A stretch of DNA of 64,000 bases from a virus. The stretch's first letter is position 1. The number at the start of each line of letters is the position of its first letter. The DNA lies in IMG/VR virus record IMGVR_UViG_3300025133_006719, positions 1-64,000 of that record, one strand, 5' to 3'. Both the position numbers and the translations under genes were made by a program. Shown here piece after piece: positions 1 through 64,000 of this stretch. The notes below the pieces were generated by a model that saw nothing but the letters and a program-made list of their open reading frames with translations, made no database searches and was not told where the DNA came from.

Positions 1-2
1 AC

Positions 3-3000
3 CAAAAAGAGATTTCTGCTTCTACTAACTTTGTTGATTATAGAGAGAGGAAGCGATACTTTGACACCGCGTTCAAAGGAGGGGAAAAAGCATATTACCT
101 TGAAAACGCAGGTCATCGAAGACCTTTTGGGTACTCTAACAAAACCAAAAGTATAGGTAGCATCCCTGCGAATGAAGCTATCTACTTTTTAGGTAGACCA
201 ATAGTATACGAAAAAATTACTATAAACGAGTCTAATATAATAAGCGCCAGTTCAGGAGATATAATCTATGTATTTGGCGATGGATCATTAAAGTACGATA
301 AGAAAACAATTTACGCTACAAATCAATACGTTGCCGTATCCAGTAGCTTAAACCCCGCCAACTCTCCTAAGTTGATCCCTGCTGGCGCTATAGATTACGG
401 GACAAAAAAAATAAATACCTTAGGCGATCCTTACGACCTATCCACCACAAGCACGGTTATATCCCCGATCAGGAATGTGTTTGGATATACAGATTTCAGA
501 GCAACTAATAAAGATGAGATGTCCGTAAATGGGGAAATAATTAAAAACGATGGTTATAACGCAACATACGTATACAGAAAACTAAACAGCTCCGAACTCA
601 TTGAAGCTGAAAAGAGGTATTATGTATACGGAATGGGAGATTATGTGGAGTATAATGGTTATAGATATTATCCAAGGGGCTTAGGTAGGGCTGACATAAT
701 AGTAAGCGGAGGGAGTGATGACACTATTACGTATACAGATAGCACTAAAACTATTAATACCGACAGCACAAGTAGCAGCAACGACTTTAGCAGCATTCAA
801 GATGGGGATGTCTTTTGGGCGTCCTATCAAAAAAATTATGGGGGTTTGAACGACTACGGAGAGCAGATAGTCGTACCAGTAAAGGTGTATAGCAAAACCG
901 ATAGTCAGAACATAGTTTTAACTACTGAGTTACCGGAGGGGGTAGATATGACATCTTACGACAATCAGGAGACGACGTTGATTTTAAACCCCTACTTCCA
1001 AATTTCAGTACCAAGGGACCAGCCCAACTATTCTTCAAGGGGAGCGTTGGGCAAGACATCATCCACAGGTAATTTCAATTTTGGCGGCACAGCTAAGACT
1101 TCAAGATACCTAGTTAAGAGAAACATCCTATATAAAAAGGGCGCTAGCTGCTGTATAGAGATTGAGAAGATCGAAGATGACGTCGTAAGGCATTCCTCTA
1201 AGACTTACGCTTCCAAGTATGGCCACTCTTCAAGCCAGAAGATTCCTATAGGGTTTGTCTACGCCGTTAAAGGTAGAGGAGAAATAATATACCCTGTATG
1301 GCAGGGGGATAAGTCTGGAGATAGTAGTTACAGCTTGGTTTACGGTACGGGGGCTACTGCTTGGTATAGTCACGATACCCTGAGCAAAACCTTTAGGGCC
1401 GGATCTGTTTTCTCAGGTATTGAATCCTCTCCCGGGGGAGGAAGTCCGGCTAAATACTATTGGAAGACCAAAGGCACAGAAAGAGTCCATAAGATATCCA
1501 ACAGCTACGCCAAGCTAACAGAAAAAATAAACTCAATGGATCAATTCCTAGACGTTGCCCCTTCCAAATATGGGATCGACTCTGGGGAAGTAAGATACGA
1601 TGGAAGAGAATATGAAGTTCTGTGGATAGGTTCAGATGGGTTAGTGCAAAAAGAAGCTGGCGAAGGAAGCATAGAATACAACGGAAAGACAATTCAAGTC
1701 GGAGAAACTTTTAAGCCCGTAAAGATAGGTGACAAAGTCGTTAGCAAATTCAAGGCATCTGATAAAGGCAAAATCATAGTAAGACCAAAAGAAGGCATCT
1801 TAAATAAAGCCCCAGTTGGAGGTTGGTCAAACGAGTGGTCAATGTTTATAAACACAACCCACCACCATCCTTCTAGGACTTCTATGTGGCACCACGACTA
1901 TTACGGAGACATATTGTCATTCCTTAATAATAGATGCCATATAATGTCAGAAGACTTTAAGTTAAGGAAGTACGGGCACCTTTTAGAGACGTTCTCCTAT
2001 GGCAAGAAGCCTGTTATAAGGTCGGAAGCTCCTCCGGGCTACCAGTTCCTAGAGGGAAGCAATGCTGACGCTGCTTGGTACTGGTTCGGTTTAGACGGGG
2101 CTCAGGCCAATAAATGGTATTATAGTTCGTGTCAGATATACAAACCTGACTACCAGATAAGCTCGACCAAACAAAAGGATATTATAGATATACTACAGGA
2201 TAATAATTTAACATTAGGCTCTGTAACTGATGAGTTTGCTGGGGGAGTTTGTCAAGGAGCTAGCGAGTTTAGTAGTGAATCCGTTCAGAATTCAAGTCAA
2301 TTAGATCAAACTTCATGCGCTCTCAAAGGTGGCCGATGGATAACCTTAAAAGATCAAGTTATAGTCACTTTAGACAGAAGACTACAACACACTGAAAACA
2401 CAGACTGGAATAATAATAGGGGTATAAGTGTTCTCGAGTTTGCTCAAGGATACGGAGAAGCATGTAAAATATTTTGGGACAATATTAAAGACCCTGCAAA
2501 AGATCCGTACAGAACCGATGAGAATGCCCTGTTAGAATATTTAATCAGAGAAAATTACAACACAGGAAAACAAAGAGGGTATTGCAGTGGCGTAACCTCC
2601 GAAAGTGGCGCAATACAAACTGAGGAGCTTTGTCTCTCCAGAGGAGGAGAGTGGGTATCGTCGGGGGTCGAAGACGAAAACGGAAACATCCAAAACGAAA
2701 TAGTAAAACTCCAATGTCCTAAGGCTAGGATAGGTGACGCTGCCCCAGACACTTTTATTTGGCAATTGCCGGATGATCCGTTTGGAGCTTGTGAGCCTAG
2801 ATTCTACTTTAGCAAACACGTTCCGTATGTGTACGATGACGATTCAGTTGACGAACCTTGGGTCAAGACTCCCGTTACGGTAGATCCATTTATCCAAATG
2901 GAAACCTATTTAAGAGGGTTCTGCGGAGGATTTATAGACAAGAAGTCTGACCCCATAGCAGATGAAATTACACAGTATTTAAGCAAGAGCGGGGAGATGA

Positions 3001-5654
3001 AGCTCATCAATCAGACCTGTGCGAAGTCAAAAGACTACGACTACCTCTTTGAGAACTTAGCGTTTCAGTCTCTGGATCAGGCCGGTAACTCCAAGTCGAT
3101 ATTTAAAGATTATGACAAAGTTATTATTGAGAGAGATCAAAATGCTGTAGTTGAAAGAAGGGTGGACGTTTCTGGTTTAAAGACTCGGATGGGCGGCAAA
3201 GGATGGATTATATTCAGAAAATATAATGAAAAAATAGATGGCGAAGAAGAAGGGGCTTATGTTAAACTTGGAAGCTCTCCTTCCTACAAAGGGGTAAGGG
3301 TTGGAGCTCTAGTTAAGTCAGATAGCCTAGATGCATTTGGAAATGCTGGCCCAGAACTTTCTGAGTTTCACGATATTTACACAATTCCGTTAAAATTTGG
3401 GGAAACAATAGGTACAATAGAAAAAAACTACTCAACTGTATACTATACCGTGGAAACTTCCAACTTTTTTGACGGAGATGTAAACGGTACATTTACTATG
3501 AGGGCGGTACTCAGCCCAGAGGGAGACTTATCGGTAATAAAACATTATCAAAATCAAGCTACAATATCATTTACAGCAGATGAGTCCGCTAAATATTATG
3601 CTGTCGAATTTAAAAAAGCGGTATTACCTCATGAAACAGAATGGAAAATATACGGAAACGAGATAGTACCTAGAAAAGCTTATCTAGAACAGAAACAATC
3701 AAACCCCAAAATAACTCCGGCAGATAGACCTCCCGCTAACTACTTTGATTTAGTTGACGTCGACCTGACTGACAACCTTGATGATGATCCAGCTTACGCA
3801 GGATTAAAGAAAGAATATTCATTAAGATTACGCCCATTCTATAAGCAACTTACTGGCGGAGTTTGTAGCGAGACAGGTAAGACGACAAAGATTTCATGCC
3901 TCCGGGCTGGTGGAACTTGGACCCCATTCTCCGCTCATACCTCTGGAAATTTCAAAGAATCAGATAAGACGAGGAAAGTGGATGCTATTATTAAAGGCTA
4001 TCCAAGAAGAATCGAATTCAAAGAAAGCGGAAGCCCGGCGTTAATAATGTCTTCTGAAAATGGCATATTTACATTTAGGATAAAGAACCTATTCCCGGTA
4101 GCTTTTAATACGAAAACAAACTATAACAACATAGAATTAGAGACCATTTATATCAACGGCTCCCCAACCACAGTTAAGAAGTTATATTACGATATAGAAT
4201 ATAAAATAAAATATAGCTATGAGAAAGCCGCGGAAGACGATACAACAAACATAAGAAGAGGAGAATGGCAGAACCTAAAAACTTACCGAGATGTAAAGAA
4301 GGGGCAAGAGATAATATGCGTAGATGATAAAACATACGAATTTGAAACCATTAATTATAGAGTTGTAAAACTTGTATCAAGACCGGGTGGGTCAAGATGG
4401 ATAAGCCCGCTAAACCTTATAGACGAATTAACTAACTATCCTGATGACACAAAAGGCTTTGGCCCTCTGCCTAATATAACCTTAAGAGCTTCAATATTTA
4501 ATCAATTTGCAAATTCAATTAACCTATTAAATGAAGCTAGGGTAGACCTGCCAATCACAGTTAGGTATAGAGACCATGTAAAATTTGTCGCCAAGCCTTG
4601 CAAGACTGCTCCGTATGCAGATATAAGCATAACTAGAGGTGTTGCCCTAGCTGGGCTTAATGTACCTGCGCCCACCTTGGGCACTTGGGCTAGGACTGAG
4701 TTCACCATGCACGGATTCACTGGCGGCGCGGCGATGCACGCGGATAGGTATGAATTCGTCGATATTGACTGGGGAGCTAATACAATTATGCAAGATGGTT
4801 GGGGCCGCGATAGAACCTATGTATCAGAATGGTATGAGTCTTATGGGCACACATATTTTCAAGCAAACAAACACTATGGATTCTTAGGGGAACCGTTCAT
4901 TGGAGGCCAAGGCTTTGTAGCTCCGTCGGGTGCATGGGGTGTTGGGGGACAGACTCAAGACGTTGAAATATCAATAACTGGTAACCAAATAGCCTTCAAG
5001 TACGCTGTTCCGAGAATGTTGAGGAGCCGAATCAAATCTGACAATTTAGTCCTTAATGGCAGAATGGACTATTACAATAAGTGGCATCCGGGGATGAGGC
5101 ATCTGACGACGGAGTATGGAGCTATAGATGGTTTCAGTCCGAGAGTGCCTACTGTTCAGGGCGTCCAAAGCTATAATAGTGAGTTAACAGGGAATGCCGA
5201 ACCCTTAGACCTTCCTTCTTACTGTGGAACAGGTGAAGGGCCTATCAAATGGTATTTCTTAAATATGTCTCAGAGACATGGCGGGGACCGATATGTTATA
5301 TTTGAGGATCAGGCGGAAGAGTACTCTTATTGTTGGGATATGAAGGGCACTTTCATGTTAAAAGCTCCAGAACTTCGTGGCAGCTACTCTGGAATAATCA
5401 CAATCCCAATGGGTATAGAATATCAAGACCACTGCGGGAAGGGCGGTAGCGTCAGTGCTTTAGGTTTTGCTACTAACGCTTCAACTGGGGACAGCAATCT
5501 TAGGGTCGAGATTCCGGTAGTGGATAAGCTACTCTCTCTTGCCCACTGGAAGTACAAAGAAGTGGAAAAAAAGCCAGTAGAAAAGACAAAAACAGCCAAT
5601 AAAGATAATATAATAAAGAAGGACGAGCCAGATGTTGGCCGCGGTTCAGGATAA
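3..5654 (+). CDS. Giant putative virion structural protein (tail/baseplate/fibre-like), 5'-truncated by window edge
   Basis: Frame 3 is open from nt 3 to the stop at 5654 (>1880 aa; the track start at 372 is an internal TTG). G/S/T/Y-rich, with internal repeats YxVxGxGxIxYNG and GxC..CxxxGGxW. Confidence 0.6.
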   Translation, partial: QKEISASTNFVDYRERKRYFDTAFKGGEKAYYLENAGHRRPFGYSNKTKSIGSIPANEAIYFLGRPIVYEKITINESNIISASSGDIIYVFGDGSLKYDKKTIYATNQYVAVSSSLNPANSPKLIPAGAIDYGTKKINTLGDPYDLSTTSTVISPIRNVFGYTDFRATNKDEMSVNGEIIKNDGYNATYVYRKLNSSELIEAEKRYYVYGMGDYVEYNGYRYYPRGLGRADIIVSGGSDDTITYTDSTKTINTDSTSSSNDFSSIQDGDVFWASYQKNYGGLNDYGEQIVVPVKVYSKTDSQNIVLTTELPEGVDMTSYDNQETTLILNPYFQISVPRDQPNYSSRGALGKTSSTGNFNFGGTAKTSRYLVKRNILYKKGASCCIEIEKIEDDVVRHSSKTYASKYGHSSSQKIPIGFVYAVKGRGEIIYPVWQGDKSGDSSYSLVYGTGATAWYSHDTLSKTFRAGSVFSGIESSPGGGSPAKYYWKTKGTERVHKISNSYAKLTEKINSMDQFLDVAPSKYGIDSGEVRYDGREYEVLWIGSDGLVQKEAGEGSIEYNGKTIQVGETFKPVKIGDKVVSKFKASDKGKIIVRPKEGILNKAPVGGWSNEWSMFINTTHHHPSRTSMWHHDYYGDILSFLNNRCHIMSEDFKLRKYGHLLETFSYGKKPVIRSEAPPGYQFLEGSNADAAWYWFGLDGAQANKWYYSSCQIYKPDYQISSTKQKDIIDILQDNNLTLGSVTDEFAGGVCQGASEFSSESVQNSSQLDQTSCALKGGRWITLKDQVIVTLDRRLQHTENTDWNNNRGISVLEFAQGYGEACKIFWDNIKDPAKDPYRTDENALLEYLIRENYNTGKQRGYCSGVTSESGAIQTEELCLSRGGEWVSSGVEDENGNIQNEIVKLQCPKARIGDAAPDTFIWQLPDDPFGACEPRFYFSKHVPYVYDDDSVDEPWVKTPVTVDPFIQMETYLRGFCGGFIDKKSDPIADEITQYLSKSGEMKLINQTCAKSKDYDYLFENLAFQSLDQAGNSKSIFKDYDKVIIERDQNAVVERRVDVSGLKTRMGGKGWIIFRKYNEKIDGEEEGAYVKLGSSPSYKGVRVGALVKSDSLDAFGNAGPELSEFHDIYTIPLKFGETIGTIEKNYSTVYYTVETSNFFDGDVNGTFTMRAVLSPEGDLSVIKHYQNQATISFTADESAKYYAVEFKKAVLPHETEWKIYGNEIVPRKAYLEQKQSNPKITPADRPPANYFDLVDVDLTDNLDDDPAYAGLKKEYSLRLRPFYKQLTGGVCSETGKTTKISCLRAGGTWTPFSAHTSGNFKESDKTRKVDAIIKGYPRRIEFKESGSPALIMSSENGIFTFRIKNLFPVAFNTKTNYNNIELETIYINGSPTTVKKLYYDIEYKIKYSYEKAAEDDTTNIRRGEWQNLKTYRDVKKGQEIICVDDKTYEFETINYRVVKLVSRPGGSRWISPLNLIDELTNYPDDTKGFGPLPNITLRASIFNQFANSINLLNEARVDLPITVRYRDHVKFVAKPCKTAPYADISITRGVALAGLNVPAPTLGTWARTEFTMHGFTGGAAMHADRYEFVDIDWGANTIMQDGWGRDRTYVSEWYESYGHTYFQANKHYGFLGEPFIGGQGFVAPSGAWGVGGQTQDVEISITGNQIAFKYAVPRMLRSRIKSDNLVLNGRMDYYNKWHPGMRHLTTEYGAIDGFSPRVPTVQGVQSYNSELTGNAEPLDLPSYCGTGEGPIKWYFLNMSQRHGGDRYVIFEDQAEEYSYCWDMKGTFMLKAPELRGSYSGIITIPMGIEYQDHCGKGGSVSALGFATNASTGDSNLRVEIPVVDKLLSLAHWKYKEVEKKPVEKTKTANKDNIIKKDEPDVGRGSG

Positions 5655-5655
5655 C

Positions 5656-5667
5656 GTGTAATTAATA
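5656..5667 (+). promoter_or_regulatory. GTGTAAT motif (putative phage late promoter)
   Basis: GTGTAATTAATA, 14 nt before ATG 5670; recurrent motif. Confidence 0.6.
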
Positions 5668-5669
5668 CC

Positions 5670-5993
5670 ATGAAATCTATTCTGGTAACTATTATGTTAT
5701 ACGCCCTTAGCTCGTTTGCGGCTTCTGGCTCTGTATCAGACCCAGACATACAAATAAAAGTTGATGGTTTAGTTTGTCCTTCTTGCGGTATTGGTATTAA
5801 GAAGGGGCTTATGAGAACCAAACTAATAAAGGGTCTTAAAATAGATACCCGCACTCAATCTGTTTTCGTTGAATATTGGAAAACTGAAATACATCCAGTT
5901 AAAATAAAACAGATAATAAAAAAAGCAGGTTATGAAGTTCGATCTATCAAATGGTTAAAAAAGAAAAACCCTCAGCGATATAACAAACCGTGA
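5670..5993 (+). CDS. Exported heavy-metal-associated (HMA, MerP/CopZ-like) protein
   Basis: Signal peptide MKSILVTIMLYALSSFA; VDGLVCPSC metal motif; C-terminal IKKAGYEV typical of HMA. Confidence 0.8.
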   Translation: MKSILVTIMLYALSSFAASGSVSDPDIQIKVDGLVCPSCGIGIKKGLMRTKLIKGLKIDTRTQSVFVEYWKTEIHPVKIKQIIKKAGYEVRSIKWLKKKNPQRYNKP

Positions 5994-6388
5994 ACGACAA
6001 AACCCATAAACACACATTTGGCTCAAAGCTCGCCTTTAGGCCGTGGCATATGATGATCGAAAAACAAAGTTTCGACGAGGTAAATAGAGAGCCATCCAAA
6101 CTTAAAGAAGACTTTATTCCGAGAGAAGAGCTAAAGACTAACCATTTTACGTATCCTTCTTATAAGCGAATGGCTAAGAACTTAGGGAAATCTATTTTAA
6201 AGAATACGAAGGCCGCTTTAAAGGGTGAAGTCATAAAGGCAGATAAATCAACAAAGGAAGAAAGACTAGCGACATGTGAGGGATGCATTCACTACCATAC
6301 TCCAGACGATAGGTGTAAAATATGCGGTTGCTTAATGAAAGTTAAAGCGTCCTTGGCGGTTGAGTCTTGCCCTGTAGACAAGTGGTGA
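5990..6388 (+). CDS. Cys-rich small phage protein (DUF6171-like)
   Basis: RLATCEGC...RCKICGCLMKVK...SCPVDKW. Confidence 0.65.
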   Translation: MNDKTHKHTFGSKLAFRPWHMMIEKQSFDEVNREPSKLKEDFIPREELKTNHFTYPSYKRMAKNLGKSILKNTKAALKGEVIKADKSTKEERLATCEGCIHYHTPDDRCKICGCLMKVKASLAVESCPVDKW

Positions 6389-6391
6389 CTT

Positions 6392-6700
6392 ATGAACTTT
6401 TTGATATCAGCGGAAGTAGTAAATCCCCCTACTGAGTCGCTGCCGTTTAGAGATGTTACTAGTGTTGCTAAGTGTGAGCTTCTAATGACCGTGCTAATTG
6501 AAGCTAAGCAAGGCGAAAAAGATATGTATTGGAAATTTATGAGGCCTAGGGGAATGATGGATTACGTTAACTACATAATAACACCAGAAGAAAAAGAAAA
6601 AGGTTTTAGGATGGAGTTAACTGAGATAACTATATTAAATGAAAGAACAATAATATCCACTTTAAGAAAGCATATCGATCCTCCTCGATTATACGTATAG
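6392..6700 (+). CDS. Hypothetical protein
   Basis: ORF in tandem with neighbours. Confidence 0.6.
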   Translation: MNFLISAEVVNPPTESLPFRDVTSVAKCELLMTVLIEAKQGEKDMYWKFMRPRGMMDYVNYIITPEEKEKGFRMELTEITILNERTIISTLRKHIDPPRLYV

Positions 6701-6856
6701 GATAATTATCCTTTTTTATTTACTGCGCTAGAGCCTTATTTAACAAAAAACAAACGCTCATACTACTGGTTGCAGGAGGCTAAAGCCCCTAAAATAATTA
6801 CTACCATCAAGGTGATATAAAACCACCCTTCTTCTATGTTTGGTTTTTTTATTATT

Positions 6857-7582
6857 CTAGTGAAACATTGTTACTACTTCAACTTCTTCTTCCTCTGCGG
6901 TTGGGGGTAGATGTACTCCTAAAGCTTCTTTACCCCAAGCGTTTACCGCTATAGCTACCCTACATTTATTTACGGGCCTCGATACAACTGGTGATACAAA
7001 ATGAGGATACTCTCCGTCAAGTAAGACGAGTCTATTATATTTAAATGGAACTTTCACCCACTCTGGTCCGTGGGTAGAGATTATCCCCCCTCCGGCTCTC
7101 TCGTAGTCTTCCATGTGCTTTTTACCGTTGGTGTTGGTATTTATAACAATCTCTCCTCCTGTTATATTTTCTCTTGGGCCTATGTAACAAGCTGATGCGT
7201 ATATTGGTGAAGATAGCTCGTCTTTTTCAGCTAGGATTTCGTCTTTATCTAAGTGGTAGTTTAACCCACCCATGCCTCCTGCAAAATTGCTATTGTTAAA
7301 CTCTGTATCTGAGGGGGCTTTGCCTGTCCATATTTCAAAGGCTTTGAATTCTGTTTCTCTTTTTCTTAGGAGTTGTTCTGCTTTCTCGTACCAAATCGTT
7401 TTCGCTATGATTCTAGATAGGTTTTCTATTTCACTATAGCTATCATTTGGTTCTAAGTCTGACGAAAGGATTAGATTGTTCGGGTTGATACCTCCACCTT
7501 CGTTGTTTATTATTTGATACAGCCTGTCAATTGCGCTAGTATCTTCAAACACATTGTCTAGAATGATAATTGAATTATTCAT
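6857..7582 (-). CDS. 2OG-Fe(II) oxygenase
   Basis: HxD (YHLDKDE), GGE, FKYNRLVLLDG..PH.V, terminal R..IAVN. Confidence 0.75.
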   Translation of the reverse strand: MNNSIIILDNVFEDTSAIDRLYQIINNEGGGINPNNLILSSDLEPNDSYSEIENLSRIIAKTIWYEKAEQLLRKRETEFKAFEIWTGKAPSDTEFNNSNFAGGMGGLNYHLDKDEILAEKDELSSPIYASACYIGPRENITGGEIVINTNTNGKKHMEDYERAGGGIISTHGPEWVKVPFKYNRLVLLDGEYPHFVSPVVSRPVNKCRVAIAVNAWGKEALGVHLPPTAEEEEVEVVTMFH

Positions 7583-7773
7583 CTTGGTCTTAAAATATGG
7601 AATGTAAGCTTTTTAGTCTTAGGTAAAAAGTTTTCGTCGCAGAGATACTTACAGATCAGCTCTCCTTTTTTGGGACTTACCTCTTCTTCATAGTCATATA
7701 TCGTTACCTCTTTATCCAATATGGAAACCTCAACACCTTCGACTAAGAACTTTGAAATTTTTAGCTCGTTCAT
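7579..7773 (-). CDS. Hypothetical protein
   Basis: ATGA-type overlaps with both neighbours. Confidence 0.65.
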   Translation of the reverse strand: MNELKISKFLVEGVEVSILDKEVTIYDYEEEVSPKKGELICKYLCDENFLPKTKKLTFHILRPR

Positions 7774-8420
7774 TTTAAGATGAATTTTTCTACAAAAGCT
7801 TGGGCTGCTGGCTTTAAGTACGAAGCTTGAAGGGAAGCGTCTCCTTTACAGTCCGGCCATTCAATACATACGTCAGCTTTCTTCCTGAGTTTTGGGTCAT
7901 TAATCGCTTCTTGTTTGTTCGCGGGTGTTTCGTAGACGTATGTTTGGCTTAGGTTATCGTCGTAATATAGATTCTTTTTTCTCAAATGAACCAGTATCCC
8001 TTCTGTCTTGTTTTTAATCCAGTAACATTCATCTTTCTTGTATTTGTCATACCTAATGTCTGTTACAAAGCATACGGGATTGGGGACTCCATGTACAGCA
8101 CAATTGTCAGAAAGTTCTTTTATTTTGATATCAGCTCTAGATGTCCAATGTTGACCTTGACTGTCTAACCTCTTCACTAATCCGTAAAACACCAAGAAGT
8201 CTCGTATCTTGGATTTTTGTTCTCTGTTACATTTCGTTGGGTCTATGTTAAACAGTTCTAGTGAGGCTTTTTTGCATTCTTCTTTTAATTCGTTTGCTAA
8301 AGCTACTTGGCATGGGTTGAAACCCTTAAGTAGAAGCTCTTTCCGACATAGCTCATAAAACAGATCTTTGCCGGAACCGGCTAATCCAGATATGCCTACA
8401 ACTTTCATTTGATTACTCAT
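7770..8420 (-). CDS. Deoxynucleoside monophosphate kinase-like P-loop kinase
   Basis: GISGLAGSGKD P-loop, ALANELK, VTDIRY. Confidence 0.75.
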   Translation of the reverse strand: MSNQMKVVGISGLAGSGKDLFYELCRKELLLKGFNPCQVALANELKEECKKASLELFNIDPTKCNREQKSKIRDFLVFYGLVKRLDSQGQHWTSRADIKIKELSDNCAVHGVPNPVCFVTDIRYDKYKKDECYWIKNKTEGILVHLRKKNLYYDDNLSQTYVYETPANKQEAINDPKLRKKADVCIEWPDCKGDASLQASYLKPAAQAFVEKFILK

Positions 8421-9054
8421 CCGTTAGGTTTAACAGTATCTCTTTCGCCCTTTTCCTTGCGTAAAACAGTCTGGTACAGACCGTCGGATACGGACAATTT
8501 ATCCTAACTGATATCTCGGAGCAAGAAAGATCTTCGACTTCTCTCATTTTTAAGACTTGTTGATGGCTCTTGGAAAGCATTGATATAGCTTTGGTGAGTT
8601 TGAAGGAGAGTTCTTTTAAGTTTGTTTTTCTATGTGGGTCCGCTGCAACTAACCCAAGTTTTAGGTCTATATCCTTGCCGTTATACCCGTGTTGCTCGGA
8701 ATATTTTGTCTTCATCCCTTCTATCGAGACCTCTTTTCTATGCTTCCTTTTGTGGTCGTAGTAAGCATTGTGGGCTATTCGGTTAATCCAAGAGAGGAAT
8801 TTTGAGTTACCTTTGTACTTGTTTATGTTGTTCCAAGCTTTAATCAAGGCTATCTGCAGAACCTCTTCCGCCGCCGTGGGGTCTTTAAACTTAGCTATTA
8901 GGTAGCATTTGATCTTTTTCATACACCTGCTTGCTAGTTCGTCAAACGCTTTTGTATCTGAGCTTTTTTGACACAGGTCTATGAGTTCCTCCTCTGTATA
9001 AGAGCGATATGCGTTCACCGCGGTATAATCTATCATAGTTTTGATGATTGTCAA
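8413..9054 (-). CDS. ECF-type sigma-70 family RNA polymerase sigma factor (start probably GTG 9018)
   Basis: AEEVLQ..IKAW.NI..Y.GNSKF.SWI.RIA.N region 2; LS.SEI....CP..TV.TRLFYAR region 4; TTGACA at 9054 overlaps the track start. Confidence 0.85.
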   Translation of the reverse strand: MTIIKTMIDYTAVNAYRSYTEEELIDLCQKSSDTKAFDELASRCMKKIKCYLIAKFKDPTAAEEVLQIALIKAWNNINKYKGNSKFLSWINRIAHNAYYDHKRKHRKEVSIEGMKTKYSEQHGYNGKDIDLKLGLVAADPHRKTNLKELSFKLTKAISMLSKSHQQVLKMREVEDLSCSEISVRINCPYPTVCTRLFYARKRAKEILLNLTDE

Positions 9055-9057
9055 TAA

Positions 9058-9222
9058 CTATTTTTCTTCTATAGTGAATTTGTCTGATTTGTATACTTTT
9101 GATATGGTAATGATATACTTTTCAGCTTGTGTCAGGCCGTGGGGAGTAAGATTAAAAGCTCCATATGTATGGTTGTTTATCTGAGATACGACTAGATAAT
9201 ATTTTTTGCGATGTTTAGACAA
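9058..9222 (-). CDS. Small hypothetical protein (54 aa, not in ORF track)
   Basis: TTG-start ORF MSKHRKKYYLVVSQ...FTIEEK fills the gap; GTGTAATT motif 17 nt upstream on the minus strand (9239). Confidence 0.55.
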   Translation of the reverse strand: MSKHRKKYYLVVSQINNHTYGAFNLTPHGLTQAEKYIITISKVYKSDKFTIEEK

Positions 9223-9338
9223 TCCTTTAAGAATTACACTGATTTGATTGAATGTTGAAATAGACTCATCCGTATATAAGAATAACGGTTCTAGTAAACT
9301 GTTAATTCAGTGTATTAGGATGTACGTTATATTCACTT

Positions 9339-9701
9339 ATGAAATCATACAATAAACTACATGTTGCTGTTTTGGCAACTTTCGCATTGGTTGTTAGCTC
9401 GGCTAGCACGGTTAACGCTGGTTGGTTTGGTGCCTCTTTTAGCACAGAGCCCAGCGTAACATTGTTTGGTCAAACTTTAACCGTACCTGTCCCTAGTGTC
9501 GTTCTTGGCGCTGCAGCTGGGACGTCGGTAAAGGGGAATGTGTCCTCTGGTGGGGCAAGTCTTGCGCTGCCTTTTATCAAGGTCGGTGTTAGGTCTCCAA
9601 AGTTGACCGTAGGGGTTAAGGACTCAAAGATTAATGTTTCCTCCTCGGGAGTCAAGAAAGCTAGCTCCCCAAAAAAGAAGACTAGAAAAGCGAAGAAATA
9701 A
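9339..9701 (+). CDS. Exported beta-rich protein with Lys-rich tail
   Basis: Signal peptide ending VNA; followed by a terminator. Confidence 0.6.
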   Translation: MKSYNKLHVAVLATFALVVSSASTVNAGWFGASFSTEPSVTLFGQTLTVPVPSVVLGAAAGTSVKGNVSSGGASLALPFIKVGVRSPKLTVGVKDSKINVSSSGVKKASSPKKKTRKAKK

Positions 9702-9745
9702 TCCCCCCCATTAAAAGACGTGTGGTATCAACCATCGTAGCGTCT

Positions 9746-9778
9746 CCCCCCTCATGTTCATCATGAGGGGGGTTTTTT
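9746..9778 (+). terminator. Rho-independent terminator
   Basis: CCCCCCTCATG-ttcat-CATGAGGGGGG then T6, between convergent genes. Confidence 0.85.
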
Positions 9779-9968
9779 AGTAGGTTGGGTTCCTTACGTC
9801 GAAGATACTAACTAAACGAACTACTCCAAAATTGTTTGTTACGGAGAATGTAAATTCGTCTTCTACATCTTTAACTTCTCCAATCCAATGGTTACCGCCT
9901 TTATCTAAGACTTGTACGGTCTTACCTATCATCTTTTTGTTGTAGTCTAACTTTTCTAAATCGGTCAT
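9777..9968 (-). CDS. Small hypothetical protein (possible Sm/SH3-like fold)
   Basis: MIGKTVQV..GEV.DV pattern; overlaps neighbour. Confidence 0.5.
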   Translation of the reverse strand: MTDLEKLDYNKKMIGKTVQVLDKGGNHWIGEVKDVEDEFTFSVTNNFGVVRLVSIFDVRNPTY

Positions 9969-10282
9969 TCTATTGTCAATGTTGTTTCGTCTTGTTGGGT
10001 GTTTTCATTATGGAAGTTAAAAATGATCTTAGTGGGGTTCCCCAGCTTCTCTTTAATCTTCCCTTGGTCTTCTTTCGTTAAATAGTTGTTTAGCACGTTG
10101 CAGTAAGTTTCGTTTGCTGTATCTTTTTTCTGCCTTTTTTTGCATGAGCATCCAACTGATATAAGGTTTGAGGTTTTTATAATTGCGGATAGAGAAGGTA
10201 TGTTATCAACAAGATCTTGTGCGCCGTTTAAGTAGTTGGTCAAGTCCCTAGGTCCGCTAAATTTTATTACATTATTCTCCAT
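9965..10282 (-). CDS. Hypothetical protein (GCSC motif)
   Basis: Overlapping operon structure. Confidence 0.6.
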   Translation of the reverse strand: MENNVIKFSGPRDLTNYLNGAQDLVDNIPSLSAIIKTSNLISVGCSCKKRQKKDTANETYCNVLNNYLTKEDQGKIKEKLGNPTKIIFNFHNENTQQDETTLTIE

Positions 10283-10652
10283 TTATTGTTTTGCATAATT
10301 TAAAATACATAAACAAAGAGGCAACGACAGAAGCCGGGAACAAAACCAAGCTATAAGAACCAATAAGCATAACTATGAAAGTTACCCATACAGATAGGCA
10401 TACCGGACATGAAAGAAGCCTTGTAAAAAAGTTATCATTTTCTGACAACAAGAACTCTGGATAGCTTAGGCTGGGTGAAAATTTTTGTGATTCTCGGTAT
10501 TTCAATATTGATTCATTCCTTTCTTTTGTTGCTAGGCTAAACATGAAATCAATTGCTGATACGTATTCCACAAAAGCATTAGTCTCAAGCCATATATATA
10601 GGATCAGAGAGGTAAAAGAAGAAGGTACAATAATATCCCAAAATATTTGCAT
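10272..10652 (-). CDS. Membrane protein with LLSCPVCLSVW motif (DUF1360-like)
   Basis: Hydrophobic segments, CPxC motif. Confidence 0.6.
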   Translation of the reverse strand: MQIFWDIIVPSSFTSLILYIWLETNAFVEYVSAIDFMFSLATKERNESILKYRESQKFSPSLSYPEFLLSENDNFFTRLLSCPVCLSVWVTFIVMLIGSYSLVLFPASVVASLFMYFKLCKTINGE

Positions 10653-10681
10653 ATTTAGTCTGCATTCTTAAACGTAACCCA

Positions 10682-11401
10682 TTATGGTCCAACCGTAGTC
10701 GAGTTGATGAATGACACGATAACATATCTGAGTCCTGAGGTTATTGGTCTAGCTCCATGTTTATGTGTTATATTTCCGGGGTGTATACTTACGCCCCCTA
10801 CTTTTCCCTTTACACATAATTTCTGCCTTTTGAAGAAAGTTCCTCCTCCTTCGAACTCGTCATTTAGGGTAACTAAAGATGTGACCAAGCTGTGGTCGTG
10901 ATGAAAAGATAAATGAGCCTGTTGGTCTGGTATATATTTAATGATAAAACTCTCCGCAACCAAGTTTTGCCATACTTTTCCTTCAAGATCCCAAAAGCCT
11001 ATAAACCAAGGGTAGATGTACTCATTAAGCAATGCTTCATAAATTTTGCCCATGCCTAAGGTTTCTACAAGCATGTCCGTTGTGGGGTAAAATTCGTGTC
11101 TTTTATACGTCCAATCGCCGTTAGCATCCGCCGCTTCTATAATTTCCTTACAGAAGTTTTCGTTAAAAAATTGGGTGGCGTAGATGTTAGTGTGGCCTCT
11201 CTCGCCTACTTCGTCAGTTATAAGCCCATATTCTTTGGTTCTCATTACTGGAGAGATGTATTTTTTAATCCACGATTCTTCGTTACCGAAGTAGTCTTTT
11301 ATTGATAGTTCGGTGGTTTCGTGATTTTTGTATCCAAAGTTTTCCTTGGTCGCACCCACTATAGTGGAATCTTTTCCTTCCGTATTCTTGTCTTGCGTCA
11401 T
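10682..11401 (-). CDS. 2OG-Fe(II) oxygenase resembling PLOD lysyl-hydroxylase domain
   Basis: YPTTD, L.FHHD.S, FEGGGTFF, HPG.ITH.HG..PITSG.RY.IVSFI. Confidence 0.8.
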   Translation of the reverse strand: MTQDKNTEGKDSTIVGATKENFGYKNHETTELSIKDYFGNEESWIKKYISPVMRTKEYGLITDEVGERGHTNIYATQFFNENFCKEIIEAADANGDWTYKRHEFYPTTDMLVETLGMGKIYEALLNEYIYPWFIGFWDLEGKVWQNLVAESFIIKYIPDQQAHLSFHHDHSLVTSLVTLNDEFEGGGTFFKRQKLCVKGKVGGVSIHPGNITHKHGARPITSGLRYVIVSFINSTTVGP

Positions 11402-11402
11402 A

Positions 11403-11807
11403 CTATGAGTATACTAGTTCTATGTCGTAAAATTCAAATATTTTTTCAGCTTCTAGGTCTTTTTCATACTCCTCCCCATAGACAACTTTTTTGATACCGT
11501 AGGAAGCTATTGTTGTAGCACAGTATCTGCAGGGCAATAGGGTTACTGCAAGCATTCTGGCTTCATTCTTGCGAAAGAGGGATAAACAATTAGCTTCGGC
11601 GTGGATCATGTATTTTCTTCTTTCATCTCTATCTTCCCAGAAATTTTGGCCTGCGGTTTTCCCCGGTGCTAACCCGTTGTAGCCAACCCCAATAACCATA
11701 TTGTCGTGACTTAAAGCGCAGGCTCCGACTTTACGGTAGGGGTCTTCGCTTCTAGATGCTGCTGCTCTTGCTATGTTTAATCCGTATTCTTCCCAAGAAG
11801 ATCTCAT
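11403..11807 (-). CDS. dCMP deaminase
   Basis: RSED..KVGA, GYNG, HAEAN, PCxxC; start moved to ATG 11807 just after the promoter. Confidence 0.9.
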   Translation of the reverse strand: MRSSWEEYGLNIARAAASRSEDPYRKVGACALSHDNMVIGVGYNGLAPGKTAGQNFWEDRDERRKYMIHAEANCLSLFRKNEARMLAVTLLPCRYCATTIASYGIKKVVYGEEYEKDLEAEKIFEFYDIELVYS

Positions 11808-11813
11808 GCCCCC

Positions 11814-11842
11814 ATAGTAAATAAACATTGGAGAATTGTCAA
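11814..11842 (-). promoter_or_regulatory. Sigma70-type promoter, leaderless
   Basis: TTGACA-17nt-TACTAT-6nt-ATG on minus strand. Confidence 0.75.
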
Positions 11843-11863
11843 GCAAAAAGTTATTATTATGGT

Positions 11864-12265
11864 ATGACTGGATTAGAGGCAACTTCAGAACTTTTTAAAT
11901 TCTTTAGTGAAAATGATTATTTTGAGATGGGGGAGCATTTTAGTAGCGTTATTCTCATCTCTGATAAAAGGGAGATTGAAGAAGCCTGTTTGGATCTGGG
12001 GTTAGCGGAGCTGGGGGAAATGGGAGTCATCTCCAAAATAACAAAAAAGGATAAGGATTATTGGATTCTGAAGAAACCTTTGACGCACTACGATCAGAAG
12101 GTAGAACTTGGTGCAAGTACCGCTATGGGGGTATCAGTTGTTCTTAATGAAATATGTGATCAGTTAGAAAACACTGAAGATAAGTGTGATCCATTGAGTA
12201 TTAGTGATAGAGATATAAACAACCTTGTATCTGTTGCGAGCAAAATGATTGAAAAAAAGGGTTGA
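11864..12265 (+). CDS. Hypothetical protein
   Basis: ORF divergent from dCMP deaminase; ATG 11864 preferred. Confidence 0.65.
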   Translation: MTGLEATSELFKFFSENDYFEMGEHFSSVILISDKREIEEACLDLGLAELGEMGVISKITKKDKDYWILKKPLTHYDQKVELGASTAMGVSVVLNEICDQLENTEDKCDPLSISDRDINNLVSVASKMIEKKG

Positions 12266-12291
12266 CAAATTTGCCCCGCGATGAGAGAAAG
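12262..12291 (+). promoter_or_regulatory. TTGAC-N7-CCCC promoter upstream of non-coding region
   Basis: TTGACAAATTTGCCCCG; -10 element poor. Confidence 0.55.
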
Positions 12292-12299
12292 GTTTCTGT

Positions 12300-12690
12300 T
12301 CTTTGAGTAGCGGTAAATAGCGTGTTTAGGGGAAACCTAAACAAAACACATTAGAGACCTCAGGTCCGTAAAAAGACGCCAGACGAATAAGCTTAATAAG
12401 CTTAGAGTTATTTCGGAAAAACGCGGCTTCATAGTCTGGAAAAGCAAGTATACCAATTAGTGAAAGGGGGAAAGCTGACAGTCCTAAAAAAAGTCCTACC
12501 GCTTAAGCAAAGACATACATAGCAATCCTTGGTTGCGAGCTAGGCTGAAAAGAAATGGCCGATGCGCTGGACTGAAGTGGGTAGGGATTGATTACTAATT
12601 AGGGTTAAACTCCCAAGAGGACTGTTGTGCCCAATAGTTCTGGAGGGAAAAGCTTCCAGTCGTTTTCGTCTCTAGCGCTTCTTCTTCTTT
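12300..12690 (+). ncRNA. Candidate structured non-coding RNA of unknown class
   Basis: About 500 nt gap with no ORF of 60 aa or more; promoter motif upstream; hairpins 12323-12343, 12379-12439, 12388-12404, 12640-12659; T-rich tail. Confidence 0.45.
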
Positions 12691-12763
12691 GTATATTCTT
12701 TGTATGTACAATCTTTCGTCATGAATTAGTTCTTATTTAGTTTCGTTTATTATCTAAGGGCAT

Positions 12764-13378
12764 ATGCAAGTCATTGATGATAAACATCTTATAAAGAAAG
12801 TTAAGGAATATTCATGCAGCCCTAGCTTAGTAGAGTTAATCTCTCGTCACTCTGGTATTTGTTATAAAATATTTTCCAAATTCATTAATTCTTTAGAGGA
12901 TAGAGGTAGGGATTACAACGAACTGGTATCAAATAAGGATTATTTTATTTACTTAGCTGTTATGTCTTTTAAAGAAGACAGGAATACATTGTTTTCGACT
13001 TGGCTGGGTAATTACATAAGATATAAATGTTTAGACTTCTTGAATGAAAACAAGCTAAACTATGTCCACCAGATAGACGAGAATCAAAAGAATAATTTTA
13101 TAAATAATAACTCTTCTTTTAAATACAATGAATCCAAAGCATTAAAAGATACCAAAGACTCTCTCTTTGATTTGTTATCACAGTTAAAAGACAGCAGGGT
13201 TAGAAGAGTGTACCATATGAGATATTTTACAAACCACCCCAAAATGACATGGAAAAAGATAGGGGAGAATATGGGTGTTAGCGCTCAAACCGCCATAAAC
13301 CTCCACGAAAAAGGTAAAAAAATAATAGTTTCCAGACTTTACAAAAAAAAGCTTGACGCACCTGCCCCGACGTGTTAA
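12764..13378 (+). CDS. Phage sigma-70 family sigma factor
   Basis: ELISRHSG, F..DRNT.FSTWL.N.IR region 2; MTWKKIGENMGVSAQT region-4 HTH. Confidence 0.8.
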   Translation: MQVIDDKHLIKKVKEYSCSPSLVELISRHSGICYKIFSKFINSLEDRGRDYNELVSNKDYFIYLAVMSFKEDRNTLFSTWLGNYIRYKCLDFLNENKLNYVHQIDENQKNNFINNNSSFKYNESKALKDTKDSLFDLLSQLKDSRVRRVYHMRYFTNHPKMTWKKIGENMGVSAQTAINLHEKGKKIIVSRLYKKKLDAPAPTC

Positions 13379-13381
13379 GTT
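13353..13381 (+). promoter_or_regulatory. TTGAC-N7-CCCC sigma70-type promoter
   Basis: TTGACG-17nt-TAAGTT with extended TG; ATG at 13390. Confidence 0.7.
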
Positions 13382-13389
13382 CAGATCTT

Positions 13390-13686
13390 ATGAGTCGCGA
13401 CGACAATGTTAGCTCCGAATGGGCTAACCGAGAGATCGGCGCTCTCTGGAAGAGAGTGTCGAAAGGAAGCGGTCAGAAATATCTGGCCGGTCATGTTAAG
13501 ATAGATGAGCTAGGAGTAGAGAAGAAACTCAAGCTTATCGTCTTTCAAAACAAGTACAAAGGAGAGAATGAAAAGGCTCCCGATCTAAGGATCTACTTGA
13601 CACCGGATGACGACGACAACAGCGGCACTACCGCCGCCAAGAAGGAGTCACCCGCTGAAACAGCTCAAGAGTCTGACTTGATTTAA
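13390..13686 (+). CDS. DUF736-like putative ssDNA-binding protein
   Basis: EIGALWKR.S..G..YL.G motif, KAPD.RIY, acidic tail. Confidence 0.55.
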   Translation: MSRDDNVSSEWANREIGALWKRVSKGSGQKYLAGHVKIDELGVEKKLKLIVFQNKYKGENEKAPDLRIYLTPDDDDNSGTTAAKKESPAETAQESDLI

Positions 13687-13715
13687 GACAGCTCTTGTTC
13701 ATATGTGCTAGCGCA

Positions 13716-13741
13716 GCCGTCCCTCGGGACGGTTTTTTTTT
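13716..13741 (+). terminator. Rho-independent terminator
   Basis: GCCGTCC-ctcg-GGACGGT followed by a T run. Confidence 0.85.
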
Positions 13742-13775
13742 GAATCTATGAGGTCATAGACATAGTATATAATAG

Positions 13776-14861
13776 ATGGATTTTGCATTAAATGTCCCCA
13801 TTAACGATGTAAGCTTTGGTCAGGTATCTGTTGCTCTCCTCAGGGAGATGCACGCTAGAGACCTTCAGCCTTGCGTTTTCCCTATAAGCAAAGTTTCCAT
13901 AAACACACAATCTAATCTTTCTGAGGACTTTAAGTCATGGCTAAACTCTTGTATCAGTAAATCTGTACGCTCTCATTCTAGATCTAATCCTATTTTTAAA
14001 CTTTGGCACCTGCAAGACAGCCTAGAATCCCACAGTAAAGAGCAGGTTTTACTTACGTTTTATGAGCTGGATCAACCCACGAAAAACGAAATTAACATAG
14101 CTAAAAACAACAGAACTTGTTTTACATCCGAATATTCTTGTGACATTTATAAAGATGTCGGGGTAGAAACAGGATACATACCACTAGGATTCGACGGTGA
14201 TAATTTTCATAGAACAGACAAGCAGTATTACGACGACGACAGGATTGTATTTAATCTAGTTGGCAAGTTTGAAAAGAGAAAGAACCACCAAAAAGTAATC
14301 GAAACTTGGCTTAAAAAATATGGAAACAACCCCAAATACTTCTTGAATTGCGCTGTATATAACCCGTTCTTTTCAGAAAGCCAGAACAAGTCTATATGGA
14401 ACGCCTTACTAAAAGGTAAAGATTACTTTAATATCAATTTCTTTCAGTATTTTGATAGAAACGATCAGTACAATGACTTCCTAAACTCGGGCCATATATT
14501 AATCGCTGCCTCTGGCGGCGAAGGATGGGGCCTCCCAGAGTTTCAATCTGTTGCTATGGGCAAGCATTCCCTAGTTTTAAAAGCCACAGGATACAAGGGG
14601 TGGGCTAATGATAAAAACTCAGTCTTAATGTACCCAACGTCAAAAGAAGAGGTTTACGATAATCAATTCTTTAGGAAAGGAGCGGACTACAATCAAGGTC
14701 ATGTATTTTGGTTTGACGAAGAAGATTTTATAGAAGGCTGTGAAGAGTCCATAGAAAGATATAATAAGAATCCTATAAATGAAGAGGGATTAAAACTTCA
14801 AGAACAATTTTCCTACTCTAAAACAGTAGATAAAATCATAGAAGAACTAGAAAAAGTGTAA
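13776..14861 (+). CDS. Glycosyltransferase, GT-B (GT4-like)
   Basis: VGKFEKRKN, GEGWGLPEFQS..MGK. Confidence 0.85.
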   Translation: MDFALNVPINDVSFGQVSVALLREMHARDLQPCVFPISKVSINTQSNLSEDFKSWLNSCISKSVRSHSRSNPIFKLWHLQDSLESHSKEQVLLTFYELDQPTKNEINIAKNNRTCFTSEYSCDIYKDVGVETGYIPLGFDGDNFHRTDKQYYDDDRIVFNLVGKFEKRKNHQKVIETWLKKYGNNPKYFLNCAVYNPFFSESQNKSIWNALLKGKDYFNINFFQYFDRNDQYNDFLNSGHILIAASGGEGWGLPEFQSVAMGKHSLVLKATGYKGWANDKNSVLMYPTSKEEVYDNQFFRKGADYNQGHVFWFDEEDFIEGCEESIERYNKNPINEEGLKLQEQFSYSKTVDKIIEELEKV

Positions 14862-14864
14862 TAA
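14856..14864 (+). promoter_or_regulatory. GTGTAAT motif
   Basis: 14 nt before ATG 14870. Confidence 0.6.
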
Positions 14865-14869
14865 ACATT

Positions 14870-15223
14870 ATGCCAGAATACCTATATAGCGATCCAGAGA
14901 ATCCAGACAAAACAATATCTGTAGTACAAAGAATGTCTGAAGAACATAAATATGAGGCTAACGGAAAGGTTTGGGATAGGCAATTTACAGTACCCAAGGC
15001 AAACATAGATAGCCGTATAGACCCCAACTCCCAGTCAGATTTTGTATCTAAAACCGAAAATAAAAAAGGTACCATGGGAGATCTTTGGGACCGCTCCGCC
15101 GAACTGAGTGCTAAAAGAGCCGAAAAGAATAACGGAGTCGACCCAGTTAAAGAAAAACACTATAAAAAATACTCAGAAAAGAGAAACGGGATCCCGCACC
15201 CAGATAAAATTCCAAAGTTTTGA
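14870..15223 (+). CDS. FmdB-like N-terminus protein lacking Zn-ribbon cysteines
   Basis: MPEYLY...Q.MSE...R.F pattern. Confidence 0.5.
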   Translation: MPEYLYSDPENPDKTISVVQRMSEEHKYEANGKVWDRQFTVPKANIDSRIDPNSQSDFVSKTENKKGTMGDLWDRSAELSAKRAEKNNGVDPVKEKHYKKYSEKRNGIPHPDKIPKF

Positions 15224-15837
15224 GCGCAGACACCTTAAAGAATGAAATATTAAAAGAAAGAGGCTTCGACCAATACGACTTAAACTTCATAAAAAGAAGG
15301 ACTGGGCTAAAAGAGGAATCTCAAGCCCTAAGCTTAATAGAAGAAGACGAGGACCTAGGTCTGATTGTAGATGAAATAGCATCTTTCCCTTTAGTTAAAA
15401 GGCAGACGTCCAAGCTTTCCCTGAGGTTCTTAATTCTTCTCTTAATTCATAAATATGATCAAGGCAGCATAAAAAATAAACATAAACTTACAATTTCAAA
15501 AATAGCCAGCATCTATTTTGACATGATCTACAATCAAATGCCTGATAATTGCTCCATAGACTTCAGTAAAAAACCAGACGAGGTATCAGCAAAGTTTTTG
15601 TTTGTGTTGAGCGGCTTCTTTGGAGAATATTTTGCTAGATTTTTTAACCAATACGCGGAATATGAACAAGTCAAAGAGAGTCATATCAAATATATAGAGG
15701 CGGGACTAAAGAAAGAAGGAGCAGATAAATGGGCCTCACAAGGTTTAATAATGTTAGAAAAAATCTCCGAAAGGGGATGGTTATCAAGATTTATGAAAAC
15801 GAAAAAAACAAAAAAGGGAGCAAAAGCTGATGAATAA
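15220..15837 (+). CDS. Hypothetical protein
   Basis: Overlapping operon ORF. Confidence 0.6.
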   Translation: MSADTLKNEILKERGFDQYDLNFIKRRTGLKEESQALSLIEEDEDLGLIVDEIASFPLVKRQTSKLSLRFLILLLIHKYDQGSIKNKHKLTISKIASIYFDMIYNQMPDNCSIDFSKKPDEVSAKFLFVLSGFFGEYFARFFNQYAEYEQVKESHIKYIEAGLKKEGADKWASQGLIMLEKISERGWLSRFMKTKKTKKGAKADE

Positions 15838-16609
15838 TCACAAGAAAGATATATTTTATATATTAGCTCTATGCCTTGTGGTTATAGGAGGATGCTCGAC
15901 GCCTCTAGGAAAATTTAACAAACAAAAAAATATCGTAGATAACATACAAAGACAAGAGGATACAAACAAAAGCCAACAAATAGAAAGCGGAAGAACATTT
16001 GTCTACGCAGCTGACCAAGCCCTGCAAAAAGACCCCGCTCCGTCAGCCGAATCCAAGGTAGCAAAACAAATGACAACCAGAGGAGTCACCGCTTTAGGCC
16101 CTCCGCAAATGGAAAATGCCATGAAGTCAGACCAAATGGTAACGGGGCTTCTTTCAACAGACCCCAAAGAAGTAGAAAAAGGTCAGCAAATATTAGCTAC
16201 GATGGATAAAGATTTAGTAGCGTTACAGAACCAGAACAGGGTCTTAAGAGGTCAGCTTGGCGACGCCCAACAGAAATTAGCCATAGTCAACCAGAACAAC
16301 GCCCTACAAGCCACGAAGTATTCTAGCTTAATGGGAAAAGTTTACTGGATAATAGGTATAGTCATCTTCATTGTTGTATTAGTTATTGGATTCAAAATAG
16401 TAACAGCAGTAGCCCCGTTTGCTATGCCAGCAACAGGAGCTACCTCTACATTACTTAAGGTCGTTCAAGGAATACAGAAAGTTAGAGACCAACATATGGG
16501 CGAAAAGCCCGAGATGCTTAAGCAAATTGATGATCACATGAGATCCCACCTAGACAAGAAAGACAGGTGGATGATAGCGCAGGCCAAACAAAAATTACAT
16601 ATGATATGA
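15830..16609 (+). CDS. Lipoprotein with coiled coil and C-proximal TM helix (u-spanin-like topology)
   Basis: Lipobox VIGG-C22; Q/L heptads; TM VYWIIGIVIFIVVLVIGF. Confidence 0.55.
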   Translation: MNNHKKDIFYILALCLVVIGGCSTPLGKFNKQKNIVDNIQRQEDTNKSQQIESGRTFVYAADQALQKDPAPSAESKVAKQMTTRGVTALGPPQMENAMKSDQMVTGLLSTDPKEVEKGQQILATMDKDLVALQNQNRVLRGQLGDAQQKLAIVNQNNALQATKYSSLMGKVYWIIGIVIFIVVLVIGFKIVTAVAPFAMPATGATSTLLKVVQGIQKVRDQHMGEKPEMLKQIDDHMRSHLDKKDRWMIAQAKQKLHMI

Positions 16610-16818
16610 TAAAAGATAATCTAAATAAAAGGGTTTACTGCTGTTTTGTTATAACTATCATAGCCATGTTTTTCCTTTGCGGATGCACCACGACCAAATG
16701 GAAGTGGATGCCTGAAGCGCAAGGTGTCAGCGATTTACACAAACAGAAGCAGTCGCCAAAAGACAGAGAGATTGAGTCAGGCGCCCTGAAAATCAACATA
16801 CTAGAAGTAAAATTTTAG
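16606..16818 (+). CDS. Small lipoprotein
   Basis: Hydrophobic stretch then FLCG-C; ATGA overlap with previous stop. Confidence 0.5.
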   Translation: MIKDNLNKRVYCCFVITIIAMFFLCGCTTTKWKWMPEAQGVSDLHKQKQSPKDREIESGALKINILEVKF

Positions 16819-16861
16819 TAAAAAAAATAGAATAATAACCAATAAGTGTATATTATAACAC

Positions 16862-17485
16862 ATGGCATCAAGAATAGCTGACCAATTTAAAGGCCTCCCA
16901 ATAGGAGAGCTAATCTCACAACCCCTAATTGCAGCGGCGCAAGCCCAAGGTAAATTAGCAGGCATCACAGAACAATTTATTGAAGAAATAGGTCTTGAAA
17001 GCGGCGTAAGCGGACTACAAGCAAGGCAAGTTAAGTTTAATTACGATACTCCAGTTGAGTATAAAACGGGTGTCGTATCCACAACAGTTACTGGAGCCAA
17101 TGGACAGTACGTAACAACTGAAGAGACACGAACTAAGATTGAGCCCAGAACACTGAACGTGCCTCTATTAGCTATTGTCAATACCCCAAACCTTTCAGTT
17201 AAAGATGTCTCTATCGATTTTGACATGAAGGTCCAGTCAAGTACTGAGCACAACGATTCAGTCACGGCAAATATAAACACAAAAGCTTCTTACAGCGCTT
17301 GGTGGTCCCCAGTTAAATGCTCAATGACGGCGTCAGTCGGAAGCAAGAGTAGCAACACGAGAAAGACTGACAACTCGGCTAGGTATACGGTACATTGCGA
17401 AGCTAGGGACGACGGGGCTCCCGAAGGGCTAATGAAAGTTCTCGATATTCTAGGAGAAGCCATTAAGCCTGTTCCGCCTGCTTAA
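16862..17485 (+). CDS. DUF2589-like protein (type A)
   Basis: F.GLP..ELI..PL.AAA.AQ, VPLLAIV..P.L.V..V.IDF.M.V, PEGL.KVLD.L; GTGTATAT motif at 16846. Confidence 0.75.
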   Translation: MASRIADQFKGLPIGELISQPLIAAAQAQGKLAGITEQFIEEIGLESGVSGLQARQVKFNYDTPVEYKTGVVSTTVTGANGQYVTTEETRTKIEPRTLNVPLLAIVNTPNLSVKDVSIDFDMKVQSSTEHNDSVTANINTKASYSAWWSPVKCSMTASVGSKSSNTRKTDNSARYTVHCEARDDGAPEGLMKVLDILGEAIKPVPPA

Positions 17486-17496
17486 GTAAATAATTA

Positions 17497-17997
17497 ATGG
17501 GCTTAACCAACTATTCCCTAAAAAAGACAGGTAAGTTAGAGAGCGAAGAGATTGAAAACTCTAAGCCGGACCTTACCTCCAGTTCTTTAGACAAGCTTGT
17601 AGAGTCTATATATAACTCTGTAGTATACGCTCAAAGAAAGGTTGAAACAGAGCATTTAAGCAGGTTAATGTCGACCTACTTTGACGACGCAGGAAACCCG
17701 ATTACCTTTAAGGTCAATTTACCCGACAATAATGGAGAAGTAAAAGAATCAGCTATACCGCTTCTAACATTAGCGCCGAACTCCCACCTAAGCATATCCG
17801 AACTAGAGATGCAGCTCAAAGTTGACCTAGGTCAGTTCAGCGATGACGATAATGTGAACAATAACAAGTTGAGCGCTAAAATAGGAGCAGGAAAGAAGAC
17901 AAACCTCGCTAAGATTAAAATTAAGATGTCAAGCGCCAACTCTCCAGAGGGCCTAGCAAGGATAAACGATCAATTAGTGAAGATTCTACCGAACTAG
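17497..17997 (+). CDS. DUF2589-like protein (type B)
   Basis: L...I..SV..AQ..VE..H....YFD..G.P, IPLLTL, PEGLARI.D.L. Confidence 0.7.
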   Translation: MGLTNYSLKKTGKLESEEIENSKPDLTSSSLDKLVESIYNSVVYAQRKVETEHLSRLMSTYFDDAGNPITFKVNLPDNNGEVKESAIPLLTLAPNSHLSISELEMQLKVDLGQFSDDDNVNNNKLSAKIGAGKKTNLAKIKIKMSSANSPEGLARINDQLVKILPN

Positions 17998-18010
17998 TCG
18001 TTATACTAAG

Positions 18011-18784
18011 GTGGCAAAAGATTTAAAAATCTTGTTTTGCTCCTTAATAAGAGACAAGGCGGAGTTCATAGGCGACTGGTATTCTAGAATACGTTCAATC
18101 CAGTCTCTAAGGCCAAGTTGGACTTTTAATATAAGCTTATACGAAAACGACAGCAAAGATGGATCCAAAGAGGATCTAGAAAACTTAGATTGGAGCTTCG
18201 CTAATTGGTTCAACCTTTCCTCAGAAAAGAACGATAAAGAATACTTTATTGGCCTAGAAAGGAAAAGGATAGAAAGGCTTTCTTCCTATAGAAATTTGTG
18301 CATCTACCAGTTTGGCGACTTAGATTCTATAGATAGGATTATTATGAACGATATAGATTGCTCCTATGATCCAAAACACGCGGTAGAGATCATAGAAAAA
18401 AGTCTGGAGTGGGATATATTTTCTTTTGCTAGTAGAGACTCTGGCACAGGAGATGAATTTTACGACAGGTGGGCAACCAGAAGAAGCCCAGTTGACACGT
18501 GGTGGGACGACAAACCCTACAACACAAAAGGAGATAATCAAACTTGGACAACAGGAAACGGCTTTGTCTCCTATAATCCAGAAGGCTTTAAAAGAGGTGC
18601 AACTTTTGGATACGTAAATAAGAGGCTAAAAACTCACGATAGTGAAAATGCGGTAGTGTGCGAAAACTTTAGAGCTTTTGGCTTTAACAAAATCGGTTTT
18701 GACGGCAGGTATAACACTATGCACGTGAGAGATAAGCACTGGCACAATAAAAAAGATGGAAGTACTACTAACAACATTCAATAG
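18011..18784 (+). CDS. GT-A glycosyltransferase, Cap59/CMT1 (GT69)-like
   Basis: YENDS.D, RIERLS.YRN, NDID, FYD.WA.R. Confidence 0.6.
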   Translation: MAKDLKILFCSLIRDKAEFIGDWYSRIRSIQSLRPSWTFNISLYENDSKDGSKEDLENLDWSFANWFNLSSEKNDKEYFIGLERKRIERLSSYRNLCIYQFGDLDSIDRIIMNDIDCSYDPKHAVEIIEKSLEWDIFSFASRDSGTGDEFYDRWATRRSPVDTWWDDKPYNTKGDNQTWTTGNGFVSYNPEGFKRGATFGYVNKRLKTHDSENAVVCENFRAFGFNKIGFDGRYNTMHVRDKHWHNKKDGSTTNNIQ

Positions 18785-19421
18785 ATCTAAGTATCTCAAA
18801 TCGTCTATAAAGTCTCTACTTAATTCTGACTTAGGAGACTCAACTATACATATTTATGACGATTGTAGCGAAGAGCCAAAAACATTAGGCATATTAGAAT
18901 CATTAAAAGATCACCCCCAAATTGAAATAGCAGTCAACGAAAGGAACTTGGGGTGCGATACTAATATAGCCTTAGCAGCCAGAGAAATAATCGAGAAAAC
19001 AGGATGTGAATACATCATTAGCACAGACAGCGATACTATCTACAATAAAGAGTGGTTAAACTTTTTTAAGAGCCAGCTTTCCAAGCCGGGGATTACTGAT
19101 TTTGCAGCTGCTATATCGTTGTTTAACGCTTCAGTTCATCCTGTTATTGGTACTTATGACGATGACCTTAACGTTAAAGAGAGTATGGGAGGGATGACGG
19201 TAGCCGTTAAGAGTTCGTATTTCTTTGATATGGATGAGACTACCGCCACAATAAATAAGCCGTGGTTCTGTTGGGACTGGGAGGTAGTTTATAAATCTCA
19301 AGAAAAAGGGGAACTCTTACTTTGCTCTAAGACCAGCATGGTTAGCCATATAGGTAAATATGGAGTTCATGCTAGAGGTGACGGCAATTGGGATCAGTGC
19401 GAGGATTTTATAGGAGAATAG
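18756..19421 (+). CDS. Glycosyltransferase family 2
   Basis: TFNR, YDDCS, N.RNLG, TDSD, HIG..G.H. Confidence 0.85.
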   Translation: MEVLLTTFNRSKYLKSSIKSLLNSDLGDSTIHIYDDCSEEPKTLGILESLKDHPQIEIAVNERNLGCDTNIALAAREIIEKTGCEYIISTDSDTIYNKEWLNFFKSQLSKPGITDFAAAISLFNASVHPVIGTYDDDLNVKESMGGMTVAVKSSYFFDMDETTATINKPWFCWDWEVVYKSQEKGELLLCSKTSMVSHIGKYGVHARGDGNWDQCEDFIGE

Positions 19422-19422
19422 A

Positions 19423-19600
19423 TATGGAAAATATAGAAAAAATAGATGAAGCTTTGGATCTTATAGTATCAATAGACACAGAGCGACTAACAGAAGAAGC
19501 AGCGGGGAATGTAATCTATGACGTTAACGATGCAGCAATATCTCTAGAGAGAATTAAAGACAGTCTTCTGGAAAAAACAAATTATGTTGAGTTTATTTAA
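19423..19600 (+). CDS. Small hypothetical protein (start approximate)
   Basis: MENIEKIDEALD... fills the gap in the operon. Confidence 0.5.
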
Positions 19601-20300
19601 GGATATTTACTGTATAAACTTAACCTCCAGAGAAGATAGGTGGCACCAAGTCCAAAAGTCTTTTTCTCAAATAGGCATTAAAGAGAAAGTACAAAGGTTT
19701 CCGGCTGTAAATCCAAGGGGATACGAGTTTGACCCTAAGTTCGACACCAAGGTAGGACCCTACCACATAGTACCTAACGCAGGATGCCTCGGCTCCCACA
19801 GGGCTATAATAAAAAAAGCTAAAGAAGAAGGGATGGAGCAAGTCCTCGTATTTGAAGACGACGTTTCTTTTCTTCATGAAGACATAACGGCGGTGAGACA
19901 CTCTGCAGAAGATCTGCCTAACACGTGGGGGCTATTTTACCTAGGAGCAACGGTTGAGAAAAAAATGAGCATGGTCTCTAATTTTTTATTCCGGACTAAT
20001 TGCGCTAAAGCTACTCACGCAGTAGTATATCACCACACAGTTTACGACGATATATTATCCAAAGTTCCAGAGGATATATCAGATTTGGTAGAGTTCACGG
20101 CGGGATGCGTAGCTGTCGACAACTTCTTAATACAAGAAATTCAGTCAAAGCACGCGACATATATTTGCAATCCCCTTTTCGCCGTCCAAGGTAAAAGCTT
20201 TAGCGATATAGTCCAGAGGAACATAGATTATAGTCACGATCAGATTAGGCTCTTCGATCAAAACAGGCCTGACGAGTGGTTCACGGAAAACTATAAATGA
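19584..20300 (+). CDS. Glycosyltransferase family 25
   Basis: YCINL..R.DRW, GCL.SH, LVFEDD, THA. Confidence 0.88.
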   Translation: MLSLFKDIYCINLTSREDRWHQVQKSFSQIGIKEKVQRFPAVNPRGYEFDPKFDTKVGPYHIVPNAGCLGSHRAIIKKAKEEGMEQVLVFEDDVSFLHEDITAVRHSAEDLPNTWGLFYLGATVEKKMSMVSNFLFRTNCAKATHAVVYHHTVYDDILSKVPEDISDLVEFTAGCVAVDNFLIQEIQSKHATYICNPLFAVQGKSFSDIVQRNIDYSHDQIRLFDQNRPDEWFTENYK

Positions 20301-21133
20301 TTACCTTTAAAAAGCTTGGGAGATTTGGTGGATTGGGGAATTCCTTATTCCAGTACAGCACCCTAATAGCTGTGGCGGAAAGGTATGGCTACGATATTAA
20401 GATACCTTACAAAAATGAAACTTTCTACGAAGAGTCGTATGAAGCTAATTGTTATTCTATATTTCAAGGGTTTAAAAAAGTTTACGACAACCTAGAGAAA
20501 GAAGACTTAGGGAACATAATGTATGAAGTAAGCGAAGCGGGAATGTCTTACGATCCTAATCTACTAAACGACATAAAAGACAACACAAATCTCCACGGAT
20601 ATTTCCAATGCGAAAAATACTTCAAAGACTACAGGGATAAAATCTTACAAACCTTGATCCCGACGGGTTATACGTATTCGTTTGCGATGAACTTTTTAAA
20701 CAGAAGTTCGGGAGAAGAGATAGACCCATTTGAATGTACATCTGTTCACGTAAGAAGGGGTGATTATTTAAAGAAGTCAGACTACTACAACATATTAGAT
20801 AAAGATTACTACCAAAAATCCATGGAAGAATCTAATACAAAGAAATACATATTCTTTTCAGATGACCCGGAGTGGTGCATGGAAAACTTTAAATCAGACG
20901 ACTACTACTTCAACAAAGAGGAGAACTCGCCATACGCCGACCTTCTTTGCATGTCCCTATGCAAGAACAACATCATAGCAAATAGCAGCTTCAGTTGGTG
21001 GGGAGCTTGGATGAATCAAAAAGAGGATAAGAAAGTCATTGCTCCTAAGGTTTGGTTTAATCCACAAATAAAAGACCGCAATAAAAACTACGAGGACAAG
21101 GATATAGTACCAGAAAGTTGGATAAAAATATGA
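20297..21133 (+). CDS. GT11 alpha-1,2-fucosyl/colitosyltransferase
   Basis: GGLGN.LFQY, GYFQ.EKYF, HVRRGDY, FSDD..W, NSSFSWWGAW. Confidence 0.92.
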   Translation: MITFKKLGRFGGLGNSLFQYSTLIAVAERYGYDIKIPYKNETFYEESYEANCYSIFQGFKKVYDNLEKEDLGNIMYEVSEAGMSYDPNLLNDIKDNTNLHGYFQCEKYFKDYRDKILQTLIPTGYTYSFAMNFLNRSSGEEIDPFECTSVHVRRGDYLKKSDYYNILDKDYYQKSMEESNTKKYIFFSDDPEWCMENFKSDDYYFNKEENSPYADLLCMSLCKNNIIANSSFSWWGAWMNQKEDKKVIAPKVWFNPQIKDRNKNYEDKDIVPESWIKI

Positions 21134-22026
21134 GCACAGTAATATTTGGAGCTAGAGGTTTCGTAGGCTCAAGCCTAGGACCCGAACTTGACCTAGCCTT
21201 TAAACCCAATAAATCGGTTTGCGACCTGACGAATCTCGATTCAGTTTTAACCTATTTAGACGGAACCAAGCCCGAAGCTATAGTAAATATGGCGGCTAGA
21301 GTTGGAGGCTTTCAATACAACAAAATAAACAACGTAGAGCTATTGAGAAACAACTCTTTAATCGCTTTAAATTTAGCAACGGCGATAAAGAAGCTAAGAT
21401 TAAGTTGTTATTACGTATATGTAAGTAGCGCTTGCGTCTACAAAGACGGCAATAGCCAAGAGGATTCCGTTTTTTTAGATAATCCGAACAATAATAACTT
21501 CGGGTACGGTCACTCTAAAAGGTTGGGCCACAAGGTTATAGATGCCTTAAACATAGACTGCCCAGATCTAATTAAGTCATGCATACTAATTCCAACCAAT
21601 ATGTATGGCCCGCATGATGATTTTGATCCTTTTGTATCTCATGTTATTCCAAATTTAATTAGGCAAATGGTATCAAAAGAAGATACTATAAAAGTATTAG
21701 GTAACCCAAATAACGGAAGAGACTTCATGTATAGCGGGGACTTATGCAACGCCATCTCAGAATGCTTAAGAAAAAAAATCGAAGGAACGTACAACGTTTC
21801 GACCTTCTTAACCGTCACAATTAAAACTCTAGTAGAGACGCTAGTAGAGATAACCGGCTACGAAGGGGTGGTAGAGATGGAAGAACCAGACGAATCTAAA
21901 GAGGCGGAGGTTAGAATATTAAATAATACAAAAATAGTAGAAGCGCTAAATCTATCAGGCGACGCTTTCACAGACTTAAAAGCAGGACTTAAACAAACCG
22001 TAGAATGGTACAAGAGTGGAAATTAA
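21130..22026 (+). CDS. GDP-L-fucose/GDP-L-colitose synthase (epimerase-reductase, Fcl/ColC)
   Basis: GARGFVG, AARVGG...N, SSACVY, YxxxK, PTNMYGP.D.F...SHVIP. Confidence 0.88.
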   Translation: MSTVIFGARGFVGSSLGPELDLAFKPNKSVCDLTNLDSVLTYLDGTKPEAIVNMAARVGGFQYNKINNVELLRNNSLIALNLATAIKKLRLSCYYVYVSSACVYKDGNSQEDSVFLDNPNNNNFGYGHSKRLGHKVIDALNIDCPDLIKSCILIPTNMYGPHDDFDPFVSHVIPNLIRQMVSKEDTIKVLGNPNNGRDFMYSGDLCNAISECLRKKIEGTYNVSTFLTVTIKTLVETLVEITGYEGVVEMEEPDESKEAEVRILNNTKIVEALNLSGDAFTDLKAGLKQTVEWYKSGN

Positions 22027-23249
22027 ACGTAGACAACTTTACCCTATTAGACCGCCTCAAGATATGTAAGTTCTTTTTATCAAAAAAGAACAGGTGGACT
22101 CAGGGAAAGTATGTAAGAGAATACGAAAAGGCGTGGGCCGAATACACAGGCTGCAAATACGCCGTTATGTTTTCTAGCGGTTCTACCGCTAACTCTTCCA
22201 TTGCCCAGTATATAAAACACAAAACTGAAGATGGCACCCATAAGTCAATCGGCTCCACAGTGTTGGTACCTTCCGTAACTTGGCAAACGTCTGTTACCCC
22301 TTGGATAAAAGCAGGCTTTAAAGTAAAGTTTATAGATATAACTTATGACGACTTTGGAATGAGCGCCAAAGAGCTGGGGCTATATTTAGAAGAGAATAAA
22401 AATAAGGTTGCCTACGTTTGGCCTACTTCTTTAATTGGGTTTAACCCAGATGTAAAAGGGATTACAGAAGAATGCAGAAAACATAAAGTAGAATATGGAC
22501 TAGATAATTGTGAGAACGCTTTTGGAGAGGTCTTGTCAACAGCAGAAGACGGAGACCTAACGCTCAAAACCCATATTTGTAAGGTAGCAACAAGCTCCAT
22601 CTCTACTTACTTCGGGCACCATACCACCTCAGTAGAGGGAGGCTTTATCCTAACTGATGACGAGAGAGAGTATAAATTCCATTTGATGAACAGGTCGCAT
22701 GGCATGACCAGAAGCCTGACAGAATATGGCATAGACTGTAAACTCTATCAGAACAATTTGGTTGATCCTAGTTTTGATTTTTTCTGCATGGGAAGTAACT
22801 ACAGGGCCACAGACATAGAAGCCTTTATAGGCTTACTAGACTTTAAGAGGATTGAAGACTATATAGAGACTAGGAGAGAATTGTATTCCTACTTCGCGGG
22901 GAAGATTGACCACGAGAAGTTTATACTGCCTAAGTTTGACATACATAACCTAAACGTCCCATTCTGCTTGCCTATAATTTTCAAAAAGAAAACGGCAGAC
23001 TGGAGAGCTAAAGATCTAGTGCTTGACACAAAAGCCTTTTGCGCTAAAAATAAAATAGAGCACAGGCAGATAATAGGAGGAAACATGCTTCGCCAGAGAC
23101 CATACCTCTCACCATTCCCAAAAGGGGAACAGTGGAAGGAATACCCAGTAGCCGAACACCTCCACAATTACGGGCTTTACGTAGGGCTAAACCACAAAGT
23201 CAAAAAAAGCATGATCTCAAACTTAACAGAGTATTTAAACAACTTATGA
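22005..23249 (+). CDS. colD: GDP-4-keto-6-deoxy-D-mannose 3-dehydratase (ColD-type PLP enzyme)
   Basis: SSGSTAN, DNCE, STYFGHH.TSVEGG with His in place of the aminotransferase Lys; RSHG. Confidence 0.75.
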   Translation: MVQEWKLNVDNFTLLDRLKICKFFLSKKNRWTQGKYVREYEKAWAEYTGCKYAVMFSSGSTANSSIAQYIKHKTEDGTHKSIGSTVLVPSVTWQTSVTPWIKAGFKVKFIDITYDDFGMSAKELGLYLEENKNKVAYVWPTSLIGFNPDVKGITEECRKHKVEYGLDNCENAFGEVLSTAEDGDLTLKTHICKVATSSISTYFGHHTTSVEGGFILTDDEREYKFHLMNRSHGMTRSLTEYGIDCKLYQNNLVDPSFDFFCMGSNYRATDIEAFIGLLDFKRIEDYIETRRELYSYFAGKIDHEKFILPKFDIHNLNVPFCLPIIFKKKTADWRAKDLVLDTKAFCAKNKIEHRQIIGGNMLRQRPYLSPFPKGEQWKEYPVAEHLHNYGLYVGLNHKVKKSMISNLTEYLNNL

Positions 23250-24286
23250 AAAACGTAATAATAACGGGAGTGACAGGACAGGACGGCTCCAATATGGCTG
23301 ACCACCTCATAAACAACCATGAGGACATCCATGTCTACGGAATGTCTAGGAGGGTTTCGATACCGAATAACAACAACATCAAGCACTTACTGTCCCACCC
23401 CAGATTTACCCTGTTTCATGGCGACCTTACTGATTCAACGAGCATAAACAGCGCCGTAAAGAAGTATTCCCCAGATTATTTTTTAAATTTTGCTGCTAAC
23501 TCTTATGTTGGATGTAGCTGGACAAGCCCCATCCATGTCTGGGAAACCAATACGACTGGTTTACTTAGATGTTTAGAAGCCATTAGGTGCTATGCCCCCA
23601 AATGTCGGTTCTATAGCGCTGGTAGCTCTGAAGAGATGGGGGACGTGGATTACTCACCACAAGACCTTAAACACCCCATTAAACCCAGAAGCCCCTATGG
23701 AGCCTCTAAGGCAGCTTGTAGGCACCTAACTAAGGTTTACAGAGAGTCTTACAACCTTTTCGCTATCCATAGCATTTTATTCAACCACGAAGGATTGAGG
23801 AGAGGTGAGGAATTTGTCACACGTAAAATTACAAAAGGCGTAGCCAAAATTAAGAAAAGCATAAAAAACAATGAAGACATTATTCCCATTCGATTAGGCA
23901 ACGTTAATTCAAGGAGAGACTGGTCTGATTCTGAGGATTTTATGAGGGGTGTTTGGATGATGATGCAGCAAGACGAACCCAAAGAGCATATCCTAGCTAG
24001 CGGAGAGACCCATTCCATTAAAGACTTTGTCGCAACTGCCTTTGCTGCCGCCGGTATCCCCGGTTTATGGAGTGGGGAAGGAATGGACGAAAAGTTTAGG
24101 CTTTTTCAAGAGAACACGGTCTTAGCGGAAATAGATAATGAATTTTATAGGCCAGCGGAAGTCGAGCTTTTGTGGGGAGACTCAACATCAGCTAGAAAAG
24201 AACTAGGATGGGAACCGCAGATTTCGTTTGACAAACTAGTAGAACGTATGGTACACTGTGACCTTGCGTTGAATGACGGACTTTGA
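23246..24286 (+). CDS. gmd: GDP-mannose 4,6-dehydratase
   Basis: ITGVTGQDGS, AGSSE, PRSPYGASK, LFNHE..RRG..FVTRKIT, RDW, RPAEV..L.GD. Confidence 0.95.
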   Translation: MKNVIITGVTGQDGSNMADHLINNHEDIHVYGMSRRVSIPNNNNIKHLLSHPRFTLFHGDLTDSTSINSAVKKYSPDYFLNFAANSYVGCSWTSPIHVWETNTTGLLRCLEAIRCYAPKCRFYSAGSSEEMGDVDYSPQDLKHPIKPRSPYGASKAACRHLTKVYRESYNLFAIHSILFNHEGLRRGEEFVTRKITKGVAKIKKSIKNNEDIIPIRLGNVNSRRDWSDSEDFMRGVWMMMQQDEPKEHILASGETHSIKDFVATAFAAAGIPGLWSGEGMDEKFRLFQENTVLAEIDNEFYRPAEVELLWGDSTSARKELGWEPQISFDKLVERMVHCDLALNDGL

Positions 24287-24704
24287 GCTAATAGGAGAAT
24301 CTATCGGAGACACCGGCGAAAAGAAGGCTAAAGCTAAGGCTAAAGCTAAAAAGCCAGCGCCAAAGGATAAGAATCATGCTTTCTATTCCTTCATGGTTTC
24401 TACGTTTTGCTCCGATCCAAAGAAGATAACGTTCATCTTTCAGTACAAGAGGGCCAAAGAGCTTTTCGCTATTATACCTGACAAAAAGTTTTGGAAGTGG
24501 CTGAACGCGGAGGGACACAAGATATACTCCCTAAAAGAGTGGCTGAAACCAGAGAAGACAGAGTGGCTCAAATTTCAAAACAAGAAAAGGAACCTAAACC
24601 TGTCAGACAAGAAGACATACAGCTTAGAAAATAAACCAATCGGAAAAAATAAAAAAGGATTAAAATACCACAAGAACTTAATTGATTTCACAGACGATGA
24701 GTAA
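24273..24704 (+). CDS. Hypothetical protein
   Basis: ORF preceded by TTGACA...TACACT near 24228-24256. Confidence 0.6.
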   Translation: MTDFELIGESIGDTGEKKAKAKAKAKKPAPKDKNHAFYSFMVSTFCSDPKKITFIFQYKRAKELFAIIPDKKFWKWLNAEGHKIYSLKEWLKPEKTEWLKFQNKKRNLNLSDKKTYSLENKPIGKNKKGLKYHKNLIDFTDDE

Positions 24705-25761
24705 AGAAAAAATAGCACAACTACTTAATGATAAAAGGTTTAAGGGCCATCACTACAACACCAGCGCCCCCATTGATTGGTGTAGCAGTACCGGGAGCAT
24801 CGCACTAGACATCTTTATGGACGGCGGGCTTACCCCGGGTATATTCAGGGCGTCAGGCGAACCGGAGAGCGGAAAGACCAGCTTCGCTTTAAACTGTGCA
24901 AAAATATTTCAAGAGACAGTAAAGAATTCATTTGTCTTTTATGTTAACGCCGAAGGCAGACTTAATAAGATTCTTCTTGAAAGGAGCGGGATATCCCTCA
25001 AGGAAGACAAGTGGTTTTGTTTAGATAGCAATATGCTTGAGCCAAGCTTAGGCATGATAAAGGAGTTAGTACTAGACAACAAAAATAATTATCAATATTT
25101 ATTTATCTTAGATTCTACAGATGCTCTTTGTAGGGTGGAGGATTTAAACAAAGACTTCTCTCAAGGCCAAAAAGTCGCAGGTTCAGCGGTTACTTTTTCG
25201 TTTGCGGGTAAATCTCTTAGCTTACCTATTACAAGATACGGTCACGCTATGATAGTTTTATCTCAAACCAGAACGAAGATGAACACTACCGGCTATGGCG
25301 CAACTGGCGGATCAACTGTTTCCGGAGGCAAAGCTTTGGGGTTTTATAGTTCAGTTATGGCAGAAATACAGCCCCTATGGACAGACCTTTATATTTGGGA
25401 AAACCCATCAGCAGCTTCAATTAAAGACAAAGGGAAACGTCTCGGCCACTATTGCGTTATGAAGTTCTCGAAGACTCGTAACGAAAAAACCGGGCAGACG
25501 GTGGCTATTCCAGTTAAGTACTCCCAACAAGGAGGGGCCATATGGAGGGAAGTCGAAATTTATATGCTTTTACTACAGTTTGAGTTCCTTAAAAAGTCGG
25601 GGGCATGGTATGTTTTTTCAGACGATTTAGTGGAAGAGGTAGAGTCTCAAAAGATTGAGATTAAACAAAAGTTCCAAGGAGAAAGAAATCTTTGGGCCTA
25701 TTTGGCGGGGAATGATAAGCTTTTAGATTTCCTGTCAAACAAGTTTAAAGAACTCATTTGA
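24697..25761 (+). CDS. recA: RecA/UvsX-like recombinase
   Basis: STGS.ALD...GG, GEPESGKT, SGGKAL.FYSS, K.GAWY. Confidence 0.92.
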   Translation: MSKEKIAQLLNDKRFKGHHYNTSAPIDWCSSTGSIALDIFMDGGLTPGIFRASGEPESGKTSFALNCAKIFQETVKNSFVFYVNAEGRLNKILLERSGISLKEDKWFCLDSNMLEPSLGMIKELVLDNKNNYQYLFILDSTDALCRVEDLNKDFSQGQKVAGSAVTFSFAGKSLSLPITRYGHAMIVLSQTRTKMNTTGYGATGGSTVSGGKALGFYSSVMAEIQPLWTDLYIWENPSAASIKDKGKRLGHYCVMKFSKTRNEKTGQTVAIPVKYSQQGGAIWREVEIYMLLLQFEFLKKSGAWYVFSDDLVEEVESQKIEIKQKFQGERNLWAYLAGNDKLLDFLSNKFKELI

Positions 25762-26171
25762 AACTCTACAACACAAGCGGCAGACTTGTAAACAGAAATG
25801 TTTCAAAATGTTTAATAGACTGGAGCGGCAACTCCAGATCCAAACTTCAATACAAAGTAAAACAGTTCTTAAAAACTTTTTGGGAGCATCATATAGTCTA
25901 CGAAGAGTTCCCAGTCTTTGGAAGTAGAATGAAGGTAGACATAGTTAACATCACTAAATACATAGCGGTAGAAGTAAACGGGCAGCAGCACAGTTCATTT
26001 AATAAGTTTTTCCACAACTCAAGATATGGATATTTCCAGTCTATAAGCAGGGATGTAAAAAAAGAAGATTGGTTAGAAAAGAACGGTTTTGCTTTACTTA
26101 CTATAGAATACAACGAAGTAGACGACTTGTCAGAATCCTTCGTAAAGGAAAAGTTTGATATATCACTCTAA
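25758..26171 (+). CDS. PD-(D/E)xK endonuclease (DUF559/Vsr-like)
   Basis: EEFP, D, AVEVNG.QH, RD..K..W...NG. Confidence 0.75.
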   Translation: MKLYNTSGRLVNRNVSKCLIDWSGNSRSKLQYKVKQFLKTFWEHHIVYEEFPVFGSRMKVDIVNITKYIAVEVNGQQHSSFNKFFHNSRYGYFQSISRDVKKEDWLEKNGFALLTIEYNEVDDLSESFVKEKFDISL

Positions 26172-26188
26172 TATGTGTAATATAAACT

Positions 26189-26488
26189 ATGGAAAGCAAG
26201 GGGTTCACAATACCTCCGTCTGCATTAAAGCAGTTAAACGAATTCTCCGATGGAGGTTTCGCTCTTTTCCTTTATGACGAGATGGGGAATCCAAACGTTC
26301 ATACCAAATTTGACACGAACAAAGACGCTATGGCCCTTCAGATGTTTATTTCAAATTGGGCAGAAGCTTTAAATAAGATAAGCATAAAATCAACGCTAAA
26401 TTCCCTTTCTGTTGACACAGGAGACGAAGATCCTCTTGACGATTTTGAAATTCCAGAGGATGAGGACGACGAGACGGATTTTATTTGA
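26189..26488 (+). CDS. Hypothetical protein with acidic tail
   Basis: GTGTAATATA at 26175, 14 nt before ATG. Confidence 0.65.
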   Translation: MESKGFTIPPSALKQLNEFSDGGFALFLYDEMGNPNVHTKFDTNKDAMALQMFISNWAEALNKISIKSTLNSLSVDTGDEDPLDDFEIPEDEDDETDFI

Positions 26489-26513
26489 CACCGAAGCCCC
26501 GTCGAGGTAGGAT
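26485..26513 (+). promoter_or_regulatory. TTGAC-N7-CCCC promoter
   Basis: TTGACA-17nt-TAGGAT before helicase. Confidence 0.7.
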
Positions 26514-26533
26514 AACTTCTTGATCTAATTAGA

Positions 26534-28039
26534 TTGATGTCCAATATATATTCTTTACGTATCGAAAAACATGTTTTAGGGGGAATCATTAATCACCCTT
26601 CCGCCTTTCTGGATCTTGATGGATTTGTAACTCATGAAGATTTTTACAGCGAGCTTCATAGCACAATATTTAAAGTTATTAGATCTATAATCCTAGAAGG
26701 AGAGTTTTCAAAAGATAAATTAGACGATGTAATAATTGCTCAAAAGATAGTAAACTTAGGCATAAGGTTTAAAGATGAAATAGATGTATTCAGTTATATC
26801 AAAAGTATATCTTTCGCTCAGATAAACAAGAAGGGAACCATCAACTCCGCCAAAGAGTTAATAAAGCTAACTGTAAGAAGGAACACAGAACTAACAGGAA
26901 GAAACCTTGTCGAGCACGCCAGAAAAGAAGGAGATAATACTCTAACAGATTTCATAGCTAAGGCTGACAACATATACAGTGATAAGATATACGAATACAC
27001 AGGAGAGGCAGAGCCTTCCAATTTGTTCGACAATATGTCTGAACTCATTGAAGACAGGGGAAACAATCCTGAGAGAGACCCCGGCTACCTAACATCTTAC
27101 GAAGAGTTTAACAGGCTTTATGGAGGGCTTCGTCCCGGAAACATTTACGCAATAGCTTCTAGACCGGGACAAGGTAAGACAACTTGGATAAACGATCTTC
27201 TTATGAAAACCGCTAAGAAGAATAAGGTAAAAGCCTTAATCTTGGATACCGAAATGAGCAAGGAGGAAATGCAATTCAGAATGGCGGCGGCAATTTCTGG
27301 AGTTCCTTCTTGGTTTTTGGAAACAGGTAACTGGCGTAAGAATAAAGAAATGATAACAAAGGTGAGAGAAGCTCTTCAAGAAGTAAGGAGCTACGACTAC
27401 ACTCACTTTCATGTCGGCAGTAAAGACATAGATCAAGTTTGCAATATTGTTAAAAGGTGGTACTATAAAACAGTAGGCAGAGGGAACGGCTGTATAATAG
27501 GGTACGACTACGTTAAGCTTACCGGCGAGAAGGTAGACAGAAATTGGGCAGAGCATCAAGCAATAGGTGAAAAGATTGACAAACTAAAAAGACTTTCCGA
27601 AGAATTAAAATGTCCTGTCATAACAGCAATGCAGCTTAACAGGCAAGGCGAGAGCCATAACCGAAATTCAAATACCGTTGTCGACGATAGCTCTGTAATC
27701 GCCCTGTCAGACAGGCTCCAATGGTTTTCCAGTTACGTCGGCATTTTTAGAAGAAAAACTTTAGACGAAATAGCCCTAGACGGAGAAGAGTTCGGTACTC
27801 ATAAGTTAGTGACTATAAAATCCAGATTCCAAGGAAGAGACGCGGCAGGGCATCAAGACCTAGTGAGGAGAGTGGTGGAAGATGGATCTGAAAGATTCAC
27901 GTACAACTACTTAAACTTTTCAGTTGAGAATTTCAATTGCGAAGAGATGGGGTCTCTTGAGACTATAGTGCAAAGACAAAGAGAACAACATACATTAGAA
28001 GACAGACACCCAGAAGATAACGACGACGAACTAATATGA
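26534..28039 (+). CDS. dnaB: Replicative DNA helicase
   Basis: EK.VLGG N-domain, SRPGQGKT, EM, DY.KL, QLNR, K.R. Confidence 0.93.
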   Translation: MMSNIYSLRIEKHVLGGIINHPSAFLDLDGFVTHEDFYSELHSTIFKVIRSIILEGEFSKDKLDDVIIAQKIVNLGIRFKDEIDVFSYIKSISFAQINKKGTINSAKELIKLTVRRNTELTGRNLVEHARKEGDNTLTDFIAKADNIYSDKIYEYTGEAEPSNLFDNMSELIEDRGNNPERDPGYLTSYEEFNRLYGGLRPGNIYAIASRPGQGKTTWINDLLMKTAKKNKVKALILDTEMSKEEMQFRMAAAISGVPSWFLETGNWRKNKEMITKVREALQEVRSYDYTHFHVGSKDIDQVCNIVKRWYYKTVGRGNGCIIGYDYVKLTGEKVDRNWAEHQAIGEKIDKLKRLSEELKCPVITAMQLNRQGESHNRNSNTVVDDSSVIALSDRLQWFSSYVGIFRRKTLDEIALDGEEFGTHKLVTIKSRFQGRDAAGHQDLVRRVVEDGSERFTYNYLNFSVENFNCEEMGSLETIVQRQREQHTLEDRHPEDNDDELI

Positions 28040-28464
28040 AAACCGAAACTAAAGAATCAACAGACAAAACATGGTTTATTGATATAGACGGAACTATCGT
28101 TAAACATAATTCCAACGATAAAATAGATGAAGCTATTGAAGCAAAAGGTCATGATAGCCACCTAATAGAAACACCCATAACACCTAGTATTGAGTTTCTT
28201 AACTCTATACCAGATAACGATACCATAGTTTTAACTACGGCAAGAGATAGCAAACACGCACCACATACTATAAAAATGCTTAAGCATTACGACATAAGGT
28301 ATGATAGAATTATGTTTGACTTAATGGCTGGGCCAAGGGTTCTTGTGAACGATATTAAACCTGTCGGGACTGCCGGTAATAAGGTGCCAATGAAAACAGC
28401 TTTCGCAATTAACACGAACAGAGACGAAGGTATACTAAATGACTATAAAGGAAGTATTATCTGA
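28036..28464 (+). CDS. HAD-superfamily phosphatase
   Basis: FIDIDGT, TTAR, ND motif. Confidence 0.8.
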   Translation: MKTETKESTDKTWFIDIDGTIVKHNSNDKIDEAIEAKGHDSHLIETPITPSIEFLNSIPDNDTIVLTTARDSKHAPHTIKMLKHYDIRYDRIMFDLMAGPRVLVNDIKPVGTAGNKVPMKTAFAINTNRDEGILNDYKGSII

Positions 28465-29329
28465 GCTAGGATACTCCCAAATCCTAGATAACGGTAGAGA
28501 GTACAGGATGAGGCCTCTTTACAGAGAGTCTAGCAATAATAGCTCATTAAGCGTTAAGAAAGATACTGGATACTTCAATGATTGGGGCGTTGGCGAAAAA
28601 GGTTCATTCCAAAGGTTGGTTCAAATTCATTTGAAGGTTACCACGATTGAAGCGTCAAACTGGATAAGGAACAAGGGGTTAAACCAGACCCGCACCAACG
28701 AGGACGACAAACCTAAAGTAAAGGAGGCTAGAAAATTCAACAAGGAATCATTAAAACATATAACCCCAGACCATACCTATTGGGTAAACAGGGGGGTAGC
28801 GGAAGAAACTTTATCTTTGTTCCAAGGGGGCATAGTTGACGCAGGCCAACTCAAAAACAGGTACGTGTTCCCAATTTTCAACAAGCAAAAAGAAGTGATA
28901 GGCTACACGGGTAGAGATATAACCGATAGCAGTAAAATAAAATGGAAACATATGGGAGACAAAAGCCAATGGAAGTACCCACTACAAGTAAATTATAAGG
29001 ATATAAAATCCTGCAATAAGGTAATCCTACTGGAAAGTATCGGAGACATGCTTTCACTTTGGTCCGCTGGAATAAAAAACAGTATGGTTATATTTGGGGT
29101 AGACATAAGTAGCGAAGTTTTTAATCAGCTATTAAGCTTTGACCCAGATAAAATTACAATATCTCTAAATAATGACGAGAGGCAGACCGGAAGCATAGCG
29201 GCACACAAACTAAAAAAGAAACTATTAAAATTTTTTGACCCAAGTCAAGTCGAAGTCATGCTACCTAGACACCATAACGATTTTGGGGATATGTCTACGG
29301 AGGAAGTGAAGGATTTTTTTTATGAGTAA
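28439..29329 (+). CDS. DNA primase (Toprim)
   Basis: R.VFPI...GY.GR, ESIGD.LS, NND..G, NDFG. Confidence 0.85.
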   Translation: MTIKEVLSELGYSQILDNGREYRMRPLYRESSNNSSLSVKKDTGYFNDWGVGEKGSFQRLVQIHLKVTTIEASNWIRNKGLNQTRTNEDDKPKVKEARKFNKESLKHITPDHTYWVNRGVAEETLSLFQGGIVDAGQLKNRYVFPIFNKQKEVIGYTGRDITDSSKIKWKHMGDKSQWKYPLQVNYKDIKSCNKVILLESIGDMLSLWSAGIKNSMVIFGVDISSEVFNQLLSFDPDKITISLNNDERQTGSIAAHKLKKKLLKFFDPSQVEVMLPRHHNDFGDMSTEEVKDFFYE

Positions 29330-29924
29330 CTATGATAGAATATTCGGAATGGAGGAGCAAGAGAAAGACAAAGATCTTTTGAGCTATTACTGGTACGAAG
29401 GCATTCTTACCCCAGCTAAGTGCGAGGAGATGATAAAGATTGGGAAAAGTTACCCCAAACAAACCGCTACAACCTTCGCAAACTCAACTGGAGAGAGTGA
29501 AAGCGAAGTAAGGAATAGCGAAGTAAGATGGGTCCCACTAAACAAAGATACCCAATTCATCTTTGACCTAATAAGGGAATGCTGCGAAGAAGCCAACAAG
29601 AATCTATTCAAAGTTGATATAACCGGCTTTACAGAGGATCTACAATTTACAGAATACGAAGGGGCGGGTAAGCATTACGACTGGCATCCAGACATAGGGC
29701 CGGGAAAGAATAAGAGGAAGCTAACCGTTGTTATTCAATTAAGCGATCCAAAGGATTATACTGGGGGAGATTTAATAGTACAGACAGGCGGCGAAGTTAC
29801 CATGAAGAAAGGCATAGGTAATGTAGTTGTATTCCCTTCATTTTTACTCCACAAGGTTTGCAAAGTTGAGTCCGGCAACAGGTATACTATGATTAGCTGG
29901 GTTAGCGGAAATCCGTGGAGATGA
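29322..29924 (+). CDS. 2OG-Fe(II) oxygenase (prolyl-4-hydroxylase-like)
   Basis: LQFTEY, YDWHPD, RKLT..QLS...Y.GGDL, FPSFL.HKV..V.SG.R. Confidence 0.9.
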   Translation: MSNYDRIFGMEEQEKDKDLLSYYWYEGILTPAKCEEMIKIGKSYPKQTATTFANSTGESESEVRNSEVRWVPLNKDTQFIFDLIRECCEEANKNLFKVDITGFTEDLQFTEYEGAGKHYDWHPDIGPGKNKRKLTVVIQLSDPKDYTGGDLIVQTGGEVTMKKGIGNVVVFPSFLLHKVCKVESGNRYTMISWVSGNPWR

Positions 29925-30901
29925 AAAAAGAAAAAATCTTATCAGCGTCAAGGATCAAGACTTTAGAAAGCTGTTCGTGGTCTTACTATTGTAACTACGA
30001 ACTAAAGATACCCCAGAGACAGAATGAGGGATCTTTGCGCGGAACTATATGCCATTTAGTATTTGAGTTAATTCTAAAAAAGAAACATAATCGACATAAA
30101 GAATTAATCTCAAAAGCTTCCAGCTTAGACGGAAGCCCCTCCATTAAAAGATTAATAATCAAACATTTAAACCAAGACGCGAAAGAGCACGACCTGCCAA
30201 TGAACTCGGAGGAGAATTACGAGTTAATCAATAAGATGATTGTAGTTGGGCTGAGGTATGACTTTTTTGGAGAAGGGGGAAAGGTCACCGACCCAGAAAA
30301 AGAGTTCTTAGTAGTAAGCGAGAAACCAAAATACAAAATACGAGGCTTCATGGATAAGCCTATAATGTACAAAAAAGATAAGACCATCAAAATTGTAGAC
30401 TATAAAAGCAGTAAGCAGAAATTTAGAGGAGAAGAGCTTACCGCAAACATACAAGCGATGTCTTACTCTTTAGCTTCTTTAAAACTTTGGCCAACACTTA
30501 AACCTACTATTGAGTTTCTATTTCTAAGGTTTCCTAAGTCAGCCGCACAACAATGTGTTTATACAGTGGAGGAACTTGAAGGTTTTGAATACTTTTTAGA
30601 GAGTTGTTATAAACAAATAAATTCATTTTCGGAGAAAGATGCGAGAACCAATTACGCCAAAGACGGAAAGTCCTCTTGGATGTGTAAGGCTGGCAAGACT
30701 TGGAGATGCCCATACCTAGACGCTTTTGACTATTACGAGCTACAAGATAAGGATTCTAAATTTATCAGATCAGCGAGAAAAAAAGAAAATTTGAAACAAA
30801 AAAAAGGTGAGAAGATAGTAGAGAAGAGGTATGACGGCTGTCCCGCTCACCCCCACCCAAGCAAGCAAATAGACATAATAGACGACTTGTTTGACTTTTA
30901 A
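29921..30901 (+). CDS. PD-(D/E)xK exonuclease, RecB/Cas4-like with Fe-S cysteines
   Basis: LSASRI...C, GT..H, G.MD, VDYKS, Q..Y, C-terminal Cys cluster. Confidence 0.82.
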   Translation: MKKEKILSASRIKTLESCSWSYYCNYELKIPQRQNEGSLRGTICHLVFELILKKKHNRHKELISKASSLDGSPSIKRLIIKHLNQDAKEHDLPMNSEENYELINKMIVVGLRYDFFGEGGKVTDPEKEFLVVSEKPKYKIRGFMDKPIMYKKDKTIKIVDYKSSKQKFRGEELTANIQAMSYSLASLKLWPTLKPTIEFLFLRFPKSAAQQCVYTVEELEGFEYFLESCYKQINSFSEKDARTNYAKDGKSSWMCKAGKTWRCPYLDAFDYYELQDKDSKFIRSARKKENLKQKKGEKIVEKRYDGCPAHPHPSKQIDIIDDLFDF

Positions 30902-30902
30902 C

Positions 30903-30931
30903 TTGACAAGACATCCCCGGGCAACTATAGT
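30903..30931 (+). promoter_or_regulatory. TTGAC-N7-CCCC promoter, leaderless
   Basis: TTGACA-17nt-TATAGT-6nt-ATG 30938. Confidence 0.8.
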
Positions 30932-30937
30932 GGAGTC

Positions 30938-31708
30938 ATGGACATCATTCCATTATTCAAGAGTCACTATTCTTTAGGCAGGAGTATACTGACTTTGGCG
31001 TCTGAGTCTGAGCCGAATGGCCCAGATTCGATCCCTCAAATAGCCCAAGAGAACTCCTTGAAGGAGGTCTATCTGGTTGATGATTCTATGGGCGGGTTTC
31101 TTGAAGCTTACTCAAGCTTAGCCAAATTCAAGATTAAGCTTATATTTGGGGTCAGGATTACCGTCTGCCAAGATCTTCATAAAAAGAACGAGGCGTCCAT
31201 TCAGACTTCCTGCAAGTATATTATCTTTTGCAAAAACAAGAACGGGTACAAAAGGTTAATCAAAATCTATAGCCAAGCTGCCATCGAAGGGTTCTATTAT
31301 GAGTCAAGAACTGACTTTGAATCAATAAAGAATAACTGGAGCGACAAAGACCTTTTACTTGCAGTTCCTTTTTATGATTCCTTTATATTTCAGAATAATT
31401 TTAGCAGTCGCGGCTGCGTTCCAGATTTTAGCTTTTGTAAGCCCGTGCTCTTTGTAGAAAACAATAACCTACCATATGATCACATACTAAAAGACTTGGT
31501 TGAAGATTATGCTTCTGCATCTAAGTATGAAAAAGTAAACACTCAAAGCGTCTTTTATAAAAACAAAGAAGACTTTAAAGCCTACTTAACTTTTAGATGC
31601 ATTAACAACAGAAGCACATTAGAAAAACCGCAGCTAAACAACATGTCCTCGGACACTTTTTGCTTCGAGAACTGGACAAATCAAGGTCAGGAGGCAGTCA
31701 ATAAGTGA
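30938..31708 (+). CDS. Stand-alone PHP domain of DNA polymerase III alpha
   Basis: SHYSL..S, IKLIFG, KN..GYK.LIK..S.A...GFYY..R.D. Confidence 0.82.
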   Translation: MDIIPLFKSHYSLGRSILTLASESEPNGPDSIPQIAQENSLKEVYLVDDSMGGFLEAYSSLAKFKIKLIFGVRITVCQDLHKKNEASIQTSCKYIIFCKNKNGYKRLIKIYSQAAIEGFYYESRTDFESIKNNWSDKDLLLAVPFYDSFIFQNNFSSRGCVPDFSFCKPVLFVENNNLPYDHILKDLVEDYASASKYEKVNTQSVFYKNKEDFKAYLTFRCINNRSTLEKPQLNNMSSDTFCFENWTNQGQEAVNK

Positions 31709-32775
31709 GTACAGGAACCAATAAAACAAAAAAAAGAAACATAGTTGCAGTAAATAGTTACTGCTCTGACCTAGCTAAGGAGTCCGTAATGGTCGAATGT
31801 ATTAGCAGGTTCAAAGAATTCGGGTACGATGTCTTGCATGTATCTGGAGCACCAGTAAGAGATAAGTATCAGAGTCTTTCTGATTATTATTTTCACAATG
31901 CAAAAGGTAATGTATTGTTATCGAGTGACAAGTCTGCCGTAATATGGTATGCTAATAATAAGATATCAATTCACGCTGACCCCCAAAGGCATGGGTTTGC
32001 TTGTGTTAGTAATTTTTCTATGAGTGCTTACATAGCCGAAGGGCTAGGTTATGATAATATTATTTATACCGATTTTGACAACATTATAAGCCATAAGGAT
32101 CTTCACGCTTTAGATAGCCTTGTGTCCTATCTAGACGTTTACGAAGCGGCCTTCTTTACCCCCGCCGACATGTTTCAACACCGAGATGGAACTCCACAAG
32201 ACTGGTTAGAGACTTTGGTAGCCGCAGGCCGCACTTCTTTTTTAAACAAGGCTAAGTTCCCTAAAACCCTAAAAGAATGGCATCAAGACCCCTGCTTCAC
32301 TAGGCCCAATGGGACTTACGTCCCCGCAGAGGAGGGAGTAGCCCTTAAAATAAAAAGCTTTGACGGGAGGGGTTATCCTGTCAAAAAAATAAACAACACT
32401 AACATTAAACATAGGATAGATAGCTTTTTTCCAAACAGTAGAATGGACTGCTGCTCTAGAAACGAGGCCAGCATCGCCTACAATAAAAAATCCCCACATA
32501 ATCCATACTTCTATATAGTAATTCAAAAAGATTCAGATTACAAGGTACACATCAATAGCAGAAAATCTTCCCCGCCCTATACAGAGAAGAAGACCTCAAG
32601 GTCTTTATCGTGGGTGAGGGCCGGACAATTCTTTTCAACAGAATTGGATCTACGGGAAAAAGAGTGGGATGTTAAAGCCACCAAAAATGGTATATTAATT
32701 TTCGATAGAACCATCAGCGTTAAGAACATACAAGAATACAAACACGGCCCTACCGTACAGTTACTCAATGAATAA
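31705..32775 (+). CDS. Hypothetical protein (possible GT-A-like, YTDFD)
   Basis: Long ORF overlapping both neighbours. Confidence 0.55.
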   Translation: MSTGTNKTKKRNIVAVNSYCSDLAKESVMVECISRFKEFGYDVLHVSGAPVRDKYQSLSDYYFHNAKGNVLLSSDKSAVIWYANNKISIHADPQRHGFACVSNFSMSAYIAEGLGYDNIIYTDFDNIISHKDLHALDSLVSYLDVYEAAFFTPADMFQHRDGTPQDWLETLVAAGRTSFLNKAKFPKTLKEWHQDPCFTRPNGTYVPAEEGVALKIKSFDGRGYPVKKINNTNIKHRIDSFFPNSRMDCCSRNEASIAYNKKSPHNPYFYIVIQKDSDYKVHINSRKSSPPYTEKKTSRSLSWVRAGQFFSTELDLREKEWDVKATKNGILIFDRTISVKNIQEYKHGPTVQLLNE

Positions 32776-33424
32776 AGATTTACTTAGATTTAATCAAGAT
32801 AAAGTATATACTTTTTGCGACTTCGAGACGTACAATTTATGCCTGAACTTTTGTCAAAACCGCCCTTGGCAAGCTGGCCTAATAAAATACAAAGGAAACA
32901 AAATTCTCGACTCTCAAGATCTATATATAAAATGGGACACAGACTTAAAGGTCGGAGAGGAAGCGGCTAGAATAACTGGTTACAACGAGAAGAAATTCCT
33001 GTCAAAAGCTATCAGCCCAGAGGAGGCTTTCAAACAAATGTCACCTTGGTTTGATGAATGCGACTATATAGTTGGCCATAATTTTTTAGGATTTGACTTA
33101 TATTTGCTGAAAGGGTATTACGAATTCATGGGAGAGAGCTATAACCACTTAGTAGAAAAGATAATAGATACTAATTGTTTGGCTAGGGGTATCAAGTATG
33201 ACATACCTTTCAGAAATGAAGGAGGAAAACTTAGCAATAGAGAGCTATGTCTTTACCAATACAAAATACTGAACACGAGGAGAAGAAGGGTTAAAAGTAA
33301 CCTAACAGCTCTTGGCAAGGAGTTTGACATAGAACATGATTATGATAAGCTGCATGACGCTATAGTTGACCTACGCTTAAACATAAAAGTCTGGAACAAG
33401 CTAAAAATGCAAATAAACATATAA
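32768..33424 (+). CDS. DEDDh 3'-5' exonuclease (Pol III epsilon-like)
   Basis: DFET, VGHN...FD, IDT, HDA..D. Confidence 0.88.
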   Translation: MNKDLLRFNQDKVYTFCDFETYNLCLNFCQNRPWQAGLIKYKGNKILDSQDLYIKWDTDLKVGEEAARITGYNEKKFLSKAISPEEAFKQMSPWFDECDYIVGHNFLGFDLYLLKGYYEFMGESYNHLVEKIIDTNCLARGIKYDIPFRNEGGKLSNRELCLYQYKILNTRRRRVKSNLTALGKEFDIEHDYDKLHDAIVDLRLNIKVWNKLKMQINI

Positions 33425-33624
33425 TGCCATCTTTAGATTACTTAGAGGACTTAAAAGATAAACTAGAAAAAGATAACTTAGATTATTTTATGGTAGTTAT
33501 TTCTAGAGGAGAGAAGAAGAATAAAGCTAACGTTTGTTATAAGCTCTCTAAAAAGCATACAATCGATACGCTTAAAAAGGTTCTTCACAGATTAGACATA
33601 GAAGGAGCGATTGAAAATGACTGA
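33424..33624 (+). CDS. Hypothetical protein
   Basis: TAATG coupling. Confidence 0.6.
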   Translation: MPSLDYLEDLKDKLEKDNLDYFMVVISRGEKKNKANVCYKLSKKHTIDTLKKVLHRLDIEGAIEND

Positions 33625-36190
33625 AAAGACTTTTAATAGTAACTTCTCCGACTTGGACTTAGAAATCCACGGAGTCAGACTGCCAAATTTTAAGCCAAAC
33701 AAAAAAGGCGTAAAACTGTCCGGTAACGACAACTTTAGTTTCTTAAAGTCCTTATGTAACGAAGGGATAAAGAGGATTAAAGAGGAAGTGACCCCAGATG
33801 AATACCCCAACTACGTAAACAGGGGCAAGTATGAGTTAAACACTATTCACGAATTAGGATTTACCGACTATATTCTTTTGGTTTGGGACGTGGTTCACTT
33901 TTGTCACAGAAATAACATCCCAGTCGGACAAGGTCGCGGCTCTGCTGCCGGTAGTTTAGTTTTGTATTTAATTGGGGTAACTAAAATAGATCCTGTTAAA
34001 TACGACCTATTTTTCGAAAGGTTTATATCTAAAACCAGAGCAAAAAAACAAGTAGTAGGAGGGATAACATATTTAGACGGAGAGTTAATGTGTGATGTAG
34101 ATATTGACGTTTGTTATTATAAGCGCCAACAGGTCTTAGAGTATTTAGAGAAAAAATTCAAAGGTAAGACAGCAAAGATTTTAACCCTTAATAAACTTAG
34201 CAGTAAGCTCCTTATAAAAGAGTGTGGGAAAATAGCAGGCAGTAAAACCGAGGTTGAAATGAATGTGGTTTCCTCTCTAATACCTAAGGTTTTTGGGAAA
34301 GTAACTGACCTTGAGACAGCAAGAGAAGAAGTTGAACAGCTTGACGAATGGTTTAACGAGAATGAGGAGGTTTATAGAATAGCATTAAAACTAAAAAACC
34401 TAATTAAAAATAAAGGAGTTCACCCTTCCGGAATACTTTTGTCTTATGGTAAACTAGAGGAGTCTTGCCCCTTGGAGTTGTCCTCAGACAAGAACCCTAT
34501 CTCTGGCTTTGATATGAATTGGGTTTCTCTAACCAATACAAAACTTGACATACTGGGGCTAAGGAGCGTCTCGGTTGTAGATAACGCATGTAAGGAGATA
34601 GGGATAGACGTTGAGGATATAGATCTTAACGATAATTTCATTTACCAAAACCTGCAAGAACTCAGAGCTCCACACGGCCTATTTCAAATAGAGGCTGACA
34701 CCAACTTCAGAGTTTGCCAGAAAGTAAAACCTAAAAATCTAGAACAGTTGAGCGCGGTGTTAGCTTTAGGAAGACCGGGGGCACTAGCTTTTGTTGATCA
34801 GTATTCCAACTACTCTAATAACGATGTTTACGATTCCATACATCCTTTCTTTGATGATATTCTAAAAAGCACAGGGGGAGTTTGTCTCTACCAAGAGCAG
34901 ATGATGAAGATGGCTCACAAAATCGGCTTCACATTAGATGAAGCGGAAATTTTGCGTCGTATAGTCGGGAAAAAGAAAGTGGCTCAAGTAAGGGAATGGA
35001 AGGAGAAGATTGCGGATAAGGTGGAGGAAAATAGGCTTACAAGTGAATGGATGGGGGATAAAGGTAATGTTGACGTGGGAGATGTCCTCTGGAGTGTTTT
35101 GGAGGACTCAGCTAACTACTCTTTTAATAAGTCTCATTCTATAGCTTACGCTGCCCTATCAGCTTCTACGATTTATTTAAAATTCAAATATCCAAAAGAG
35201 TTTTTTCTGTCTCTACTTAAAATGACGAGGCATGAACCCGATCCTATTACCGAAATCGCCAAAATAGAAAGGGAGTTAGACCTTTTTGGAATTAAACTTA
35301 TGGCTCCCCACATCTTAAAGTCAGACTTAGATTTCAAAATCGAAGGTGACAATATAAGGTTTGGTTTATTATCTATCAAAGGGATATCGGATAAGTCGGT
35401 GGAGAAGTTAATGAACTTCAGAAAGGAGTACGCAAACAAGTTTGAAATATTCCAAGGGGCAAATGAAGCTGGATTAACGCTGCCTGTATTATGCCCTCTC
35501 ATACAAGCTGGGGCTTTAGAGGGCTTCAAGCAGTCTCGCACAAAAGTAGTCTACGAAGCTCAAGTATGGAGCAAGCTAACGGAAAGGGAAAAGATTGCCA
35601 TAATGCCAATAGCTGAAACGTACAACTATGACCTAACTAAATGCGTCAAAGCTTTAAACGAAGAGTTAAAAGACGAGAAAGGCAGACCTATCATCAAGGA
35701 TAGCCGGATAAATACAATTAGAAAAAATACAGAACTTTATAGATTAATTTATTCTCAGAATATAAAATCAGAAAGTTTCGCTAATTGGTATTATGAAAAT
35801 AGGCTTTTAGGATACAACCACGGAGTCAGCTTAAAAGATATATTTGAAGAAAAAACCGACAACCTAGTCAGCATAAGAGAGGTTGAAAATAGCCCCATAG
35901 GTAGACTATCTACATTCATTGGTACTATTTTCGAAAAGCCACATATAGGTAAAACAAAAAAAGGGAACAGCATGTTGAGGACTTCTATATCCGACGATAC
36001 TGGAATCATGAAGGTTCTAATGTTTAACGAGAAGCTGAATACCTGCAAAAGCTTGAATGGGGATAAGTACCCAGAGGAGGGTAACATCGTAATAATAAAA
36101 GGTAAAAAAGTCGAAGAAGCTGTCTTTGCTGACCTAATAGCAGTACAAGATAGCCACGTTTACACAAAGCTTTCAGAAGTTAGGAACTAA
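33617..36190 (+). CDS. dnaE: DNA polymerase III alpha catalytic core (lacks PHP)
   Basis: GRGSAAGSLV, FERF, DVDID, HPSG, KLDILGL, YQEQ.M, YSFNKSH..AY, RFGL..IKG, C-terminal OB fold. Confidence 0.95.
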   Translation: MTEKTFNSNFSDLDLEIHGVRLPNFKPNKKGVKLSGNDNFSFLKSLCNEGIKRIKEEVTPDEYPNYVNRGKYELNTIHELGFTDYILLVWDVVHFCHRNNIPVGQGRGSAAGSLVLYLIGVTKIDPVKYDLFFERFISKTRAKKQVVGGITYLDGELMCDVDIDVCYYKRQQVLEYLEKKFKGKTAKILTLNKLSSKLLIKECGKIAGSKTEVEMNVVSSLIPKVFGKVTDLETAREEVEQLDEWFNENEEVYRIALKLKNLIKNKGVHPSGILLSYGKLEESCPLELSSDKNPISGFDMNWVSLTNTKLDILGLRSVSVVDNACKEIGIDVEDIDLNDNFIYQNLQELRAPHGLFQIEADTNFRVCQKVKPKNLEQLSAVLALGRPGALAFVDQYSNYSNNDVYDSIHPFFDDILKSTGGVCLYQEQMMKMAHKIGFTLDEAEILRRIVGKKKVAQVREWKEKIADKVEENRLTSEWMGDKGNVDVGDVLWSVLEDSANYSFNKSHSIAYAALSASTIYLKFKYPKEFFLSLLKMTRHEPDPITEIAKIERELDLFGIKLMAPHILKSDLDFKIEGDNIRFGLLSIKGISDKSVEKLMNFRKEYANKFEIFQGANEAGLTLPVLCPLIQAGALEGFKQSRTKVVYEAQVWSKLTEREKIAIMPIAETYNYDLTKCVKALNEELKDEKGRPIIKDSRINTIRKNTELYRLIYSQNIKSESFANWYYENRLLGYNHGVSLKDIFEEKTDNLVSIREVENSPIGRLSTFIGTIFEKPHIGKTKKGNSMLRTSISDDTGIMKVLMFNEKLNTCKSLNGDKYPEEGNIVIIKGKKVEEAVFADLIAVQDSHVYTKLSEVRN

Positions 36191-36227
36191 CTGGAAAAAC
36201 AAATAAATATTAAATATAATAACTAAA

Positions 36228-36818
36228 ATGGCAAGAATACAATTCTATAAACCGAACCCTAAAGGAACAGGCAGCGCATGTTCTTTTTGGAGCAGCGTAA
36301 AAGACGGATCACTTTTTGGTTCGTTCATTAAACAAAGCTCTTGGAACGATAAGACGAAAACAGGTTCGTTCAAAGCTAATAAAGAGAATCCCGCTGCAAG
36401 CACTCAATTTAAATTTAACCGTAATGAGGTGGCGGCAATTTTAGATTGCATAGAATCCGATAGGGAATTTTCAGCTTACCATAGCACCCCGAAGCAGATT
36501 ACTCGCTTCAAATTCACCCCCTATTCGAATGCTAAAGGCAGAGTTGGATTTTCTTACTCCGTAAACAAGGAAGACAAGGAGGACTCAACCAACAAAGCTG
36601 GTTTTATCATAGGCTTAACTTTTGCAGAGGCTAGGCACCTAAAGGAATATTTTATCTACACCCTAGCTTCCATGTTTAAATGGGAGGACGAGCAAGCTGC
36701 TGCGAATGAATCCTCACCAGACTCAGGTACAGAAAAAAAACCTCAGAATAAAAAAGAAACTCCATCCGTCAAAGCTCCTGACATCTCAGATGTTTTAGAG
36801 GATGACGAAAATTGGTAA
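36228..36818 (+). CDS. Putative ssDNA-binding protein (PC4/Whirly-like) with acidic tail
   Basis: Aromatic beta-rich core, tail EDDENW, position after dnaE. Confidence 0.45.
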   Translation: MARIQFYKPNPKGTGSACSFWSSVKDGSLFGSFIKQSSWNDKTKTGSFKANKENPAASTQFKFNRNEVAAILDCIESDREFSAYHSTPKQITRFKFTPYSNAKGRVGFSYSVNKEDKEDSTNKAGFIIGLTFAEARHLKEYFIYTLASMFKWEDEQAAANESSPDSGTEKKPQNKKETPSVKAPDISDVLEDDENW

Positions 36819-36866
36819 ACTTGCGAAAACTGACAAAACTTTGTTAACTGTCACAATTAAATAAGT

Positions 36867-38801
36867 GTGAAGAAGAAAAAGCTATTATTCCAAAGCGACT
36901 TTGCTTTAATGAAAACGGGCTTTGGCCGAAATGCCAGAGCTGTTTTGTCTTATTTGTATAAGACTGGTAAATATGAGATACTGCACTACTGCTGCGGTAT
37001 GAACAAAGATAACGTGATGCTTGACAAAACGCCTTGGAAAAGCGTTGGATGCATACCACCTGCTGGCGAGCTACGCGGGAAGAAAGCTAAAGACCCCTCA
37101 ATACAGAGGGATGTAAATTACGGTTCCCTTTTTATTGATGAGGTCGTTAAGGACTTTAAACCTGACGTATATATAGCAGTACAAGATATTTGGGGCGTAG
37201 ATTTCGCAGTTCCTAAACAATGGTTTAGTAAAATCACTTCATGCATATGGACTACGCTTGATTCCTTACCTATTTTGCCATCAGCCGTTAAGACAGCAAA
37301 AAAGGTCAACAACTATTGGATATGGAGCAACTTCGCAACTCAAGAGCTTAGGAGACTTGGGCATGAACATGTTAAAACAGTAAGAGGGGCAGTAGAGTGT
37401 ACGTACTTTAAGAGATTAAAGAATAGGAATGAGCTTAGAAATAAATTTAACCTTAAAGATAATTTTGTCATTGGCTTTGTATTTAGGAATCAATTAAGAA
37501 AATCTGTACCCAACCTCCTAGAAGGGTTTTCCCTCTTTAAGTTGGCTCACCCAAATGCGAAAGCGAAACTGTTGCTACATACAAGCTTCGAAGAAGGCTG
37601 GGGCATTCCTAAGTTAGCAAAAGAATACGATATACCAATCGAGGATATACTAACAACGTATGTCTGCGCCAAATGTAAACACTATGAGGTACAACCATAT
37701 ACAAAAAACGTATTAGACTGTAAAAAGTGTGAGTCGGAGAAAACTGTAAAAACTGTAAATATAGGTACAGCAGCAACCGAGGCTCAATTAAATGAAGTCT
37801 ATAACTTAATGGATGTATATTGCCATCCATTCACCAGCGGTGGTCAAGAGATCCCAATCCAAGAAGCGAAACTAACCGAACTGGTTACGCTAGTTACCAA
37901 CTATAGCTGTGGCGTGGATTCTTGCGTAGAAGAAGCCGCATCTTTACCTTTAGAGTGGTCCGAATACAGAGAGCAAGGCACAGAGTTTAGAAAAGCTTCC
38001 ACCAAGCCAGAGTCAATCCTAGAACAGCTTCGTAAAGTCTATAATATGACTGATGAAGAAAGAACTAAAATGGGCAAGCAGGCCAGAAAATGGGTGTTAT
38101 TGAATTTCGATACTCCTGTTATAGGAAAACAGATATGTGAGTTCGTGGACGATGCCCCCTTTGTAGACGAATCTGTTTTTGGGGAGGGCGAGGAGGAAGA
38201 GATAAACCCCTATATTCCCATAGACAACAGTATCAAGGAGGATAAGCAGTGGCTAACAGAAGCTTATCACAAAATTTTAAGCATGACCCACGTTGACGAA
38301 GACGACGATGGTCACAAATATTGGATGGAGCTTTTAGAGTCAAAGAAAAACAGCAGACAAGATGTTGAGAGTTACTTTAGGCAGACCGCTATAGACAACA
38401 AAAATAAAAAAATACTTAGAATCAGCGATGACAAATTTTCATCTCATCTAGACGAAGACGACGAGGGTAAGCGCATTATAATGGTAATCCCTAAGGACGC
38501 TGGGGATGTATACTTGGCTACCAGCTTGCTTCCAAGCATTAACAGGCTTTACCCCGACTACAATCTCTATTTTGCTTGTGAGGATAAGTTCAAGGATATT
38601 ATCTTAGGGAATCCTCATGTTCATAAGTGGGTTCCTTTTTGTCAGTCTATGGAGCAGGGGGTTTGGCTGGAAGGAAATGGCAATCATAAAGGATGGTTCG
38701 AGGTCGCTTATGTTCCTTTCTTAACAATTCAAGAGAACCTATCTAGCTGGCTTCATAACGATAAAAAAGATAAATTAGATTTAGAGCTATGCACATATTA
38801 G
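36867..38801 (+). CDS. GT4-like glycosyltransferase with Zn-finger insert and C-terminal GT9-like half domain
   Basis: TGFG, RNQ.RK, CAKC..CKKC, YN.MD, GGQEIP..EA, then AGDV..ATS...I..GNPHV. Confidence 0.8.
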   Translation: MKKKKLLFQSDFALMKTGFGRNARAVLSYLYKTGKYEILHYCCGMNKDNVMLDKTPWKSVGCIPPAGELRGKKAKDPSIQRDVNYGSLFIDEVVKDFKPDVYIAVQDIWGVDFAVPKQWFSKITSCIWTTLDSLPILPSAVKTAKKVNNYWIWSNFATQELRRLGHEHVKTVRGAVECTYFKRLKNRNELRNKFNLKDNFVIGFVFRNQLRKSVPNLLEGFSLFKLAHPNAKAKLLLHTSFEEGWGIPKLAKEYDIPIEDILTTYVCAKCKHYEVQPYTKNVLDCKKCESEKTVKTVNIGTAATEAQLNEVYNLMDVYCHPFTSGGQEIPIQEAKLTELVTLVTNYSCGVDSCVEEAASLPLEWSEYREQGTEFRKASTKPESILEQLRKVYNMTDEERTKMGKQARKWVLLNFDTPVIGKQICEFVDDAPFVDESVFGEGEEEEINPYIPIDNSIKEDKQWLTEAYHKILSMTHVDEDDDGHKYWMELLESKKNSRQDVESYFRQTAIDNKNKKILRISDDKFSSHLDEDDEGKRIIMVIPKDAGDVYLATSLLPSINRLYPDYNLYFACEDKFKDIILGNPHVHKWVPFCQSMEQGVWLEGNGNHKGWFEVAYVPFLTIQENLSSWLHNDKKDKLDLELCTY

Positions 38802-39985
38802 AAGCCTATGCATCAAATTGTTGCCTTAAAATAGATAAACCTTTTATCTACGAAAAATACTACCCACTTCCGGCTGACAAATACATCACTCTGCACCATC
38901 CGAATAAAACAGACTCAAGGAAATATGACCATTGGGACTCTGTCGTTAGGCTGTTGAAGCCGGTTCTAGATAAAGAGGGTATTAAGATCGTACAGGTGGG
39001 GACTGGGTCAGAAGTGATAGTAAAGAATTGCCATAACTTGCTTGGTCGCACTTCCGTTAATCAGTTGGCCTACGTTATAAGGCGTTCAATGTTGCACCTT
39101 GGAGTTGACAGTCTTCCGATTCACTTAGCCTCTGGATATGGGAAAAAAATAGTAGCACTCTATTCTAATAAATATGCCTGTCACTCTGGCCCCTACTGGT
39201 CAAAAGAAGAGGATGTGATATTGTTAGAGTCTGACAAAGACGGAGACAAACCAACTTACGCACATAATGAAGAACCGAAGACCATAAATACAATAGCTCC
39301 CGAGGATATCACTAAGTCTGTTTGTAAGCTTTTAGGTCTAGATTTCGACTACGAATACGAAACGTTATACACTGGTAAATTCTTCCATATTGGTTTAGTC
39401 GAGTCAGTCCCAGATGAGGTTGTTAAAATATCAAACATGGATGGCCAGACAAGTTACATAAGAGCAGATATAAAAAACACAAACACCACACCCGAAAAAA
39501 TAGACGCACAACTTTCAATCGATGGCAAGTATTCTTTAATGATTGATAAACCTATCGACATAAACATACTAACCAAAAACAAAAAAAGGATTGATACAAT
39601 AATCTACATAATAGACGAGAGATCAAGGGCGTCCTTCTATGACGAAGTTATTTCCGAAGGCTTAAAATGCACACTTGCAACATTCGCCAGCGATGAAGAG
39701 TTCGAGAAAATTAAATTTAAGTTTTTAGACTACCCTAAGGTTACAAGAGTTAAGATAGATAGGGCAGATGAAGTTAAACAGCTAGAAGGAGAAAGTATTA
39801 AAAAGCTTTTTTATCAAACCAATAAGTATACTATTCACAAGTCCAAGTTCTACGCGAGCCAAGCGGCTTTAGAAAACGGAGAGCCAGCATCAAGGATGGA
39901 TCCTTCTGACGTTTATCAAATACCAGATAACCCCAACTTCTTCAAAGACTTGGATCATATTAGGATACTCAAAAAAACTCCTTGA
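38789..39985 (+). CDS. GT9 (heptosyltransferase-like) domain protein
   Basis: K.YDHW, VQVG, L.G.TS..QLA..I.....LGVDS.P.HLA...GK. Confidence 0.75.
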   Translation: MHILEAYASNCCLKIDKPFIYEKYYPLPADKYITLHHPNKTDSRKYDHWDSVVRLLKPVLDKEGIKIVQVGTGSEVIVKNCHNLLGRTSVNQLAYVIRRSMLHLGVDSLPIHLASGYGKKIVALYSNKYACHSGPYWSKEEDVILLESDKDGDKPTYAHNEEPKTINTIAPEDITKSVCKLLGLDFDYEYETLYTGKFFHIGLVESVPDEVVKISNMDGQTSYIRADIKNTNTTPEKIDAQLSIDGKYSLMIDKPIDINILTKNKKRIDTIIYIIDERSRASFYDEVISEGLKCTLATFASDEEFEKIKFKFLDYPKVTRVKIDRADEVKQLEGESIKKLFYQTNKYTIHKSKFYASQAALENGEPASRMDPSDVYQIPDNPNFFKDLDHIRILKKTP

Positions 39986-40010
39986 CTTTGTCGCCCCGAC
40001 GAGATAGACT
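39982..40010 (+). promoter_or_regulatory. TTGAC-N7-CCCC promoter
   Basis: TTGACT-17nt-TAGACT; ATG at 40018. Confidence 0.75.
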
Positions 40011-40017
40011 AAAAAAC

Positions 40018-40746
40018 ATGACAGCGGCGAAGAAGAAACTAACGGCACGAACCGTAAAGAGGGATGACGACGGCTTGATCGAAGGTCTCGACTACACATT
40101 CGAAGATAACGGCTTAATAGATTGGAGAAGGATGGTGAGATCAGAATTTTTGGTCCCCAACAAAGATAGAACTAAAGAGGCGGATATATCCAAGCTCCAA
40201 GACAGGGATTTGATTATTCTTTTAGGAGGCTTGAAAGATCTGTCGCAAAAACGCGGCTATACTAAAGTAGACTATAAAATATACGAGGCCAGAGAAGATT
40301 ACGTTTGCGCTTCATGCAGGATAGAGTGGATTCCCAATTTTGAGACTGAGGGTAGAGCGGTGTCTTTTGAATCTTTAGCTAGTACGACGCTCCACAACAC
40401 GAAGGATTTTGGACAGCTTTATCTGGCAGAAATGGCGGAGAACAGAGCTTTTTGCAGAAGCGTTAGGAATTTCCTAAGAATCAATATTGTTTCTGCTGAT
40501 GAGATGTCAAAGAACTCCACGATGAACCCGTTTACGCCAAACGGGGATTCCGATTCATCTAATTCCTCTAATGACCCTGCTCAAATACTTGCGGCAGCTA
40601 TGAAATCTAAAGGCGTTACATTCGACAACTTAAAGAAAAGGTTAGTAGCAGAAGGCTATACCGATGCAGAAGAACTAAACAGTGTAAACGACATTAGTAA
40701 AACAAAAATATTTGAGCTAATCTCAAGAATTAAAAACAAGAAATGA
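40018..40746 (+). CDS. Putative Rad52/Sak-like single-strand annealing protein
   Basis: MAENRAFCRSVR..L.I motif after beta-strands. Confidence 0.4.
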   Translation: MTAAKKKLTARTVKRDDDGLIEGLDYTFEDNGLIDWRRMVRSEFLVPNKDRTKEADISKLQDRDLIILLGGLKDLSQKRGYTKVDYKIYEAREDYVCASCRIEWIPNFETEGRAVSFESLASTTLHNTKDFGQLYLAEMAENRAFCRSVRNFLRINIVSADEMSKNSTMNPFTPNGDSDSSNSSNDPAQILAAAMKSKGVTFDNLKKRLVAEGYTDAEELNSVNDISKTKIFELISRIKNKK

Positions 40747-41312
40747 GACAAGTAAACAATTTTTTTGCAGACCCAGACGAGGTAAGAGCAGGAGCAATGA
40801 AGCTCCAAGTTTGGCCTTGTAAGGAGCATCCTACGAATGGGAATTGGCCCGGACTAAGAACTGAATACATATCAGCAGTAAATGAGAAAGCTTTCGAAAT
40901 TTTCTGGAAGTCTTTTTATAAAGTAATGGGATGGCCAGACGGTAAAGATGTCTATTTTGAAACTTTTTACCAATTTTGCAGGGCGAAAGACGGGGATAGT
41001 TGGGTTCACCAAGACGTCATGACCCAAGGCTTTACTCGAGTTGGTGTAGTTTACCTATCCCCAAATCCCCCCGCCAATAGCGGCACAACCATTTACCAAC
41101 CCAAAGAAGGCGAAACCATTGAATCATTGAAAGATGACGAAGGTGATGTCGCAGGCGATGTTTCCCGCTATGACGTAAAGCAAGAATTCGAAAATATCTA
41201 CAACAGCGCGGTATTTTACAAACCTACTGACTTACATAAGTCAACAGGTTATTTTGGCTCCACAAAGGATGATGCCAGATTGACACAGGTATTTTTTGTA
41301 AGAGAGAATTAA
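40743..41312 (+). CDS. 2OG-Fe(II) oxygenase (DUF6445-like)
   Basis: NFF.DPD.VR, WPG.R, WVHQD, VYLSP.P...GT, H....FG....RL.QVFF. Confidence 0.82.
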   Translation: MRQVNNFFADPDEVRAGAMKLQVWPCKEHPTNGNWPGLRTEYISAVNEKAFEIFWKSFYKVMGWPDGKDVYFETFYQFCRAKDGDSWVHQDVMTQGFTRVGVVYLSPNPPANSGTTIYQPKEGETIESLKDDEGDVAGDVSRYDVKQEFENIYNSAVFYKPTDLHKSTGYFGSTKDDARLTQVFFVREN

Positions 41313-41332
41313 TGTCACACTAAGTGTCACAC
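41313..41332 (+). repeat. Direct repeat TGTCACAC-N4-TGTCACAC (candidate regulator site)
   Basis: Two perfect 8-mers ~50-70 nt upstream of the sigma54 site. Confidence 0.6.
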
Positions 41333-41380
41333 CTTTTTAAAAAAATGCGAAAAACCCCTTTAAAAACGAGAAAATTAAAC

Positions 41381-41397
41381 TTGGCACGTTGTTTGCT
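41381..41397 (+). promoter_or_regulatory. Sigma54 (-24/-12) promoter
   Basis: TTGGCACG-TTGT-TTGCT, consensus match, 14 nt before hsp20 ATG. Confidence 0.8.
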
Positions 41398-41411
41398 ATA
41401 ATAACACCTGT

Positions 41412-41822
41412 ATGACAAAATACGAAAAAGAGTATTATGGAGTAGATGGTTCTATTCAGGACCTCACAAGCGAAGCGGTTAGATTATTCCCATCTTGGGC
41501 AGCTTTATTCGACACCGAGCCAAGAAGAGTAAACTGTTTCTCGGATGACGAGGAAGAGTATAGCCTAGAGTTGGAGTTAGCCGGTTTTGATAAAAAAGAT
41601 ATTACTATGGAAGTGCAGCCCTCAAAGCACCTATCTGGTAAATATCTAATCATTAAAGGATTCAAGGAGGTAAGAGGCAGCAAAAAGAACGTATCAGAAA
41701 GGTTTTTGATGCCAGAAAATTCTGACCCCTCTAAGATTTCTGCAGAACTTAAAAACGGGCTTCTTTCAGTTAAGGTGGAGAAGCTTGAGGATTCAAAGCC
41801 TTTGCAGGTCAAAATAAATTGA
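41412..41822 (+). CDS. Small heat-shock protein Hsp20
   Basis: LELAGF.K.DI, F..P...D...ISAEL.NGLL.V. Confidence 0.9.
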   Translation: MTKYEKEYYGVDGSIQDLTSEAVRLFPSWAALFDTEPRRVNCFSDDEEEYSLELELAGFDKKDITMEVQPSKHLSGKYLIIKGFKEVRGSKKNVSERFLMPENSDPSKISAELKNGLLSVKVEKLEDSKPLQVKIN

Positions 41823-41846
41823 TAAACTAAAACAATATTACCGCAT

Positions 41847-41881
41847 TAGCATGGAGTCATAAAGCTCCATGCTATTTTTTT
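41847..41881 (+). terminator. Rho-independent terminator
   Basis: TAGCATGGAG-8nt-CTCCATGCTA then T7. Confidence 0.85.
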
Positions 41882-41953
41882 CGGTACATAATACTAAATT
41901 AACTGTAGAATAGATATAGCAATGAACACCAATTAAGACTTGGATTTTAACAA

Positions 41954-43894
41954 ATGAAAAAAAAAGACACCGACACCATACTAACTAACGACTTCTTATC
42001 AAAATATAAAAACAAACAACCGAAATGGGGCTTTAATGGCCTAGGTTATATTGTTTATAAGAGAACATATTCTAGGCCCAAGGAAGATGGAAGCCTTGAA
42101 GAGTGGTCGGAAACCGTAGCTAGATGTATTAAAGGTGCTCAGGAAATAGGAGCAGAATACACAAGGAAAGAGGCTGAAAAACTTTTTGATTTAGTCTTTA
42201 ATCTTAAATGTAATTTTGCTGGGCGTGGGCTCTGGCAGTTAGGGACTTCTACCGTTGATAGATTCGGGGGTAACAGTCTTCTTAACTGTTGGTTCACGGC
42301 CATTAAAAAGCCAGAGGACTTTTGTTTTATATTTGAGAATTTAATGCTGGGCGGCGGAGTTGGTTATTCGATAAGGCGAGAAGATATCCACGAACTTCCA
42401 AGGGTTAAAAGGAATGTCGAAATTTCTGTCAAAAACACAAACGATGCAGACTTTATAGTTCCCGACAGCAGAGAAGGATGGGTTAGGTTATTAAGTAAGG
42501 TCTTAGACGCTCTTTTTGTAACCGGAAAATCCTTCAACTATTCAACCGTTCTCGTTAGAGGCGCAGGGAAACCTATTGGAGGATTTGGAGGAACAGCAAG
42601 TGGGCCGGAAATCTTAGTAGACGGAATAGGGAAAATCATAGGAGTCATTAAGGAACGCGAAGGCAAAAAGCTTCGGAGCATTGACGTTTTAGATGTTGCT
42701 AATATCATTGGCTCTGTTGTCGTCGCTGGGAACGTCAGACGATCTGCAGAAATCGCCCTAGGCGATCCAGACGACTATCTATATATAAAAGCTAAAAGAT
42801 GGGACTTGGGCAATATTCCAAACTGGAGAGCTATGAGCAATAATACCATTTATTGCGACAGCTACGATCATATAGCAGAAGGGGTTTGGGACGGTTACGC
42901 TGGCAATGGAGAGCCTTATGGTTTTTTTAACGTCGCTTTAAGTTCTAAATTTGGAAGGACTGGAGAGAAGGCGAAAGAAAACTGTGAAGGAACAAACCCT
43001 TGCGGGGAAATCTCCTTAGCAGATAAGGAATGTTGCAATCTTGCGGAGCTATACTTAAATAACATAGAATCGAAACAGGAATTGATAGAGTGTTCAAAAC
43101 TTCTCTATAAAACCCAAAAAGCCATATGCGCTTTGCCCTTTATCCATGACGATACAAATAAGATAGTTCATAAAAATTTTAGAATAGGGCAAGGCGTTAC
43201 GGGAATCTGCCAGAGCTTACACGATAAGAAGCTAGAGTGGCTGGGGGATTGCTATGAGGCACTGAAAGCCTACGACAAGGAGTGGAGCAAAAAGCGAGGA
43301 TGGCCGGAAAGCATAAAGCTCACAACAGTTAAGCCTAGTGGCACACTGAGCCTGTTGGCGGGAGCAACACCGGGGGTACATCCATCTTATTCTCAATATT
43401 ATATCCGTCGTGTCAGGATGTCTAGCCAAGATGCCTTAGTCGAGACCTGCAAGGAAATGGGGTACCATATCGAGTTCGTTAAAAACTTTGACGGCTCCCT
43501 TAACCGAGACACTGTGATAGTCGAGTTCCCCTGCGAGTCCGGAAAAGAAGCTGTACTTACAAAAGATATGAAAGCTGTCGATCAATTAGACTTAGTTAAA
43601 AGAATCCAGAAAGAATGGTCTGACAACGCTGTCTCTTGCACTGTCTATTACAAGAAAGAAGAACTACAAGAAATAAAAGATTGGTTGAGAAAGAATTACA
43701 AAAATAATATTAAAAGCGTCTCCTTTTTACTTCACCAAGAGCATGGCTTTGATCAGGCTCCTTACGAAGAAATAGACGAAAAGCGATACAATTCACTTAG
43801 GCTCGGCATCAAGAAGGTATCTGCTGTTAAAGTTGGCAACGGTCACGTTTTAGACGGCCTAGAATGCGATGGCGGAGCTTGCCCCATAAGATAA
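41954..43894 (+). CDS. nrdJ: Class II (B12-dependent) ribonucleotide reductase, RTPR type
   Basis: YKRTYSR, NC, GGGVG, VRRSA, TNPCGEI, TTVKPSGT, C-terminal CDGGACPIR. Confidence 0.93.
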   Translation: MKKKDTDTILTNDFLSKYKNKQPKWGFNGLGYIVYKRTYSRPKEDGSLEEWSETVARCIKGAQEIGAEYTRKEAEKLFDLVFNLKCNFAGRGLWQLGTSTVDRFGGNSLLNCWFTAIKKPEDFCFIFENLMLGGGVGYSIRREDIHELPRVKRNVEISVKNTNDADFIVPDSREGWVRLLSKVLDALFVTGKSFNYSTVLVRGAGKPIGGFGGTASGPEILVDGIGKIIGVIKEREGKKLRSIDVLDVANIIGSVVVAGNVRRSAEIALGDPDDYLYIKAKRWDLGNIPNWRAMSNNTIYCDSYDHIAEGVWDGYAGNGEPYGFFNVALSSKFGRTGEKAKENCEGTNPCGEISLADKECCNLAELYLNNIESKQELIECSKLLYKTQKAICALPFIHDDTNKIVHKNFRIGQGVTGICQSLHDKKLEWLGDCYEALKAYDKEWSKKRGWPESIKLTTVKPSGTLSLLAGATPGVHPSYSQYYIRRVRMSSQDALVETCKEMGYHIEFVKNFDGSLNRDTVIVEFPCESGKEAVLTKDMKAVDQLDLVKRIQKEWSDNAVSCTVYYKKEELQEIKDWLRKNYKNNIKSVSFLLHQEHGFDQAPYEEIDEKRYNSLRLGIKKVSAVKVGNGHVLDGLECDGGACPIR

Positions 43895-44340
43895 TGGAAT
43901 ACAAAGGACTAAAAGCAATGAAAATAAACGCACTAAAACTTCACCCTGACGCAATACTTCCAACTCAAGGAGCGCCGTTTGATGCTGGGTATGATCTAAC
44001 CAGCGTAGAACAGAAGGAAATTCCACCTATGGGAAGAACTGTTGTTCCTACTGGGATATCAATGGAGATTCCAGAAGGGTTCTACGGAAGAGTTGCTCCC
44101 AGAAGTGGACTTGCCGTTAAGAAAGGGATAGACGTTTTGGCAGGTGTAATAGATTCTGGTTACAGGAATGAAATCGGAGTGGTTTTGATTAATTTAGGAG
44201 ACTCATCCGTCACACTTCCCGCAGGAACAAGGATTGCTCAAATTATAATAGAGAAATGTCACGAGGTAGAATGGAACGACGTAGAAGAGCTGGCTGCATC
44301 CAATAGGGGACAAGGGGGCTTTGGAAGTACTGGCGTATGA
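43894..44340 (+). CDS. dut: dUTPase
   Basis: AGYDL, PRSGLA, GVIDSGYR, RIAQ, RG.GGFGSTG. Confidence 0.96.
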   Translation: MEYKGLKAMKINALKLHPDAILPTQGAPFDAGYDLTSVEQKEIPPMGRTVVPTGISMEIPEGFYGRVAPRSGLAVKKGIDVLAGVIDSGYRNEIGVVLINLGDSSVTLPAGTRIAQIIIEKCHEVEWNDVEELAASNRGQGGFGSTGV

Positions 44341-44361
44341 AGCTGTATTAATATGTGAAGC

Positions 44362-44619
44362 TTGTCAGCAGTCCATTCGTCAAACATTAAACCTATGAAG
44401 AATAAGGTAATTATAAGCTGGAATAGCAAGAACGGTGTGGTAATGGGTGTTAAACTTGAAGAAGGCGTGGATATTCAAGCTATTGAAGATGAGCTGAATA
44501 GCGAAAACCCCAAAGACCCAACTAAACTTTTGTCTAAATATATGTCACAGGAAGATTTAGACTTCTTTAACCCCGTGGACGTAGAGACATCTGGATACAG
44601 AATTAAAAGGTTAGACTGA
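44362..44619 (+). CDS. Hypothetical protein
   Basis: ORF. Confidence 0.55.
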   Translation: MSAVHSSNIKPMKNKVIISWNSKNGVVMGVKLEEGVDIQAIEDELNSENPKDPTKLLSKYMSQEDLDFFNPVDVETSGYRIKRLD

Positions 44620-44621
44620 TA

Positions 44622-45218
44622 ATGGGAATGTTTGACGACATAATCGTACCGAAGTCCTACCTTAGAGGTATCCTAACGAAACAGCAGGAGAAGTTAATCA
44701 AGAATGACAACTACCAAACCAAGTGTTTAGAGAACTCTCTTTGCATTTACAAAGTTTACAGACATAAGCTTTATAAGAGCGACAAGCACCTTCCTCATAT
44801 CGAGGGGAAAAAGAAGTGGGTTTTTACCCCTCATACTGGCGCGGTTAGTTTTTATGAAAACTTCGAAAACGACAAAGGAGATTCTTACTGGGTTGAATTT
44901 ATCTTTACTTTTGTTGAAGGGGTTGTAGACACAAAACTTTTAGTTAGGTTTGAGGTTTCCAGAACTGCCGAAGAAAAAGAAGAAGCGGATAAAGAATGGA
45001 AAGCTAAAAAGAAGACGAGAGACGCCTTCCGTAAAACACTAAAGTACAAAATATTTAATTTTCTGCAAGGCGTTCTTTTTTATTTGGGTACTTGGGCGAT
45101 GAAACAGACAGTAACCCCAACAAATCAAGAAACTGAGCCGGTAAAGAGACACTTAAAAAAGCATGAGAAAGCTCGGAAAACCGCCCAAAAAAAGAAGCTT
45201 CCCAAGTCAAAAGTATAA
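44622..45218 (+). CDS. Hypothetical phage protein (MGMFD start)
   Basis: MGMFD...YQTK.L motif. Confidence 0.6.
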   Translation: MGMFDDIIVPKSYLRGILTKQQEKLIKNDNYQTKCLENSLCIYKVYRHKLYKSDKHLPHIEGKKKWVFTPHTGAVSFYENFENDKGDSYWVEFIFTFVEGVVDTKLLVRFEVSRTAEEKEEADKEWKAKKKTRDAFRKTLKYKIFNFLQGVLFYLGTWAMKQTVTPTNQETEPVKRHLKKHEKARKTAQKKKLPKSKV

Positions 45219-45417
45219 AGAGCTGTACCGAGAATGCCCTCCTATTCCGGGTCCCACCTGCCCTCACATAGACAAAGCGCAGCAGTATCTAGAGGAATTA
45301 AGAGATCAAAATGAAGCCCTGAGAGACGTTGGCAAGTATTGGCGTGAGATAAGCATGGACTTACTTCAAGAGACTTGTGATCTTAATAGATACATAGCTA
45401 CGCTAGAAAAAGAGTAA
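45163..45417 (+). CDS. Hypothetical protein
   Basis: TCP.ID....LEELR..N..LR motif. Confidence 0.55.
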   Translation: MRKLGKPPKKRSFPSQKYKELYRECPPIPGPTCPHIDKAQQYLEELRDQNEALRDVGKYWREISMDLLQETCDLNRYIATLEKE

Positions 45418-45432
45418 GTGTAATGTTATAGT

Positions 45433-46122
45433 ATGAAAAAGTTAATATTGATACTCTTTACCGTCAGTCTTCACGCTGGGGAGACGAACACATATAACAA
45501 CATAGTGACAAGGAATGCCTTTAACTTAACAAGTAAAGCGCCCACTCCACTTTTGCCACCAGTTAGTGAAATTTTAGCTCCAAGTGTTTTTATGACCGGT
45601 ATTACTAGGTGGAACGGAACCAATAAGGTCCATCTTGTTCTTAGAGGAGTTGGGCAGTCGGACAAATTTGTTTCGCTTGGAGCAAACGAAAGGCAATATA
45701 ATATTGAGGTTAAAAACATACTCAAAGATTCAGCTCTTATTTCATCCAACGGTAACCTCCAGCTACTAAACTTTAAAGCCAACAGACTTCCAAGTATTAT
45801 AACAAAAGCGCCGACAACTAAGAAAACTTCCCTCTCTAGTCGTTATTCACGAGACAGAAAAGAAGAGAGCAAAAGCAACAAAGACAACAAGAATCCCACC
45901 CCTCCTTCCGCTAACGTTGTTAAAGTTCCTTCCCGTAGGCCCGTAGTTGATCCTCGCGTTATAGAAAAAAGCTTAGAGTATTTAGCTAAAACAGAGAATG
46001 ACGACAAGAGAGAGTATGTCTTACAAAGGCTAGAAAGACTTCAAAACGGTCAAGAGAACATAGACAGGAAGATTGACCATAATGAAATGCGTAGGCAGTA
46101 CGACAAACGGAAGGAAAACTAG
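45433..46122 (+). CDS. Exported hypothetical protein (Y..IV.RN.F.L motif)
   Basis: Signal peptide; GTGTAAT at 45418. Confidence 0.6.
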   Translation: MKKLILILFTVSLHAGETNTYNNIVTRNAFNLTSKAPTPLLPPVSEILAPSVFMTGITRWNGTNKVHLVLRGVGQSDKFVSLGANERQYNIEVKNILKDSALISSNGNLQLLNFKANRLPSIITKAPTTKKTSLSSRYSRDRKEESKSNKDNKNPTPPSANVVKVPSRRPVVDPRVIEKSLEYLAKTENDDKREYVLQRLERLQNGQENIDRKIDHNEMRRQYDKRKEN

Positions 46123-46166
46123 TGTCCGAATGCTTGGACTGCAAAAAGTCATTTGACGAAATTAGC

Positions 46167-46195
46167 TTGACTTGGGTGCCCCAACGTGGTAAATT
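46167..46195 (+). promoter_or_regulatory. TTGAC-N7-CCCC promoter
   Basis: TTGACT-17nt-TAAATT with extended TG. Confidence 0.7.
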
Positions 46196-46581
46196 GGTTC
46201 TTCTATGTGATGAATGCAATGATAACCGCGAAAGAGAACGTAAAGATAGTCCAAAAGAGCTGGGGACGAGAAATATGGATGGCCAACAATGAGAAGGAGA
46301 ACTATTGCGGAAAGATCCTAGAGATATTTCCCGGAAATTCTACTTCCTTACATTTTCACTCTTTAAAGCATGAGACTTTTTATGTCTTAGAGGGTCGCTT
46401 ACAAGTAAATACGGTAGACACACAAACAACCGAAGTTACTGAGAATTATATAGAAGAAGGAGAATCGTTTTCCTTAAATAGGCTTATCCCCCATAAGCTG
46501 ATAGCTGGAGATAACCTTGTTAAGTTCGTGGAGATAAGCACCCACCACAAAGATGAGGATAGCTATAGAGTAATCCGCTAA
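46186..46581 (+). CDS. Cupin (sugar isomerase-like); true start probably ~46219
   Basis: K.WG.E.W, YCGK.L, SLHFH..K.ETFYV..G, H, E.ST.H..EDSYR. Confidence 0.82.
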   Translation: MVNWFFYVMNAMITAKENVKIVQKSWGREIWMANNEKENYCGKILEIFPGNSTSLHFHSLKHETFYVLEGRLQVNTVDTQTTEVTENYIEEGESFSLNRLIPHKLIAGDNLVKFVEISTHHKDEDSYRVIR

Positions 46582-46585
46582 TAAA

Positions 46586-47185
46586 ATGAATATAACGAAG
46601 TCTATCAGGCTTAACAACAGTCAGCTAAAAGATTTAGCCCAAGTAGGTAAAAGCAGGCATGAAGCTAAAGATATATCATTTAGAAACGCAAGCAAACACG
46701 GAAGCTTCAAAAAATATAAGACTAACAAAGTAGTCAACTTGTACAACTTAGAGGTAACTGAAAGACACATCCCCCATATAGCTGGCGTTATTGGAGAGTA
46801 TGCTTACGGAAAGTTTATAGGCGAAGATATAGATAGGAAGATATACTCCGTAAGAGATGATGGCGTAGATTTCAAGAACGGAGCAGAAGTTAAGACTTCA
46901 ACATTTTACGGCGGCTCATGGGGAGAGACAGAGCTTAAAATACCCAAAAGGGAGTATCTAGAAAGGAGCCCAAAATTATACATTTTAGCGAGACTAAGCT
47001 CGGAGATTTTAGTAAAGTCTCCCCCTTTCTTAATGGTGGAAATATTAGGTCAAATATCAAGTGGCAAATTTGAGTCTATTAAAGAGGTGAAGCAATACAT
47101 AGGAGGTGGCCCCGTCAATTACGTAGTTGGAGCGAGTCGCCTTGACCCGGTTTCCCCAATAGAAGAACATTGGTATTTTAAGTGA
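46586..47185 (+). CDS. Hypothetical protein (possible nuclease fold)
   Basis: G..GE.A, D.G.DF, EVKT. Confidence 0.55.
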   Translation: MNITKSIRLNNSQLKDLAQVGKSRHEAKDISFRNASKHGSFKKYKTNKVVNLYNLEVTERHIPHIAGVIGEYAYGKFIGEDIDRKIYSVRDDGVDFKNGAEVKTSTFYGGSWGETELKIPKREYLERSPKLYILARLSSEILVKSPPFLMVEILGQISSGKFESIKEVKQYIGGGPVNYVVGASRLDPVSPIEEHWYFK

Positions 47186-47661
47186 TGAAATTAGCAATAG
47201 TTAGTGGTGGATTTGATCCCGTCCATGTCGGGCATTTAGAATGTTTCGAAAAGGCTAAAAGCATGGCCGATCATTTGTTTGTGATAGTCAATGATGATAA
47301 GTTCCTAGAACGTAAAAAAGGTAAGGCGTTCATGAATTGGCGGGAGAGATTAACAATAACACAAGCTTTTAAGCCGGTTACAATGGCTCTTCTATCTATC
47401 GACGATGACGATACCGTTTGTAAGACCTTGGAGTGGATCAACAGCGTTTTCAAAGATAGATACGACAAGATAGCGTTCTGCAACGGAGGGGATAGAACTA
47501 TCGACGCCGAAAAGCCAGAGCATAAACTCTGTCTAGATTTAGGGATTAAGCCTATCTACGGCTTAGGAGATAAAATACAAAGCAGCAGTTGGTTAACCTC
47601 GGGGAGCGAACAAGCTCCAGCCCAAGAACGCCAGTCTAATGCGGGGAGCCTATTCTTTTAA
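47182..47661 (+). CDS. Cytidylyl/adenylyltransferase (HldE/TagD-like)
   Basis: SGGFDPVHVGH, VN.D..L.RKKG, GGDR, SSS. Confidence 0.88.
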   Translation: MMKLAIVSGGFDPVHVGHLECFEKAKSMADHLFVIVNDDKFLERKKGKAFMNWRERLTITQAFKPVTMALLSIDDDDTVCKTLEWINSVFKDRYDKIAFCNGGDRTIDAEKPEHKLCLDLGIKPIYGLGDKIQSSSWLTSGSEQAPAQERQSNAGSLFF

Positions 47662-47712
47662 AACAAATTTTATAGGATCGTATTCTATAATTAGTAAAAC
47701 AAAATAAACATT

Positions 47713-47943
47713 ATGAGTGACTTCTTAAGTTATAAATATATGATAACTCCGGGAATCTTAAAGATTCTGAGTTATATCGCTATGGTCGGTTGTGTTATCG
47801 CTGGCATATTTACGGCATTCGTCGAGCCAGTTAGCGGCATCGGTATGATTGTTCTTGGGCCAATATTGGCGCGTATATATACCGAGTTGATGCTGGTTAT
47901 GTTCGAGATACACAATGAGCTTAAAAAACTGAACGACAAGTAA
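47713..47943 (+). CDS. Small membrane protein (DUF4282-like)
   Basis: F....MITP.ILK..Y, RI..EL..V.F.I. Confidence 0.7.
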   Translation: MSDFLSYKYMITPGILKILSYIAMVGCVIAGIFTAFVEPVSGIGMIVLGPILARIYTELMLVMFEIHNELKKLNDK

Positions 47944-47951
47944 AGTGCTCT

Positions 47952-48028
47952 GCCCCGATAGCTCAATTGGACAGAGCATCTGCCTTCTAAGCAGAGGGTT
48001 TCTGGTTCGAGTCCAGATCGGGGTACCA
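47952..48028 (+). tRNA. tRNA-Arg (anticodon UCU)
   Basis: GCCCCGA acceptor stem, D-arm, TCTGC-CT-TCT-AA-GCAGA, GGTTCGAGTCC, encoded CCA. Confidence 0.96.
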
Positions 48029-48037
48029 TGTATATAA

Positions 48038-48901
48038 ATGATTATGGACCAAACGCCAGAAGATAACAAAGTTCACAATTCTGAAAATTCAGAAGTATTA
48101 GTCGTCGGCGAAAGCTGTAAGGACGTTTTCACCTACGGCTACGCAACGAGGCTCTGCCCAGACGTTCCAGCGCCGGTTTTCAAACCCGTGAGCGACACGG
48201 AAGGGATGGGCATGGCTGGTAACGTTTTTCTAAACCTAGAAGGGTTGGGGATAGAGTGCGACATCCTAACCAACAGGAGAGACTGCCAGAAACATAGGTA
48301 TGTAGACATGAAAACAAACCACACATTACTTAGGGTAGACACCAACGATGATATACCAAGAGTACCTGACCGCTGGCTAAAAGGCTACGACCTCTCCAAA
48401 TACAAAGCTATAGTCGTAGCTGACTACGGCAAAGGGTTCTTAGAGGAAGAGGATATAAAATATTTATGCGATAATCATGACAAAGTCTTTTTAGACACCA
48501 AGAAGGTCTTGGGAGATTATTGCGCCAATGTTAAATTTATTAAAATAAACAAACCAGAGTATGACGCAATTAAAGATAAAATCAACCTAGAAGACTGGGT
48601 AGAGAAGTTAATAGTAACGCTTGGAGACTTTGGATGCACCCACTTAAAGGTAGACTCAAAATCTAAATATTATTTTAAATCTCACCCAATTGAAGACCCA
48701 TCGGACATAATAGACTTATCTGGAGCTGGGGATTCTTTTCAGGCTGGTTTGGTATTTAAATACCTAGAAACGGAAGACATTGATCAGGCGTTAAATTTCG
48801 CTAACATAACAGCCAACGACGCTGTTCGAAAGAAAGGTGTTAGTGTAATTAAGAAAGAAGGAGAAAATAATGAAGAAGTCGACAAAAGGCAAGAAAGTTG
48901 A
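48038..48901 (+). CDS. PfkB-family sugar kinase (HldE/RfaE kinase-like)
   Basis: VVGE...D, RL.P..P.PV, G.AGNV, DYGKG, VTLG..G, D.SGAGD.F.A. Confidence 0.88.
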   Translation: MIMDQTPEDNKVHNSENSEVLVVGESCKDVFTYGYATRLCPDVPAPVFKPVSDTEGMGMAGNVFLNLEGLGIECDILTNRRDCQKHRYVDMKTNHTLLRVDTNDDIPRVPDRWLKGYDLSKYKAIVVADYGKGFLEEEDIKYLCDNHDKVFLDTKKVLGDYCANVKFIKINKPEYDAIKDKINLEDWVEKLIVTLGDFGCTHLKVDSKSKYYFKSHPIEDPSDIIDLSGAGDSFQAGLVFKYLETEDIDQALNFANITANDAVRKKGVSVIKKEGENNEEVDKRQES

Positions 48902-49052
48902 TGTTGAGCTTGAGGCTATGAAGCAGGAGATTATCTCCATGATCCAAAACACCACCGATAAAGTCAAGGTAAGTAGAGCTTACGAGTGCCTAACGGGCTA
49001 CGCAACTCAAAGCCACCCAACTAACTCATCTCAAATAAGAGTAATAACATAA
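48870..49052 (+). CDS. Hypothetical protein
   Basis: GGAG SD and GTGTAATT at 48843. Confidence 0.55.
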   Translation: MKKSTKGKKVDVELEAMKQEIISMIQNTTDKVKVSRAYECLTGYATQSHPTNSSQIRVIT

Positions 49053-49065
49053 ACGACGACATGAC

Positions 49066-49275
49066 ATGGAAGTAAAGAGTAATGAATTAATCCAGTTTGT
49101 TAACTTTATAAACGAATGTTGTGAGGTCATACCAGACGAAGAGGTTGCTGATTGGATACATAAGCCGCACCCAGATTTAAATATGGAGTCGCCCTTTAAC
49201 CTTTTTAAAGAGAACGAGATAGAAAGAGTCTTAAGACTATTGTATTTTATAGAAATGGACGAAGCAGACAAATGA
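49066..49275 (+). CDS. Stand-alone MbcA/ParS/Xre antitoxin C-terminal-like domain
   Basis: W...P.P.L...SP..L......V..LL pattern. Confidence 0.6.
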   Translation: MEVKSNELIQFVNFINECCEVIPDEEVADWIHKPHPDLNMESPFNLFKENEIERVLRLLYFIEMDEADK

Positions 49276-49814
49276 AAGAAGTATTTCAATTAAGCAGGAA
49301 GGAGGTAATGGCATCAGCCTTATCATTAAATAGCGATTGGGAAGATTCTCCACTAGAAGCGCTCTATGTGGGGGATAGGTCTTTTGCGGTTTTAGACAAA
49401 AGCTGGGTTATAAAAAAAGCCTACCCAGCTTACAAGAAGTGGCTGAATTTCCAAAATATAGATAAATGGAGGAACAATTGGGATTGTGATAATTTCGCCT
49501 ATTCCTTTAAGTCGTTCTTGCAAGTGCTTCACGCCCAGCACAACCCATACACTTTCACAGAAAAGCGTAAAAAGAATGTCGAAAACACGACAGATGCAGA
49601 GTCCGTTGCTGTGAGCGTGATATATTACACTATAAAAAGAAAAGGCAGTAGCTCAATGCATGCTATAAATATGCTCATAGCTACCAATTCCCAAGGGTTC
49701 TTAACGGAAGGTTGTCCCCATCAGTACGGCCCATCTTTTTTTGAGCCAGACGGAGGAGTAGAAGTCAAACTATCAAAAGAAGAGAAAGATTCAATATGTT
49801 ACATAAACTTTTAA
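49272..49814 (+). CDS. Papain/transglutaminase-like Cys protease domain
   Basis: WDCDNFA, HAIN, FFEP. Confidence 0.6.
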   Translation: MKEVFQLSRKEVMASALSLNSDWEDSPLEALYVGDRSFAVLDKSWVIKKAYPAYKKWLNFQNIDKWRNNWDCDNFAYSFKSFLQVLHAQHNPYTFTEKRKKNVENTTDAESVAVSVIYYTIKRKGSSSMHAINMLIATNSQGFLTEGCPHQYGPSFFEPDGGVEVKLSKEEKDSICYINF

Positions 49815-49926
49815 TTAAAATGTTCGGCCTAAAGGGTAAAGTCGAATCCGAGATAAAGAAAGAGATCTTTATAAAGCCGGAGTATAAATGGATATACAAC
49901 ACTAATAAAACAAACGATGCCAAATA

Positions 49927-50139
49927 ATGAAACAAAAAGCGGCCAAATCCTCGGTAAAGATTTGGTCAAACGTTCATTCGGTTTTTTTGCCGGTAGTGAG
50001 TCTCTTGTCGGTAATAATTTACTACTTACTGGTTTTAGGCATATCACTGATTGTATTGGTATTCTCAGACAAGCGTATGAGGAGAGCCTTCATAATCTTA
50101 CTATTGTTTACGTTTGTGATTCTCTGGATCTTAAGTTAG
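49927..50139 (+). CDS. Small two-TM membrane protein
   Basis: Two hydrophobic segments, basic N-terminus and loop. Confidence 0.45.
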   Translation: MKQKAAKSSVKIWSNVHSVFLPVVSLLSVIIYYLLVLGISLIVLVFSDKRMRRAFIILLLFTFVILWILS

Positions 50140-50199
50140 GGAATATCAACAAGCGGGTTCCCTTGAGGACGACTTTTGATGTAATATATAAGTAAGGAC

Positions 50200-50406
50200 A
50201 TGAATATCTCAGAGTTCGAAAGGACAAAGCCGGTTGAGACGATGCGGGAATTAAACCGCCTAATAAACAAATACACAATCATATCTAAAGATGAATCAGC
50301 GGAGGAAGACGTTAGTTCAAGCGTCCATCTCGTTACCTCACGTTTCTCTGAAGAAGTAAAAGATGATTTAGTTAAGTTTAAGGCGATATTCCATACAGGG
50401 ACTTAA
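50200..50406 (+). CDS. Hypothetical protein
   Basis: AGGA SD; TAATG coupling to thyX. Confidence 0.6.
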   Translation: MNISEFERTKPVETMRELNRLINKYTIISKDESAEEDVSSSVHLVTSRFSEEVKDDLVKFKAIFHTGT

Positions 50407-51044
50407 TGAAAGTAAAGCTAGTATCCGTTACCTCCTCTAAAATAGAGGGCATGAATAACGCAGAGGAGATTATTGTCTACTGCGCTAGAGTTAGTAGTCC
50501 TAAAAACCAGTTAAATAAAGAGTCTTCTTCTAAATTATTAAGCTTTTTAATCAAACACGCGCATTGGTCTCCTTTTGAGTTAGCGTCGATGTGTTTAGAA
50601 ATAAAGACTAGTAGAGGTATAGCGGCCCAAATACTGCGCCATAGAAGTTTTAGCTTCCAAGAGTTTAGCCAAAGATATTCTGAAGTCCAAGGGTTGGAGC
50701 CTTTAGAGCTTAGAAAACAGGCCGATAAAAATAGACAATCAAGTTCAGATGCTTTTACAAATGGCTTATTAAATACAAAAGTTAGAGAACATACAGCTAA
50801 AAGCATATCTTTATATAATAGTTTAATTTCAGCCGGAGCAGCGAAGGAAAGCGCAAGGTTCATCCTGCCGCTAACAACAGAAACAACAATGTACATGCAG
50901 GGCTCAGTAAGAAGTTGGATACATTATATAAATTTAAGAGCTCAAGAAAACACACAAAAAGAGCACAGAGATATCGCCGAAGCTTGTAGGCAAATATTTA
51001 TTGAAGAATTCCCAAATATAAGCGTTGCATTAGAATGGAAATAA
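50406..51044 (+). CDS. thyX: Flavin-dependent thymidylate synthase
   Basis: HWSPFE, RHRSFSFQEFSQRY, ARF.LP. Confidence 0.96.
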   Translation: MKVKLVSVTSSKIEGMNNAEEIIVYCARVSSPKNQLNKESSSKLLSFLIKHAHWSPFELASMCLEIKTSRGIAAQILRHRSFSFQEFSQRYSEVQGLEPLELRKQADKNRQSSSDAFTNGLLNTKVREHTAKSISLYNSLISAGAAKESARFILPLTTETTMYMQGSVRSWIHYINLRAQENTQKEHRDIAEACRQIFIEEFPNISVALEWK

Positions 51045-51718
51045 AACAATTAAAAGACTTTGATCTTGGGAGTTTTAAGGGGTCGTATCTTGAGAGCGAG
51101 ATAGAGAGCGGGGTGTACGACCCCGTCAAGGAAATAAAAGAAAATGATATAGTAGTAGATATGGGGGCCAGCACAGGGATTGTATCTTGGCTCGCCAAGG
51201 ATATGAAGCCCAAGCATATTTACATGTACGAGCCGTTTCCGAGCCACATACAAATAATTAAAGAAAACTTCAGCGGCCAAGATAATTGGACTCTTATCGA
51301 GAAAGCGGTTTCTAATGTTAGCGGCCAGCATCAAATAAGCTGGGAGGGAAACCCCATTGTTGAATCTACCACCTTCGCCGAGATTGCAAAACAGCACGAT
51401 AGGATAGATTTCCTAAAGATCGACATAGAAGGCGACGAATACCATGTCTTCACAGAAGAGAACTTAGATTATATAAATAACCACACAGGGATTATAGTTG
51501 TGGAATTCCATATGAGTAAAGTAGGGCTTAATTATACCAACGACAAAGAAAGGTTCCGAAACTTCAGGGATAACATCCTGCCCAAAATAAACAAACAAAT
51601 AACAGTTAACTCTACAGATATGACAGATATCAAATGGGATTTATATAATGAACACTTCATAGAGTATTATACTTGTGTAATATTTACTTTCAGACCTAGT
51701 GCACTACTAGAGAGCTAG
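51035..51718 (+). CDS. FkbM-family methyltransferase
   Basis: VDMGASTG, EP, IDFLKIDIEGDE, VEFH. Confidence 0.88.
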   Translation: MEIKQLKDFDLGSFKGSYLESEIESGVYDPVKEIKENDIVVDMGASTGIVSWLAKDMKPKHIYMYEPFPSHIQIIKENFSGQDNWTLIEKAVSNVSGQHQISWEGNPIVESTTFAEIAKQHDRIDFLKIDIEGDEYHVFTEENLDYINNHTGIIVVEFHMSKVGLNYTNDKERFRNFRDNILPKINKQITVNSTDMTDIKWDLYNEHFIEYYTCVIFTFRPSALLES

Positions 51719-51766
51719 TCATGTATAACTACGATATACTCCCAGAAGAAACCGAAGAAGAATACT

Positions 51767-52501
51767 TTGTGTGGGTTTGGTGATGCCGTGACAACGATTA
51801 AATTCCTAAAGAAGCTAAAAGCCCTAGGCTTCAATCCTGCAAACATTTTAGATATAGGAGCACATTGGGGCCGCTTCGGCGAACACTGTATTTCTGTATT
51901 TAAAAAGGCCAACATCATGATGGTCGAACCAATTAAATATAAAGAATTAAAAAAATCTTGCCAATCAAACCAGTTCTCGTGCAGAAACGTCTTATTGGAC
52001 GAGTGCGAGCAAATGCGTGACTGGCATGAAATGAGAGACACAGGAGATTCCATGTACAAAGAAAAGACGAGGTATTATGAGAATTGCGCTATCTACAAAC
52101 GGAAAACGACGACCTTAGATGTTGAGTTTCGTGGGTATTTTTCTTCAGGGCCAGAATTAATTAAAATAGATACACAGGGTGCAGAAATACCGATACTAAA
52201 AGGAGGGAAAGAAACTATTAGAAATAATGAAATAATTATAATGGAGGTACCTCTTGTAGGATCATACAATGAAAATGCTCCTAATTTTTCCGAGTATATT
52301 AGTTACTTAGATGACGCAGGGTACACTCCGCTAGAACTACTCAAACCCGGGGCCTTCTGCTACAGAGAGGTGACTAAGTGTATGACAGATGGTGCCGATT
52401 TCTCTATCCACACGGATATAGCTTTTATTAAAAAGGGGCATAAACTGCTTGATAAACAACAAGCCCAAATCTTAGAATTAGGAAAGCGTACTAATGAATG
52501 A
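51767..52501 (+). CDS. FkbM-family methyltransferase (start probably GTG 51788)
   Basis: LDIGAHWG, TLD, IKIDTQGAE. Confidence 0.88.
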   Translation: MCGFGDAVTTIKFLKKLKALGFNPANILDIGAHWGRFGEHCISVFKKANIMMVEPIKYKELKKSCQSNQFSCRNVLLDECEQMRDWHEMRDTGDSMYKEKTRYYENCAIYKRKTTTLDVEFRGYFSSGPELIKIDTQGAEIPILKGGKETIRNNEIIIMEVPLVGSYNENAPNFSEYISYLDDAGYTPLELLKPGAFCYREVTKCMTDGADFSIHTDIAFIKKGHKLLDKQQAQILELGKRTNE

Positions 52502-53220
52502 AAAGCAAGAATTATAGGTGGCACATTGCTCATATAGAAGTTGCCCAAAAATTGTCTTCTTGGGACGAGGATTGCTTGGGGATCCTGCATAAAGGCATCA
52601 ATATTCCACAGTTAGACAAGAGCAAACCTCTTAATGTTATTGATGTAGGTGGTAATACGGGCATGTTTGTTGAATATTTACTTAATCATACTGAATATTC
52701 GCTAGACCGTGTGGTGATGTTCGAGCCAGTACCTCTGTATGCAAGATGGGCTAGTTTTAAATACTCCAAATTATTGTCAAAACCCTTCGTCCAGACTGTA
52801 GAGGCTGGATTGTCAGACGAAACAGGGGACTGCGAGATAGCTGTAAACAAAGATGGCAATCTAGGTTGGAACACGATGGTTCCGGAATGGAAGGAGAATT
52901 ACTTCTGTTCTGACAATATCATAAGAACTCGTGTTTTTAAATTTGATGATATTGTTGATACTTTTGAGTTGGATGGTATTGATTTAGTTAAAATAGATAC
53001 AGAAGGGTGGGAGCTTAATGTTATGAAGGGTATGCTTGAGAGCATAAAGAAATTTAAACCTGTTCTCCTTGTGGAAATAGCGGAAGGCAGTAACCACTTA
53101 AAAATAGATGAGCTAAAGTCTTTCTTGGGAGAGCTTCGGTCAATAGGATATGAATTTACCGAAAATTGGCCGGATAAGACTTTCGACTTAGCCCTTTCCG
53201 CCAATAATTCTACTCCGTAG
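52498..53220 (+). CDS. FkbM-family methyltransferase
   Basis: IDVGGNTG, FEP, VKIDTEGWE. Confidence 0.88.
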   Translation: MKSKNYRWHIAHIEVAQKLSSWDEDCLGILHKGINIPQLDKSKPLNVIDVGGNTGMFVEYLLNHTEYSLDRVVMFEPVPLYARWASFKYSKLLSKPFVQTVEAGLSDETGDCEIAVNKDGNLGWNTMVPEWKENYFCSDNIIRTRVFKFDDIVDTFELDGIDLVKIDTEGWELNVMKGMLESIKKFKPVLLVEIAEGSNHLKIDELKSFLGELRSIGYEFTENWPDKTFDLALSANNSTP

Positions 53221-53946
53221 CTATCTCCTACGGTGTTTTATAAAGAAATCTTTTTCTTGAGTTTGTTTGTGCCGTAAGCCCCATTGAGTGGGGTCGGGAA
53301 GAGCTGGAATTCGGAGCGACTTAGTTAATATGCTCCAGATAGCTTGGTCGTGACGATGCTCTATAAAACCTTGGAATTCGTCCTCTTGTGGCTCCGTATC
53401 CATTATAATTTCAGGGTCGCTCCCAAGCTCTAGCCATTTGTTTACAACTTCAAGGGAATAGTCAGTTCTCTTGACGACGGCAAAGCTGGCCATTCTTTGA
53501 TCGGAGTTGTAGATTCCCCGAGCAAATTCGGATTCCGCTGCGGCCCCTAATATTTTATGCGCGGCATTTTTGCGGCAATACTGATGTTCTTTATGATACC
53601 CCGCCATCTCAAAAGCAAACAGATTAAACTCTTCCTGTTTTAATTTTTTGATAATTAAGTCTAGGGGTTTGGGGTTGATAAATCGAGAACCCGCATCCGA
53701 ATAAAAAACTATATCCCCTTCTTGGGCTTCGCGCAAAGTTTTCGCTATAAAATAAGGTTTCCATAGCCAGTATCCAGCTCCTCTTTGCCGAGATAAAATA
53801 AGCTCATTCTTTGTAAGAAATTCTTCGTCTATGTGCTCTTTCTTATACTGAATGACAGCATCAAAGCCCATCTCAATCCCCGAAAGGGAGTTCTGTTTTC
53901 TAGATTCATAAAAAGCAAGATCTGCGTAATTGATCAAATAGTTCAT
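53221..53946 (-). CDS. Nucleotide-sugar transferase-like protein
   Basis: RGAGYWLWKP, YSDAG, EHRHDQ. Confidence 0.65.
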   Translation of the reverse strand: MNYLINYADLAFYESRKQNSLSGIEMGFDAVIQYKKEHIDEEFLTKNELILSRQRGAGYWLWKPYFIAKTLREAQEGDIVFYSDAGSRFINPKPLDLIIKKLKQEEFNLFAFEMAGYHKEHQYCRKNAAHKILGAAAESEFARGIYNSDQRMASFAVVKRTDYSLEVVNKWLELGSDPEIIMDTEPQEDEFQGFIEHRHDQAIWSILTKSLRIPALPDPTQWGLRHKQTQEKDFFIKHRRR

Positions 53947-53953
53947 GTGTAAT

Positions 53954-53997
53954 AAAAAACCCCCGGCGCAGGAAACAGGTAAAAGCGCCGAGGGTTT
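53954..53997 (-). terminator. Rho-independent terminator (minus strand)
   Basis: CCCTCGGCGC-loop-GCGCCGGGGG-T6 on minus strand, after 54016 ORF. Confidence 0.7.
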
Positions 53998-54015
53998 AGT
54001 TATGAAGAGATGCCC

Positions 54016-54220
54016 CTAAGCTCTTTGCTTAGTACCAGACATCTTTTTGACCAGCACTCTACCATCAGTAGAGTTAATAAAGCTGACACCGATGTTTCTC
54101 GCCGCCTTCCATTCAGACTTGTGCTGATTTGTCTTCTTCAGGTACTCAACGCGGTTAACCTTGAGCTTGTTATCTGTCGTCTCAGAGACGACTAGCCGAT
54201 ACGTCTTAGGTCTAATCATG
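54016..54220 (-). CDS. Small hypothetical protein (start approximate)
   Basis: MIRPKTYRLVV... followed by terminator. Confidence 0.5.
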
Positions 54221-54277
54221 ACAAATATAAGACCAGACAACAGCCCCAACCATTCAAATAAAAGTGTAATTATAATC

Positions 54278-54586
54278 ATGGAAGAAGCAGCAAAAGGATT
54301 TATAGGTCAACACGGCTGGGTTTTTATGGCCGGAGTAGTAGCGATTATGTTTAACAGCTTGATTAGCAGCAGCGCTCAGGGGTTTTTACTTTGGTGGAGT
54401 AAGCAGTATCAAGCAGATGATATTGTAGTCATTGGAGGCAGAAGAGCCAGAATAGTCAGGATCGGAATGAGAGAAATGGTGGTATACTACGAGGACAGTT
54501 GTACAAAAGCCACATATCCTAATGAATCAGTCAGAGGTATGGGAATAGAGAAAGAAATAAAATCCATGAATTTCAATAAGAAGTAA
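54278..54586 (+). CDS. Minimal MscS-like membrane protein (TM + beta domain)
   Basis: GTGTAATT at 54264 sets the start; TM helix then Y..DD.V.I.G..A.IVRIG. Confidence 0.55.
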   Translation: MEEAAKGFIGQHGWVFMAGVVAIMFNSLISSSAQGFLLWWSKQYQADDIVVIGGRRARIVRIGMREMVVYYEDSCTKATYPNESVRGMGIEKEIKSMNFNKK

Positions 54587-54609
54587 AACGTTTACACATA
54601 GAGGTTTAC

Positions 54610-54876
54610 ATGACCAGAGAAGAAGCAAATGCCCTAGAGGGCGATATCGCAAACGATGTTCTGAATAACTTTCCACTATCAGGCTTAGTAGTGCTGGCAA
54701 CAGACGCCGCGAAAAAAAGAGCCCATCAGATAATGGAGGAGAGCACAGATGAGGCCCTAACTGATATGCAAGGGAAGTATGCCGAGGCTAAAGCTAAATT
54801 AGAGGCCGAGAAGGCTAAGCAAGCAGCCACTGGCCACGGCAATGCAGATTCCAATTGCGATATGACCGAGGAATAA
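54610..54876 (+). CDS. Hypothetical protein
   Basis: GAGG SD. Confidence 0.6.
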   Translation: MTREEANALEGDIANDVLNNFPLSGLVVLATDAAKKRAHQIMEESTDEALTDMQGKYAEAKAKLEAEKAKQAATGHGNADSNCDMTEE

Positions 54877-55172
54877 AAGTGACAAACACGGAAGTAAATA
54901 AAGTACATTCCGTTACATTTGATAACACTGTTACCGAGTATCACGAAGTTAACTTTGATTCATTATCTAATTTCCAAGAGCCCGTAATGCCAACAGAAAA
55001 TAATCAAGCATTAAAACTATTAGACCAAATAATAGAAATGGCAGACGAGCAAGACGCTGAGTACAAAAAGAAAATGAACGAATCTCCCTACGTTAAAGAT
55101 TGGGAACAGTCTTTTGGTGAAGGATGGATGCCCTTTCACCTAAAAAAACTAAAAGAACTTCTAACTCAATAA
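54855..55172 (+). CDS. Hypothetical protein
   Basis: GE.WM.FHLK.LKEL motif; start uncertain. Confidence 0.5.
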   Translation: MRYDRGIKVTNTEVNKVHSVTFDNTVTEYHEVNFDSLSNFQEPVMPTENNQALKLLDQIIEMADEQDAEYKKKMNESPYVKDWEQSFGEGWMPFHLKKLKELLTQ

Positions 55173-55763
55173 TTGAACGAAAAATTACCAAATAAACCAG
55201 TAATTACAGAGAATTTATTGCCAGATGACCTGTGTCGTTCATTAATCGAAGAATTCCAACATAAATCCGAAGTAGACTATACCAACCATCACAGAGGGTC
55301 AATTAGAGGCGGCATTCCCTCATACGCTCCGGGAGTAGGCAATCTGAGAGGCGACACACACCGCGAAGATTTTAAGTCTAGCTCTTACGTGCTTGTAAAC
55401 GATATTACTGGCCAAACTAAAGAAAAGTTGTTTAAAGTTATGCGAGAGAACAATATGCCATTTTCTTCGAAATCTTCCTGTATGTTTTATAGATGGTCAA
55501 CTTTTTCATATTACCCTACTCATGCGGATATGGGGATGGCCCGACTTGCTTCTATTTATTTAAATGAAGATTATCGCACATGTGACGGTGGGATGTACCT
55601 ATACAAGGACGACGAGAGAAACGAATGGATAGGTATAGAGCCTAGTTTCAATAAGTCTGTCTATTTCGACCAAACTAACCATCCTGAAGGAACTTTGCAC
55701 ATGGTAACCCCTGTAACCAGCAAAAAAGAAAGAATGTCCATTCAGATGTTCGAGGAAATGTGA
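55173..55763 (+). CDS. 2OG-Fe(II) oxygenase
   Basis: THAD, IYLN.....GG, P.FN, H.VTPV....R.SIQ. Confidence 0.8.
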   Translation: MNEKLPNKPVITENLLPDDLCRSLIEEFQHKSEVDYTNHHRGSIRGGIPSYAPGVGNLRGDTHREDFKSSSYVLVNDITGQTKEKLFKVMRENNMPFSSKSSCMFYRWSTFSYYPTHADMGMARLASIYLNEDYRTCDGGMYLYKDDERNEWIGIEPSFNKSVYFDQTNHPEGTLHMVTPVTSKKERMSIQMFEEM

Positions 55764-55792
55764 ATACAAAAATGCCAAATAAACCATAGTAG

Positions 55793-56428
55793 ATGATCAC
55801 TAAGCTAGAAAGCGAGTTCATGCTTGCGGGTAATCGATGGTTTCGCGACGACGGCAACAATACCTTACGTCTAAATTATGATTTAAATTGTGACTCTATT
55901 GTATTTGACATAGGGGGTTATAAAGGAGACTTCGCTGAAGAAATGGTAAGACTATATGATTGCCATGTATATTTATTCGAGCCATCTGTAGAGTTTTTCA
56001 GGATCGCTCAAGCCCGGTTTTCTGCAAATAAAAAAGTAAAGTGCTTTAACTATGGTTTGTCTGATTCAAATTGTAAGATGATGTTGTCGAATGAGGGTAA
56101 CAAATCATCTGTAATGGATGTAAAGTCGCATCAAACAGGTTCCCAAGTTGATATACAAAACTTTAAAGATGTCTTTGATCGTGAAGGTATAGAAGATATT
56201 GATCTTATTAAAATAAATATAGAAGGTGGAGAATACCCCCTTATGCGTCACATAATTAAGGAAGGATTAGCTCCTCGCATTAAGAATTTTCAGGTTCAGT
56301 TTCACATAAAGGATTTCATTCCTAATGTGTCTAGTATGAGAGAAGATATTCAGCACGCACTTTCTGAGACTCACAATTTAGATTGGTGTTATACCTTTAT
56401 TTGGGAAAACTGGTCGTTAAAAGACTAA
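55793..56428 (+). CDS. FkbM-family methyltransferase
   Basis: VFDIGGYKG, FEP, IKINIEGGEY, QVQFH. Confidence 0.9.
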   Translation: MITKLESEFMLAGNRWFRDDGNNTLRLNYDLNCDSIVFDIGGYKGDFAEEMVRLYDCHVYLFEPSVEFFRIAQARFSANKKVKCFNYGLSDSNCKMMLSNEGNKSSVMDVKSHQTGSQVDIQNFKDVFDREGIEDIDLIKINIEGGEYPLMRHIIKEGLAPRIKNFQVQFHIKDFIPNVSSMREDIQHALSETHNLDWCYTFIWENWSLKD

Positions 56429-56472
56429 TTGGTATAGATACTAGTGTAATATAACATAGTAAGGTAAATAAA

Positions 56473-56649
56473 ATGACATATTGGATTATATTAATACTAT
56501 CGTTAGCGCTTAATGGCGCTTTGGGGTACTGGATTTACACCCTTAAAAAGGCCGCATTTGCAAACGCAGCAACCGAAATAAAAGAAGCGGCTGAAGCGGT
56601 TAAGGATATTGGATCTAGAGATACAGAAGAAAGCTCCCAGAGAGTTTAA
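56473..56649 (+). CDS. Small single-TM protein (58 aa, not in ORF track)
   Basis: MTYWIILILSLALNGALGYW...EESSQRV; AAGG SD; GTGTAATATA at 56444. Confidence 0.65.
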   Translation: MTYWIILILSLALNGALGYWIYTLKKAAFANAATEIKEAAEAVKDIGSRDTEESSQRV

Positions 56650-56657
56650 TCTATCAA

Positions 56658-56861
56658 ATGGGTGGAGTTTCTCAAATAAAAGACGCCCCAGAGGAGGAGC
56701 CAACAGACCCCACACTCCTCTTTCAAGAGAGGACTCTCACCTGTTTGAGGGAGCTTCAAAACGGCCTTTCTAACATGGAGGTGGTCGCAGAGAAAATGCA
56801 AGATTCTATTAACAGGATGAGATTTGATATTCATGGGGAGGATGTTGATGAAATTAGATAA
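56658..56861 (+). CDS. Hypothetical protein
   Basis: ORF in tandem. Confidence 0.5.
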   Translation: MGGVSQIKDAPEEEPTDPTLLFQERTLTCLRELQNGLSNMEVVAEKMQDSINRMRFDIHGEDVDEIR

Positions 56862-56909
56862 TTCAAATATGAATATAAAGAAGCCAAATAAAGTTATATC
56901 AGAAGAAAG

Positions 56910-57317
56910 ATGTTAAAAATGTTTAGAAGATTGTTCAGCAGAAAAAGAGAGTGTCCCGAATGTGGTTATCAAGGCTCATCTAGGGACTTTAAGAGAGTAA
57001 CCGTTTCAAATACGAACACAAAAAGGCCAAATAAAGCATCATGTTCCGGAACTTCTGGAACCTCTGGAACCTCTGGAACCTCCGGTGAAGCCCCTACGCA
57101 AACAAGGGCAAAACGGAAAAATAGAAGAGCTTCTACAAGCGGAACAAGCGGAACAAGCGGAACAAGCGGAAGCCCTAGCACCCCGAAGGCGAAAGCAAAA
57201 ACGCCAAATAAGAATACAAAAACGCCAAATAAGAATAGTAGCTCATCTGGCGAAGGAACTACCTCTGGAACCAGCGGAGATGGCGATTCTACCTCTGGCA
57301 GTTCTGGTGTAATTTAA
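56910..57317 (+). CDS. Ser-Gly-Thr repeat protein with N-terminal CPECG
   Basis: (SGT)n tracts, KTPNKN x2. Confidence 0.65.
   Translation: MLKMFRRLFSRKRECPECGYQGSSRDFKRVTVSNTNTKRPNKASCSGTSGTSGTSGTSGEAPTQTRAKRKNRRASTSGTSGTSGTSGSPSTPKAKAKTPNKNTKTPNKNSSSSGEGTTSGTSGDGDSTSGSSGVI
57047..57170 (+). repeat. 9-bp coding tandem repeats (GGAACCTCT)n and (ACAAGCGGA)n
   Basis: Directly visible tandem arrays encoding GTS/TSG. Confidence 0.85.
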
Positions 57318-57329
57318 TAAAATAAGATT

Positions 57330-57542
57330 ATGAGTGATAAAGTAGACCCCCATTATATTCAACATACAACTGGCGAAGAATCAACCTCTGGTACTTCTGG
57401 CGATGGCACTTCTGGTACTTCTGGCGAGCCTCCAGCACCAGCACCAGCACCGACTCCCGATGAGGGAACTTCTGGTGAGGGAACCTCTGGCACTTCTGGC
57501 GATGGTTCATACGGTCAACCAGAGGCGAGCCAAAGAGTCTAA
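57330..57542 (+). CDS. Acidic Ser-Gly-Thr/Pro-Ala repeat protein
   Basis: GTSG repeats, PAPAPAP; GTGTAATT at 57307. Confidence 0.6.
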   Translation: MSDKVDPHYIQHTTGEESTSGTSGDGTSGTSGEPPAPAPAPTPDEGTSGEGTSGTSGDGSYGQPEASQRV

Positions 57543-57583
57543 AAAAGAGAGTAGCGACCCTGAATTAAAATCCTTTTTTATTC

Positions 57584-57961
57584 ATGGCCGAAGTTAAATT
57601 ATCTATCAAGGAGAAAAATCTTCTAAAGCTATTAGAAGATAGGGACAGACTCGCAGACCAAGTATCTCTATGCGACAAGGCAATCGGTTTTTGGGAAAGC
57701 CAGATGGAGGCGTTGTTCGTTAAGATAGATGAGAACGATGAACAGTCATGGAGTCCAGATTACGAAGCTAAAGCGGAAAGCTACCTAAAGGATATAGACA
57801 GACTCGTAGGTAGAGGGAAAATCGAGAATGACACAATCAACAAACTAGAACGAGAGAGTGATGACTTGTATTTCAAAATCATCGCCTTCCTTGAGGAAAA
57901 CGCCGATAACAAGAAGATTGTAAGTATTGCCAAAAATCATTTCAAAAAGATTAAAAATTAG
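57584..57961 (+). CDS. Hypothetical coiled-coil protein
   Basis: ORF. Confidence 0.6.
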   Translation: MAEVKLSIKEKNLLKLLEDRDRLADQVSLCDKAIGFWESQMEALFVKIDENDEQSWSPDYEAKAESYLKDIDRLVGRGKIENDTINKLERESDDLYFKIIAFLEENADNKKIVSIAKNHFKKIKN

Positions 57962-57964
57962 GGG

Positions 57965-57993
57965 TTGACAGGGTATCCCCCGTAGGTTAGAGT
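57965..57993 (+). promoter_or_regulatory. TTGAC-N7-CCCC promoter
   Basis: TTGACA-17nt-TAGAGT; ATG 58003. Confidence 0.75.
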
Positions 57994-58002
57994 AATGATG
58001 GT

Positions 58003-60345
58003 ATGATTACTCGACAGAACCAAACAAAACTACAACAATCCCAAGAGTTTGTCTCCCATTCATTCGGAATCAAACAAGAGGGAATCTCCCACATCTTCAA
58101 TGTCTTACGAAACCAACTCTACTCTGATAAGATACTTGCAGTTATCCGCGAATACTCTACGAATGCGATTGATGCTCATGTAGAGGTAGGTAAAGCAACC
58201 CTTCCAATCGAAGTTTCCCTCCCTACCAAACTTAAATTAGAGTTCAAGGTAAGAGATTACGGTAGAGGCTTAACCGACGAACAGATTTCCCAAGTCTACG
58301 CAATGTATGGTGAATCAACCAAGCGCGGCACAAATGAGCAAATTGGCCAATTAGGTTTAGGTTGTAAATCGGCATTTGCTTACGGTGATAATTTCATAAT
58401 CAACTCGTATGTTAAAGGAACAAAGACTTCCTACAACGCCTTCATAGACCCTTCGCAAGTTGGCAGAATCTCGAAACTTTCAGAAGAAAAGAGTAAAGAA
58501 TCATGCGGCATTGAGATTGTCATTCCTGTCAAGATGGATGATGTAGACGAGTTCTATACGAAAGCAGTAAACTTGTTTAAGTATTTCAAAACTTGCCCAA
58601 CCATAAAAGGCGCGTCAGGAAGAAACCTAGAAGATGACTTATCTGAAAAGATTGTCATAGAATCCGACGACAAAAGTTGGCAACTAACAGATGGTGATGC
58701 GGTTGCTATCATGGGTAACATAGCATACGAAATCGACAACTACGCACTAAACTTGTCTTGGTCATCAGATGCTACTGACAGGCTACTCTACGAATTACTT
58801 AATGCAGGAATAAGGTTGCATTGCAAAATTGGTGAGTTGGACATTGCGGCAAGCCGCGAAGCATTACAGTACACCGACCAAACCAAGGGAGTTTTAATTA
58901 ACAGACTTAAAGACTGCATAAAGGAATTACCAGATTTGTTTACAGAAAGGTTCAAAGTCTGCAAAACTCTATGGGAAGCAAAGTTGCTATACAAAGACTT
59001 TTTCAGTCATGGAGGTTTTGGTAGCCATGTTAAAAACATTGTTGAAAAGCGTAAGGGAGTGTTTTGGAATGGTATTGCTGTTACAGACAGTCACTTCACT
59101 TTCACTCACTTCCAAAGCGAAGATGCTAAAGTCATAAGATTCGCCAAAAAGCATGGGTATAAAAGTTATGCCAAAGTTAGAGGCATGGAGGAAGCTAATC
59201 TATCAGTTGATTCTGAATGCCTTGTTATATTTGATGACAGGACTAGCCCAAATGGTAGGTTGAATCGTATAACACCTTTGATAGAGGAGTATGACACTCA
59301 ACCAGACAACCATAAAAAGTATGAGAATGTTTACCTTATCACATTTAGAGATGAGTCTTTCCACAAAGAATGGCTAAAGAAAACAAACTTCGACTTGGAA
59401 TGTAAAAAACTTTCGGAGTACACTCCAGTAAAATTAAGGGAGATTTACCCAAGCAATTCAACAACGGCAAACTCCAGCAAAGTTAAGCCAGCAAAACATC
59501 AAACAAAAGAGTTTACATTTAACAGAGATGCAGACTATGGTAATTACCACACTTGCCGTAGCGACTACTTCGATAGCGTAGCAGTAGACTTACAAAATGA
59601 TAGCGGCGTTTATGTTGAAATTGATGGTTTTTTTATCCATGCTCCTACAGAAATCCATCCTCATGCGTTTAGGAAGAAGTTGAAAGGTCTTGAATCTTTA
59701 GGGTTGGATGTTCCCGAAATCTTTGCCTTCAAACCTCCGAAAGCAGAGAAGATTAAAGATAATGACAACTGGACTTTGTTTGCAGATTGGGCAGAAGAAA
59801 AAATAACAGGCAGTCTATCAAAAGAACAGTTGCAAGAGATGAGAGACAGGGAATATGCCTTGAAACATTTTGAGAGTCAAGAGAGACAATACGATTCAGA
59901 ACCTCTAAAGATTGATGGATGCAGACATGGAGGAGCAGATGATAAGCCAGAGTTAGACTTAAAAAAGTTAATTGTCGATGAAGAATCTTCTTATCTTGAT
60001 TACTATAACAAGTATAAGTCAATGGTTAAGAGCAGAAGTCATAAGAGACTTGACAAAGCTATCGCCGCTACTAGAGTGTTTGGTTTTGGAAGCAGGTTAG
60101 ACGAGATAAAACCTACCCATGACCTTGACAATATGGTAAACAATGTATTGGAAAAATATCCCATGTTACATTATGGTATCCAGCATACAGATTGGCAATG
60201 GAAAGAGCATATAGCAAAAGAATGGGTTAATTATATCAATCTAATAGATGTAACATGGCAAACCGCAAGAAGAAAAAACAGAGTAAAAAAAATTACAAAC
60301 ATATTTGACCCCAATATAGTTTCAAAAGAAGTAATAGTAGCTTGA
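58003..60345 (+). CDS. rIIA: rIIA-like protein (GHKL ATPase N-terminus)
   Basis: LYSD...A.IRE..NA.DAH, RDYG.GL, STK, G.LGLG.KS.FAY, I.ASRE.L; adjacent to rIIB. Confidence 0.85.
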   Translation: MITRQNQTKLQQSQEFVSHSFGIKQEGISHIFNVLRNQLYSDKILAVIREYSTNAIDAHVEVGKATLPIEVSLPTKLKLEFKVRDYGRGLTDEQISQVYAMYGESTKRGTNEQIGQLGLGCKSAFAYGDNFIINSYVKGTKTSYNAFIDPSQVGRISKLSEEKSKESCGIEIVIPVKMDDVDEFYTKAVNLFKYFKTCPTIKGASGRNLEDDLSEKIVIESDDKSWQLTDGDAVAIMGNIAYEIDNYALNLSWSSDATDRLLYELLNAGIRLHCKIGELDIAASREALQYTDQTKGVLINRLKDCIKELPDLFTERFKVCKTLWEAKLLYKDFFSHGGFGSHVKNIVEKRKGVFWNGIAVTDSHFTFTHFQSEDAKVIRFAKKHGYKSYAKVRGMEEANLSVDSECLVIFDDRTSPNGRLNRITPLIEEYDTQPDNHKKYENVYLITFRDESFHKEWLKKTNFDLECKKLSEYTPVKLREIYPSNSTTANSSKVKPAKHQTKEFTFNRDADYGNYHTCRSDYFDSVAVDLQNDSGVYVEIDGFFIHAPTEIHPHAFRKKLKGLESLGLDVPEIFAFKPPKAEKIKDNDNWTLFADWAEEKITGSLSKEQLQEMRDREYALKHFESQERQYDSEPLKIDGCRHGGADDKPELDLKKLIVDEESSYLDYYNKYKSMVKSRSHKRLDKAIAATRVFGFGSRLDEIKPTHDLDNMVNNVLEKYPMLHYGIQHTDWQWKEHIAKEWVNYINLIDVTWQTARRKNRVKKITNIFDPNIVSKEVIVA

Positions 60346-60369
60346 CAAATTAGCCCGATAAACTAGAAT
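60342..60369 (+). promoter_or_regulatory. TTGAC-N7-CCC promoter
   Basis: TTGACA-16nt-TAGAAT; ATG 60381. Confidence 0.7.
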
Positions 60370-60380
60370 AAAAAGAGATT

Positions 60381-61253
60381 ATGATACCGTACATACTAAC
60401 AGACAAAAGCCTGACTTGCGTAATCAATGGTAAGTCACTCACGATGGAGCAAGACAACCCTTCTTTTAAGGTAGCAGTAAAGACTATCTTGCAAGAAGAA
60501 TGGGACAACCTCGCAGACTTGTTTGATACTTCTAAAGCAGTAGAAAACTTTGCAGAGGGAAATGTTAAAGTTGAAGATGGTGAAGTTTACTACAAGGACG
60601 AGATTGTTCACGGTCATGTAGTTGGCAGAATCCTAGATTTAATGAGCGGCGACAAGCCCTACAAGTCAGTTATCCGCTTTCTCGACAAGCTGATGAATAA
60701 CCCTTCTCGTAGGGCAGTAAACGAGTTGTATGCCTTTTTAGAGCATAAGAGTATGCCACTAACACCAGAGGGCAATTTCCTTGCATACAAGGGAGTGCGT
60801 GAAGATTTTACCGATTGGTATTCTGGCAAATTTACCAATAAGGTTGGTGATGTAAACGAGATGCCTCGCAGGGGAGTTTGCGATGACTATAACATAGGTT
60901 GTTCGTCAGGGTTTCATGCTGGCAGCTTGGAATACGCTAAAGGATACGGCAATGGCGGCAACTTAATGGTTGTCGAGATTGATCCTTCCGATGTTGTTAG
61001 CGTTCCACACGATTGCGACCAACAAAAACTTCGTACTTGCAAGTATAAGGTTGTTGCGCTTTTTGAAAAGAAGCTAGAAGAATCAATTGTCTATCCAAAC
61101 GATGACGGCACGATACACTACGAAGATGACGAGGATGATTACTCTGATGAGGATTCGGATTTAGATATTGCATACAACGAAGGCTATAAAGCGGCCTTGA
61201 AAAAGTTGTCAAAAGAATTTGGTAACGGTGGTTCCGCTACCAATGTTGGGTAG
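60381..61253 (+). CDS. rIIB: rIIB-like protein
   Basis: NPS...V.ELY.FL, LT..G.FLAYK.VR, MPR..V.DD...CS.G.H, D.VSVP.D....K.R.C.Y.V. Confidence 0.88.
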   Translation: MIPYILTDKSLTCVINGKSLTMEQDNPSFKVAVKTILQEEWDNLADLFDTSKAVENFAEGNVKVEDGEVYYKDEIVHGHVVGRILDLMSGDKPYKSVIRFLDKLMNNPSRRAVNELYAFLEHKSMPLTPEGNFLAYKGVREDFTDWYSGKFTNKVGDVNEMPRRGVCDDYNIGCSSGFHAGSLEYAKGYGNGGNLMVVEIDPSDVVSVPHDCDQQKLRTCKYKVVALFEKKLEESIVYPNDDGTIHYEDDEDDYSDEDSDLDIAYNEGYKAALKKLSKEFGNGGSATNVG

Positions 61254-61366
61254 CTGACAGTTTCGACTGTCGGTTCCTTTCTGTTTGTAGTCATAACATG
61301 GCATTATCCAAGCATATAAGTTTTCGTAGTAGTTTCTTATTGTAAGTCTTGGGTAGTGCCTTTTTT
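61253..61366 (+). terminator. UUCG hairpin plus long-stem terminator
   Basis: 61253-61274 stem with TTCG loop; 13-bp stem 61300-61312/61348-61360 followed by T6. Confidence 0.65.
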
Positions 61367-61405
61367 GATAAACATTAAATCTCAAAAGAATTAAAAAGAA
61401 TTATT

Positions 61406-62104
61406 ATGCGACAAGCAAGCCAAATCAATACAGGTATAGTAGAGGACTTTTTCGACTCCATTAAGGATAAGGACATTGAATCCTACAATGAGTATTGGGG
61501 AGAGTTAAAGCCTCAATCGTCAAATGCCGCTTTTAAGCGATACTTGTTTGCCTTTATGTCAGTCCATACAACTTGGAAGAATAATTGCAAAGGGTATAAC
61601 GCTATCAAACGATTTAACAGATGGACGCTTGAAAGGGGAGAGCAACTCCAGCTTTGGAATTATGATGCTGATAAGCTATTTAATGCTATCGAAGCTACAA
61701 GAGTAGGAATGCAAAACAACCGTACTAATTATATCGGTACTTTTAACGATAATTTTTGGCATGATACTGACGATTATCTGCATCGTAGCGATAACGAAGG
61801 ATGGACAGAATGGAGGGACAGACTTTCCAAAAAAATTCTTGGACTAGGGAAGGCGAAAACTTCGTTTGCTATTGAGATGCTTTATCCGACAGAAGCAAAA
61901 GTTGTTTGTATGGATACTCATTTGTTTCAAGTTTATGGTTGTGACCAAACCAAGGACGCTAAAAAGTACGAGACTCTTGAAGCGGATTGGATTGCGCGAA
62001 GTGACGCAAGAGGATTAGCACCATACATGGCACGATGCCTTTATTGGGACAAGAACCAGAACCGTAAGAACTCACGCTATTGGAGCAAAGTATTAGAAGC
62101 ATGA
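61406..62104 (+). CDS. HhH-GPD superfamily DNA glycosylase (OGG-like)
   Basis: ILGLGKAKTSF HhH with Lys, VVCMDTH Asp. Confidence 0.7.
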   Translation: MRQASQINTGIVEDFFDSIKDKDIESYNEYWGELKPQSSNAAFKRYLFAFMSVHTTWKNNCKGYNAIKRFNRWTLERGEQLQLWNYDADKLFNAIEATRVGMQNNRTNYIGTFNDNFWHDTDDYLHRSDNEGWTEWRDRLSKKILGLGKAKTSFAIEMLYPTEAKVVCMDTHLFQVYGCDQTKDAKKYETLEADWIARSDARGLAPYMARCLYWDKNQNRKNSRYWSKVLEA

Positions 62105-62319
62105 AAATCCTTGAGTCTGACAAATTCTCGAAAGAAGATATTGAAGGTATGCGCGATACTCTCGCGGAATCTGAATGGGAAGGATTCAGAGACAGAGATT
62201 TGCGTATGTTGCTTTGGGATGGTTGCGTTGGCTGGAAAAACATACCTGACGAAGAAGTGGTTGAAATGTATCAAAACATTTACGGTGAGACTGATAATGT
62301 TGAAATTATTAAAGAATGA
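62101..62319 (+). CDS. Hypothetical protein
   Basis: ATGA overlap with glycosylase stop. Confidence 0.55.
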   Translation: MKILESDKFSKEDIEGMRDTLAESEWEGFRDRDLRMLLWDGCVGWKNIPDEEVVEMYQNIYGETDNVEIIKE

Positions 62320-62649
62320 TCTACCGAGAAGAAACTAACCGATATTGGATGGTTTATTGTGACGGTGATGAATGTAACGAGTTTTGGATGAGAGAAGATG
62401 TAAAAGAACTACAAGGTTACTGGCACAAGATAAAAGAAACTAAAGAAATTCTCTGCAAAAAATGCTATAACAAAAAATGACTTGGACAATCGAAAAAAGA
62501 AAACAAGGCAATGAGATTTGGGTAACTTCAAATGTTGAACCAGAAGCTATTCTCATTGGTGAATGTTACCATGAGAGAGAAAGAAAAAGAACTCATTACC
62601 TTGCCGCGATAATTGTCAAAGCATTAAACGAAAACGATTAAACAAAATT

Positions 62650-63396
62650 ATGAAACATACAGCAAAATGGATTCCGTTACCTAGCCAACCTATTTCAGAG
62701 GGGGAAGCGGCAAGCACAAACAAAGTCAGGACTTACTCTATTAGAATTAAATTGGATGCACCTCATCCTTCTCCCAAAACCGCAACAACCAGAAATATAG
62801 ATGGAGAGTTTGTATGGGAAAGATTGGTCACTTGCAAGGGACGATCAGAAGCAGTTGCTCTAGCGGGAAATTGGTTTCAAGGTTTGCGAAGCGATGGTGT
62901 AAGAAAGGGGGGAGTTGGGAAAGTCCTAGCGGGAAAAGAAACTCACGAATGCGTAACCGTCGATGACAATTGGAATGAATGTTTGTATGGTTCTAATTTT
63001 AACCCAAAGAATAGTTGCAACCGTTTACTAGATAAGCAAACTATAGAAAGAGTCATTGAAGAGTCCAAAGGAAACTTAAAAATCGCTGACAGTCCTCTCA
63101 TCAAAGGGCAGGGCTATCCATCACTAGAATGGGCGACTGACAAAAAGATAAACTCGTCTCCTATTAAGGTTGGCTTTTCGACCTATACCGAACCCACAAA
63201 AGGAGGAATGAAAGAGATGCTGACTAAAGCACTAGAGAATTCAAAGAAAAGAAAAGTATCTTGGACAAGGGAACAGCACTTAAAGGAGGCCAGAATTATT
63301 GTGAGAAAGATGAAAGCAAAGAGTCTGATTGAAACCCGCGAACATAAATACGAAGAATTAAGGATTAAATTATCGGGAAAAAAGCAAGCGGCATAA
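62650..63396 (+). CDS. Hypothetical protein
   Basis: ORF in early-like region. Confidence 0.6.
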   Translation: MKHTAKWIPLPSQPISEGEAASTNKVRTYSIRIKLDAPHPSPKTATTRNIDGEFVWERLVTCKGRSEAVALAGNWFQGLRSDGVRKGGVGKVLAGKETHECVTVDDNWNECLYGSNFNPKNSCNRLLDKQTIERVIEESKGNLKIADSPLIKGQGYPSLEWATDKKINSSPIKVGFSTYTEPTKGGMKEMLTKALENSKKRKVSWTREQHLKEARIIVRKMKAKSLIETREHKYEELRIKLSGKKQAA

Positions 63397-63403
63397 AAAT
63401 TAT

Positions 63404-63607
63404 ATGCTATACGAAGTAAAAATCACAACAACTTACAAGAATGTTACTTACGTTGTAAAAGCAGAAAATGTTTTGAAAGCAGAAACAGAAGCATTGAAGA
63501 AATTAGAGAAAGACGTACCTAAAGAATATATCACCGCTGGACAATACCACATTGACTATATAGAGAATTTGAAGGAACCGCCAGCAACCAAACCAATGGG
63601 GGGATGA
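63404..63607 (+). CDS. Hypothetical protein
   Basis: ORF. Confidence 0.55.
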   Translation: MLYEVKITTTYKNVTYVVKAENVLKAETEALKKLEKDVPKEYITAGQYHIDYIENLKEPPATKPMGG

Positions 63608-63710
63608 AAAAAAGATGGAAAGGAATTACTGCTTGCTTATGTGTGTCGATTCTTGTAGCCTTGTGGTATGTGGCTTTAACAACTTTGAATGAAATTATAT
63701 TATTAGCACG

Positions 63711-63938
63711 ATGAACTATTCAGAAGAACAATACTGGAAGCAAGATGATGGAGAAGTAATTGCAGTCGGAGACATGAACGAGCATCACGCTAAAAGTGTT
63801 TTGCGAGAGATGATTAAAAAAAGCAGACAAAGAGGGCAGAATGTTTTAGTGATGAGAGACAAGATAGACCATAAAGAACAGCATATATTTCGCCAAATTA
63901 GCAATACGCTAGGTGATATTAAAAGAGATTTACTATGA
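63711..63938 (+). CDS. Hypothetical protein
   Basis: W...DG..I...DM...H motif. Confidence 0.55.
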   Translation: MNYSEEQYWKQDDGEVIAVGDMNEHHAKSVLREMIKKSRQRGQNVLVMRDKIDHKEQHIFRQISNTLGDIKRDLL

Positions 63939-64000
63939 CAACGACTGAATACAATTATGTCGATTGCACAAGCAAGCGGAGTTTCATTGGCGATATAAAC

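Follow-up and report, generated by a model that had tools for sequence, protein, structure and literature searches.

The RNA gene described here lies in a 64,000-nt stretch of DNA (hereafter, the window) taken from an IMG/VR virus record of 79.3 kb with an estimated completeness of about 52%. Between the stop codon of a small gene without family, here called c0, and the start codon of a gene for a sigma-70 family factor there is a gap of 498 nt (12266–12763), which is situated at a divergent gene junction; almost all genes between 11.8 and 64 kb are co-directional. No open reading frame (ORF) in the gap is longer than 47 aa, in agreement with a preliminary description of this DNA in which a long ORF-free gap ahead of a phage sigma-factor gene had been reported, and the identification of that gene was likewise borne out by the assignments given in Table 1. 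A small ORF starting at ATG 12281 was considered and discarded, as it has 9 codons, begins upstream of the likely transcription start and is not conserved. In the RNA core, where the longest stop-free stretch is 33–68 aa, no conserved ORF was found. Relatives of the sigma protein occur in metagenomes (close ones at 83–90% identity), and cultured-phage databases contained neither this protein (tblastn) nor the DNA of the gap region (blastn). The DnaE-like polymerase of the phage has only relatives below 30% identity. Positions 12262–12668 of the window constitute the gene for a structured untranslated RNA of approximately 370 nt, encoded on the + strand. Its features and those of the flanking genes are provided in Table 1.

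Table 1. Coordinates of the RNA gene features and flanking genes in the window.
Feature	Position	Strand	Characteristics
Gene c0 (upstream), ~134–145 aa, without family	11861..12265 (start 11828/11861)	+	RNA promoter overlaps the c0 stop codon
Sigma70-type promoter	12262..12290	+	−35 TTGACA 12262–12267; 17-nt spacer with GCCCC 12273–12277; weak −10 GAGAAA 12285–12290
5′ leader motif TGTTCTTTGA, boxA-like	12297..12306	+	Sole exact copy in the window
P1, 5′ strand GCGGTA	12310..12315	+	Pairs with 12497–12502; closes the 5′ domain
P2 hairpin	12323..12343	+	Position fixed, sequence variable
Nearly invariant unpaired block (TTAGAGACC.CAGG.CCGTAAAAAGAC)	12351..12377	+	Homologue alignment; AAGAGACC shared with type D
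P3 (CCAGAC 12379–12384 with GTCTGG 12434–12439)	12379..12439	+	Encloses P3a and P3b
P3a hairpin	12388–12404	+	Loop TTAATAA
P3b hairpin	12405–12429	+	Conserved TATTTCGG.AAAA.GCGGC
Repeat module, copy 1 (GGGAAAGCTGACAGTC)	12467..12483	+	Purine-rich; ends CAGUC
Pseudoknot, 5′ strand AGTCC	12492..12496	+	Partner GGACT 12569–12573
P1, 3′ strand TACCGC	12497..12502	+	Covariation
3′ domain, long irregular hairpin	12523..12590	+	CAATCCTTG 12523–12531 with TAGGGATTG 12582–12590; inner GGCT/GGCC
3′ extension	12591..12639	+	Small variable hairpin 12602–12614; conserved AAGAGGACTGT 12615–12625
Terminator-like hairpin CTGGAGG/CTTCCAG, then TCGTTTTCGT	12640..12669	+	
Repeat module, copy 2	12645–12661	+	Overlapped by the terminator-like hairpin
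Sigma-70 family factor gene (downstream), 204 aa	12764..13378	+	phrog_36; PF04542 in homologues

The same gene block is present in nearly all of 80 IMG/VR loci, which were obtained through the alignment of homologues of the sigma factor. The conserved order is dCMP deaminase (− strand), c0 (+ strand), RNA, (dNMP kinase), sigma factor, DUF736-like protein and (glycosyltransferase), and the RNA always lies directly upstream of the dNMP kinase or the sigma gene in identical orientation. Pfam and PHROG scans of the neighbours revealed no defence-related gene.

The bare gap sequence, used as a query in nhmmer, matched 6 of the 80 loci (E = 1e-19 to 1e-28), in all six cases upstream of the sigma gene and on the same strand. 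Further homologues were recovered with a conserved 24-nt pattern from the 3′ domain, which led to 16 IMG/VR contigs and 30 metagenome contigs; the whole element was present in 24 of the latter, the others being pattern-only matches or copies cut at contig ends. After deduplication, the set of RNAs of this kind (type A) comprised 29 distinct sequences, drawn from contigs of IMG/VR and of marine metagenomes, plus that of the window, and nhmmer E-values across the homologues ranged from 1e-19 to 1e-88. The RNA core is about 70% identical despite an identity of just 35–43% between the sigma factors of the 80 loci and that of the window, and the nucleotide conservation of the RNA is far above that of the neighbouring genes and proteins. 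In a scan of 185,579 bacterial and archaeal genomes with the pattern, no true copy of the RNA was found; the seven matches were attributed to chance because only the pattern itself matches. Sample names and one listed RNA run indicate marine water as the habitat. With regard to RNA runs, the contigs of one oligo-dT run cover part of the sigma gene and not the RNA, while a second run of unspecified type contains pieces of a relative; both are uninformative on expression and ends.

The fold of the RNA consists of helices P1 and P2, a three-helix junction (P3/P3a/P3b), a long irregular 3′ hairpin and a pseudoknot. RNAalifold, run on an alignment of 28 sequences (A5, covering window positions 12300–12603), predicted 40 pairs, and double compensatory changes were present in 27 of these. 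When a 45-pair model was evaluated on 28 sequences, 98.0% of the cells held standard pairs, versus 27–44% when the 3′ partners were slid by 1–3 columns, and double changes were seen in 27 of the 45 pairs; the covariation score was 0.52 versus at most 0.16, and the observed values were reached by none of 500 shuffles. Helices 3–6 are 98–100% paired, with double changes in 14 of 16 pairs. The 3′ domain alone gave 98.3% of paired cells (22–44% when slid) and 11 pairs with double changes. G-U pairs are frequent, one pair being UG in 28 of 28 sequences, and their number indicates that selection acts on the + strand RNA. In P1, the GC, CG, GC and GC pairs are invariant and the two inner pairs covary (UA/GC/CG and GC/AU). 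P2 is a hairpin of 5–9 bp in 27 of 28 sequences, with differing stems, and only L026 is devoid of it. The pseudoknot ties the base of P1 to the 3′ hairpin, in which an 11-nt internal loop holds the strand GGACT; it is essentially invariant in type A, and the single C-to-U change found in it stays paired as U-G. In addition, about 75 nucleotides of the RNA are invariant and most of these are unpaired.

Nine pairings had been put forward in the preliminary description, of which five were confirmed in the 28 homologues, one was partly supported, one proved lineage-specific, one was unsupported and one was due to chance. The pairings CCAGAC/GTCTGG and CAATCC/GGGATTG covary as proposed, as do TAAGCTT/AAGCTTA in the form TAAGC/GCTTA and the long-range AGCGGTA/TACCGCT in the form (A)GCGGTA/TACCGC(T), while TGTTTAGG/CCTAAACA corresponds to P2 and recurs in 27 of 28 homologues with several stem sequences. 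For ACAGTC/GACTGT, support was partial only (83% of the cells paired, three pairs with double changes). AATTAGT/ACTAATT was paired in 44% of the cells and has no support outside the window's own lineage, and TAGAGAC/GTCTCTA was considered a chance complement because its 3′ partner is missing in the closest relatives, L102 and L118. With respect to CTGGAGG/CTTCCAG, a terminator-like hairpin is indeed formed, although it is restricted to the lineage of the window. The suggestion of a pseudoknotted RNA of no recognised class is upheld by the strong covariation, by the covariation of the pseudoknot between types A and D (see below) and by the lack of any Rfam match. The comparison of folding energies proposed at that time gave a different result: the energy of the single sequence was no better than that of dinucleotide shuffles (z = +0.24 for the + strand and +1.2 for the − strand). 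Thus, of two features generally expected of a structured non-coding RNA, compensatory changes were found and a distinctive single-sequence folding energy was not; the latter is a weak criterion for A-rich multi-domain RNAs.

Beyond the 3′ domain, the 3′ extension contains, in this order, the variable hairpin, the sequence AG.GGAC.GCUAU and a second purine-rich module ending in AGUC. In all lineages except that of the window, the latter module is an exact repeat, over 13–17 nt, of the first one, situated about 200 nt downstream of it; in the window's own lineage the two copies have diverged. The repeated sequence depends on the lineage, ending in ...GGAUAAGCAGUCA in the L056 lineage and in ...GCUGAUAGUC in L115, a pattern of concerted evolution. 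The GACTGT of AAGAGGACTGT may pair with the ACAGTC of the first copy. Given that both copies could pair with the intervening GGAC...CUAU strand, a two-state switch is possible. The energies of cognate and non-cognate duplexes between the repeat and its S2 partner were not significantly different (p about 0.10), and no enrichment of targets of the repeat was detected elsewhere in the window. The terminator-like hairpin, adjoined on its 3′ side by TCGTTTTC, probably forms the 3′ terminus of the window's RNA.

The motif TTGAC-N7-CCCC has ten exact sites in the window, and nine of these are on the + strand, immediately before genes. The site at 12262, proposed earlier as a promoter, is one of the ten, and eight of the nine others read TTGACA-N16/17-TAnnnT. 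Therefore, the motif represents a promoter of the sigma70 type whose spacer contains a conserved element. The −10 hexamer of the promoter at 12262 is poor and was not called by a generic promoter scan. All homologues have a TTGAC/CTTGC −35 box plus a −10 box at a constant distance (about 20 nt) upstream of P1, and the promoter scan scores were 12/12 in L075 and 11/12 in L059. Transcription is predicted to start at about 12296–12299, that is, next to the 5′ leader motif, which presumably resembles boxA of the rRNA operons and of which GTTCTTTG is retained in most homologues. No paper was found in a literature search with the motif as a string. The complete motif also opens the second long non-coding region of the genome (L135, 11745–12410); this region was compared with the RNA and ruled out as a paralogue of it.

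The RNA of three sigma loci (L070, L075, and L080), designated type D, occupies a gap of approximately 400 nt whose sequence is outwardly different. It retains AAGAGACC, GCGGC and AGCUAGGCU, and its helices correspond to those of type A although their sequences differ. With the filters off, a covariance model built on the P3 domain (R2) detected type D at E = 1e-6 to 1e-4 with the three helices intact. The strands of its pseudoknot, AGUUCUA and UAGAACU (UGGAACU in L070), are a compensated version of AGUCC/GGACU. Types A and D are one RNA family, confined to uncultured marine phage contigs. At the same place, other loci have ORF-free stretches of about 450 nt that differ from this RNA, each with a TTGACA promoter of its own. 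Among them, type B (at least 9 loci) is likewise backed by covariation, with double changes in 25 of 39 pairs, and holds a strong terminator bordered by a direct repeat that is lineage-specific, and type C is represented by 3 loci. The R2 search without filters added only type D and linked neither type B nor type C to types A and D, and a model of the 3′ domain (R1, default filters) found no further homologues in 76 sources. The other RNA types had no Rfam match at the gathering threshold, nor at E ≤ 1 for four representative loci.

It must be noted that about 50 of the 80 related loci carry this gene block but leave no space for the RNA. In these loci a CTTGAC-N17-TATAAT promoter is found at the end of c0, approximately 7–10 nt before the start codon of the kinase gene. 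Since the RNA-less loci keep the promoter just before the kinase, the RNA is an accessory insertion directly behind the promoter at the end of c0. The c0 gene itself is found in RNA-less loci too, i.e., no partner protein is linked to the RNA. As in moron-like cassettes, there is an own promoter, a terminator in some lineages and a presence/absence pattern at a fixed locus. The RNA is an accessory cassette placed between c0 and the dNMP kinase/sigma genes, with its own early sigma70-type promoter.

Downstream of the RNA, an intrinsic terminator is present in the window, L059 and L075, 9–95 nt before the sigma start, and in these three cases no strong promoter lies between the terminator and the sigma gene. 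Clear second promoters are located downstream of the RNA in L063 and L115. In the L056-type lineage, the largest one with 11 sequences, the terminator is absent and therefore the RNA must be co-transcribed there with the kinase gene. When the sequences were inspected by eye, a −10-like element was seen 6–10 nt before the start codon in several cases, so that the sigma gene may be transcribed independently. A tRNA-like sequence, also recognised by eye, directly follows the RNA in L063.

With regard to the function, we tentatively favour, with slightly less than even confidence, a stand-alone early gene product that acts in trans by binding a conserved host component. This reading is favoured on account of the promoter, the terminators of some lineages, the presence/absence pattern, the second promoters, the tRNA-like neighbour, the invariant unpaired bases and the high conservation. 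The early promoter would yield a stand-alone RNA acting in trans, with a pseudoknotted core that would bind some highly conserved macromolecule of the host. The transcription machinery would be the first guess for the target because the linkage of the RNA to the phage sigma gene is fixed, an argument that concerns linkage only. The boxA-like 5′ motif might shield the untranslated transcript from premature termination. Against an action in trans, it must be considered that the terminator is absent from the L056 lineage, that a terminator-sigma stretch without strong promoter also suits a leader acting in cis, and that no partner protein is linked to the RNA.

The main rival is such a cis-acting leader, a structured leader of the sigma gene having also been suggested in the preliminary description. 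It would decide whether a polymerase that has started at the early promoter passes the terminator or terminators and goes on to transcribe the sigma gene and the long rightward operon; it could operate through processive antitermination of the put-like or boxA/Nus type, or else as an attenuator that senses a ligand or a protein. We regard it as possible, albeit well short of probable. The constant orientation of the RNA directly upstream of the dNMP kinase or sigma gene agrees with it, as do the order promoter, RNA, terminator, 9–95 nt and sigma gene with no strong promoter between the last two in three lineages, the direct driving of the operon by the same promoter in RNA-less relatives, the boxA-like motif at the 5′ end and the nearly uniform direction of the genes from 11.8 to 64 kb; moreover, the RNA has two identical strands separated by about 200 nt, which could compete for a single partner. 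However, separate promoters follow the RNA in L063, L115 and the type B locus L013, weak −10 elements suited to leaderless mRNAs were seen by eye before the sigma gene in the window and L059, a terminator is absent from the largest lineage, and the cognate pairing of the repeat was not significant. In addition, with about 370 nt and some 75 invariant bases, the RNA greatly exceeds known antitermination RNAs in complexity. It seems improbable that the RNA is a ribozyme or otherwise processes itself, with the repeated ...AGUC motifs as the points of cleavage or processing at which one or two stable RNAs would be freed from the operon transcript: the many invariant unpaired nucleotides and the pseudoknotted core would fit, and so would the AGUC ends of the repeat copies, one internal and one at the 3′ boundary, the many lineages without terminator and the tRNA-like sequence noticed after the RNA in L063, but no ribozyme family of Rfam was matched and the repeat copies have diverged in the window's lineage.

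That the RNA is an anti-defence or host-takeover decoy, mimicking or sequestering a host RNA-binding defence or housekeeping factor, is suggested purely by context, namely by its presence/absence polymorphism, by the occurrence at this early locus of three or more types of structured RNA that look unrelated and by its position as the first product of an early promoter; its strong sequence conservation, unlike that of a fast arms-race locus, and the lack of a defence-related neighbour make this quite improbable. We consider it very unlikely that the RNA belongs to a known class (RNase P-like, group I/II intron fragment, tmRNA-like or GOLLD/ROOL-like) and has diverged so far that the covariance models missed it. 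The RNA is phage-borne and large, as are GOLLD and ROOL, and we take AAAGUCC...GGACU to recall loosely the P4 helix of RNase P, but type A had no Rfam match at E ≤ 10, ARAGORN was negative and the helix topology (the order P1, pseudoknot, 3′ hairpin) does not fit. The preliminary description had also considered a replication origin. An origin or primer transcript, or chance complements without function, would be compatible with the divergent gene junction, the two direct repeats and a folding energy no better than that of shuffles. Nevertheless, this has been largely refuted by the covariation, since compensatory changes with G-U pairs denote selection on an RNA fold of the + strand; furthermore, no inflection of GC- or AT-skew beyond that of gene orientation was found, there are just two repeats, about 200 nt apart, and nucleotide conservation is far above that of the neighbouring genes. 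We give it hardly any credence.

Beyond the preferred reading of an RNA acting in trans, a wider proposal, which we put forward as doubtful, is that this new large class of phage RNA reprograms the host RNA polymerase at the start of infection, either by conferring terminator resistance in cis or by sequestering the sigma70 holoenzyme in trans in favour of the phage sigma factor, and that it is one of several unrelated types (A/D, B, and C) at the same early locus of widespread uncultured marine phages. If terminator resistance were true, the RNA would be a giant put-like or boxA-dependent element. To our knowledge, large highly conserved structured RNAs are rare and almost all of those characterised, such as RNase P, tmRNA, group I/II introns and riboswitches, have brought new biochemistry to light. 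The RNA reported here heads the early region beside a phage sigma factor in an abundant group of uncultured marine phages without any cultured relative, and at least two other structured RNA types fill the same slot in relatives. Therefore, it could reveal how marine phages take over or time host transcription, and it would add a new class to the databases. Given the approximately 30 natural variants, the clear covariation, the pseudoknot and the nearly 75 invariant bases, the RNA is directly usable for structure determination and biochemical screens.

In comparison with described RNAs, the sequence matches no known family. At the gathering threshold of Rfam 15 the whole window yielded just one tRNA, at 47952, which was also the only tRNA or tmRNA reported by ARAGORN (tRNA-Arg), and the region 12150–12850 at E ≤ 10 gave only four noise matches, all with E > 4. 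A full-text literature search for the RNA returned nothing, and its motif strings retrieved unrelated primers only. The catalogue of phage csRNAs from IMG/VR (Fremin et al., 2023), in the part accessible to us, comprises motifs of 29–151 nt only, and short fragments of the RNA may already be among those candidates. RNA-guided transcription by dCas12f-sigmaE guide RNAs (PMC13472631) offers a likeness in that a non-coding RNA with a short lineage-specific 3′ sequence is linked to an ECF-like sigma factor; however, no Cas12f- or TnpB-like gene lies nearby, the neighbours being dCMP deaminase, c0, dNMP kinase, sigma and DUF736-like protein genes, and a guide RNA of this kind was rejected. The likeness to 6S RNA is an idea only, that of an RNA linked to sigma-factor competition; unlike 6S RNA, the phage RNA does not form one long hairpin opened by a central bubble, and it has no 6S match in Rfam.

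As in riboswitches and attenuators such as cobalamin and T-box elements, a conserved structured domain is followed by an intrinsic terminator before the next gene in three lineages, and the layout of an attenuator leader (promoter, RNA, intrinsic terminator, and ORF on one strand) is found in the window, L059 and L075. In contrast to such elements, separate promoters precede the downstream gene in some lineages, and the RNA is larger than any riboswitch aptamer. With HK022 put and the lambda/rrn boxA systems it shares its nature as a phage RNA close to the promoter, the terminators and long co-directional operon further downstream, and a boxA-like 5′ motif. The put RNA has two stems and about 70 nt, whereas the present one is five times larger and has another architecture, a multi-domain fold of approximately 370 nt. 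GOLLD and ROOL are large ornate RNAs of phages and prophages, encoded by stand-alone genes that are sometimes located beside tRNAs, and their function is, as far as we know, still unexplained. The RNA of the window resembles them as a large phage-encoded multi-helix RNA with a pseudoknot and many conserved unpaired bases. It differs from them in its smaller size (about 370 nt), in having no similarity at the level of covariance models, and in its location behind an early promoter, upstream of the dNMP kinase and sigma genes of uncultured marine phages.

The pseudoknotted RNA located at 12.3 kb of the window, upstream of the phage sigma gene (type A), was not the only structured element found in its syntenic slot. 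In other related loci, the position 3' of c0, a gene with no assigned family, and 5' of the dNMP kinase gene was occupied by a different RNA, type B, which carried its own promoter and a strong C5/G5 terminator, the latter flanked by a lineage-specific direct repeat. Compensatory changes were present in 25 of its 39 predicted pairs, and no match was obtained for it in the Rfam search. The same slot harbored the type C stretches and a singleton in locus L043. Both had TTGACA promoters, one of which, in the type C relative L079, had the GCCCC spacer element, and both contained repeated AGGGAAAAG modules; Rfam yielded no match to either of them. The locations of these and the remaining features are provided in the table.

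Location of the features identified in the window and in the compared loci (L)
Feature	Location	Basis
Sigma70-type promoters with (G/T)CCCC	window 12262, 13353, 26485, 30903, 39982, 46167, 47142, 57965, 60342	
Type B RNA, ~430 nt	L003 2839-3322; also L021, L013, L017, L018, L045, L077, L081	
Type B on the other strand	L016, L031	
Type C, ORF-free, ~450 nt	L069 2506-2977; L076 2555-2968; L079 2507-2974	
Singleton, ORF-free, ~450 nt, slot of type C	L043 2829-3301	
Second ORF-free stretch of the virus record, ~650 nt	L135 11745-12410 (record ~75.7-76.4 kb)	sequence
tRNA-like sequence	L063 ~2925-3000	by-eye reading of sequence
~100-aa protein, weak DUF736 match	window 13372/13387-13686	

In the sigma70-type promoter family of the window, (G/T)CCCC was invariant and lay exactly 7 nt downstream of TTGAC, and start codons were found from a few to ~40 nt downstream of most of these promoters. 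In the relatives without an RNA (L002-L015, L040 and others), the c0/dNMP kinase junction contained a CTTGAC-N17-TATAAT promoter. Given that its -10 box was ~7-10 nt upstream of the ATG of the dNMP kinase gene, the corresponding mRNAs are predicted to be leaderless or near-leaderless.

The second ORF-free stretch of the same virus record, beyond the end of the window (L135), had a TTGACA..GCCCC..TAAGAT promoter and the TTGTTCTTTGAAAA motif in common with the 12.3-kb RNA. It was considered as a homologue of this RNA and rejected, as there was no homology between the two. At its 3' end, T8 came after a sequence resembling a T-arm with CACCA; neither Rfam nor ARAGORN gave a match for the stretch.

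Some lineages differed 3' of the type A RNA. In that of L063, the tRNA-like sequence began ~15 nt past the RNA 3' end. The closest relatives of the window, L102 and L118, had an insertion of ~90 nt with two GC-rich hairpins, placed between the terminator-like hairpin of the RNA and the sigma gene and absent from the window. After sigma, the DUF736-like gene was present in the window and in 78 of the 80 related loci, and its product is a candidate partner or anti-sigma factor of the phage sigma.

Follow-up and report, generated by a model that had tools for sequence, protein, structure and literature searches.

The locus holds four genes, g1, g2, A and B (Table 1), all confirmed on a 79-kb marine phage contig from IMG/VR that is ~52% complete; the window is the 64,000-nucleotide stretch of this contig that was analyzed. 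The phage group is present in at least 12 marine samples. In the window, g1 is neighbored by a sigma-like factor, a glycosyltransferase-like gene, unknowns and glycosylation genes. This contig and those of five relatives are all partial (19–67% complete). INPHARED phages gave no blastn match, and tblastn with A returned a single match (29%) on an unannotated fragment. Pieces of g1, A and B occur at 93–100% identity in short contigs from RNA libraries of three studies, for which DNA carry-over is possible; these contigs carry neither starts, strand nor level.

Table 1. Genes and features of the g1–B locus, in window coordinates.
Feature	Position	Strand	Description
g1	15830..16609	+	259-aa lipoprotein precursor (ORF, homologue alignment, AF2 model)
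Parts of g1			Predicted helical periplasmic domain (residues ~25–170) and transmembrane helix (~172–198), conserved 60-aa C-terminal tail
g2	16606..16818	+	70-aa small lipoprotein; lipobox FLCG–C
GTGTATA motif	16845..16861	+	16 nt ahead of the A start
A	16862..17485	+	DUF2589 protein of 207 aa; long form, lacking both signal peptide and transmembrane helix
Segment of A	17231..17377	+	Residues 124–172; Ser/Thr-flanked amphipathic β-hairpin with aromatic tip; candidate membrane-insertion hairpin
B	17497..17997	+	DUF2589 protein of 166 aa; short form with a much reduced hairpin region, lacking a signal peptide

Both A and B belong to the DUF2589 family, as a preliminary description of this DNA had proposed: their matches to the Pfam model PF11655 (A, E 9.5e-29, 101.2 bits; B, E 4.8e-16, 59.9 bits) lie above its gathering cut-off of 23 bits, and a whole-genome scan found them to be the sole members. 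The two genes are spaced by 11 nt and their products share merely 19% identity; the family profiles of A and B align with each other in hhalign (98.8% probability, E 4.9e-17). Homologues of A number 583 at 90% clustering, with 1110 clusters at 50%, and those of B number 73; in phages and bacteria alike, B always adjoins A. By motif scan, the family extends to the genomes of 479 bacterial species and to 223 viral contigs, and cassettes of A plus B are found in bacteria, archaea and other phages. The statement that DUF2589 is functionally uncharacterized agrees with the literature searched, in which the family was named in two papers and only as a list entry, PF11655 was not found and there was no functional study. 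PADLOC and NCBIfam gave no match for any component of the locus beyond a sub-threshold hit of g1 to the coiled-coil/anchor model TIGR04211 (19.6 bits against a cut-off of 65), which was rejected as compositional.

Neither A nor B contains a hydrophobic helix, the sole hydrophobic stretch of the family being a conserved strand, VPLLAIV. The alternating, Ser/Thr-rich, β-hairpin-like segment described earlier in A (STEHNDSV...SKSSNT, residues 126–165) is real and conserved in 103 family members. Averaged by alignment column over these sequences, hydrophobicity alternates over ~10 and then ~7 positions, and the two alternating runs flank an aromatic tip (GWGPF; AWWSPV in this phage) and lie between Ser/Thr tracts. 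Serine and threonine make up 35% of the segment versus 18% of the whole proteins, and the mean β-moment of the hairpin has a median z of 2.0 versus shuffled sequences (both over the 103 members). The partner had been thought to lack this segment; it is indeed far shorter in B, but a short version is present. An amphipathic hairpin of this kind could also just pack on a protein core.

In the AF2 model of A (pLDDT 74.9), a helix (residues 14–44) precedes strands at 56–76, 83–101, 115–127 and 170–182 and a helix at 188–200; the hairpin is the sole unmodelled part (residues 130–166, pLDDT <50 in the monomer). Foldseek found no PDB fold match for this monomer model, so that the suggested aerolysin, Hcp or tube fold was not recovered, and searches against VIA wide and BFVD returned unnamed homologues or coiled-coil noise only. 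Single-sequence and profile searches of the PDB with A, B and c25, a protein of related phages discussed below, gave chance matches only (4jg2, E 0.24). Predictions of an A–B complex scored 0.12 and 0.07, under the mark and usable neither way.

The N-terminus of g1 reads MNNHKKDIFYILALCLVVIGG followed by C, the lipobox cysteine Cys22. Within the lipobox (VIGG–C), G21 and C22 are invariant across 52 sequences, as are over 100 further columns of the same alignment, and lipidation at Cys22 is predicted from sequence. The AF2 model is all-helical (pLDDT 82–90 over residues 31–150), and in it the hydrophobic helix runs on from the periplasmic helix and is followed by the tail. Sequence and model together predict an envelope-spanning, spanin-like topology. 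Homologues of g1 fall into 151 clusters (66–98% identical). The protein belongs to no family in Pfam, PHROG, PADLOC or NCBIfam, and its model matched only generic helical bundles in the PDB. Its conservation relative to the related contig L004 is 79%, compared with 20–55% for neighboring genes; conservation as high as this is unusual for spanins.

The likely start of g2 is the ATG at 16606, which overlaps the g1 stop codon (ATGA); the resulting 70-aa form is also the most frequent choice of gene callers on other contigs. The mature protein contains no further cysteine. It is found only in the window phage and in a 97%-identical relative, L003, and is absent from L004–L006, in which no lipoprotein frame is embedded in g1. 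Its 90%-identity cluster has nine members, and its one weak PHROG match has no known function there. Judged by this sequence distribution, g2 is a strain-specific accessory gene. The overlap between the two genes recalls a two-component spanin, with g1 as i-spanin and g2 as o-spanin, but g2 is not conserved with g1. It may be a recently acquired accessory lipoprotein, acting as an o-spanin-like helper or as a gene of the superinfection-exclusion type.

The four genes had been proposed to form one cassette, a view that the comparison of relatives does not sustain: besides the restricted distribution of g2, 17 of 21 related contigs carry g1 without the DUF2589 pair, and other phage groups have the pair without g1. 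Where a contig holds both, the pair stands directly after g1 (5/5). The contents of this slot vary between A plus B, c25, a pyruvyl transferase, or nothing. Across both genome arrangements, A plus B occupy it at four loci of relatives and c25 at another four, so that one or the other directly follows g1 in 8 of 21 contigs and in the window, and g1 is present without either in 13 of 21. Half of the relatives have g1 among terminase-like, portal-sized, Tubulin/TubZ-like (Pfam, 2.3e-10), cement-like and capsid-like genes, and some carry it inside the head-assembly module. Besides the window phage, ~70 viral loci have a long and a short form paired. Among other phage groups, nrdA/B or RecT/YqaJ genes are found beside the pair, which is not part of any evident late lysis cassette; with these nucleotide-metabolism and recombination neighborhoods, the use late in infection that had been suggested is not supported. 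In a second phage group, c19 was considered as an analogue of g1 and proved to be the small subunit of ribonucleotide reductase.

The alternative occupant of the slot, c25, is found in relatives and not in the window; it is a Ser/Thr-rich protein of ~490 residues with two Ser/Thr-rich alternating segments. Weak hints make it a perforin/cytolysin-like candidate: it is linked to a MACPF cluster in the Atlas (feature score 0.91), where its only named structure neighbors are MACPF, CDC or stonustoxin, at TM scores (0.27–0.34) that serve as a lead only. It has no Pfam match even at E values up to 10, a profile search of the PDB gave nothing, and none is present in INPHARED. Five bacterial genomes, searched with the Pfam MACPF model for sequences to use in a profile comparison, had no match. 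A kinship between c25 and A was rejected, as hhalign shows no relation. In one bacterium (G032), a tandem pair of c25 genes lies immediately ahead of a GH19 gene whose family is the one also found after DUF2589 operons (local HMM, E 1.4e-58).

Bacterial DUF2589 loci were surveyed in 80 species (80 loci). The A/B pair is kept in at least 66 of them and forms a core with a cytoplasmic partner of ~90 aa (76/80), which is the commonest small neighbor and has no Pfam match at all. A peptidoglycan hydrolase or peptidoglycan-binding protein is present at 43 of the 80 loci, at 42 on the same strand as the pair. These proteins are of five unrelated kinds (GH19 at 24 loci, GH108 at 13, a PG_binding_1 protein at three, GH24 at two and CHAP at one; each kind was Pfam-checked on one representative), and the representatives that were read carry no signal peptide. 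A small protein with a transmembrane domain that could be a holin is missing from most of the operons inspected. The operons are free-standing units under regulators of the AraC or LuxR type, and some include an EndoU toxin or a DUF4231/SLATT protein. The R-body neighborhood mentioned in the preliminary description was not seen in this general survey of neighbors.

The ~90-aa partner was sought with an HMM built from 81 bacterial copies, which matched nothing in the 79-kb contig or in L003–L006, all translated in six frames. Local HMMs detected no GH19, GH108 or GH24 in the contig or in the fetched flanks of L003–L006; Pfam models detected no Amidase_2, Phage_lysozyme, M15_4 or SLT in the contig, and no GH19, Amidase_2 or Phage_lysozyme in the contigs of five relatives. 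Because all of these records are fragments, a missing endolysin is not evidence of absence, and the window phage may encode one on the remainder of its genome.

The window phage shares with the bacterial core cassette the adjacent long and short paralogues, but the third core protein, the neighboring wall hydrolase and a secreted protein of ~110 aa were not found in it, and it has g1 instead; the gene order is A then B in the phage and B then A in most bacteria. Lysis cassettes are characterized by non-homologous lysins that replace one another next to a module that stays constant, and the bacterial loci resemble holin–endolysin–spanin cassettes and type 10 secretion in that a constant, putatively membrane-acting module stands by swappable, signal-less wall hydrolases. 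In the phage, the likeness lies in g1, with predicted anchors for both membranes, adjoining the pair; the differences are that no endolysin was found near A/B in this phage and that g1 is helical in its model, with a predicted cytoplasmic tail. Lacking transmembrane helices, A and B are not holins by any definition. As in the unimolecular spanin gp11 of phage T1, a single chain of g1 combines an N-terminal lipoprotein signal with a C-proximal hydrophobic helix that is predicted to span the membrane. The T1 protein is ~130 aa long, predicted to be β-rich, and ends at its transmembrane domain, whereas g1 has 259 aa, is all-helical in its model, continues into a conserved 60-aa tail, is unusually conserved, and is not part of a recognized lysis cassette with holin and endolysin.

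The insertion loops of the aerolysin family are Ser/Thr-flanked alternating hairpins with a hydrophobic tip, a pattern that the segment of A shares. However, toxins of the aerolysin type are secreted proteins that attack cells from outside, whereas A and B have no signal peptide. A precedent for cytoplasmic β-barrel pore formers that act on the cell's own membrane is given by Pepco, EACC1 and bacterial gasdermin (bioRxiv 10.1101/2025.11.14.688446); Pepco and EACC1 are likewise small, signal-less proteins proposed to open the membrane of their own cell. No sequence or fold similarity to A/B was detected for Pepco, EACC1, bacterial gasdermin or aerolysin-type toxins, and no recurrent partner protease was seen beside A/B.

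Our preferred explanation, to which we assign a probability of roughly 0.4, is that A and B take over the membrane-breaching task of a holin, with g1 as a helical, spanin-like bridge. A and B would be the two subunits of a signal-less module made in the cytoplasm, which would come together on the inner surface of the cytoplasmic membrane; the hairpin of A, with the shorter one of B, would insert as β-structure and open the membrane. This opening would do the job of a holin and allow toxins, or wall hydrolases that have no leader, to escape. Here the module would be an insert that only some members of the phage group have, placed directly after g1. Like a spanin, g1 would tether the outer membrane to the inner one by its lipid anchor, a long helical domain in the periplasm and its transmembrane helix. 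A membrane role for A/B is suggested because the hairpin pattern is conserved and because the hairpin is the one part that the monomer model leaves open; it is suggested also because the perforin-like candidate c25 shares the slot and precedes GH19 in G032. The holin-like role is proposed because five unrelated kinds of leaderless hydrolase adjoin the pair and most of the inspected operons have no candidate holin, and the spanin-like role of g1 because an invariant lipobox cysteine is combined with a predicted helical periplasmic domain and transmembrane helix in a gene that the pair directly follows in all five contigs with both. The earlier suggestion of envelope disruption draws support from the same-strand hydrolases of the bacterial loci and from the place that c25 takes in relatives, and the DUF2589 pair probably breaches the envelope by a means not described before. 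The more sweeping proposal, that DUF2589 A/B proteins are previously unrecognized, very widespread cytoplasmic β-hairpin pore formers of bacteria, archaea and tailed phages that replace holins in the release of leaderless hydrolases and toxins, form a unit here with g1 as a new, helical kind of unimolecular spanin, and are interchangeable with c25, is a tentative one that we regard as somewhat doubtful. Against the preferred reading, no endolysin was found in these partial contigs and no ~90-aa partner in the phage; g1 mostly occurs without A/B or c25 and sometimes in a head module, and the pair lies elsewhere by nrdA/B or RecT/YqaJ.

The optional presence of the pair, the variable slot after g1 and a slightly raised GC content of the g1–B region (0.424 versus 0.36–0.39) would also suit a conflict module serving abortive infection, superinfection exclusion or toxin delivery: an exchangeable accessory that may itself act on membranes, with g1 as an unrelated core gene beside an insertion hot spot. 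The stand-alone bacterial operons under AraC/LuxR-type regulators, some with EndoU toxin or DUF4231/SLATT, and the early-type regions that hold the pair in other phages fit such a module as well. Yet PADLOC gave no match, the genes most commonly linked to the pair are leaderless wall hydrolases and not toxins, and A/B are 59–72% conserved within the phage group, compared with 20–55% for their neighbors, which points to a function needed by the phage itself; we consider a conflict module rather unlikely. T4 gp40 is a membrane factor that helps portal initiation, and g1 might, in place of a spanin, be a comparable membrane anchor for assembly of the virion or of a replication compartment, its adjacency to A/B then having no functional meaning. 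The head-type neighbors of g1 in half of the relatives, its high conservation with an almost invariant cytoplasmic tail, and the 13 contigs in which neither A/B nor c25 is present are consistent with this, but an invariant lipobox and a periplasmic helical domain of ~150 aa are hard to reconcile with a cytoplasmic assembly factor, and the recurrence of A/B or c25 directly after g1 in both genome arrangements also argues against it. An anchor of this kind appears unlikely.

It is more improbable still that A/B are soluble cytoplasmic proteins assembling, independently of the membrane, into a sheet, a filament or a chaperone for the retention or regulation of wall hydrolases, with the hairpin as an interaction loop. 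Such an assembly would agree with the lack of transmembrane helices and signal peptides, with an elongated monomer model whose long strands and terminal helices are typical of assembling subunits, and with the lack of a match to any pore-former fold searched. However, it leaves unexplained how leaderless hydrolases cross the membrane in operons that have no holin-like gene, and why the perforin-like candidate c25 replaces the pair.

To our knowledge, every textbook route for endolysin export uses either helical membrane proteins (holins and pinholins) or a signal-anchor on the lysin. If A and B do substitute for a holin, a soluble two-protein β-hairpin module would constitute a third route for endolysin across the cytoplasmic membrane, and phage lysis would share a mechanism with the cell-death pores of the gasdermin or perforin kind. 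Known unimolecular spanins are a very small set, to which g1, if it is a spanin, would add a helical, strongly conserved variant; if it is not, g1 would be a conserved periplasm-spanning phage protein with another role.

The GTGTA motif reported at 16846 is real, although it is not kept upstream of A in L004–L006. It belongs to an arrangement, GTGTAAT-N7-8-ATG, that recurs ahead of five genes of the window, with the motif 14–16 nt before the ATG (sites 5656, 14856, 16846, 26175 and 45418). Eight of 31 GTGTA sites lie within 60 nt upstream of a start, in regions that make up 8.6% of the sequence.

All four open reading frames of the preliminary description are present in the window (see table), and the description that fits the locus best is a conserved gene for a lipoprotein predicted to span the envelope (g1), with an inserted module of two adjacent DUF2589 genes, encoding the long-form protein A and the short-form protein B, and the strain's extra small lipoprotein gene (g2). 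This dissolves the single four-gene cassette originally proposed: g2 is nearly confined to the strain, g1 belongs to the backbone of the phage group and the A/B insertion is optional, because the slot after g1 is filled by A/B, by c25 (an alternative protein family), by other genes or by nothing. Among relatives collected with two queries, A and g1, g1 occurs in 21 viral contigs and two genome arrangements: in one, terminase-like, portal-sized and Tubulin/TubZ-like genes lie upstream and cement-like and capsid-like genes downstream; in the other, that of the window, a sigma-like factor and a glycosyltransferase-like gene lie upstream and glycosylation genes downstream. The gene directly following g1 is A+B in four contigs and c25 in another four, and in the remainder either the next gene of the backbone or another one, for example a pyruvyl transferase gene. 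DUF2589 genes are missing altogether from 53 and 84 kb of sequence in two A/B-less g1 contigs. Where both are present, A/B lies directly 3′ of g1 in five of five contigs (window counted), in both arrangements. Sequence identities point the same way: relative to the related contig L004, they are 79% for g1, 72% for A, 62% for B and 20–55% for five upstream neighbors, and relative to L006, 89% for ribonucleotide reductase, 75% for g1, 60% for A, 46% for B and 37% for the glycosyltransferase. The g2 start codon overlaps the g1 stop as ATGA, the same start was picked by most gene callers on other contigs, and among the relatives fetched the gene is restricted to the window and one 97%-identical contig. 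In the head module of L097, g1 is preceded by a Tubulin/TubZ-like GTPase gene (3812-4984; Pfam Tubulin 2.3e-10, TubZ-like_C 2e-3) that itself follows the portal-sized gene; the same holds for L088, L090 and L098-L105, and the window's 79-kb contig lacks this GTPase gene.

A and B, the sole DUF2589 proteins of the whole record, share 19% identity, yet an alignment of their family profiles reaches 98.8% probability; neither has a signal peptide or transmembrane helix. The Ser/Thr-rich alternating segment described for A is real (residues 126–165), and its pattern is conserved in an alignment of 103 diverse members taken from 1110 clusters at 50% identity. Column-mean hydrophobicity flips sign across ~10 consecutive columns, followed by a Gly/Trp/Pro/Phe tip and ~7 more alternating columns; Ser/Thr tracts flank this hairpin (S+T 35% in the segment versus 18% in whole proteins). 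B had been said to lack the segment; it is reduced there rather than absent, with a much shorter equivalent. Residues 130–166 (pLDDT <50) are the only unmodelled part of the AF2 model of A, the remainder consisting of a long N-terminal helix, four long strands and a C-terminal helix (pLDDT 75–95). The suggested comparison with aerolysin, Hcp and tube folds found no counterpart, the monomer model of A matching no solved fold. In sequence, the segment carries the signature of a beta-pore-former insertion hairpin; such an amphipathic hairpin can alternatively just cover a hydrophobic surface.

Coordinates and properties of the features discussed (window positions unless a locus is named)
Feature	Location	Strand	Size	Remarks
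g1	15830-16609		259 aa	ORF with lipoprotein signal VIGG/C
g2	best start ATG 16606		70 aa	lipobox FLCG/C
A	16862-17485			DUF2589, far above Pfam threshold
B	17497-17997			DUF2589, far above Pfam threshold
c25	L089:5842-7326		~490 aa	after g1 instead of A+B (four phage contigs)
Tandem c25 pair	L111:6945-9965	minus		one proteobacterium
Leaderless GH19	L111:6286-6948	minus	220 residues	directly follows tandem c25 pair
GH19 with PG-binding N-terminus				24 bacterial DUF2589 loci
GH108 with PG_binding_3				13 bacterial DUF2589 loci
PG_binding_1 protein				3 bacterial DUF2589 loci
GH24 phage lysozyme				2 bacterial DUF2589 loci
CHAP				1 bacterial DUF2589 locus

A-type genes were found in 223 viral contigs, of which 80 were read. 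In a phage group at 58–60% identity, A/B follows nrdA and nrdB without g1; in a large group at 41–46% identity, the order is B-A, after YqaJ, RecT and zinc-ribbon genes. These placements show a pair that moves among phages and has no fixed link to g1. In the 41–46% group, B-A frequently converges on a gene with a match to a PHROG 'endolysin' family (phrog_33083, 1.6e-14), beside which lie small genes with a transmembrane domain; L148:5678-7742 (minus strand) exemplifies ~20 similar loci, in which the small genes that come after the endolysin-like gene include one with a transmembrane domain and a proline-rich one. This region may be the lysis cassette of that distant group; the pair's usual place in the phages read is outside any recognizable late lysis operon.

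With each bacterial species represented by one genome, a motif scan located A-type genes in 479 stretches, and the best 80 of these 479 loci, covering Pseudomonadota, Myxococcota, Desulfobacterota, Acidobacteriota, Spirochaetota and Bacillota, were read. The A/B pair is present in at least 66 of the 80, a third conserved cytoplasmic protein (~90 residues, without a Pfam family) in 76, a small secreted protein in 37 and a third DUF2589 paralogue in many. A peptidoglycan hydrolase or peptidoglycan-binding protein of five unrelated kinds occurs in 43 (same strand in 42); one representative per kind was assigned by Pfam and the assignment extended with local HMMs, and the representatives read lack a signal peptide at their start. 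Upstream regulators are of the AraC or LuxR type. In lysis cassettes and type 10 secretion loci, leaderless lysins are likewise exchanged next to an unchanging module; the difference here is that DUF2589 proteins occupy the holin's place. Most of the 15 operons inspected contain no holin candidate (a small protein with a transmembrane domain). Individual loci also carry an EndoU nuclease toxin (Pseudomonas, L039:8625-9395), DUF4231/SLATT with a CHAP hydrolase (a Eubacterium MAG, L086:7102-8180) or a weakly astacin-like peptidase (sphingomonad operons, L024:7236-8372).

The replacement family c25 appears uncharacterized, with no match in Pfam, PDB or phage databases. It has two long Ser/Thr-rich alternating segments, and its named ESM Atlas neighbors are exclusively MACPF, thiol-activated cytolysin and stonustoxin clusters (feature score 0.91; TM 0.27–0.34 over ~230 residues, a lead rather than membership). 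A profile search of 401 Pseudomonadota genomes returned one positive genome with three copies; there, a LuxR-type regulator lies upstream of the tandem pair and GH19 gene, whose product matches the HMM of GH19 proteins from DUF2589 operons (1.4e-58). A/B and c25 are thus unrelated families that are interchangeable after g1 in phages and, in bacteria, lie ahead of a shared family of leaderless lysins; both have alternating segments, and weak perforin-like hints are found in c25 alone. Together, these observations are our best evidence for placing A/B in the functional class of membrane breachers.

We infer the following mechanism. A and B, as paralogues always found together, would be made in the cytoplasm and co-assemble; the assembly would dock on the inner leaflet, and its hairpins would insert as beta-structure and open the cytoplasmic membrane, releasing whichever leaderless wall hydrolase the genome provides. 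For beta-barrel pore formers that are made in the cytoplasm and kill the cell from inside, Pepco, EACC1 and gasdermins provide experimental precedent (10.1101/2025.11.14.688446); A/B shows no detectable similarity to them. The outer step in this phage group may be supplied by g1. Gly21, Cys22 and the subsequent PLG.F motif of g1 are invariant in alignments of 15 and 52 homologues, and the residue after the lipobox Cys is Ser, Ala, Gln or Arg and never Asp, which suggests a lipid anchor in the outer membrane, with a transmembrane helix in the inner membrane. The AF2 model (pLDDT 68.9) is all-helical, with helices at 25–66, 73–89 and 94–107 and one very long helix (112–198) that starts in the periplasmic part and takes in the hydrophobic segment (~172–198). 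The helical periplasmic domain could collapse, as proposed for spanins, and the 60-residue cytoplasmic tail (three helices of lower model confidence, sequence almost invariant) may be where A/B or c25 docks.

For g1, a function in assembly or anchoring is no worse a fit than one as a spanin, given its strong conservation, its frequent occurrence where neither A/B nor c25 is present and, in some relatives, its location in the head module. The envelope-disruption reading of the preliminary description gains from the leaderless wall hydrolases beside the pair in bacteria, but endolysin searches of the window's contig and of five relatives, all of them fragments, came back empty. Its overall interpretation thus survives in part, with A/B as a candidate membrane-breaching module but not as part of one cassette. 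A non-canonical membrane-breaching device is the most likely identity of A/B, at a probability of roughly 0.4, and we file the locus as a lysis or release cassette variant; that A/B forms a categorically new class of pore former is a more novel and somewhat less likely reading. The literature searched contained no functional study of DUF2589.

The source of the window is an uncultured marine tailed phage. The record is linear (IMG/VR, 79.3 kb, estimated completeness ~52%), and the window (GC ~40%) encodes a DnaE-type polymerase, DnaB-like helicase, UvsX-like recombinase, ribonucleotide reductase, rIIA and numerous glycosylation proteins. A search of INPHARED cultured phages with the region gave no close relative; a 2.4-kb stretch (15700-18100) is near-identical in contigs from at least 12 other marine metagenome samples. 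Marine RNA-seq libraries from three studies include contigs of ~150–300 nt that cover parts of g1, A and B with 93–100% identity, which is not proof of transcription. GC rises mildly over the insert (0.424 at 16001-18000 versus 0.364 and 0.392 in flanking 2-kb bins).

The motif GTGTAAT lies 14–16 nt before the ATG of five plus-strand genes (motif at 5656, 14856, 16846, 26175 and 45418), the copy at 16846 reading GTGTATA; three additional copies are 23–29 nt ahead of start codons. The motif resembles a −10-like element serving mRNAs that are leaderless or have a very short leader, or else a translational operator. A 204-aa protein (12764-13378) weakly matches Sigma70 r2/r4 and gives a PHROG 'transcriptional regulator' match (8e-9); its gene heads a syntenic block, sigma-c5-c3-c4-c10-g1, common to relatives.

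Follow-up and report, generated by a model that had tools for sequence, protein, structure and literature searches.

A run of four consecutive, overlapping genes encoding a GT11 glycosyltransferase, an Fcl-family reductase, a DegT-fold PLP enzyme and Gmd (20297-24286; Table 1) was identified within the 64,000-nucleotide stretch of phage DNA analyzed here (the window). This cassette probably channels the GDP-D-mannose of the host to a GDP-3,6-dideoxy-L-hexose for use as a glycosyl donor, GDP-L-colitose being the likeliest product. The initial annotation had read the genes as a phage GDP-L-colitose pathway coupled to a GT11 transferase; this overall reading is supported, and none of the tests it named gave a result against it. 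Colitose chemistry is already known from bacterial O-antigens; here it appears to be carried by an uncultured marine phage.

Gene organization and genomic context

The claimed order of four overlapping genes was borne out by the list of open reading frames (ORFs), by Pfam families and by the overlaps read in the sequence. The GT25 and GT11 genes overlap by 4 nt, the GT11/reductase junction is an ATGA if the likelier ATG start of the reductase (21130, as against 21118) is used, the reductase and PLP genes overlap by 22 nt, and a further ATGA joins the PLP gene to Gmd, which starts at the ATG at 23246 and not at the GTG at 23132. We propose that the four genes are coupled in translation as a single cassette. 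Pfam matches this strong in four successive long ORFs are far beyond chance. Furthermore, an independent IMG/VR contig possesses the identical gene run with proteins 96-98% identical, the stretch recurs in 20 runs of marine metagenomes, drawn from 18 studies, and the G+C of the cassette stretch equals that of the remaining contig; the cassette is therefore no assembly artefact.

Table 1. Genes of the cassette, its neighbors and other glycosyltransferases of the window
Feature	Coordinates	Strand	Evidence
GT4-type glycosyltransferase	13776..14861	+	PHROG 2170 glycosyltransferase E 1.3e-16
GT69-like (CAP59-type) glycosyltransferase, opens contiguous glycosyltransferase run	18011..18784	+	Pfam CAP59_mtransfer E 1.2e-10
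GT2 glycosyltransferase	18756..19421	+	Pfam Glycos_transf_2 E 6.4e-14
GT25 glycosyltransferase (family of LPS/LOS galactosyltransferases)	19584..20300	+	Pfam Glyco_transf_25 E 4.5e-11
GT11 (alpha-1,2-fucosyl/colitosyltransferase family)	20297..21133	+	Pfam Glyco_transf_11 E 5.5e-27
Fcl/ColC-family (GMER-type) epimerase/reductase	21130..22026	+	Pfam Epimerase/GDP_Man_Dehyd, Fcl-type extended SDR, E 2.2e-38
Putative ColD-type PLP/PMP-dependent 3-dehydratase	22005..23249	+	Pfam DegT_DnrJ_EryC1 E 6.9e-32
Gmd, 346 aa	23246..24286	+	Pfam GDP_Man_Dehyd E 2.9e-103
Small ORF and RecA/UvsX-like recombinase	24273..25761	+	Pfam RecA E 2.8e-12; PHROG 97 UvsX-like E 2.7e-30
GT4-like (644 aa) and GT9/heptosyltransferase-like (398 aa)	36867..39985	+	Pfam Glycos_transf_1 E 6.7e-06 (644 aa); Pfam Glyco_transf_9 E 3e-09, NCBIfam heptosyltransferase III E 1.1e-08 (398 aa)

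A terminator-like site (13715-13734) precedes the glycan run, the GT4-type gene being the first after it, and no further convincing terminator was found between this site and ~25 kb; the run probably constitutes one transcription unit. Upstream of the cassette, the GT2 protein shows only weak similarity to WcaA/PglI-type GT2s (NCBIfam), and in 8 related viral loci a member of the CAP59-type family immediately precedes the ColD-like gene. Downstream, the small ORF and UvsX-like gene are a synteny anchor outside the chemistry. The contig spans 79 kb with a CheckV completeness of 52%, such that about half of the genome is available; it encodes neither a ManC-type nucleotidyltransferase nor a polytopic membrane protein, and GDP-mannose and any export machinery must be supplied by the host.

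Enzyme identities and predicted product

Identification of the PLP enzyme as ColD-type had been based on a DNCE motif, a second motif and a His in place of the usual Lys. The translation contains both LDNCENAFG and SSISTYFGHHTTSVEGG, and alignment to ColD places His205 in the column of ColD His188, replacing the Schiff-base Lys; across this column, His occupies 73/73 dehydratases and Lys 9/9 aminotransferases. ColD (2gms) was the best match in a PDB sequence search (E 2.4e-33, compared to 2.7e-14 for E1 and 1.4e-11 for perosamine synthase), and the ten top Foldseek matches of an AlphaFold model (pLDDT 90.9) were all ColD. The mechanistic features separating ColD from E1 have been reviewed (PMC8987622); residues discriminating the two (W88, E162, H215, R219, F240, F242, R250, E329 and R331) are all retained in the window enzyme, although it has Gly at ColD Ser187, and the E1 Fe-S cysteine columns checked in the alignment are absent. 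Phylogenetic reconstruction separated Lys-type aminotransferases, an E1 clade and a ColD superclade (SH-aLRT 99), and the window enzyme clustered with neither of the first two, falling instead inside a virus-only clade (support 100) within the ColD superclade. The sister of this clade comprises environmental-bacterial and cyanophage enzymes, mostly with Gmd and/or Fcl-like neighbors. Identity to E. coli ColD is ~30% and to cellular homologues 28-33%, with no match above 33% found in cellular genomes, and relatives occur on at least 279 IMG/VR contigs. Sequence, fold and tree thus uphold the earlier identification, and support a predicted ColD-type GDP-4-keto-6-deoxy-D-mannose 3-dehydratase, albeit a non-canonical one of a virus-only sister lineage.

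The least probable of the readings considered makes the PLP enzyme a CDP-type E1 (RfbH/DdhC) or an ordinary sugar aminotransferase, or else places the glycan on hypermodified phage DNA. Homologues are labelled 'CDP-6-deoxy-D-xylo-4-hexulose-3-dehydrase' by JGI and GenBank, and matches to the NCBIfam models for RfbH and PseC are weak (~104 bits) and fall far short of their cut-offs. E1 itself (RfbH/DdhC/AscC; PDB 3bcx), the CDP-6-deoxy-L-threo-D-glycero-4-hexulose 3-dehydrase, shares the fold and the His-for-Lys replacement with the window enzyme, but possesses a [2Fe-2S] cysteine motif absent from the window protein, a reductase partner and CDP-sugar substrates. We disfavor E1 identity on the separation of its clade (support 99) and the missing E1 cysteine columns and E1-specific residues; also, the neighboring dehydratase is Gmd and not a CDP-glucose dehydratase. 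Aminotransferase identity is disfavored by the Lys found in all Lys-type relatives where the window enzyme has His. As for a DNA glycan, DNA-metabolism genes surround the cassette, but the phage carries ThyX and dUTPase, with no ThyA-like hydroxymethylase among scanned ORFs.

The claim that Gmd belongs to the pathway was sustained: from its sequence, it is assigned to the mannose type and not the heptose type, with 39-42% identity to true Gmds against 27-29% to Campylobacter/Helicobacter heptose 4,6-dehydratases, and conservation of the Gmd motifs NHE..RRGE.FVTRKIT and FRPAEVE. Its TIGR01472 score (323 bits) lies under the equivalog cut-off of 415. These features also bear on whether the substrate could be GDP-D-glycero-D-manno-heptose, leading to a 3,6-dideoxyheptose like that of Campylobacter jejuni capsules, which we consider highly improbable. 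The C. jejuni HS:5/HS:11 GDP-3,6-dideoxyheptose pathway (Ghosh, Xiang and Raushel 2023, PMC10440746) likewise employs a ColD-family PLP C3-dehydratase after a Gmd-like 4,6-dehydratase, acting on a GDP-sugar with glutamate-dependent PMP recycling, and its ColD-family enzymes dehydrate the heptose analogue; heptose-related genes also occur in the window, for a PfkB kinase similar to rfaE domain I and for cytidylyltransferase-like and GT9-like proteins. However, these heptose genes are of ADP-heptose (HldE) and not GDP-heptose type, an HddC/ManC-type nucleotidyltransferase (NTP_transferase) and GmhA are absent from the contig, and a single bifunctional Fcl-type enzyme does the work for which C. 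jejuni has two, a cupin epimerase and a reductase.

The description of the reductase as Fcl/ColC-type stood in part. Its catalytic residues are kept (Ser107/Tyr136/Lys140 and Cys109/His179, E. coli Fcl numbering), but the tree places it in a separate 9-member clade with a long stem (1.37), outside the canonical ColC and Fcl-type clades, leaving a ColC type undemonstrated; a sister relationship to ColC was not rejected (AU p = 0.31). Against the NCBIfam Fcl model it reaches 118 bits, where true ColC reaches ~300, and it is 29% identical to E. coli Fcl (E 7e-18) and 27% to E. coli ColC (E 5.9e-18). The reductase and Gmd are the only extended SDRs on the contig. We infer a deep, phage-restricted Fcl/ColC-family lineage that may act as GDP-L-colitose synthase; given the low model score and the position outside both clades, its C4 stereochemistry and C5 epimerization are assumed. 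Since this lineage lies apart from characterized enzymes, the product might alternatively be another GDP-3,6-dideoxyhexose, i.e. the L-ribo C4 epimer or a D-sugar formed without C5 epimerization, and C4-reductase swaps after the ColD-type step in C. jejuni indeed lead to L-ribo, L-xylo, D-arabino or D-lyxo sugars (PMC10440746). We view this as unlikely: both characterized branches, Fcl and ColC, share the C4 configuration, the Cys/His epimerization pair is kept, affinity to ColC stands unrejected, and the adjoining GT11 family uses GDP-beta-L-fucose-type donors.

GDP-L-fucose is the usual reading of such phage genes. The GT11 protein, correctly recognized at the outset, contains the motifs GGLGN, HVRRGDY and ANSSFSWWGAW and is 30-34% identical to the GT11 of E. 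coli O55:H7 (BLASTP, E 4e-30); it is predicted to use a GDP-L-sugar, although its donor could be host GDP-fucose instead. That the cassette is mainly a GDP-L-fucose route serving a GT11 fucosyltransferase, with the PLP enzyme inactive or unrelated, seems improbable, even though most characterized GT11 enzymes are fucosyltransferases, the reductase is as close to Fcl as to ColC, and Gmd with Fcl has been so interpreted in cyanophage papers (PMC9602691). The intact PLP gene overlaps both neighbors and retains every ColD-specific residue tested, and over 80 viral loci no other gene of the module is as well conserved, the reductase often being missing; moreover, colitose and fucose synthesis are compatible with each other.

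From the observed families, catalytic residues, clades and synteny, we infer a colitose route whose substrate, product stereochemistry, GT11 donor and acceptor would be as follows. Gmd would oxidize and dehydrate GDP-mannose to GDP-4-keto-6-deoxy-D-mannose, which the ColD-type enzyme would bind as a PMP ketimine. His205 would take the C4' proton with departure of the C3 hydroxyl, and hydrolysis would yield GDP-4-keto-3,6-dideoxy-D-mannose and ammonia, glutamate regenerating PMP, with no need for an Fe-S reductase partner. The Fcl-family enzyme would then epimerize C5 through its Cys/His pair, and NAD(P)H-dependent reduction of C4 at its Ser-Tyr-Lys triad would produce the L-xylo sugar. Finally, GT11 would move this sugar, presumably in alpha-1,2 linkage, to an acceptor made by the adjacent GT69-like, GT2 and GT25 enzymes.

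Conservation among phages and comparison with known systems

The order ColD-like gene, Gmd, small ORF, UvsX-like gene is found in 51/80 related viral loci, and in this phage lineage the ColD-like/Gmd pair keeps its place next to the recombinase gene as a conserved anchor. Upstream of the pair lies a hypervariable glycan-gene island (Jaccard 0.10, compared to 0.47 for the replication module). Only 28/80 loci have an Fcl-like gene nearby, and the pair would not lead to a colitose-type end product in every case. Its retention without a recognizable reductase in the other 52 loci could also reflect metabolic sabotage, whereby Gmd and the ColD-like enzyme drain host GDP-mannose or make an inhibitory keto-sugar to halt surface-polysaccharide synthesis. 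This is very unlikely for the window phage, in which translational coupling joins the reductase and GT11 to the pair, and glycosyltransferases and methyltransferases crowd every related island, favoring glycan construction. Among cellular loci with a ColD-type gene, an Fcl-like gene occurs in ~75/82 and Gmd in ~68/82; the trio therefore represents a pathway signature.

The E. coli O55:H7 GDP-L-colitose pathway comprises the same four families: Gmd, ColD/WbdK (2gms/2r0t/3b8x/3gr9), ColC/WbdJ and a GT11 which we take to be the colitosyltransferase WbgN. The His-for-Lys replacement, lack of an Fe-S motif, ColD-vs-E1 residues, Fcl-type catalytic residues and GT11 motifs are common to both systems, at identities of ~30% (ColD), 27% (ColC), 39% (Gmd) and 30-34% (GT11). 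Unlike in E. coli, the dehydratase belongs to a virus-only clade and the reductase to a separate deep lineage, the gene order is reversed, manB/manC, wzx and wzy are lacking, and the genes adjoin a recombinase gene in a lytic-type phage.

The same four families are also adjacent in the cultured cyanophages S-CAM7 and ACG-2014f (Mazuvirus), annotated as Gmd, 'GDP-L-fucose synthetase', 'putative CDP-4-keto-6-deoxy-D-glucose-3-dehydrase' and GT11. Their His-type dehydratase (~32% identical to the window enzyme) lies inside the ColD superclade but outside the virus-only clade, in the sister group with Bacteroidota and other cellular sequences, and gene order and neighborhood differ, the cassette being near a tail-fibre gene. 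Our literature search found no paper treating this cassette as a colitose route, nor any on a phage colitose cassette. The earlier claim that routine annotation misses the pathway held for NCBI PGAP, which labels E. coli ColD 'DegT... aminotransferase' and ColC 'fucose synthase family protein', but not for JGI and the S-CAM7 GenBank record, which do name a (CDP-type) 3-dehydrase. Chloroviruses encode GMD/GMER genes. T4-like cyanophages such as S-SCSM1 carry GDP-fucose 'LPS/cell-wall' auxiliary genes (PMC9602691), with virus-borne Gmd, Fcl-type enzyme and fucosyltransferase-family glycosyltransferases as in the window, read as surface-glycan remodelling. These cyanophage and chlorovirus sets lack a 3-dehydratase and would therefore end in a 6-deoxy, not a 3,6-dideoxy, sugar.

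Host envelope or virion as possible glycan target

Our best guess, held tentatively and at less than even probability, is that the glycan is placed on the LPS/LOS-type envelope of the infected cell. We rank lower, as a possible but doubtful alternative, its addition by soluble cytoplasmic glycosyltransferases to proteins of the virion, be it capsid, tail or fibres. Mycobacteriophages, chloroviruses and mimiviruses provide precedents for viruses that encode the glycosylation of their own particles. Every glycosyltransferase seen is of the soluble GT-A/GT-B type, and genes for a lipid-carrier priming enzyme, a flippase, a polymerase or a ligase are absent from the 79-kb contig, about half of the genome, both consistent with a virion target, as is the S-CAM7 cassette lying a few kb from its tail-fibre gene. 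The variable island upstream of the ColD-like gene would likewise fit an exposed structure under diversifying selection, but differing host acceptors could explain it equally well. Further, the GT25, the GT9/heptosyltransferase-like gene and a split HldE-like pair suggest LPS/LOS core chemistry, and the cassette resides in a terminator-free run with recombinase and replication genes, away from structural genes.

Gene organization of the cassette and its contig

The window corresponds to the first 64 kb of a 79,299-nt IMG/VR viral contig (52% complete by CheckV), along which G+C content is uniform (0.38-0.42). Genes were identified for RIIA, a UvsX/RecA-like recombinase, a DnaB-like helicase, a primase and a DnaE-like polymerase, together with ribonucleotide reductase, ThyX and dUTPase. 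Marine metagenomes contain the stretch repeatedly (20 runs, 18 studies), no RNA dataset being listed among them, and an independent IMG/VR contig (L011) carries the same gene run, encoding proteins 96-98% identical. A blastn search of the cassette DNA against 50,697 phage records returned no match, and tblastn searches for a close cultured relative, using the DnaE-like polymerase, the UvsX-like protein and RIIA, yielded at best only ~26-38% local identity. A separate small PHP-domain protein is encoded upstream of the DnaE-like replicative polymerase, whose occurrence together with T4-like RIIA and UvsX-like genes represents an unusual combination. Also identified was a reading frame of at least 1,760 aa, open at the 5' end of the window, which matched neither Pfam nor PHROGs.

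The initial annotation had described four overlapping genes encoding a GT11 transferase, an Fcl/ColC-type reductase, a PLP enzyme and Gmd, and this arrangement was recovered as plus-strand reading frames with Pfam hits spanning 20297-24286; the two motifs it had read in the PLP enzyme, DNCE and STYFGHHTTSVEGG, are both present in the translated protein. The GT11 gene overlaps a preceding GT25 gene by 4 nt and the reductase gene at an ATGA (reductase ATG at 21130), while the PLP-enzyme gene overlaps both its neighbors, the reductase gene by 22 nt and the Gmd gene at a second ATGA (Gmd ATG at 23246). Through these overlaps the cassette genes are coupled in translation. Furthermore, given a terminator-like site 5' of the region and the position of the next good promoter-like site, the GT run, cassette and recombinase gene may form one long transcription unit.

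Features of the window and of comparison loci (L-prefixed positions: L001, cyanophage S-CAM7, KU686212; L005, E. coli O55:H7 CB9615, NC_013941.1; others, related viral contigs)
Feature	Position	Strand	Match or length
GT11	20297-21133	+	Pfam E 5.5e-27
Fcl-type extended SDR (reductase)	21130-22026	+	Pfam E 2.2e-38
DegT-fold PLP enzyme	22005-23249	+	Pfam DegT_DnrJ_EryC1 E 6.9e-32
Gmd	23246-24286	+	346 aa; Pfam E 2.9e-103
Long reading frame	372-5654		at least 1,760 aa
Terminator-like site	13715-13734		
Promoter-like site	26485		
2OG-Fe(II) oxygenase genes	29322-29924, 55173-55763		
PHP gene and DnaE-like polymerase	30938-31708, 33611-36190		polymerase: PHROG 405, E 6e-157
GT9/heptosyltransferase-like gene	38789-39985		
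Cytidylyltransferase-like gene	47182-47661		
tRNA-Arg(TCT)	47952-48028		
PfkB kinase gene	48038-48901		93 bits to rfaE domain I
FkbM-family methyltransferase genes	51035-53220, 55793-56428		
Adenylylsulfate kinase gene	L001:8717-9286		
Characterised ColD and ColC region	L005:7702-9788		
Conserved protein, cluster 8 (example)	L069:9148-9510		~121 aa
Second, E1-like 3-dehydratase	L037:2015-3373, L045:1996-3342, L063:1998-3335, L090:370-1689, L040:7335-8648, L088:5044-6384		~440 aa

Assignment of the pathway enzymes

Among solved structures, the best sequence matches to the PLP enzyme were the E. coli O55 ColD entries (E 2.4e-33), followed by the CDP-sugar 3-dehydrase E1 (2.7e-14) and perosamine synthase (1.4e-11); identity to ColD of E. 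coli O55:H7, with the genomic genes of that strain as reference, was 30%. An AlphaFold model of the enzyme (pLDDT 90.9) adopts a fold-type I, DegT/aspartate-aminotransferase-like architecture, and its ten best Foldseek PDB matches are all ColD (TM 0.78-0.86). Replacement of the Schiff-base Lys by His is among the features used to define 3-dehydratases (PMC8987622). Consistent with the substitution reported in the initial annotation, His205 of the PLP enzyme aligns with His188 of E. coli O55 ColD, a column occupied by His in 30/30 viral, 9/9 sister, 21/21 canonical ColD and 13/13 E1 sequences and by Lys in 9/9 aminotransferases. Absence of a four-cysteine [2Fe-2S] motif in turn separates ColD from E1 and SpnQ (PMC8987622). 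Across the conserved Cys columns of the E1 clade (n=5), the window enzyme has Cys only at that of DNCE, which is common to all dehydratases, and the CxC insert of E1 is wholly absent. Closer examination of residues distinguishing ColD from E1 and aminotransferases (W88, E162, H215, R219, F240, F242, R250, E329 and R331, E. coli numbering), which we take from the Holden-laboratory structures to have roles in GDP-sugar binding, revealed that all are kept in the window enzyme and in 29-30 of the 30 viral sequences. In the phage clade, Gly takes the place of ColD Ser187.

A tree of 83 sequences, built by a quick search and containing long branches, separated Lys-type aminotransferases, an E1 clade and a ColD superclade with support of 99. 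The window enzyme was placed in the ColD superclade, rather than with the Lys-type aminotransferases or RfbH, the two groupings that the initial annotation had set against its own reading. One half of this superclade is canonical (E. coli, Yersinia, Vibrio and Campylobacter), and the other comprises a few environmental bacteria and cyanophage S-CAM7 together with a virus-only clade; in this quick, long-branched tree the window enzyme falls in the virus-only clade (support 100, stem 1.05), outside the canonical one. Identity as E1/RfbH was rejected on the missing Fe-S cysteine motif, the position outside the E1 clade, the lack of a neighboring CDP-glucose 4,6-dehydratase gene and an RfbH model score (103.5 bits) under the cut-off of 423, and identity as a Lys-type aminotransferase on the His in the Schiff-base Lys column and the separate clade. 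Among NCBIfam models no ColD-specific model was matched, the hits being restricted to RfbH, PseC and similar models, all far under their cut-offs. The PLP enzyme is thus best classified, by sequence and fold, as a ColD-type 3-dehydratase, with glutamate-dependent C3 deoxygenation of GDP-4-keto-6-deoxymannose as its predicted activity. In most of the 82 cellular and reference loci surveyed, a ColD-type gene forms a trio with Gmd and Fcl-family genes.

Since ColD homologues of C. jejuni act on heptose (PMC10440746), whether Gmd is of the mannose type bears directly on the pathway; in Campylobacter and Helicobacter, genes for GDP-heptose 4,6-dehydratases also adjoin ColD homologues. The phage protein matches PF16363 over positions 1-332 of 332, and possesses the motifs GVTGQDGS, SSE, YxxxK, NHE..RRGE.FVTRKIT and FRPAEVE, including Gmd motifs absent from the Campylobacter and Helicobacter heptose dehydratases. 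Although its score of 322.9 bits lies below the TIGR01472 equivalog cut-off of 415 bits, the protein resembles true Gmds (39-42% identity) clearly more than those heptose enzymes (27-29%). Gmd is accordingly assigned to the mannose type. A GDP-heptose pathway was further rejected in that neither NTP_transferase nor GmhA was found in the contig, and the heptose-like genes of the window are of the ADP-heptose type. The latter comprise a cytidylyltransferase-like gene whose product weakly resembles rfaE domain II, a PfkB kinase gene with rfaE domain I as its best match (under the model's cut-off) and a GT9/heptosyltransferase-like gene, with a tRNA-Arg(TCT) gene between the first two. The three genes may constitute a single ADP-heptose-type module, in which case inner-core LPS chemistry or heptosylation of proteins would be indicated.

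Of the pathway enzymes, the reductase is assigned with the least certainty. It keeps the S107, Y136 and K140 triad and the C109/H179 epimerisation pair (E. coli Fcl numbering), its best PDB matches are GDP-L-fucose synthases (E 9e-24), and the contig encodes no extended SDR other than this protein and Gmd. Identity is 27% to E. coli ColC and 29% to E. coli Fcl, the Fcl model gives it 118 bits compared with 301-316 for true ColC, and only about a dozen close homologues were found. In an unconstrained tree, for which Fcl was represented by the E. coli enzyme and a few named homologues (the five bacterial genomes searched contained ColC only), the reductase falls in a separate clade (9 rows, support 100), distinct from the Fcl-type clade, from a second viral clade of ColD-adjacent reductases and from canonical ColC (support 100). 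Holding this clade as sister to ColC was not rejected by the AU test (p = 0.312). Owing to its own deep clade, low Fcl score and AU result, its role was taken from genomic context, where an Fcl-like gene lies near the ColD-type gene in ~75/82 cellular loci; on this basis the reductase would be a putative GDP-L-colitose synthase.

The GT11 protein scores 95.2 bits against PF01531 (gathering cut-off 23.9) and shares 30-34% identity with its counterpart from the E. coli O55 colitose cluster. Its HVRRGDY and ANSSFSWWGAW segments, which carry the HxRRxD and C-terminal SSFSWW motifs conserved in the family, align with that E. coli protein. No solved GT11 structure matching it was found. GDP-colitose as donor and an alpha-1,2 linkage are putative assignments for this enzyme.

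A viral dehydratase lineage within a variable glycan island

Database searches identified 599 proteins matching the PLP enzyme at E <= 1e-10, and identity among the best 120 is 44-50%, except for a few nearer relatives at 54-98%. Relatives are encoded on at least 279 IMG/VR contigs, and the best match among 185,579 prokaryote species (one genome per species) is 33% identical. The dehydratase lineage of the window is, judged from these matches, viral.

Survey of 80 viral loci revealed a ColD-like gene followed by Gmd in 60, a downstream UvsX-like gene in 51, a nearby Fcl-like gene in 28 and GT11 in 12. Upstream of the ColD-like gene lies a mosaic of GT4, GT2, GT10, GT17, GT69-like and GT9-like genes, C- and FkbM-type methyltransferases, and an oxidoreductase/acetyltransferase/aminotransferase trio. 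Among 26 comparable loci, gene-content similarity (Jaccard) is 0.10 upstream and 0.47 in the downstream replication module; thus the ColD-like/Gmd pair anchors a hypervariable glycan island.

We consider it a tentative and rather improbable extension that this pair, beyond being an occasional auxiliary set, is the constant core of a locus for glycan diversification in a large lineage of uncultured marine phages. The pair is anchored next to the recombinase gene, and under such a scheme GDP-4-keto-3,6-dideoxymannose would be a shared branch-point intermediate. Swappable upstream cassettes of reductases, methyltransferases and GTs would then provide individual phages with distinct dideoxy-sugar glycans, analogous to bacterial O-antigen serotypes, that either decorate the virion or are forced upon the infected cell. 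In the same tentative vein, the virus-only dehydratase clade could differ from bacterial ColD in its range of substrates or products.

In 52/80 loci (L013-L031 and others) the ColD-like/Gmd pair occurs with no Fcl-family reductase within 8 kb. Pfam searches at a relaxed threshold among ten unannotated island proteins detected no reductase, with faint GT9, GT2 and GT4 hints and one FkbM methyltransferase; the unannotated neighbors of reductase-less pairs resemble divergent GTs, not reductases. A conserved ~121-aa protein with no family match often lies between or beside the pair. Several related phage contigs also possess a second His-type, E1-like 3-dehydratase, which has the E1 cysteine columns and adjoins a distant CDP-glucose-dehydratase-like SDR. 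With this enzyme present in addition to the ColD-like/Gmd pair, such contigs may encode two different 3,6-dideoxyhexose routes.

Annotation, significance and glycan target

3,6-Dideoxyhexoses are immunodominant sugars of bacterial O-antigens. The chemistry of colitose is itself already known, and the activity of the phage enzymes is predicted. No report of virus-encoded colitose synthesis was found in the literature on colitose with phage, cyanophage, virome or giant virus, nor any paper reporting a virus that makes a 3,6-dideoxyhexose. The cyanophage literature reads Gmd/Fcl-type genes as fucose or LPS genes, and in publications on the cultured cyanophages S-CAM7 and ACG-2014f we found no report of a colitose route. 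The claim of the initial annotation that routine annotation misses this pathway holds for RefSeq/PGAP, which names the characterised ColD of E. coli O55:H7 CB9615 a 'DegT/DnrJ/EryC1/StrS family aminotransferase' and its ColC a 'GDP-L-fucose synthase family protein', but it holds less well for S-CAM7 and ACG-2014f, in which a sister cassette is already annotated as a CDP-type dehydrase and fucose synthetase. Generic RefSeq/PGAP names and the lack of a ColD-specific NCBIfam model account for the failure of automatic annotation to recognise the pathway.

If the assignment is correct, many aquatic phages (at least 279 IMG/VR contigs, with a sister form in cultured cyanophages) would carry their own rare-sugar route, and the current labels 'aminotransferase', 'fucose synthase' and 'CDP-sugar dehydrase' would hide an effect of phages on the cell surface or on their own particles. 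Such sugars would bear on phage adsorption, superinfection exclusion, grazing and glycan-based host range. With enzymes that are small and soluble and cultured cyanophages at hand, the system is experimentally tractable.

Two targets may be considered for the resulting glycan. Host LPS/LOS may be modified, as suggested by the GT25, GT9-like and HldE-like genes of the window, the established role of such sugars and the location of the cassette among early or middle genes. Alternatively, the virion may be glycosylated, consistent with all GTs being soluble, with no flippase, polymerase, ligase or priming enzyme encoded in the contig and with the high variability of the island among related phages. 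DNA glycosylation was also considered and rejected: ThyX and dUTPase are present, and no hydroxymethylase was seen among the reading frames scanned.

The window also contains four genes for FkbM-family methyltransferases (three in tandem), situated among 2OG-Fe(II) oxygenase genes; the methyltransferases may O-methylate sugars of the same glycan. S-CAM7 carries an adenylylsulfate kinase gene two genes beyond its colitose-type cassette, followed by GT25 and tail-fibre genes, which hints at a sulfated glycan and a link to the tail-fibre region.
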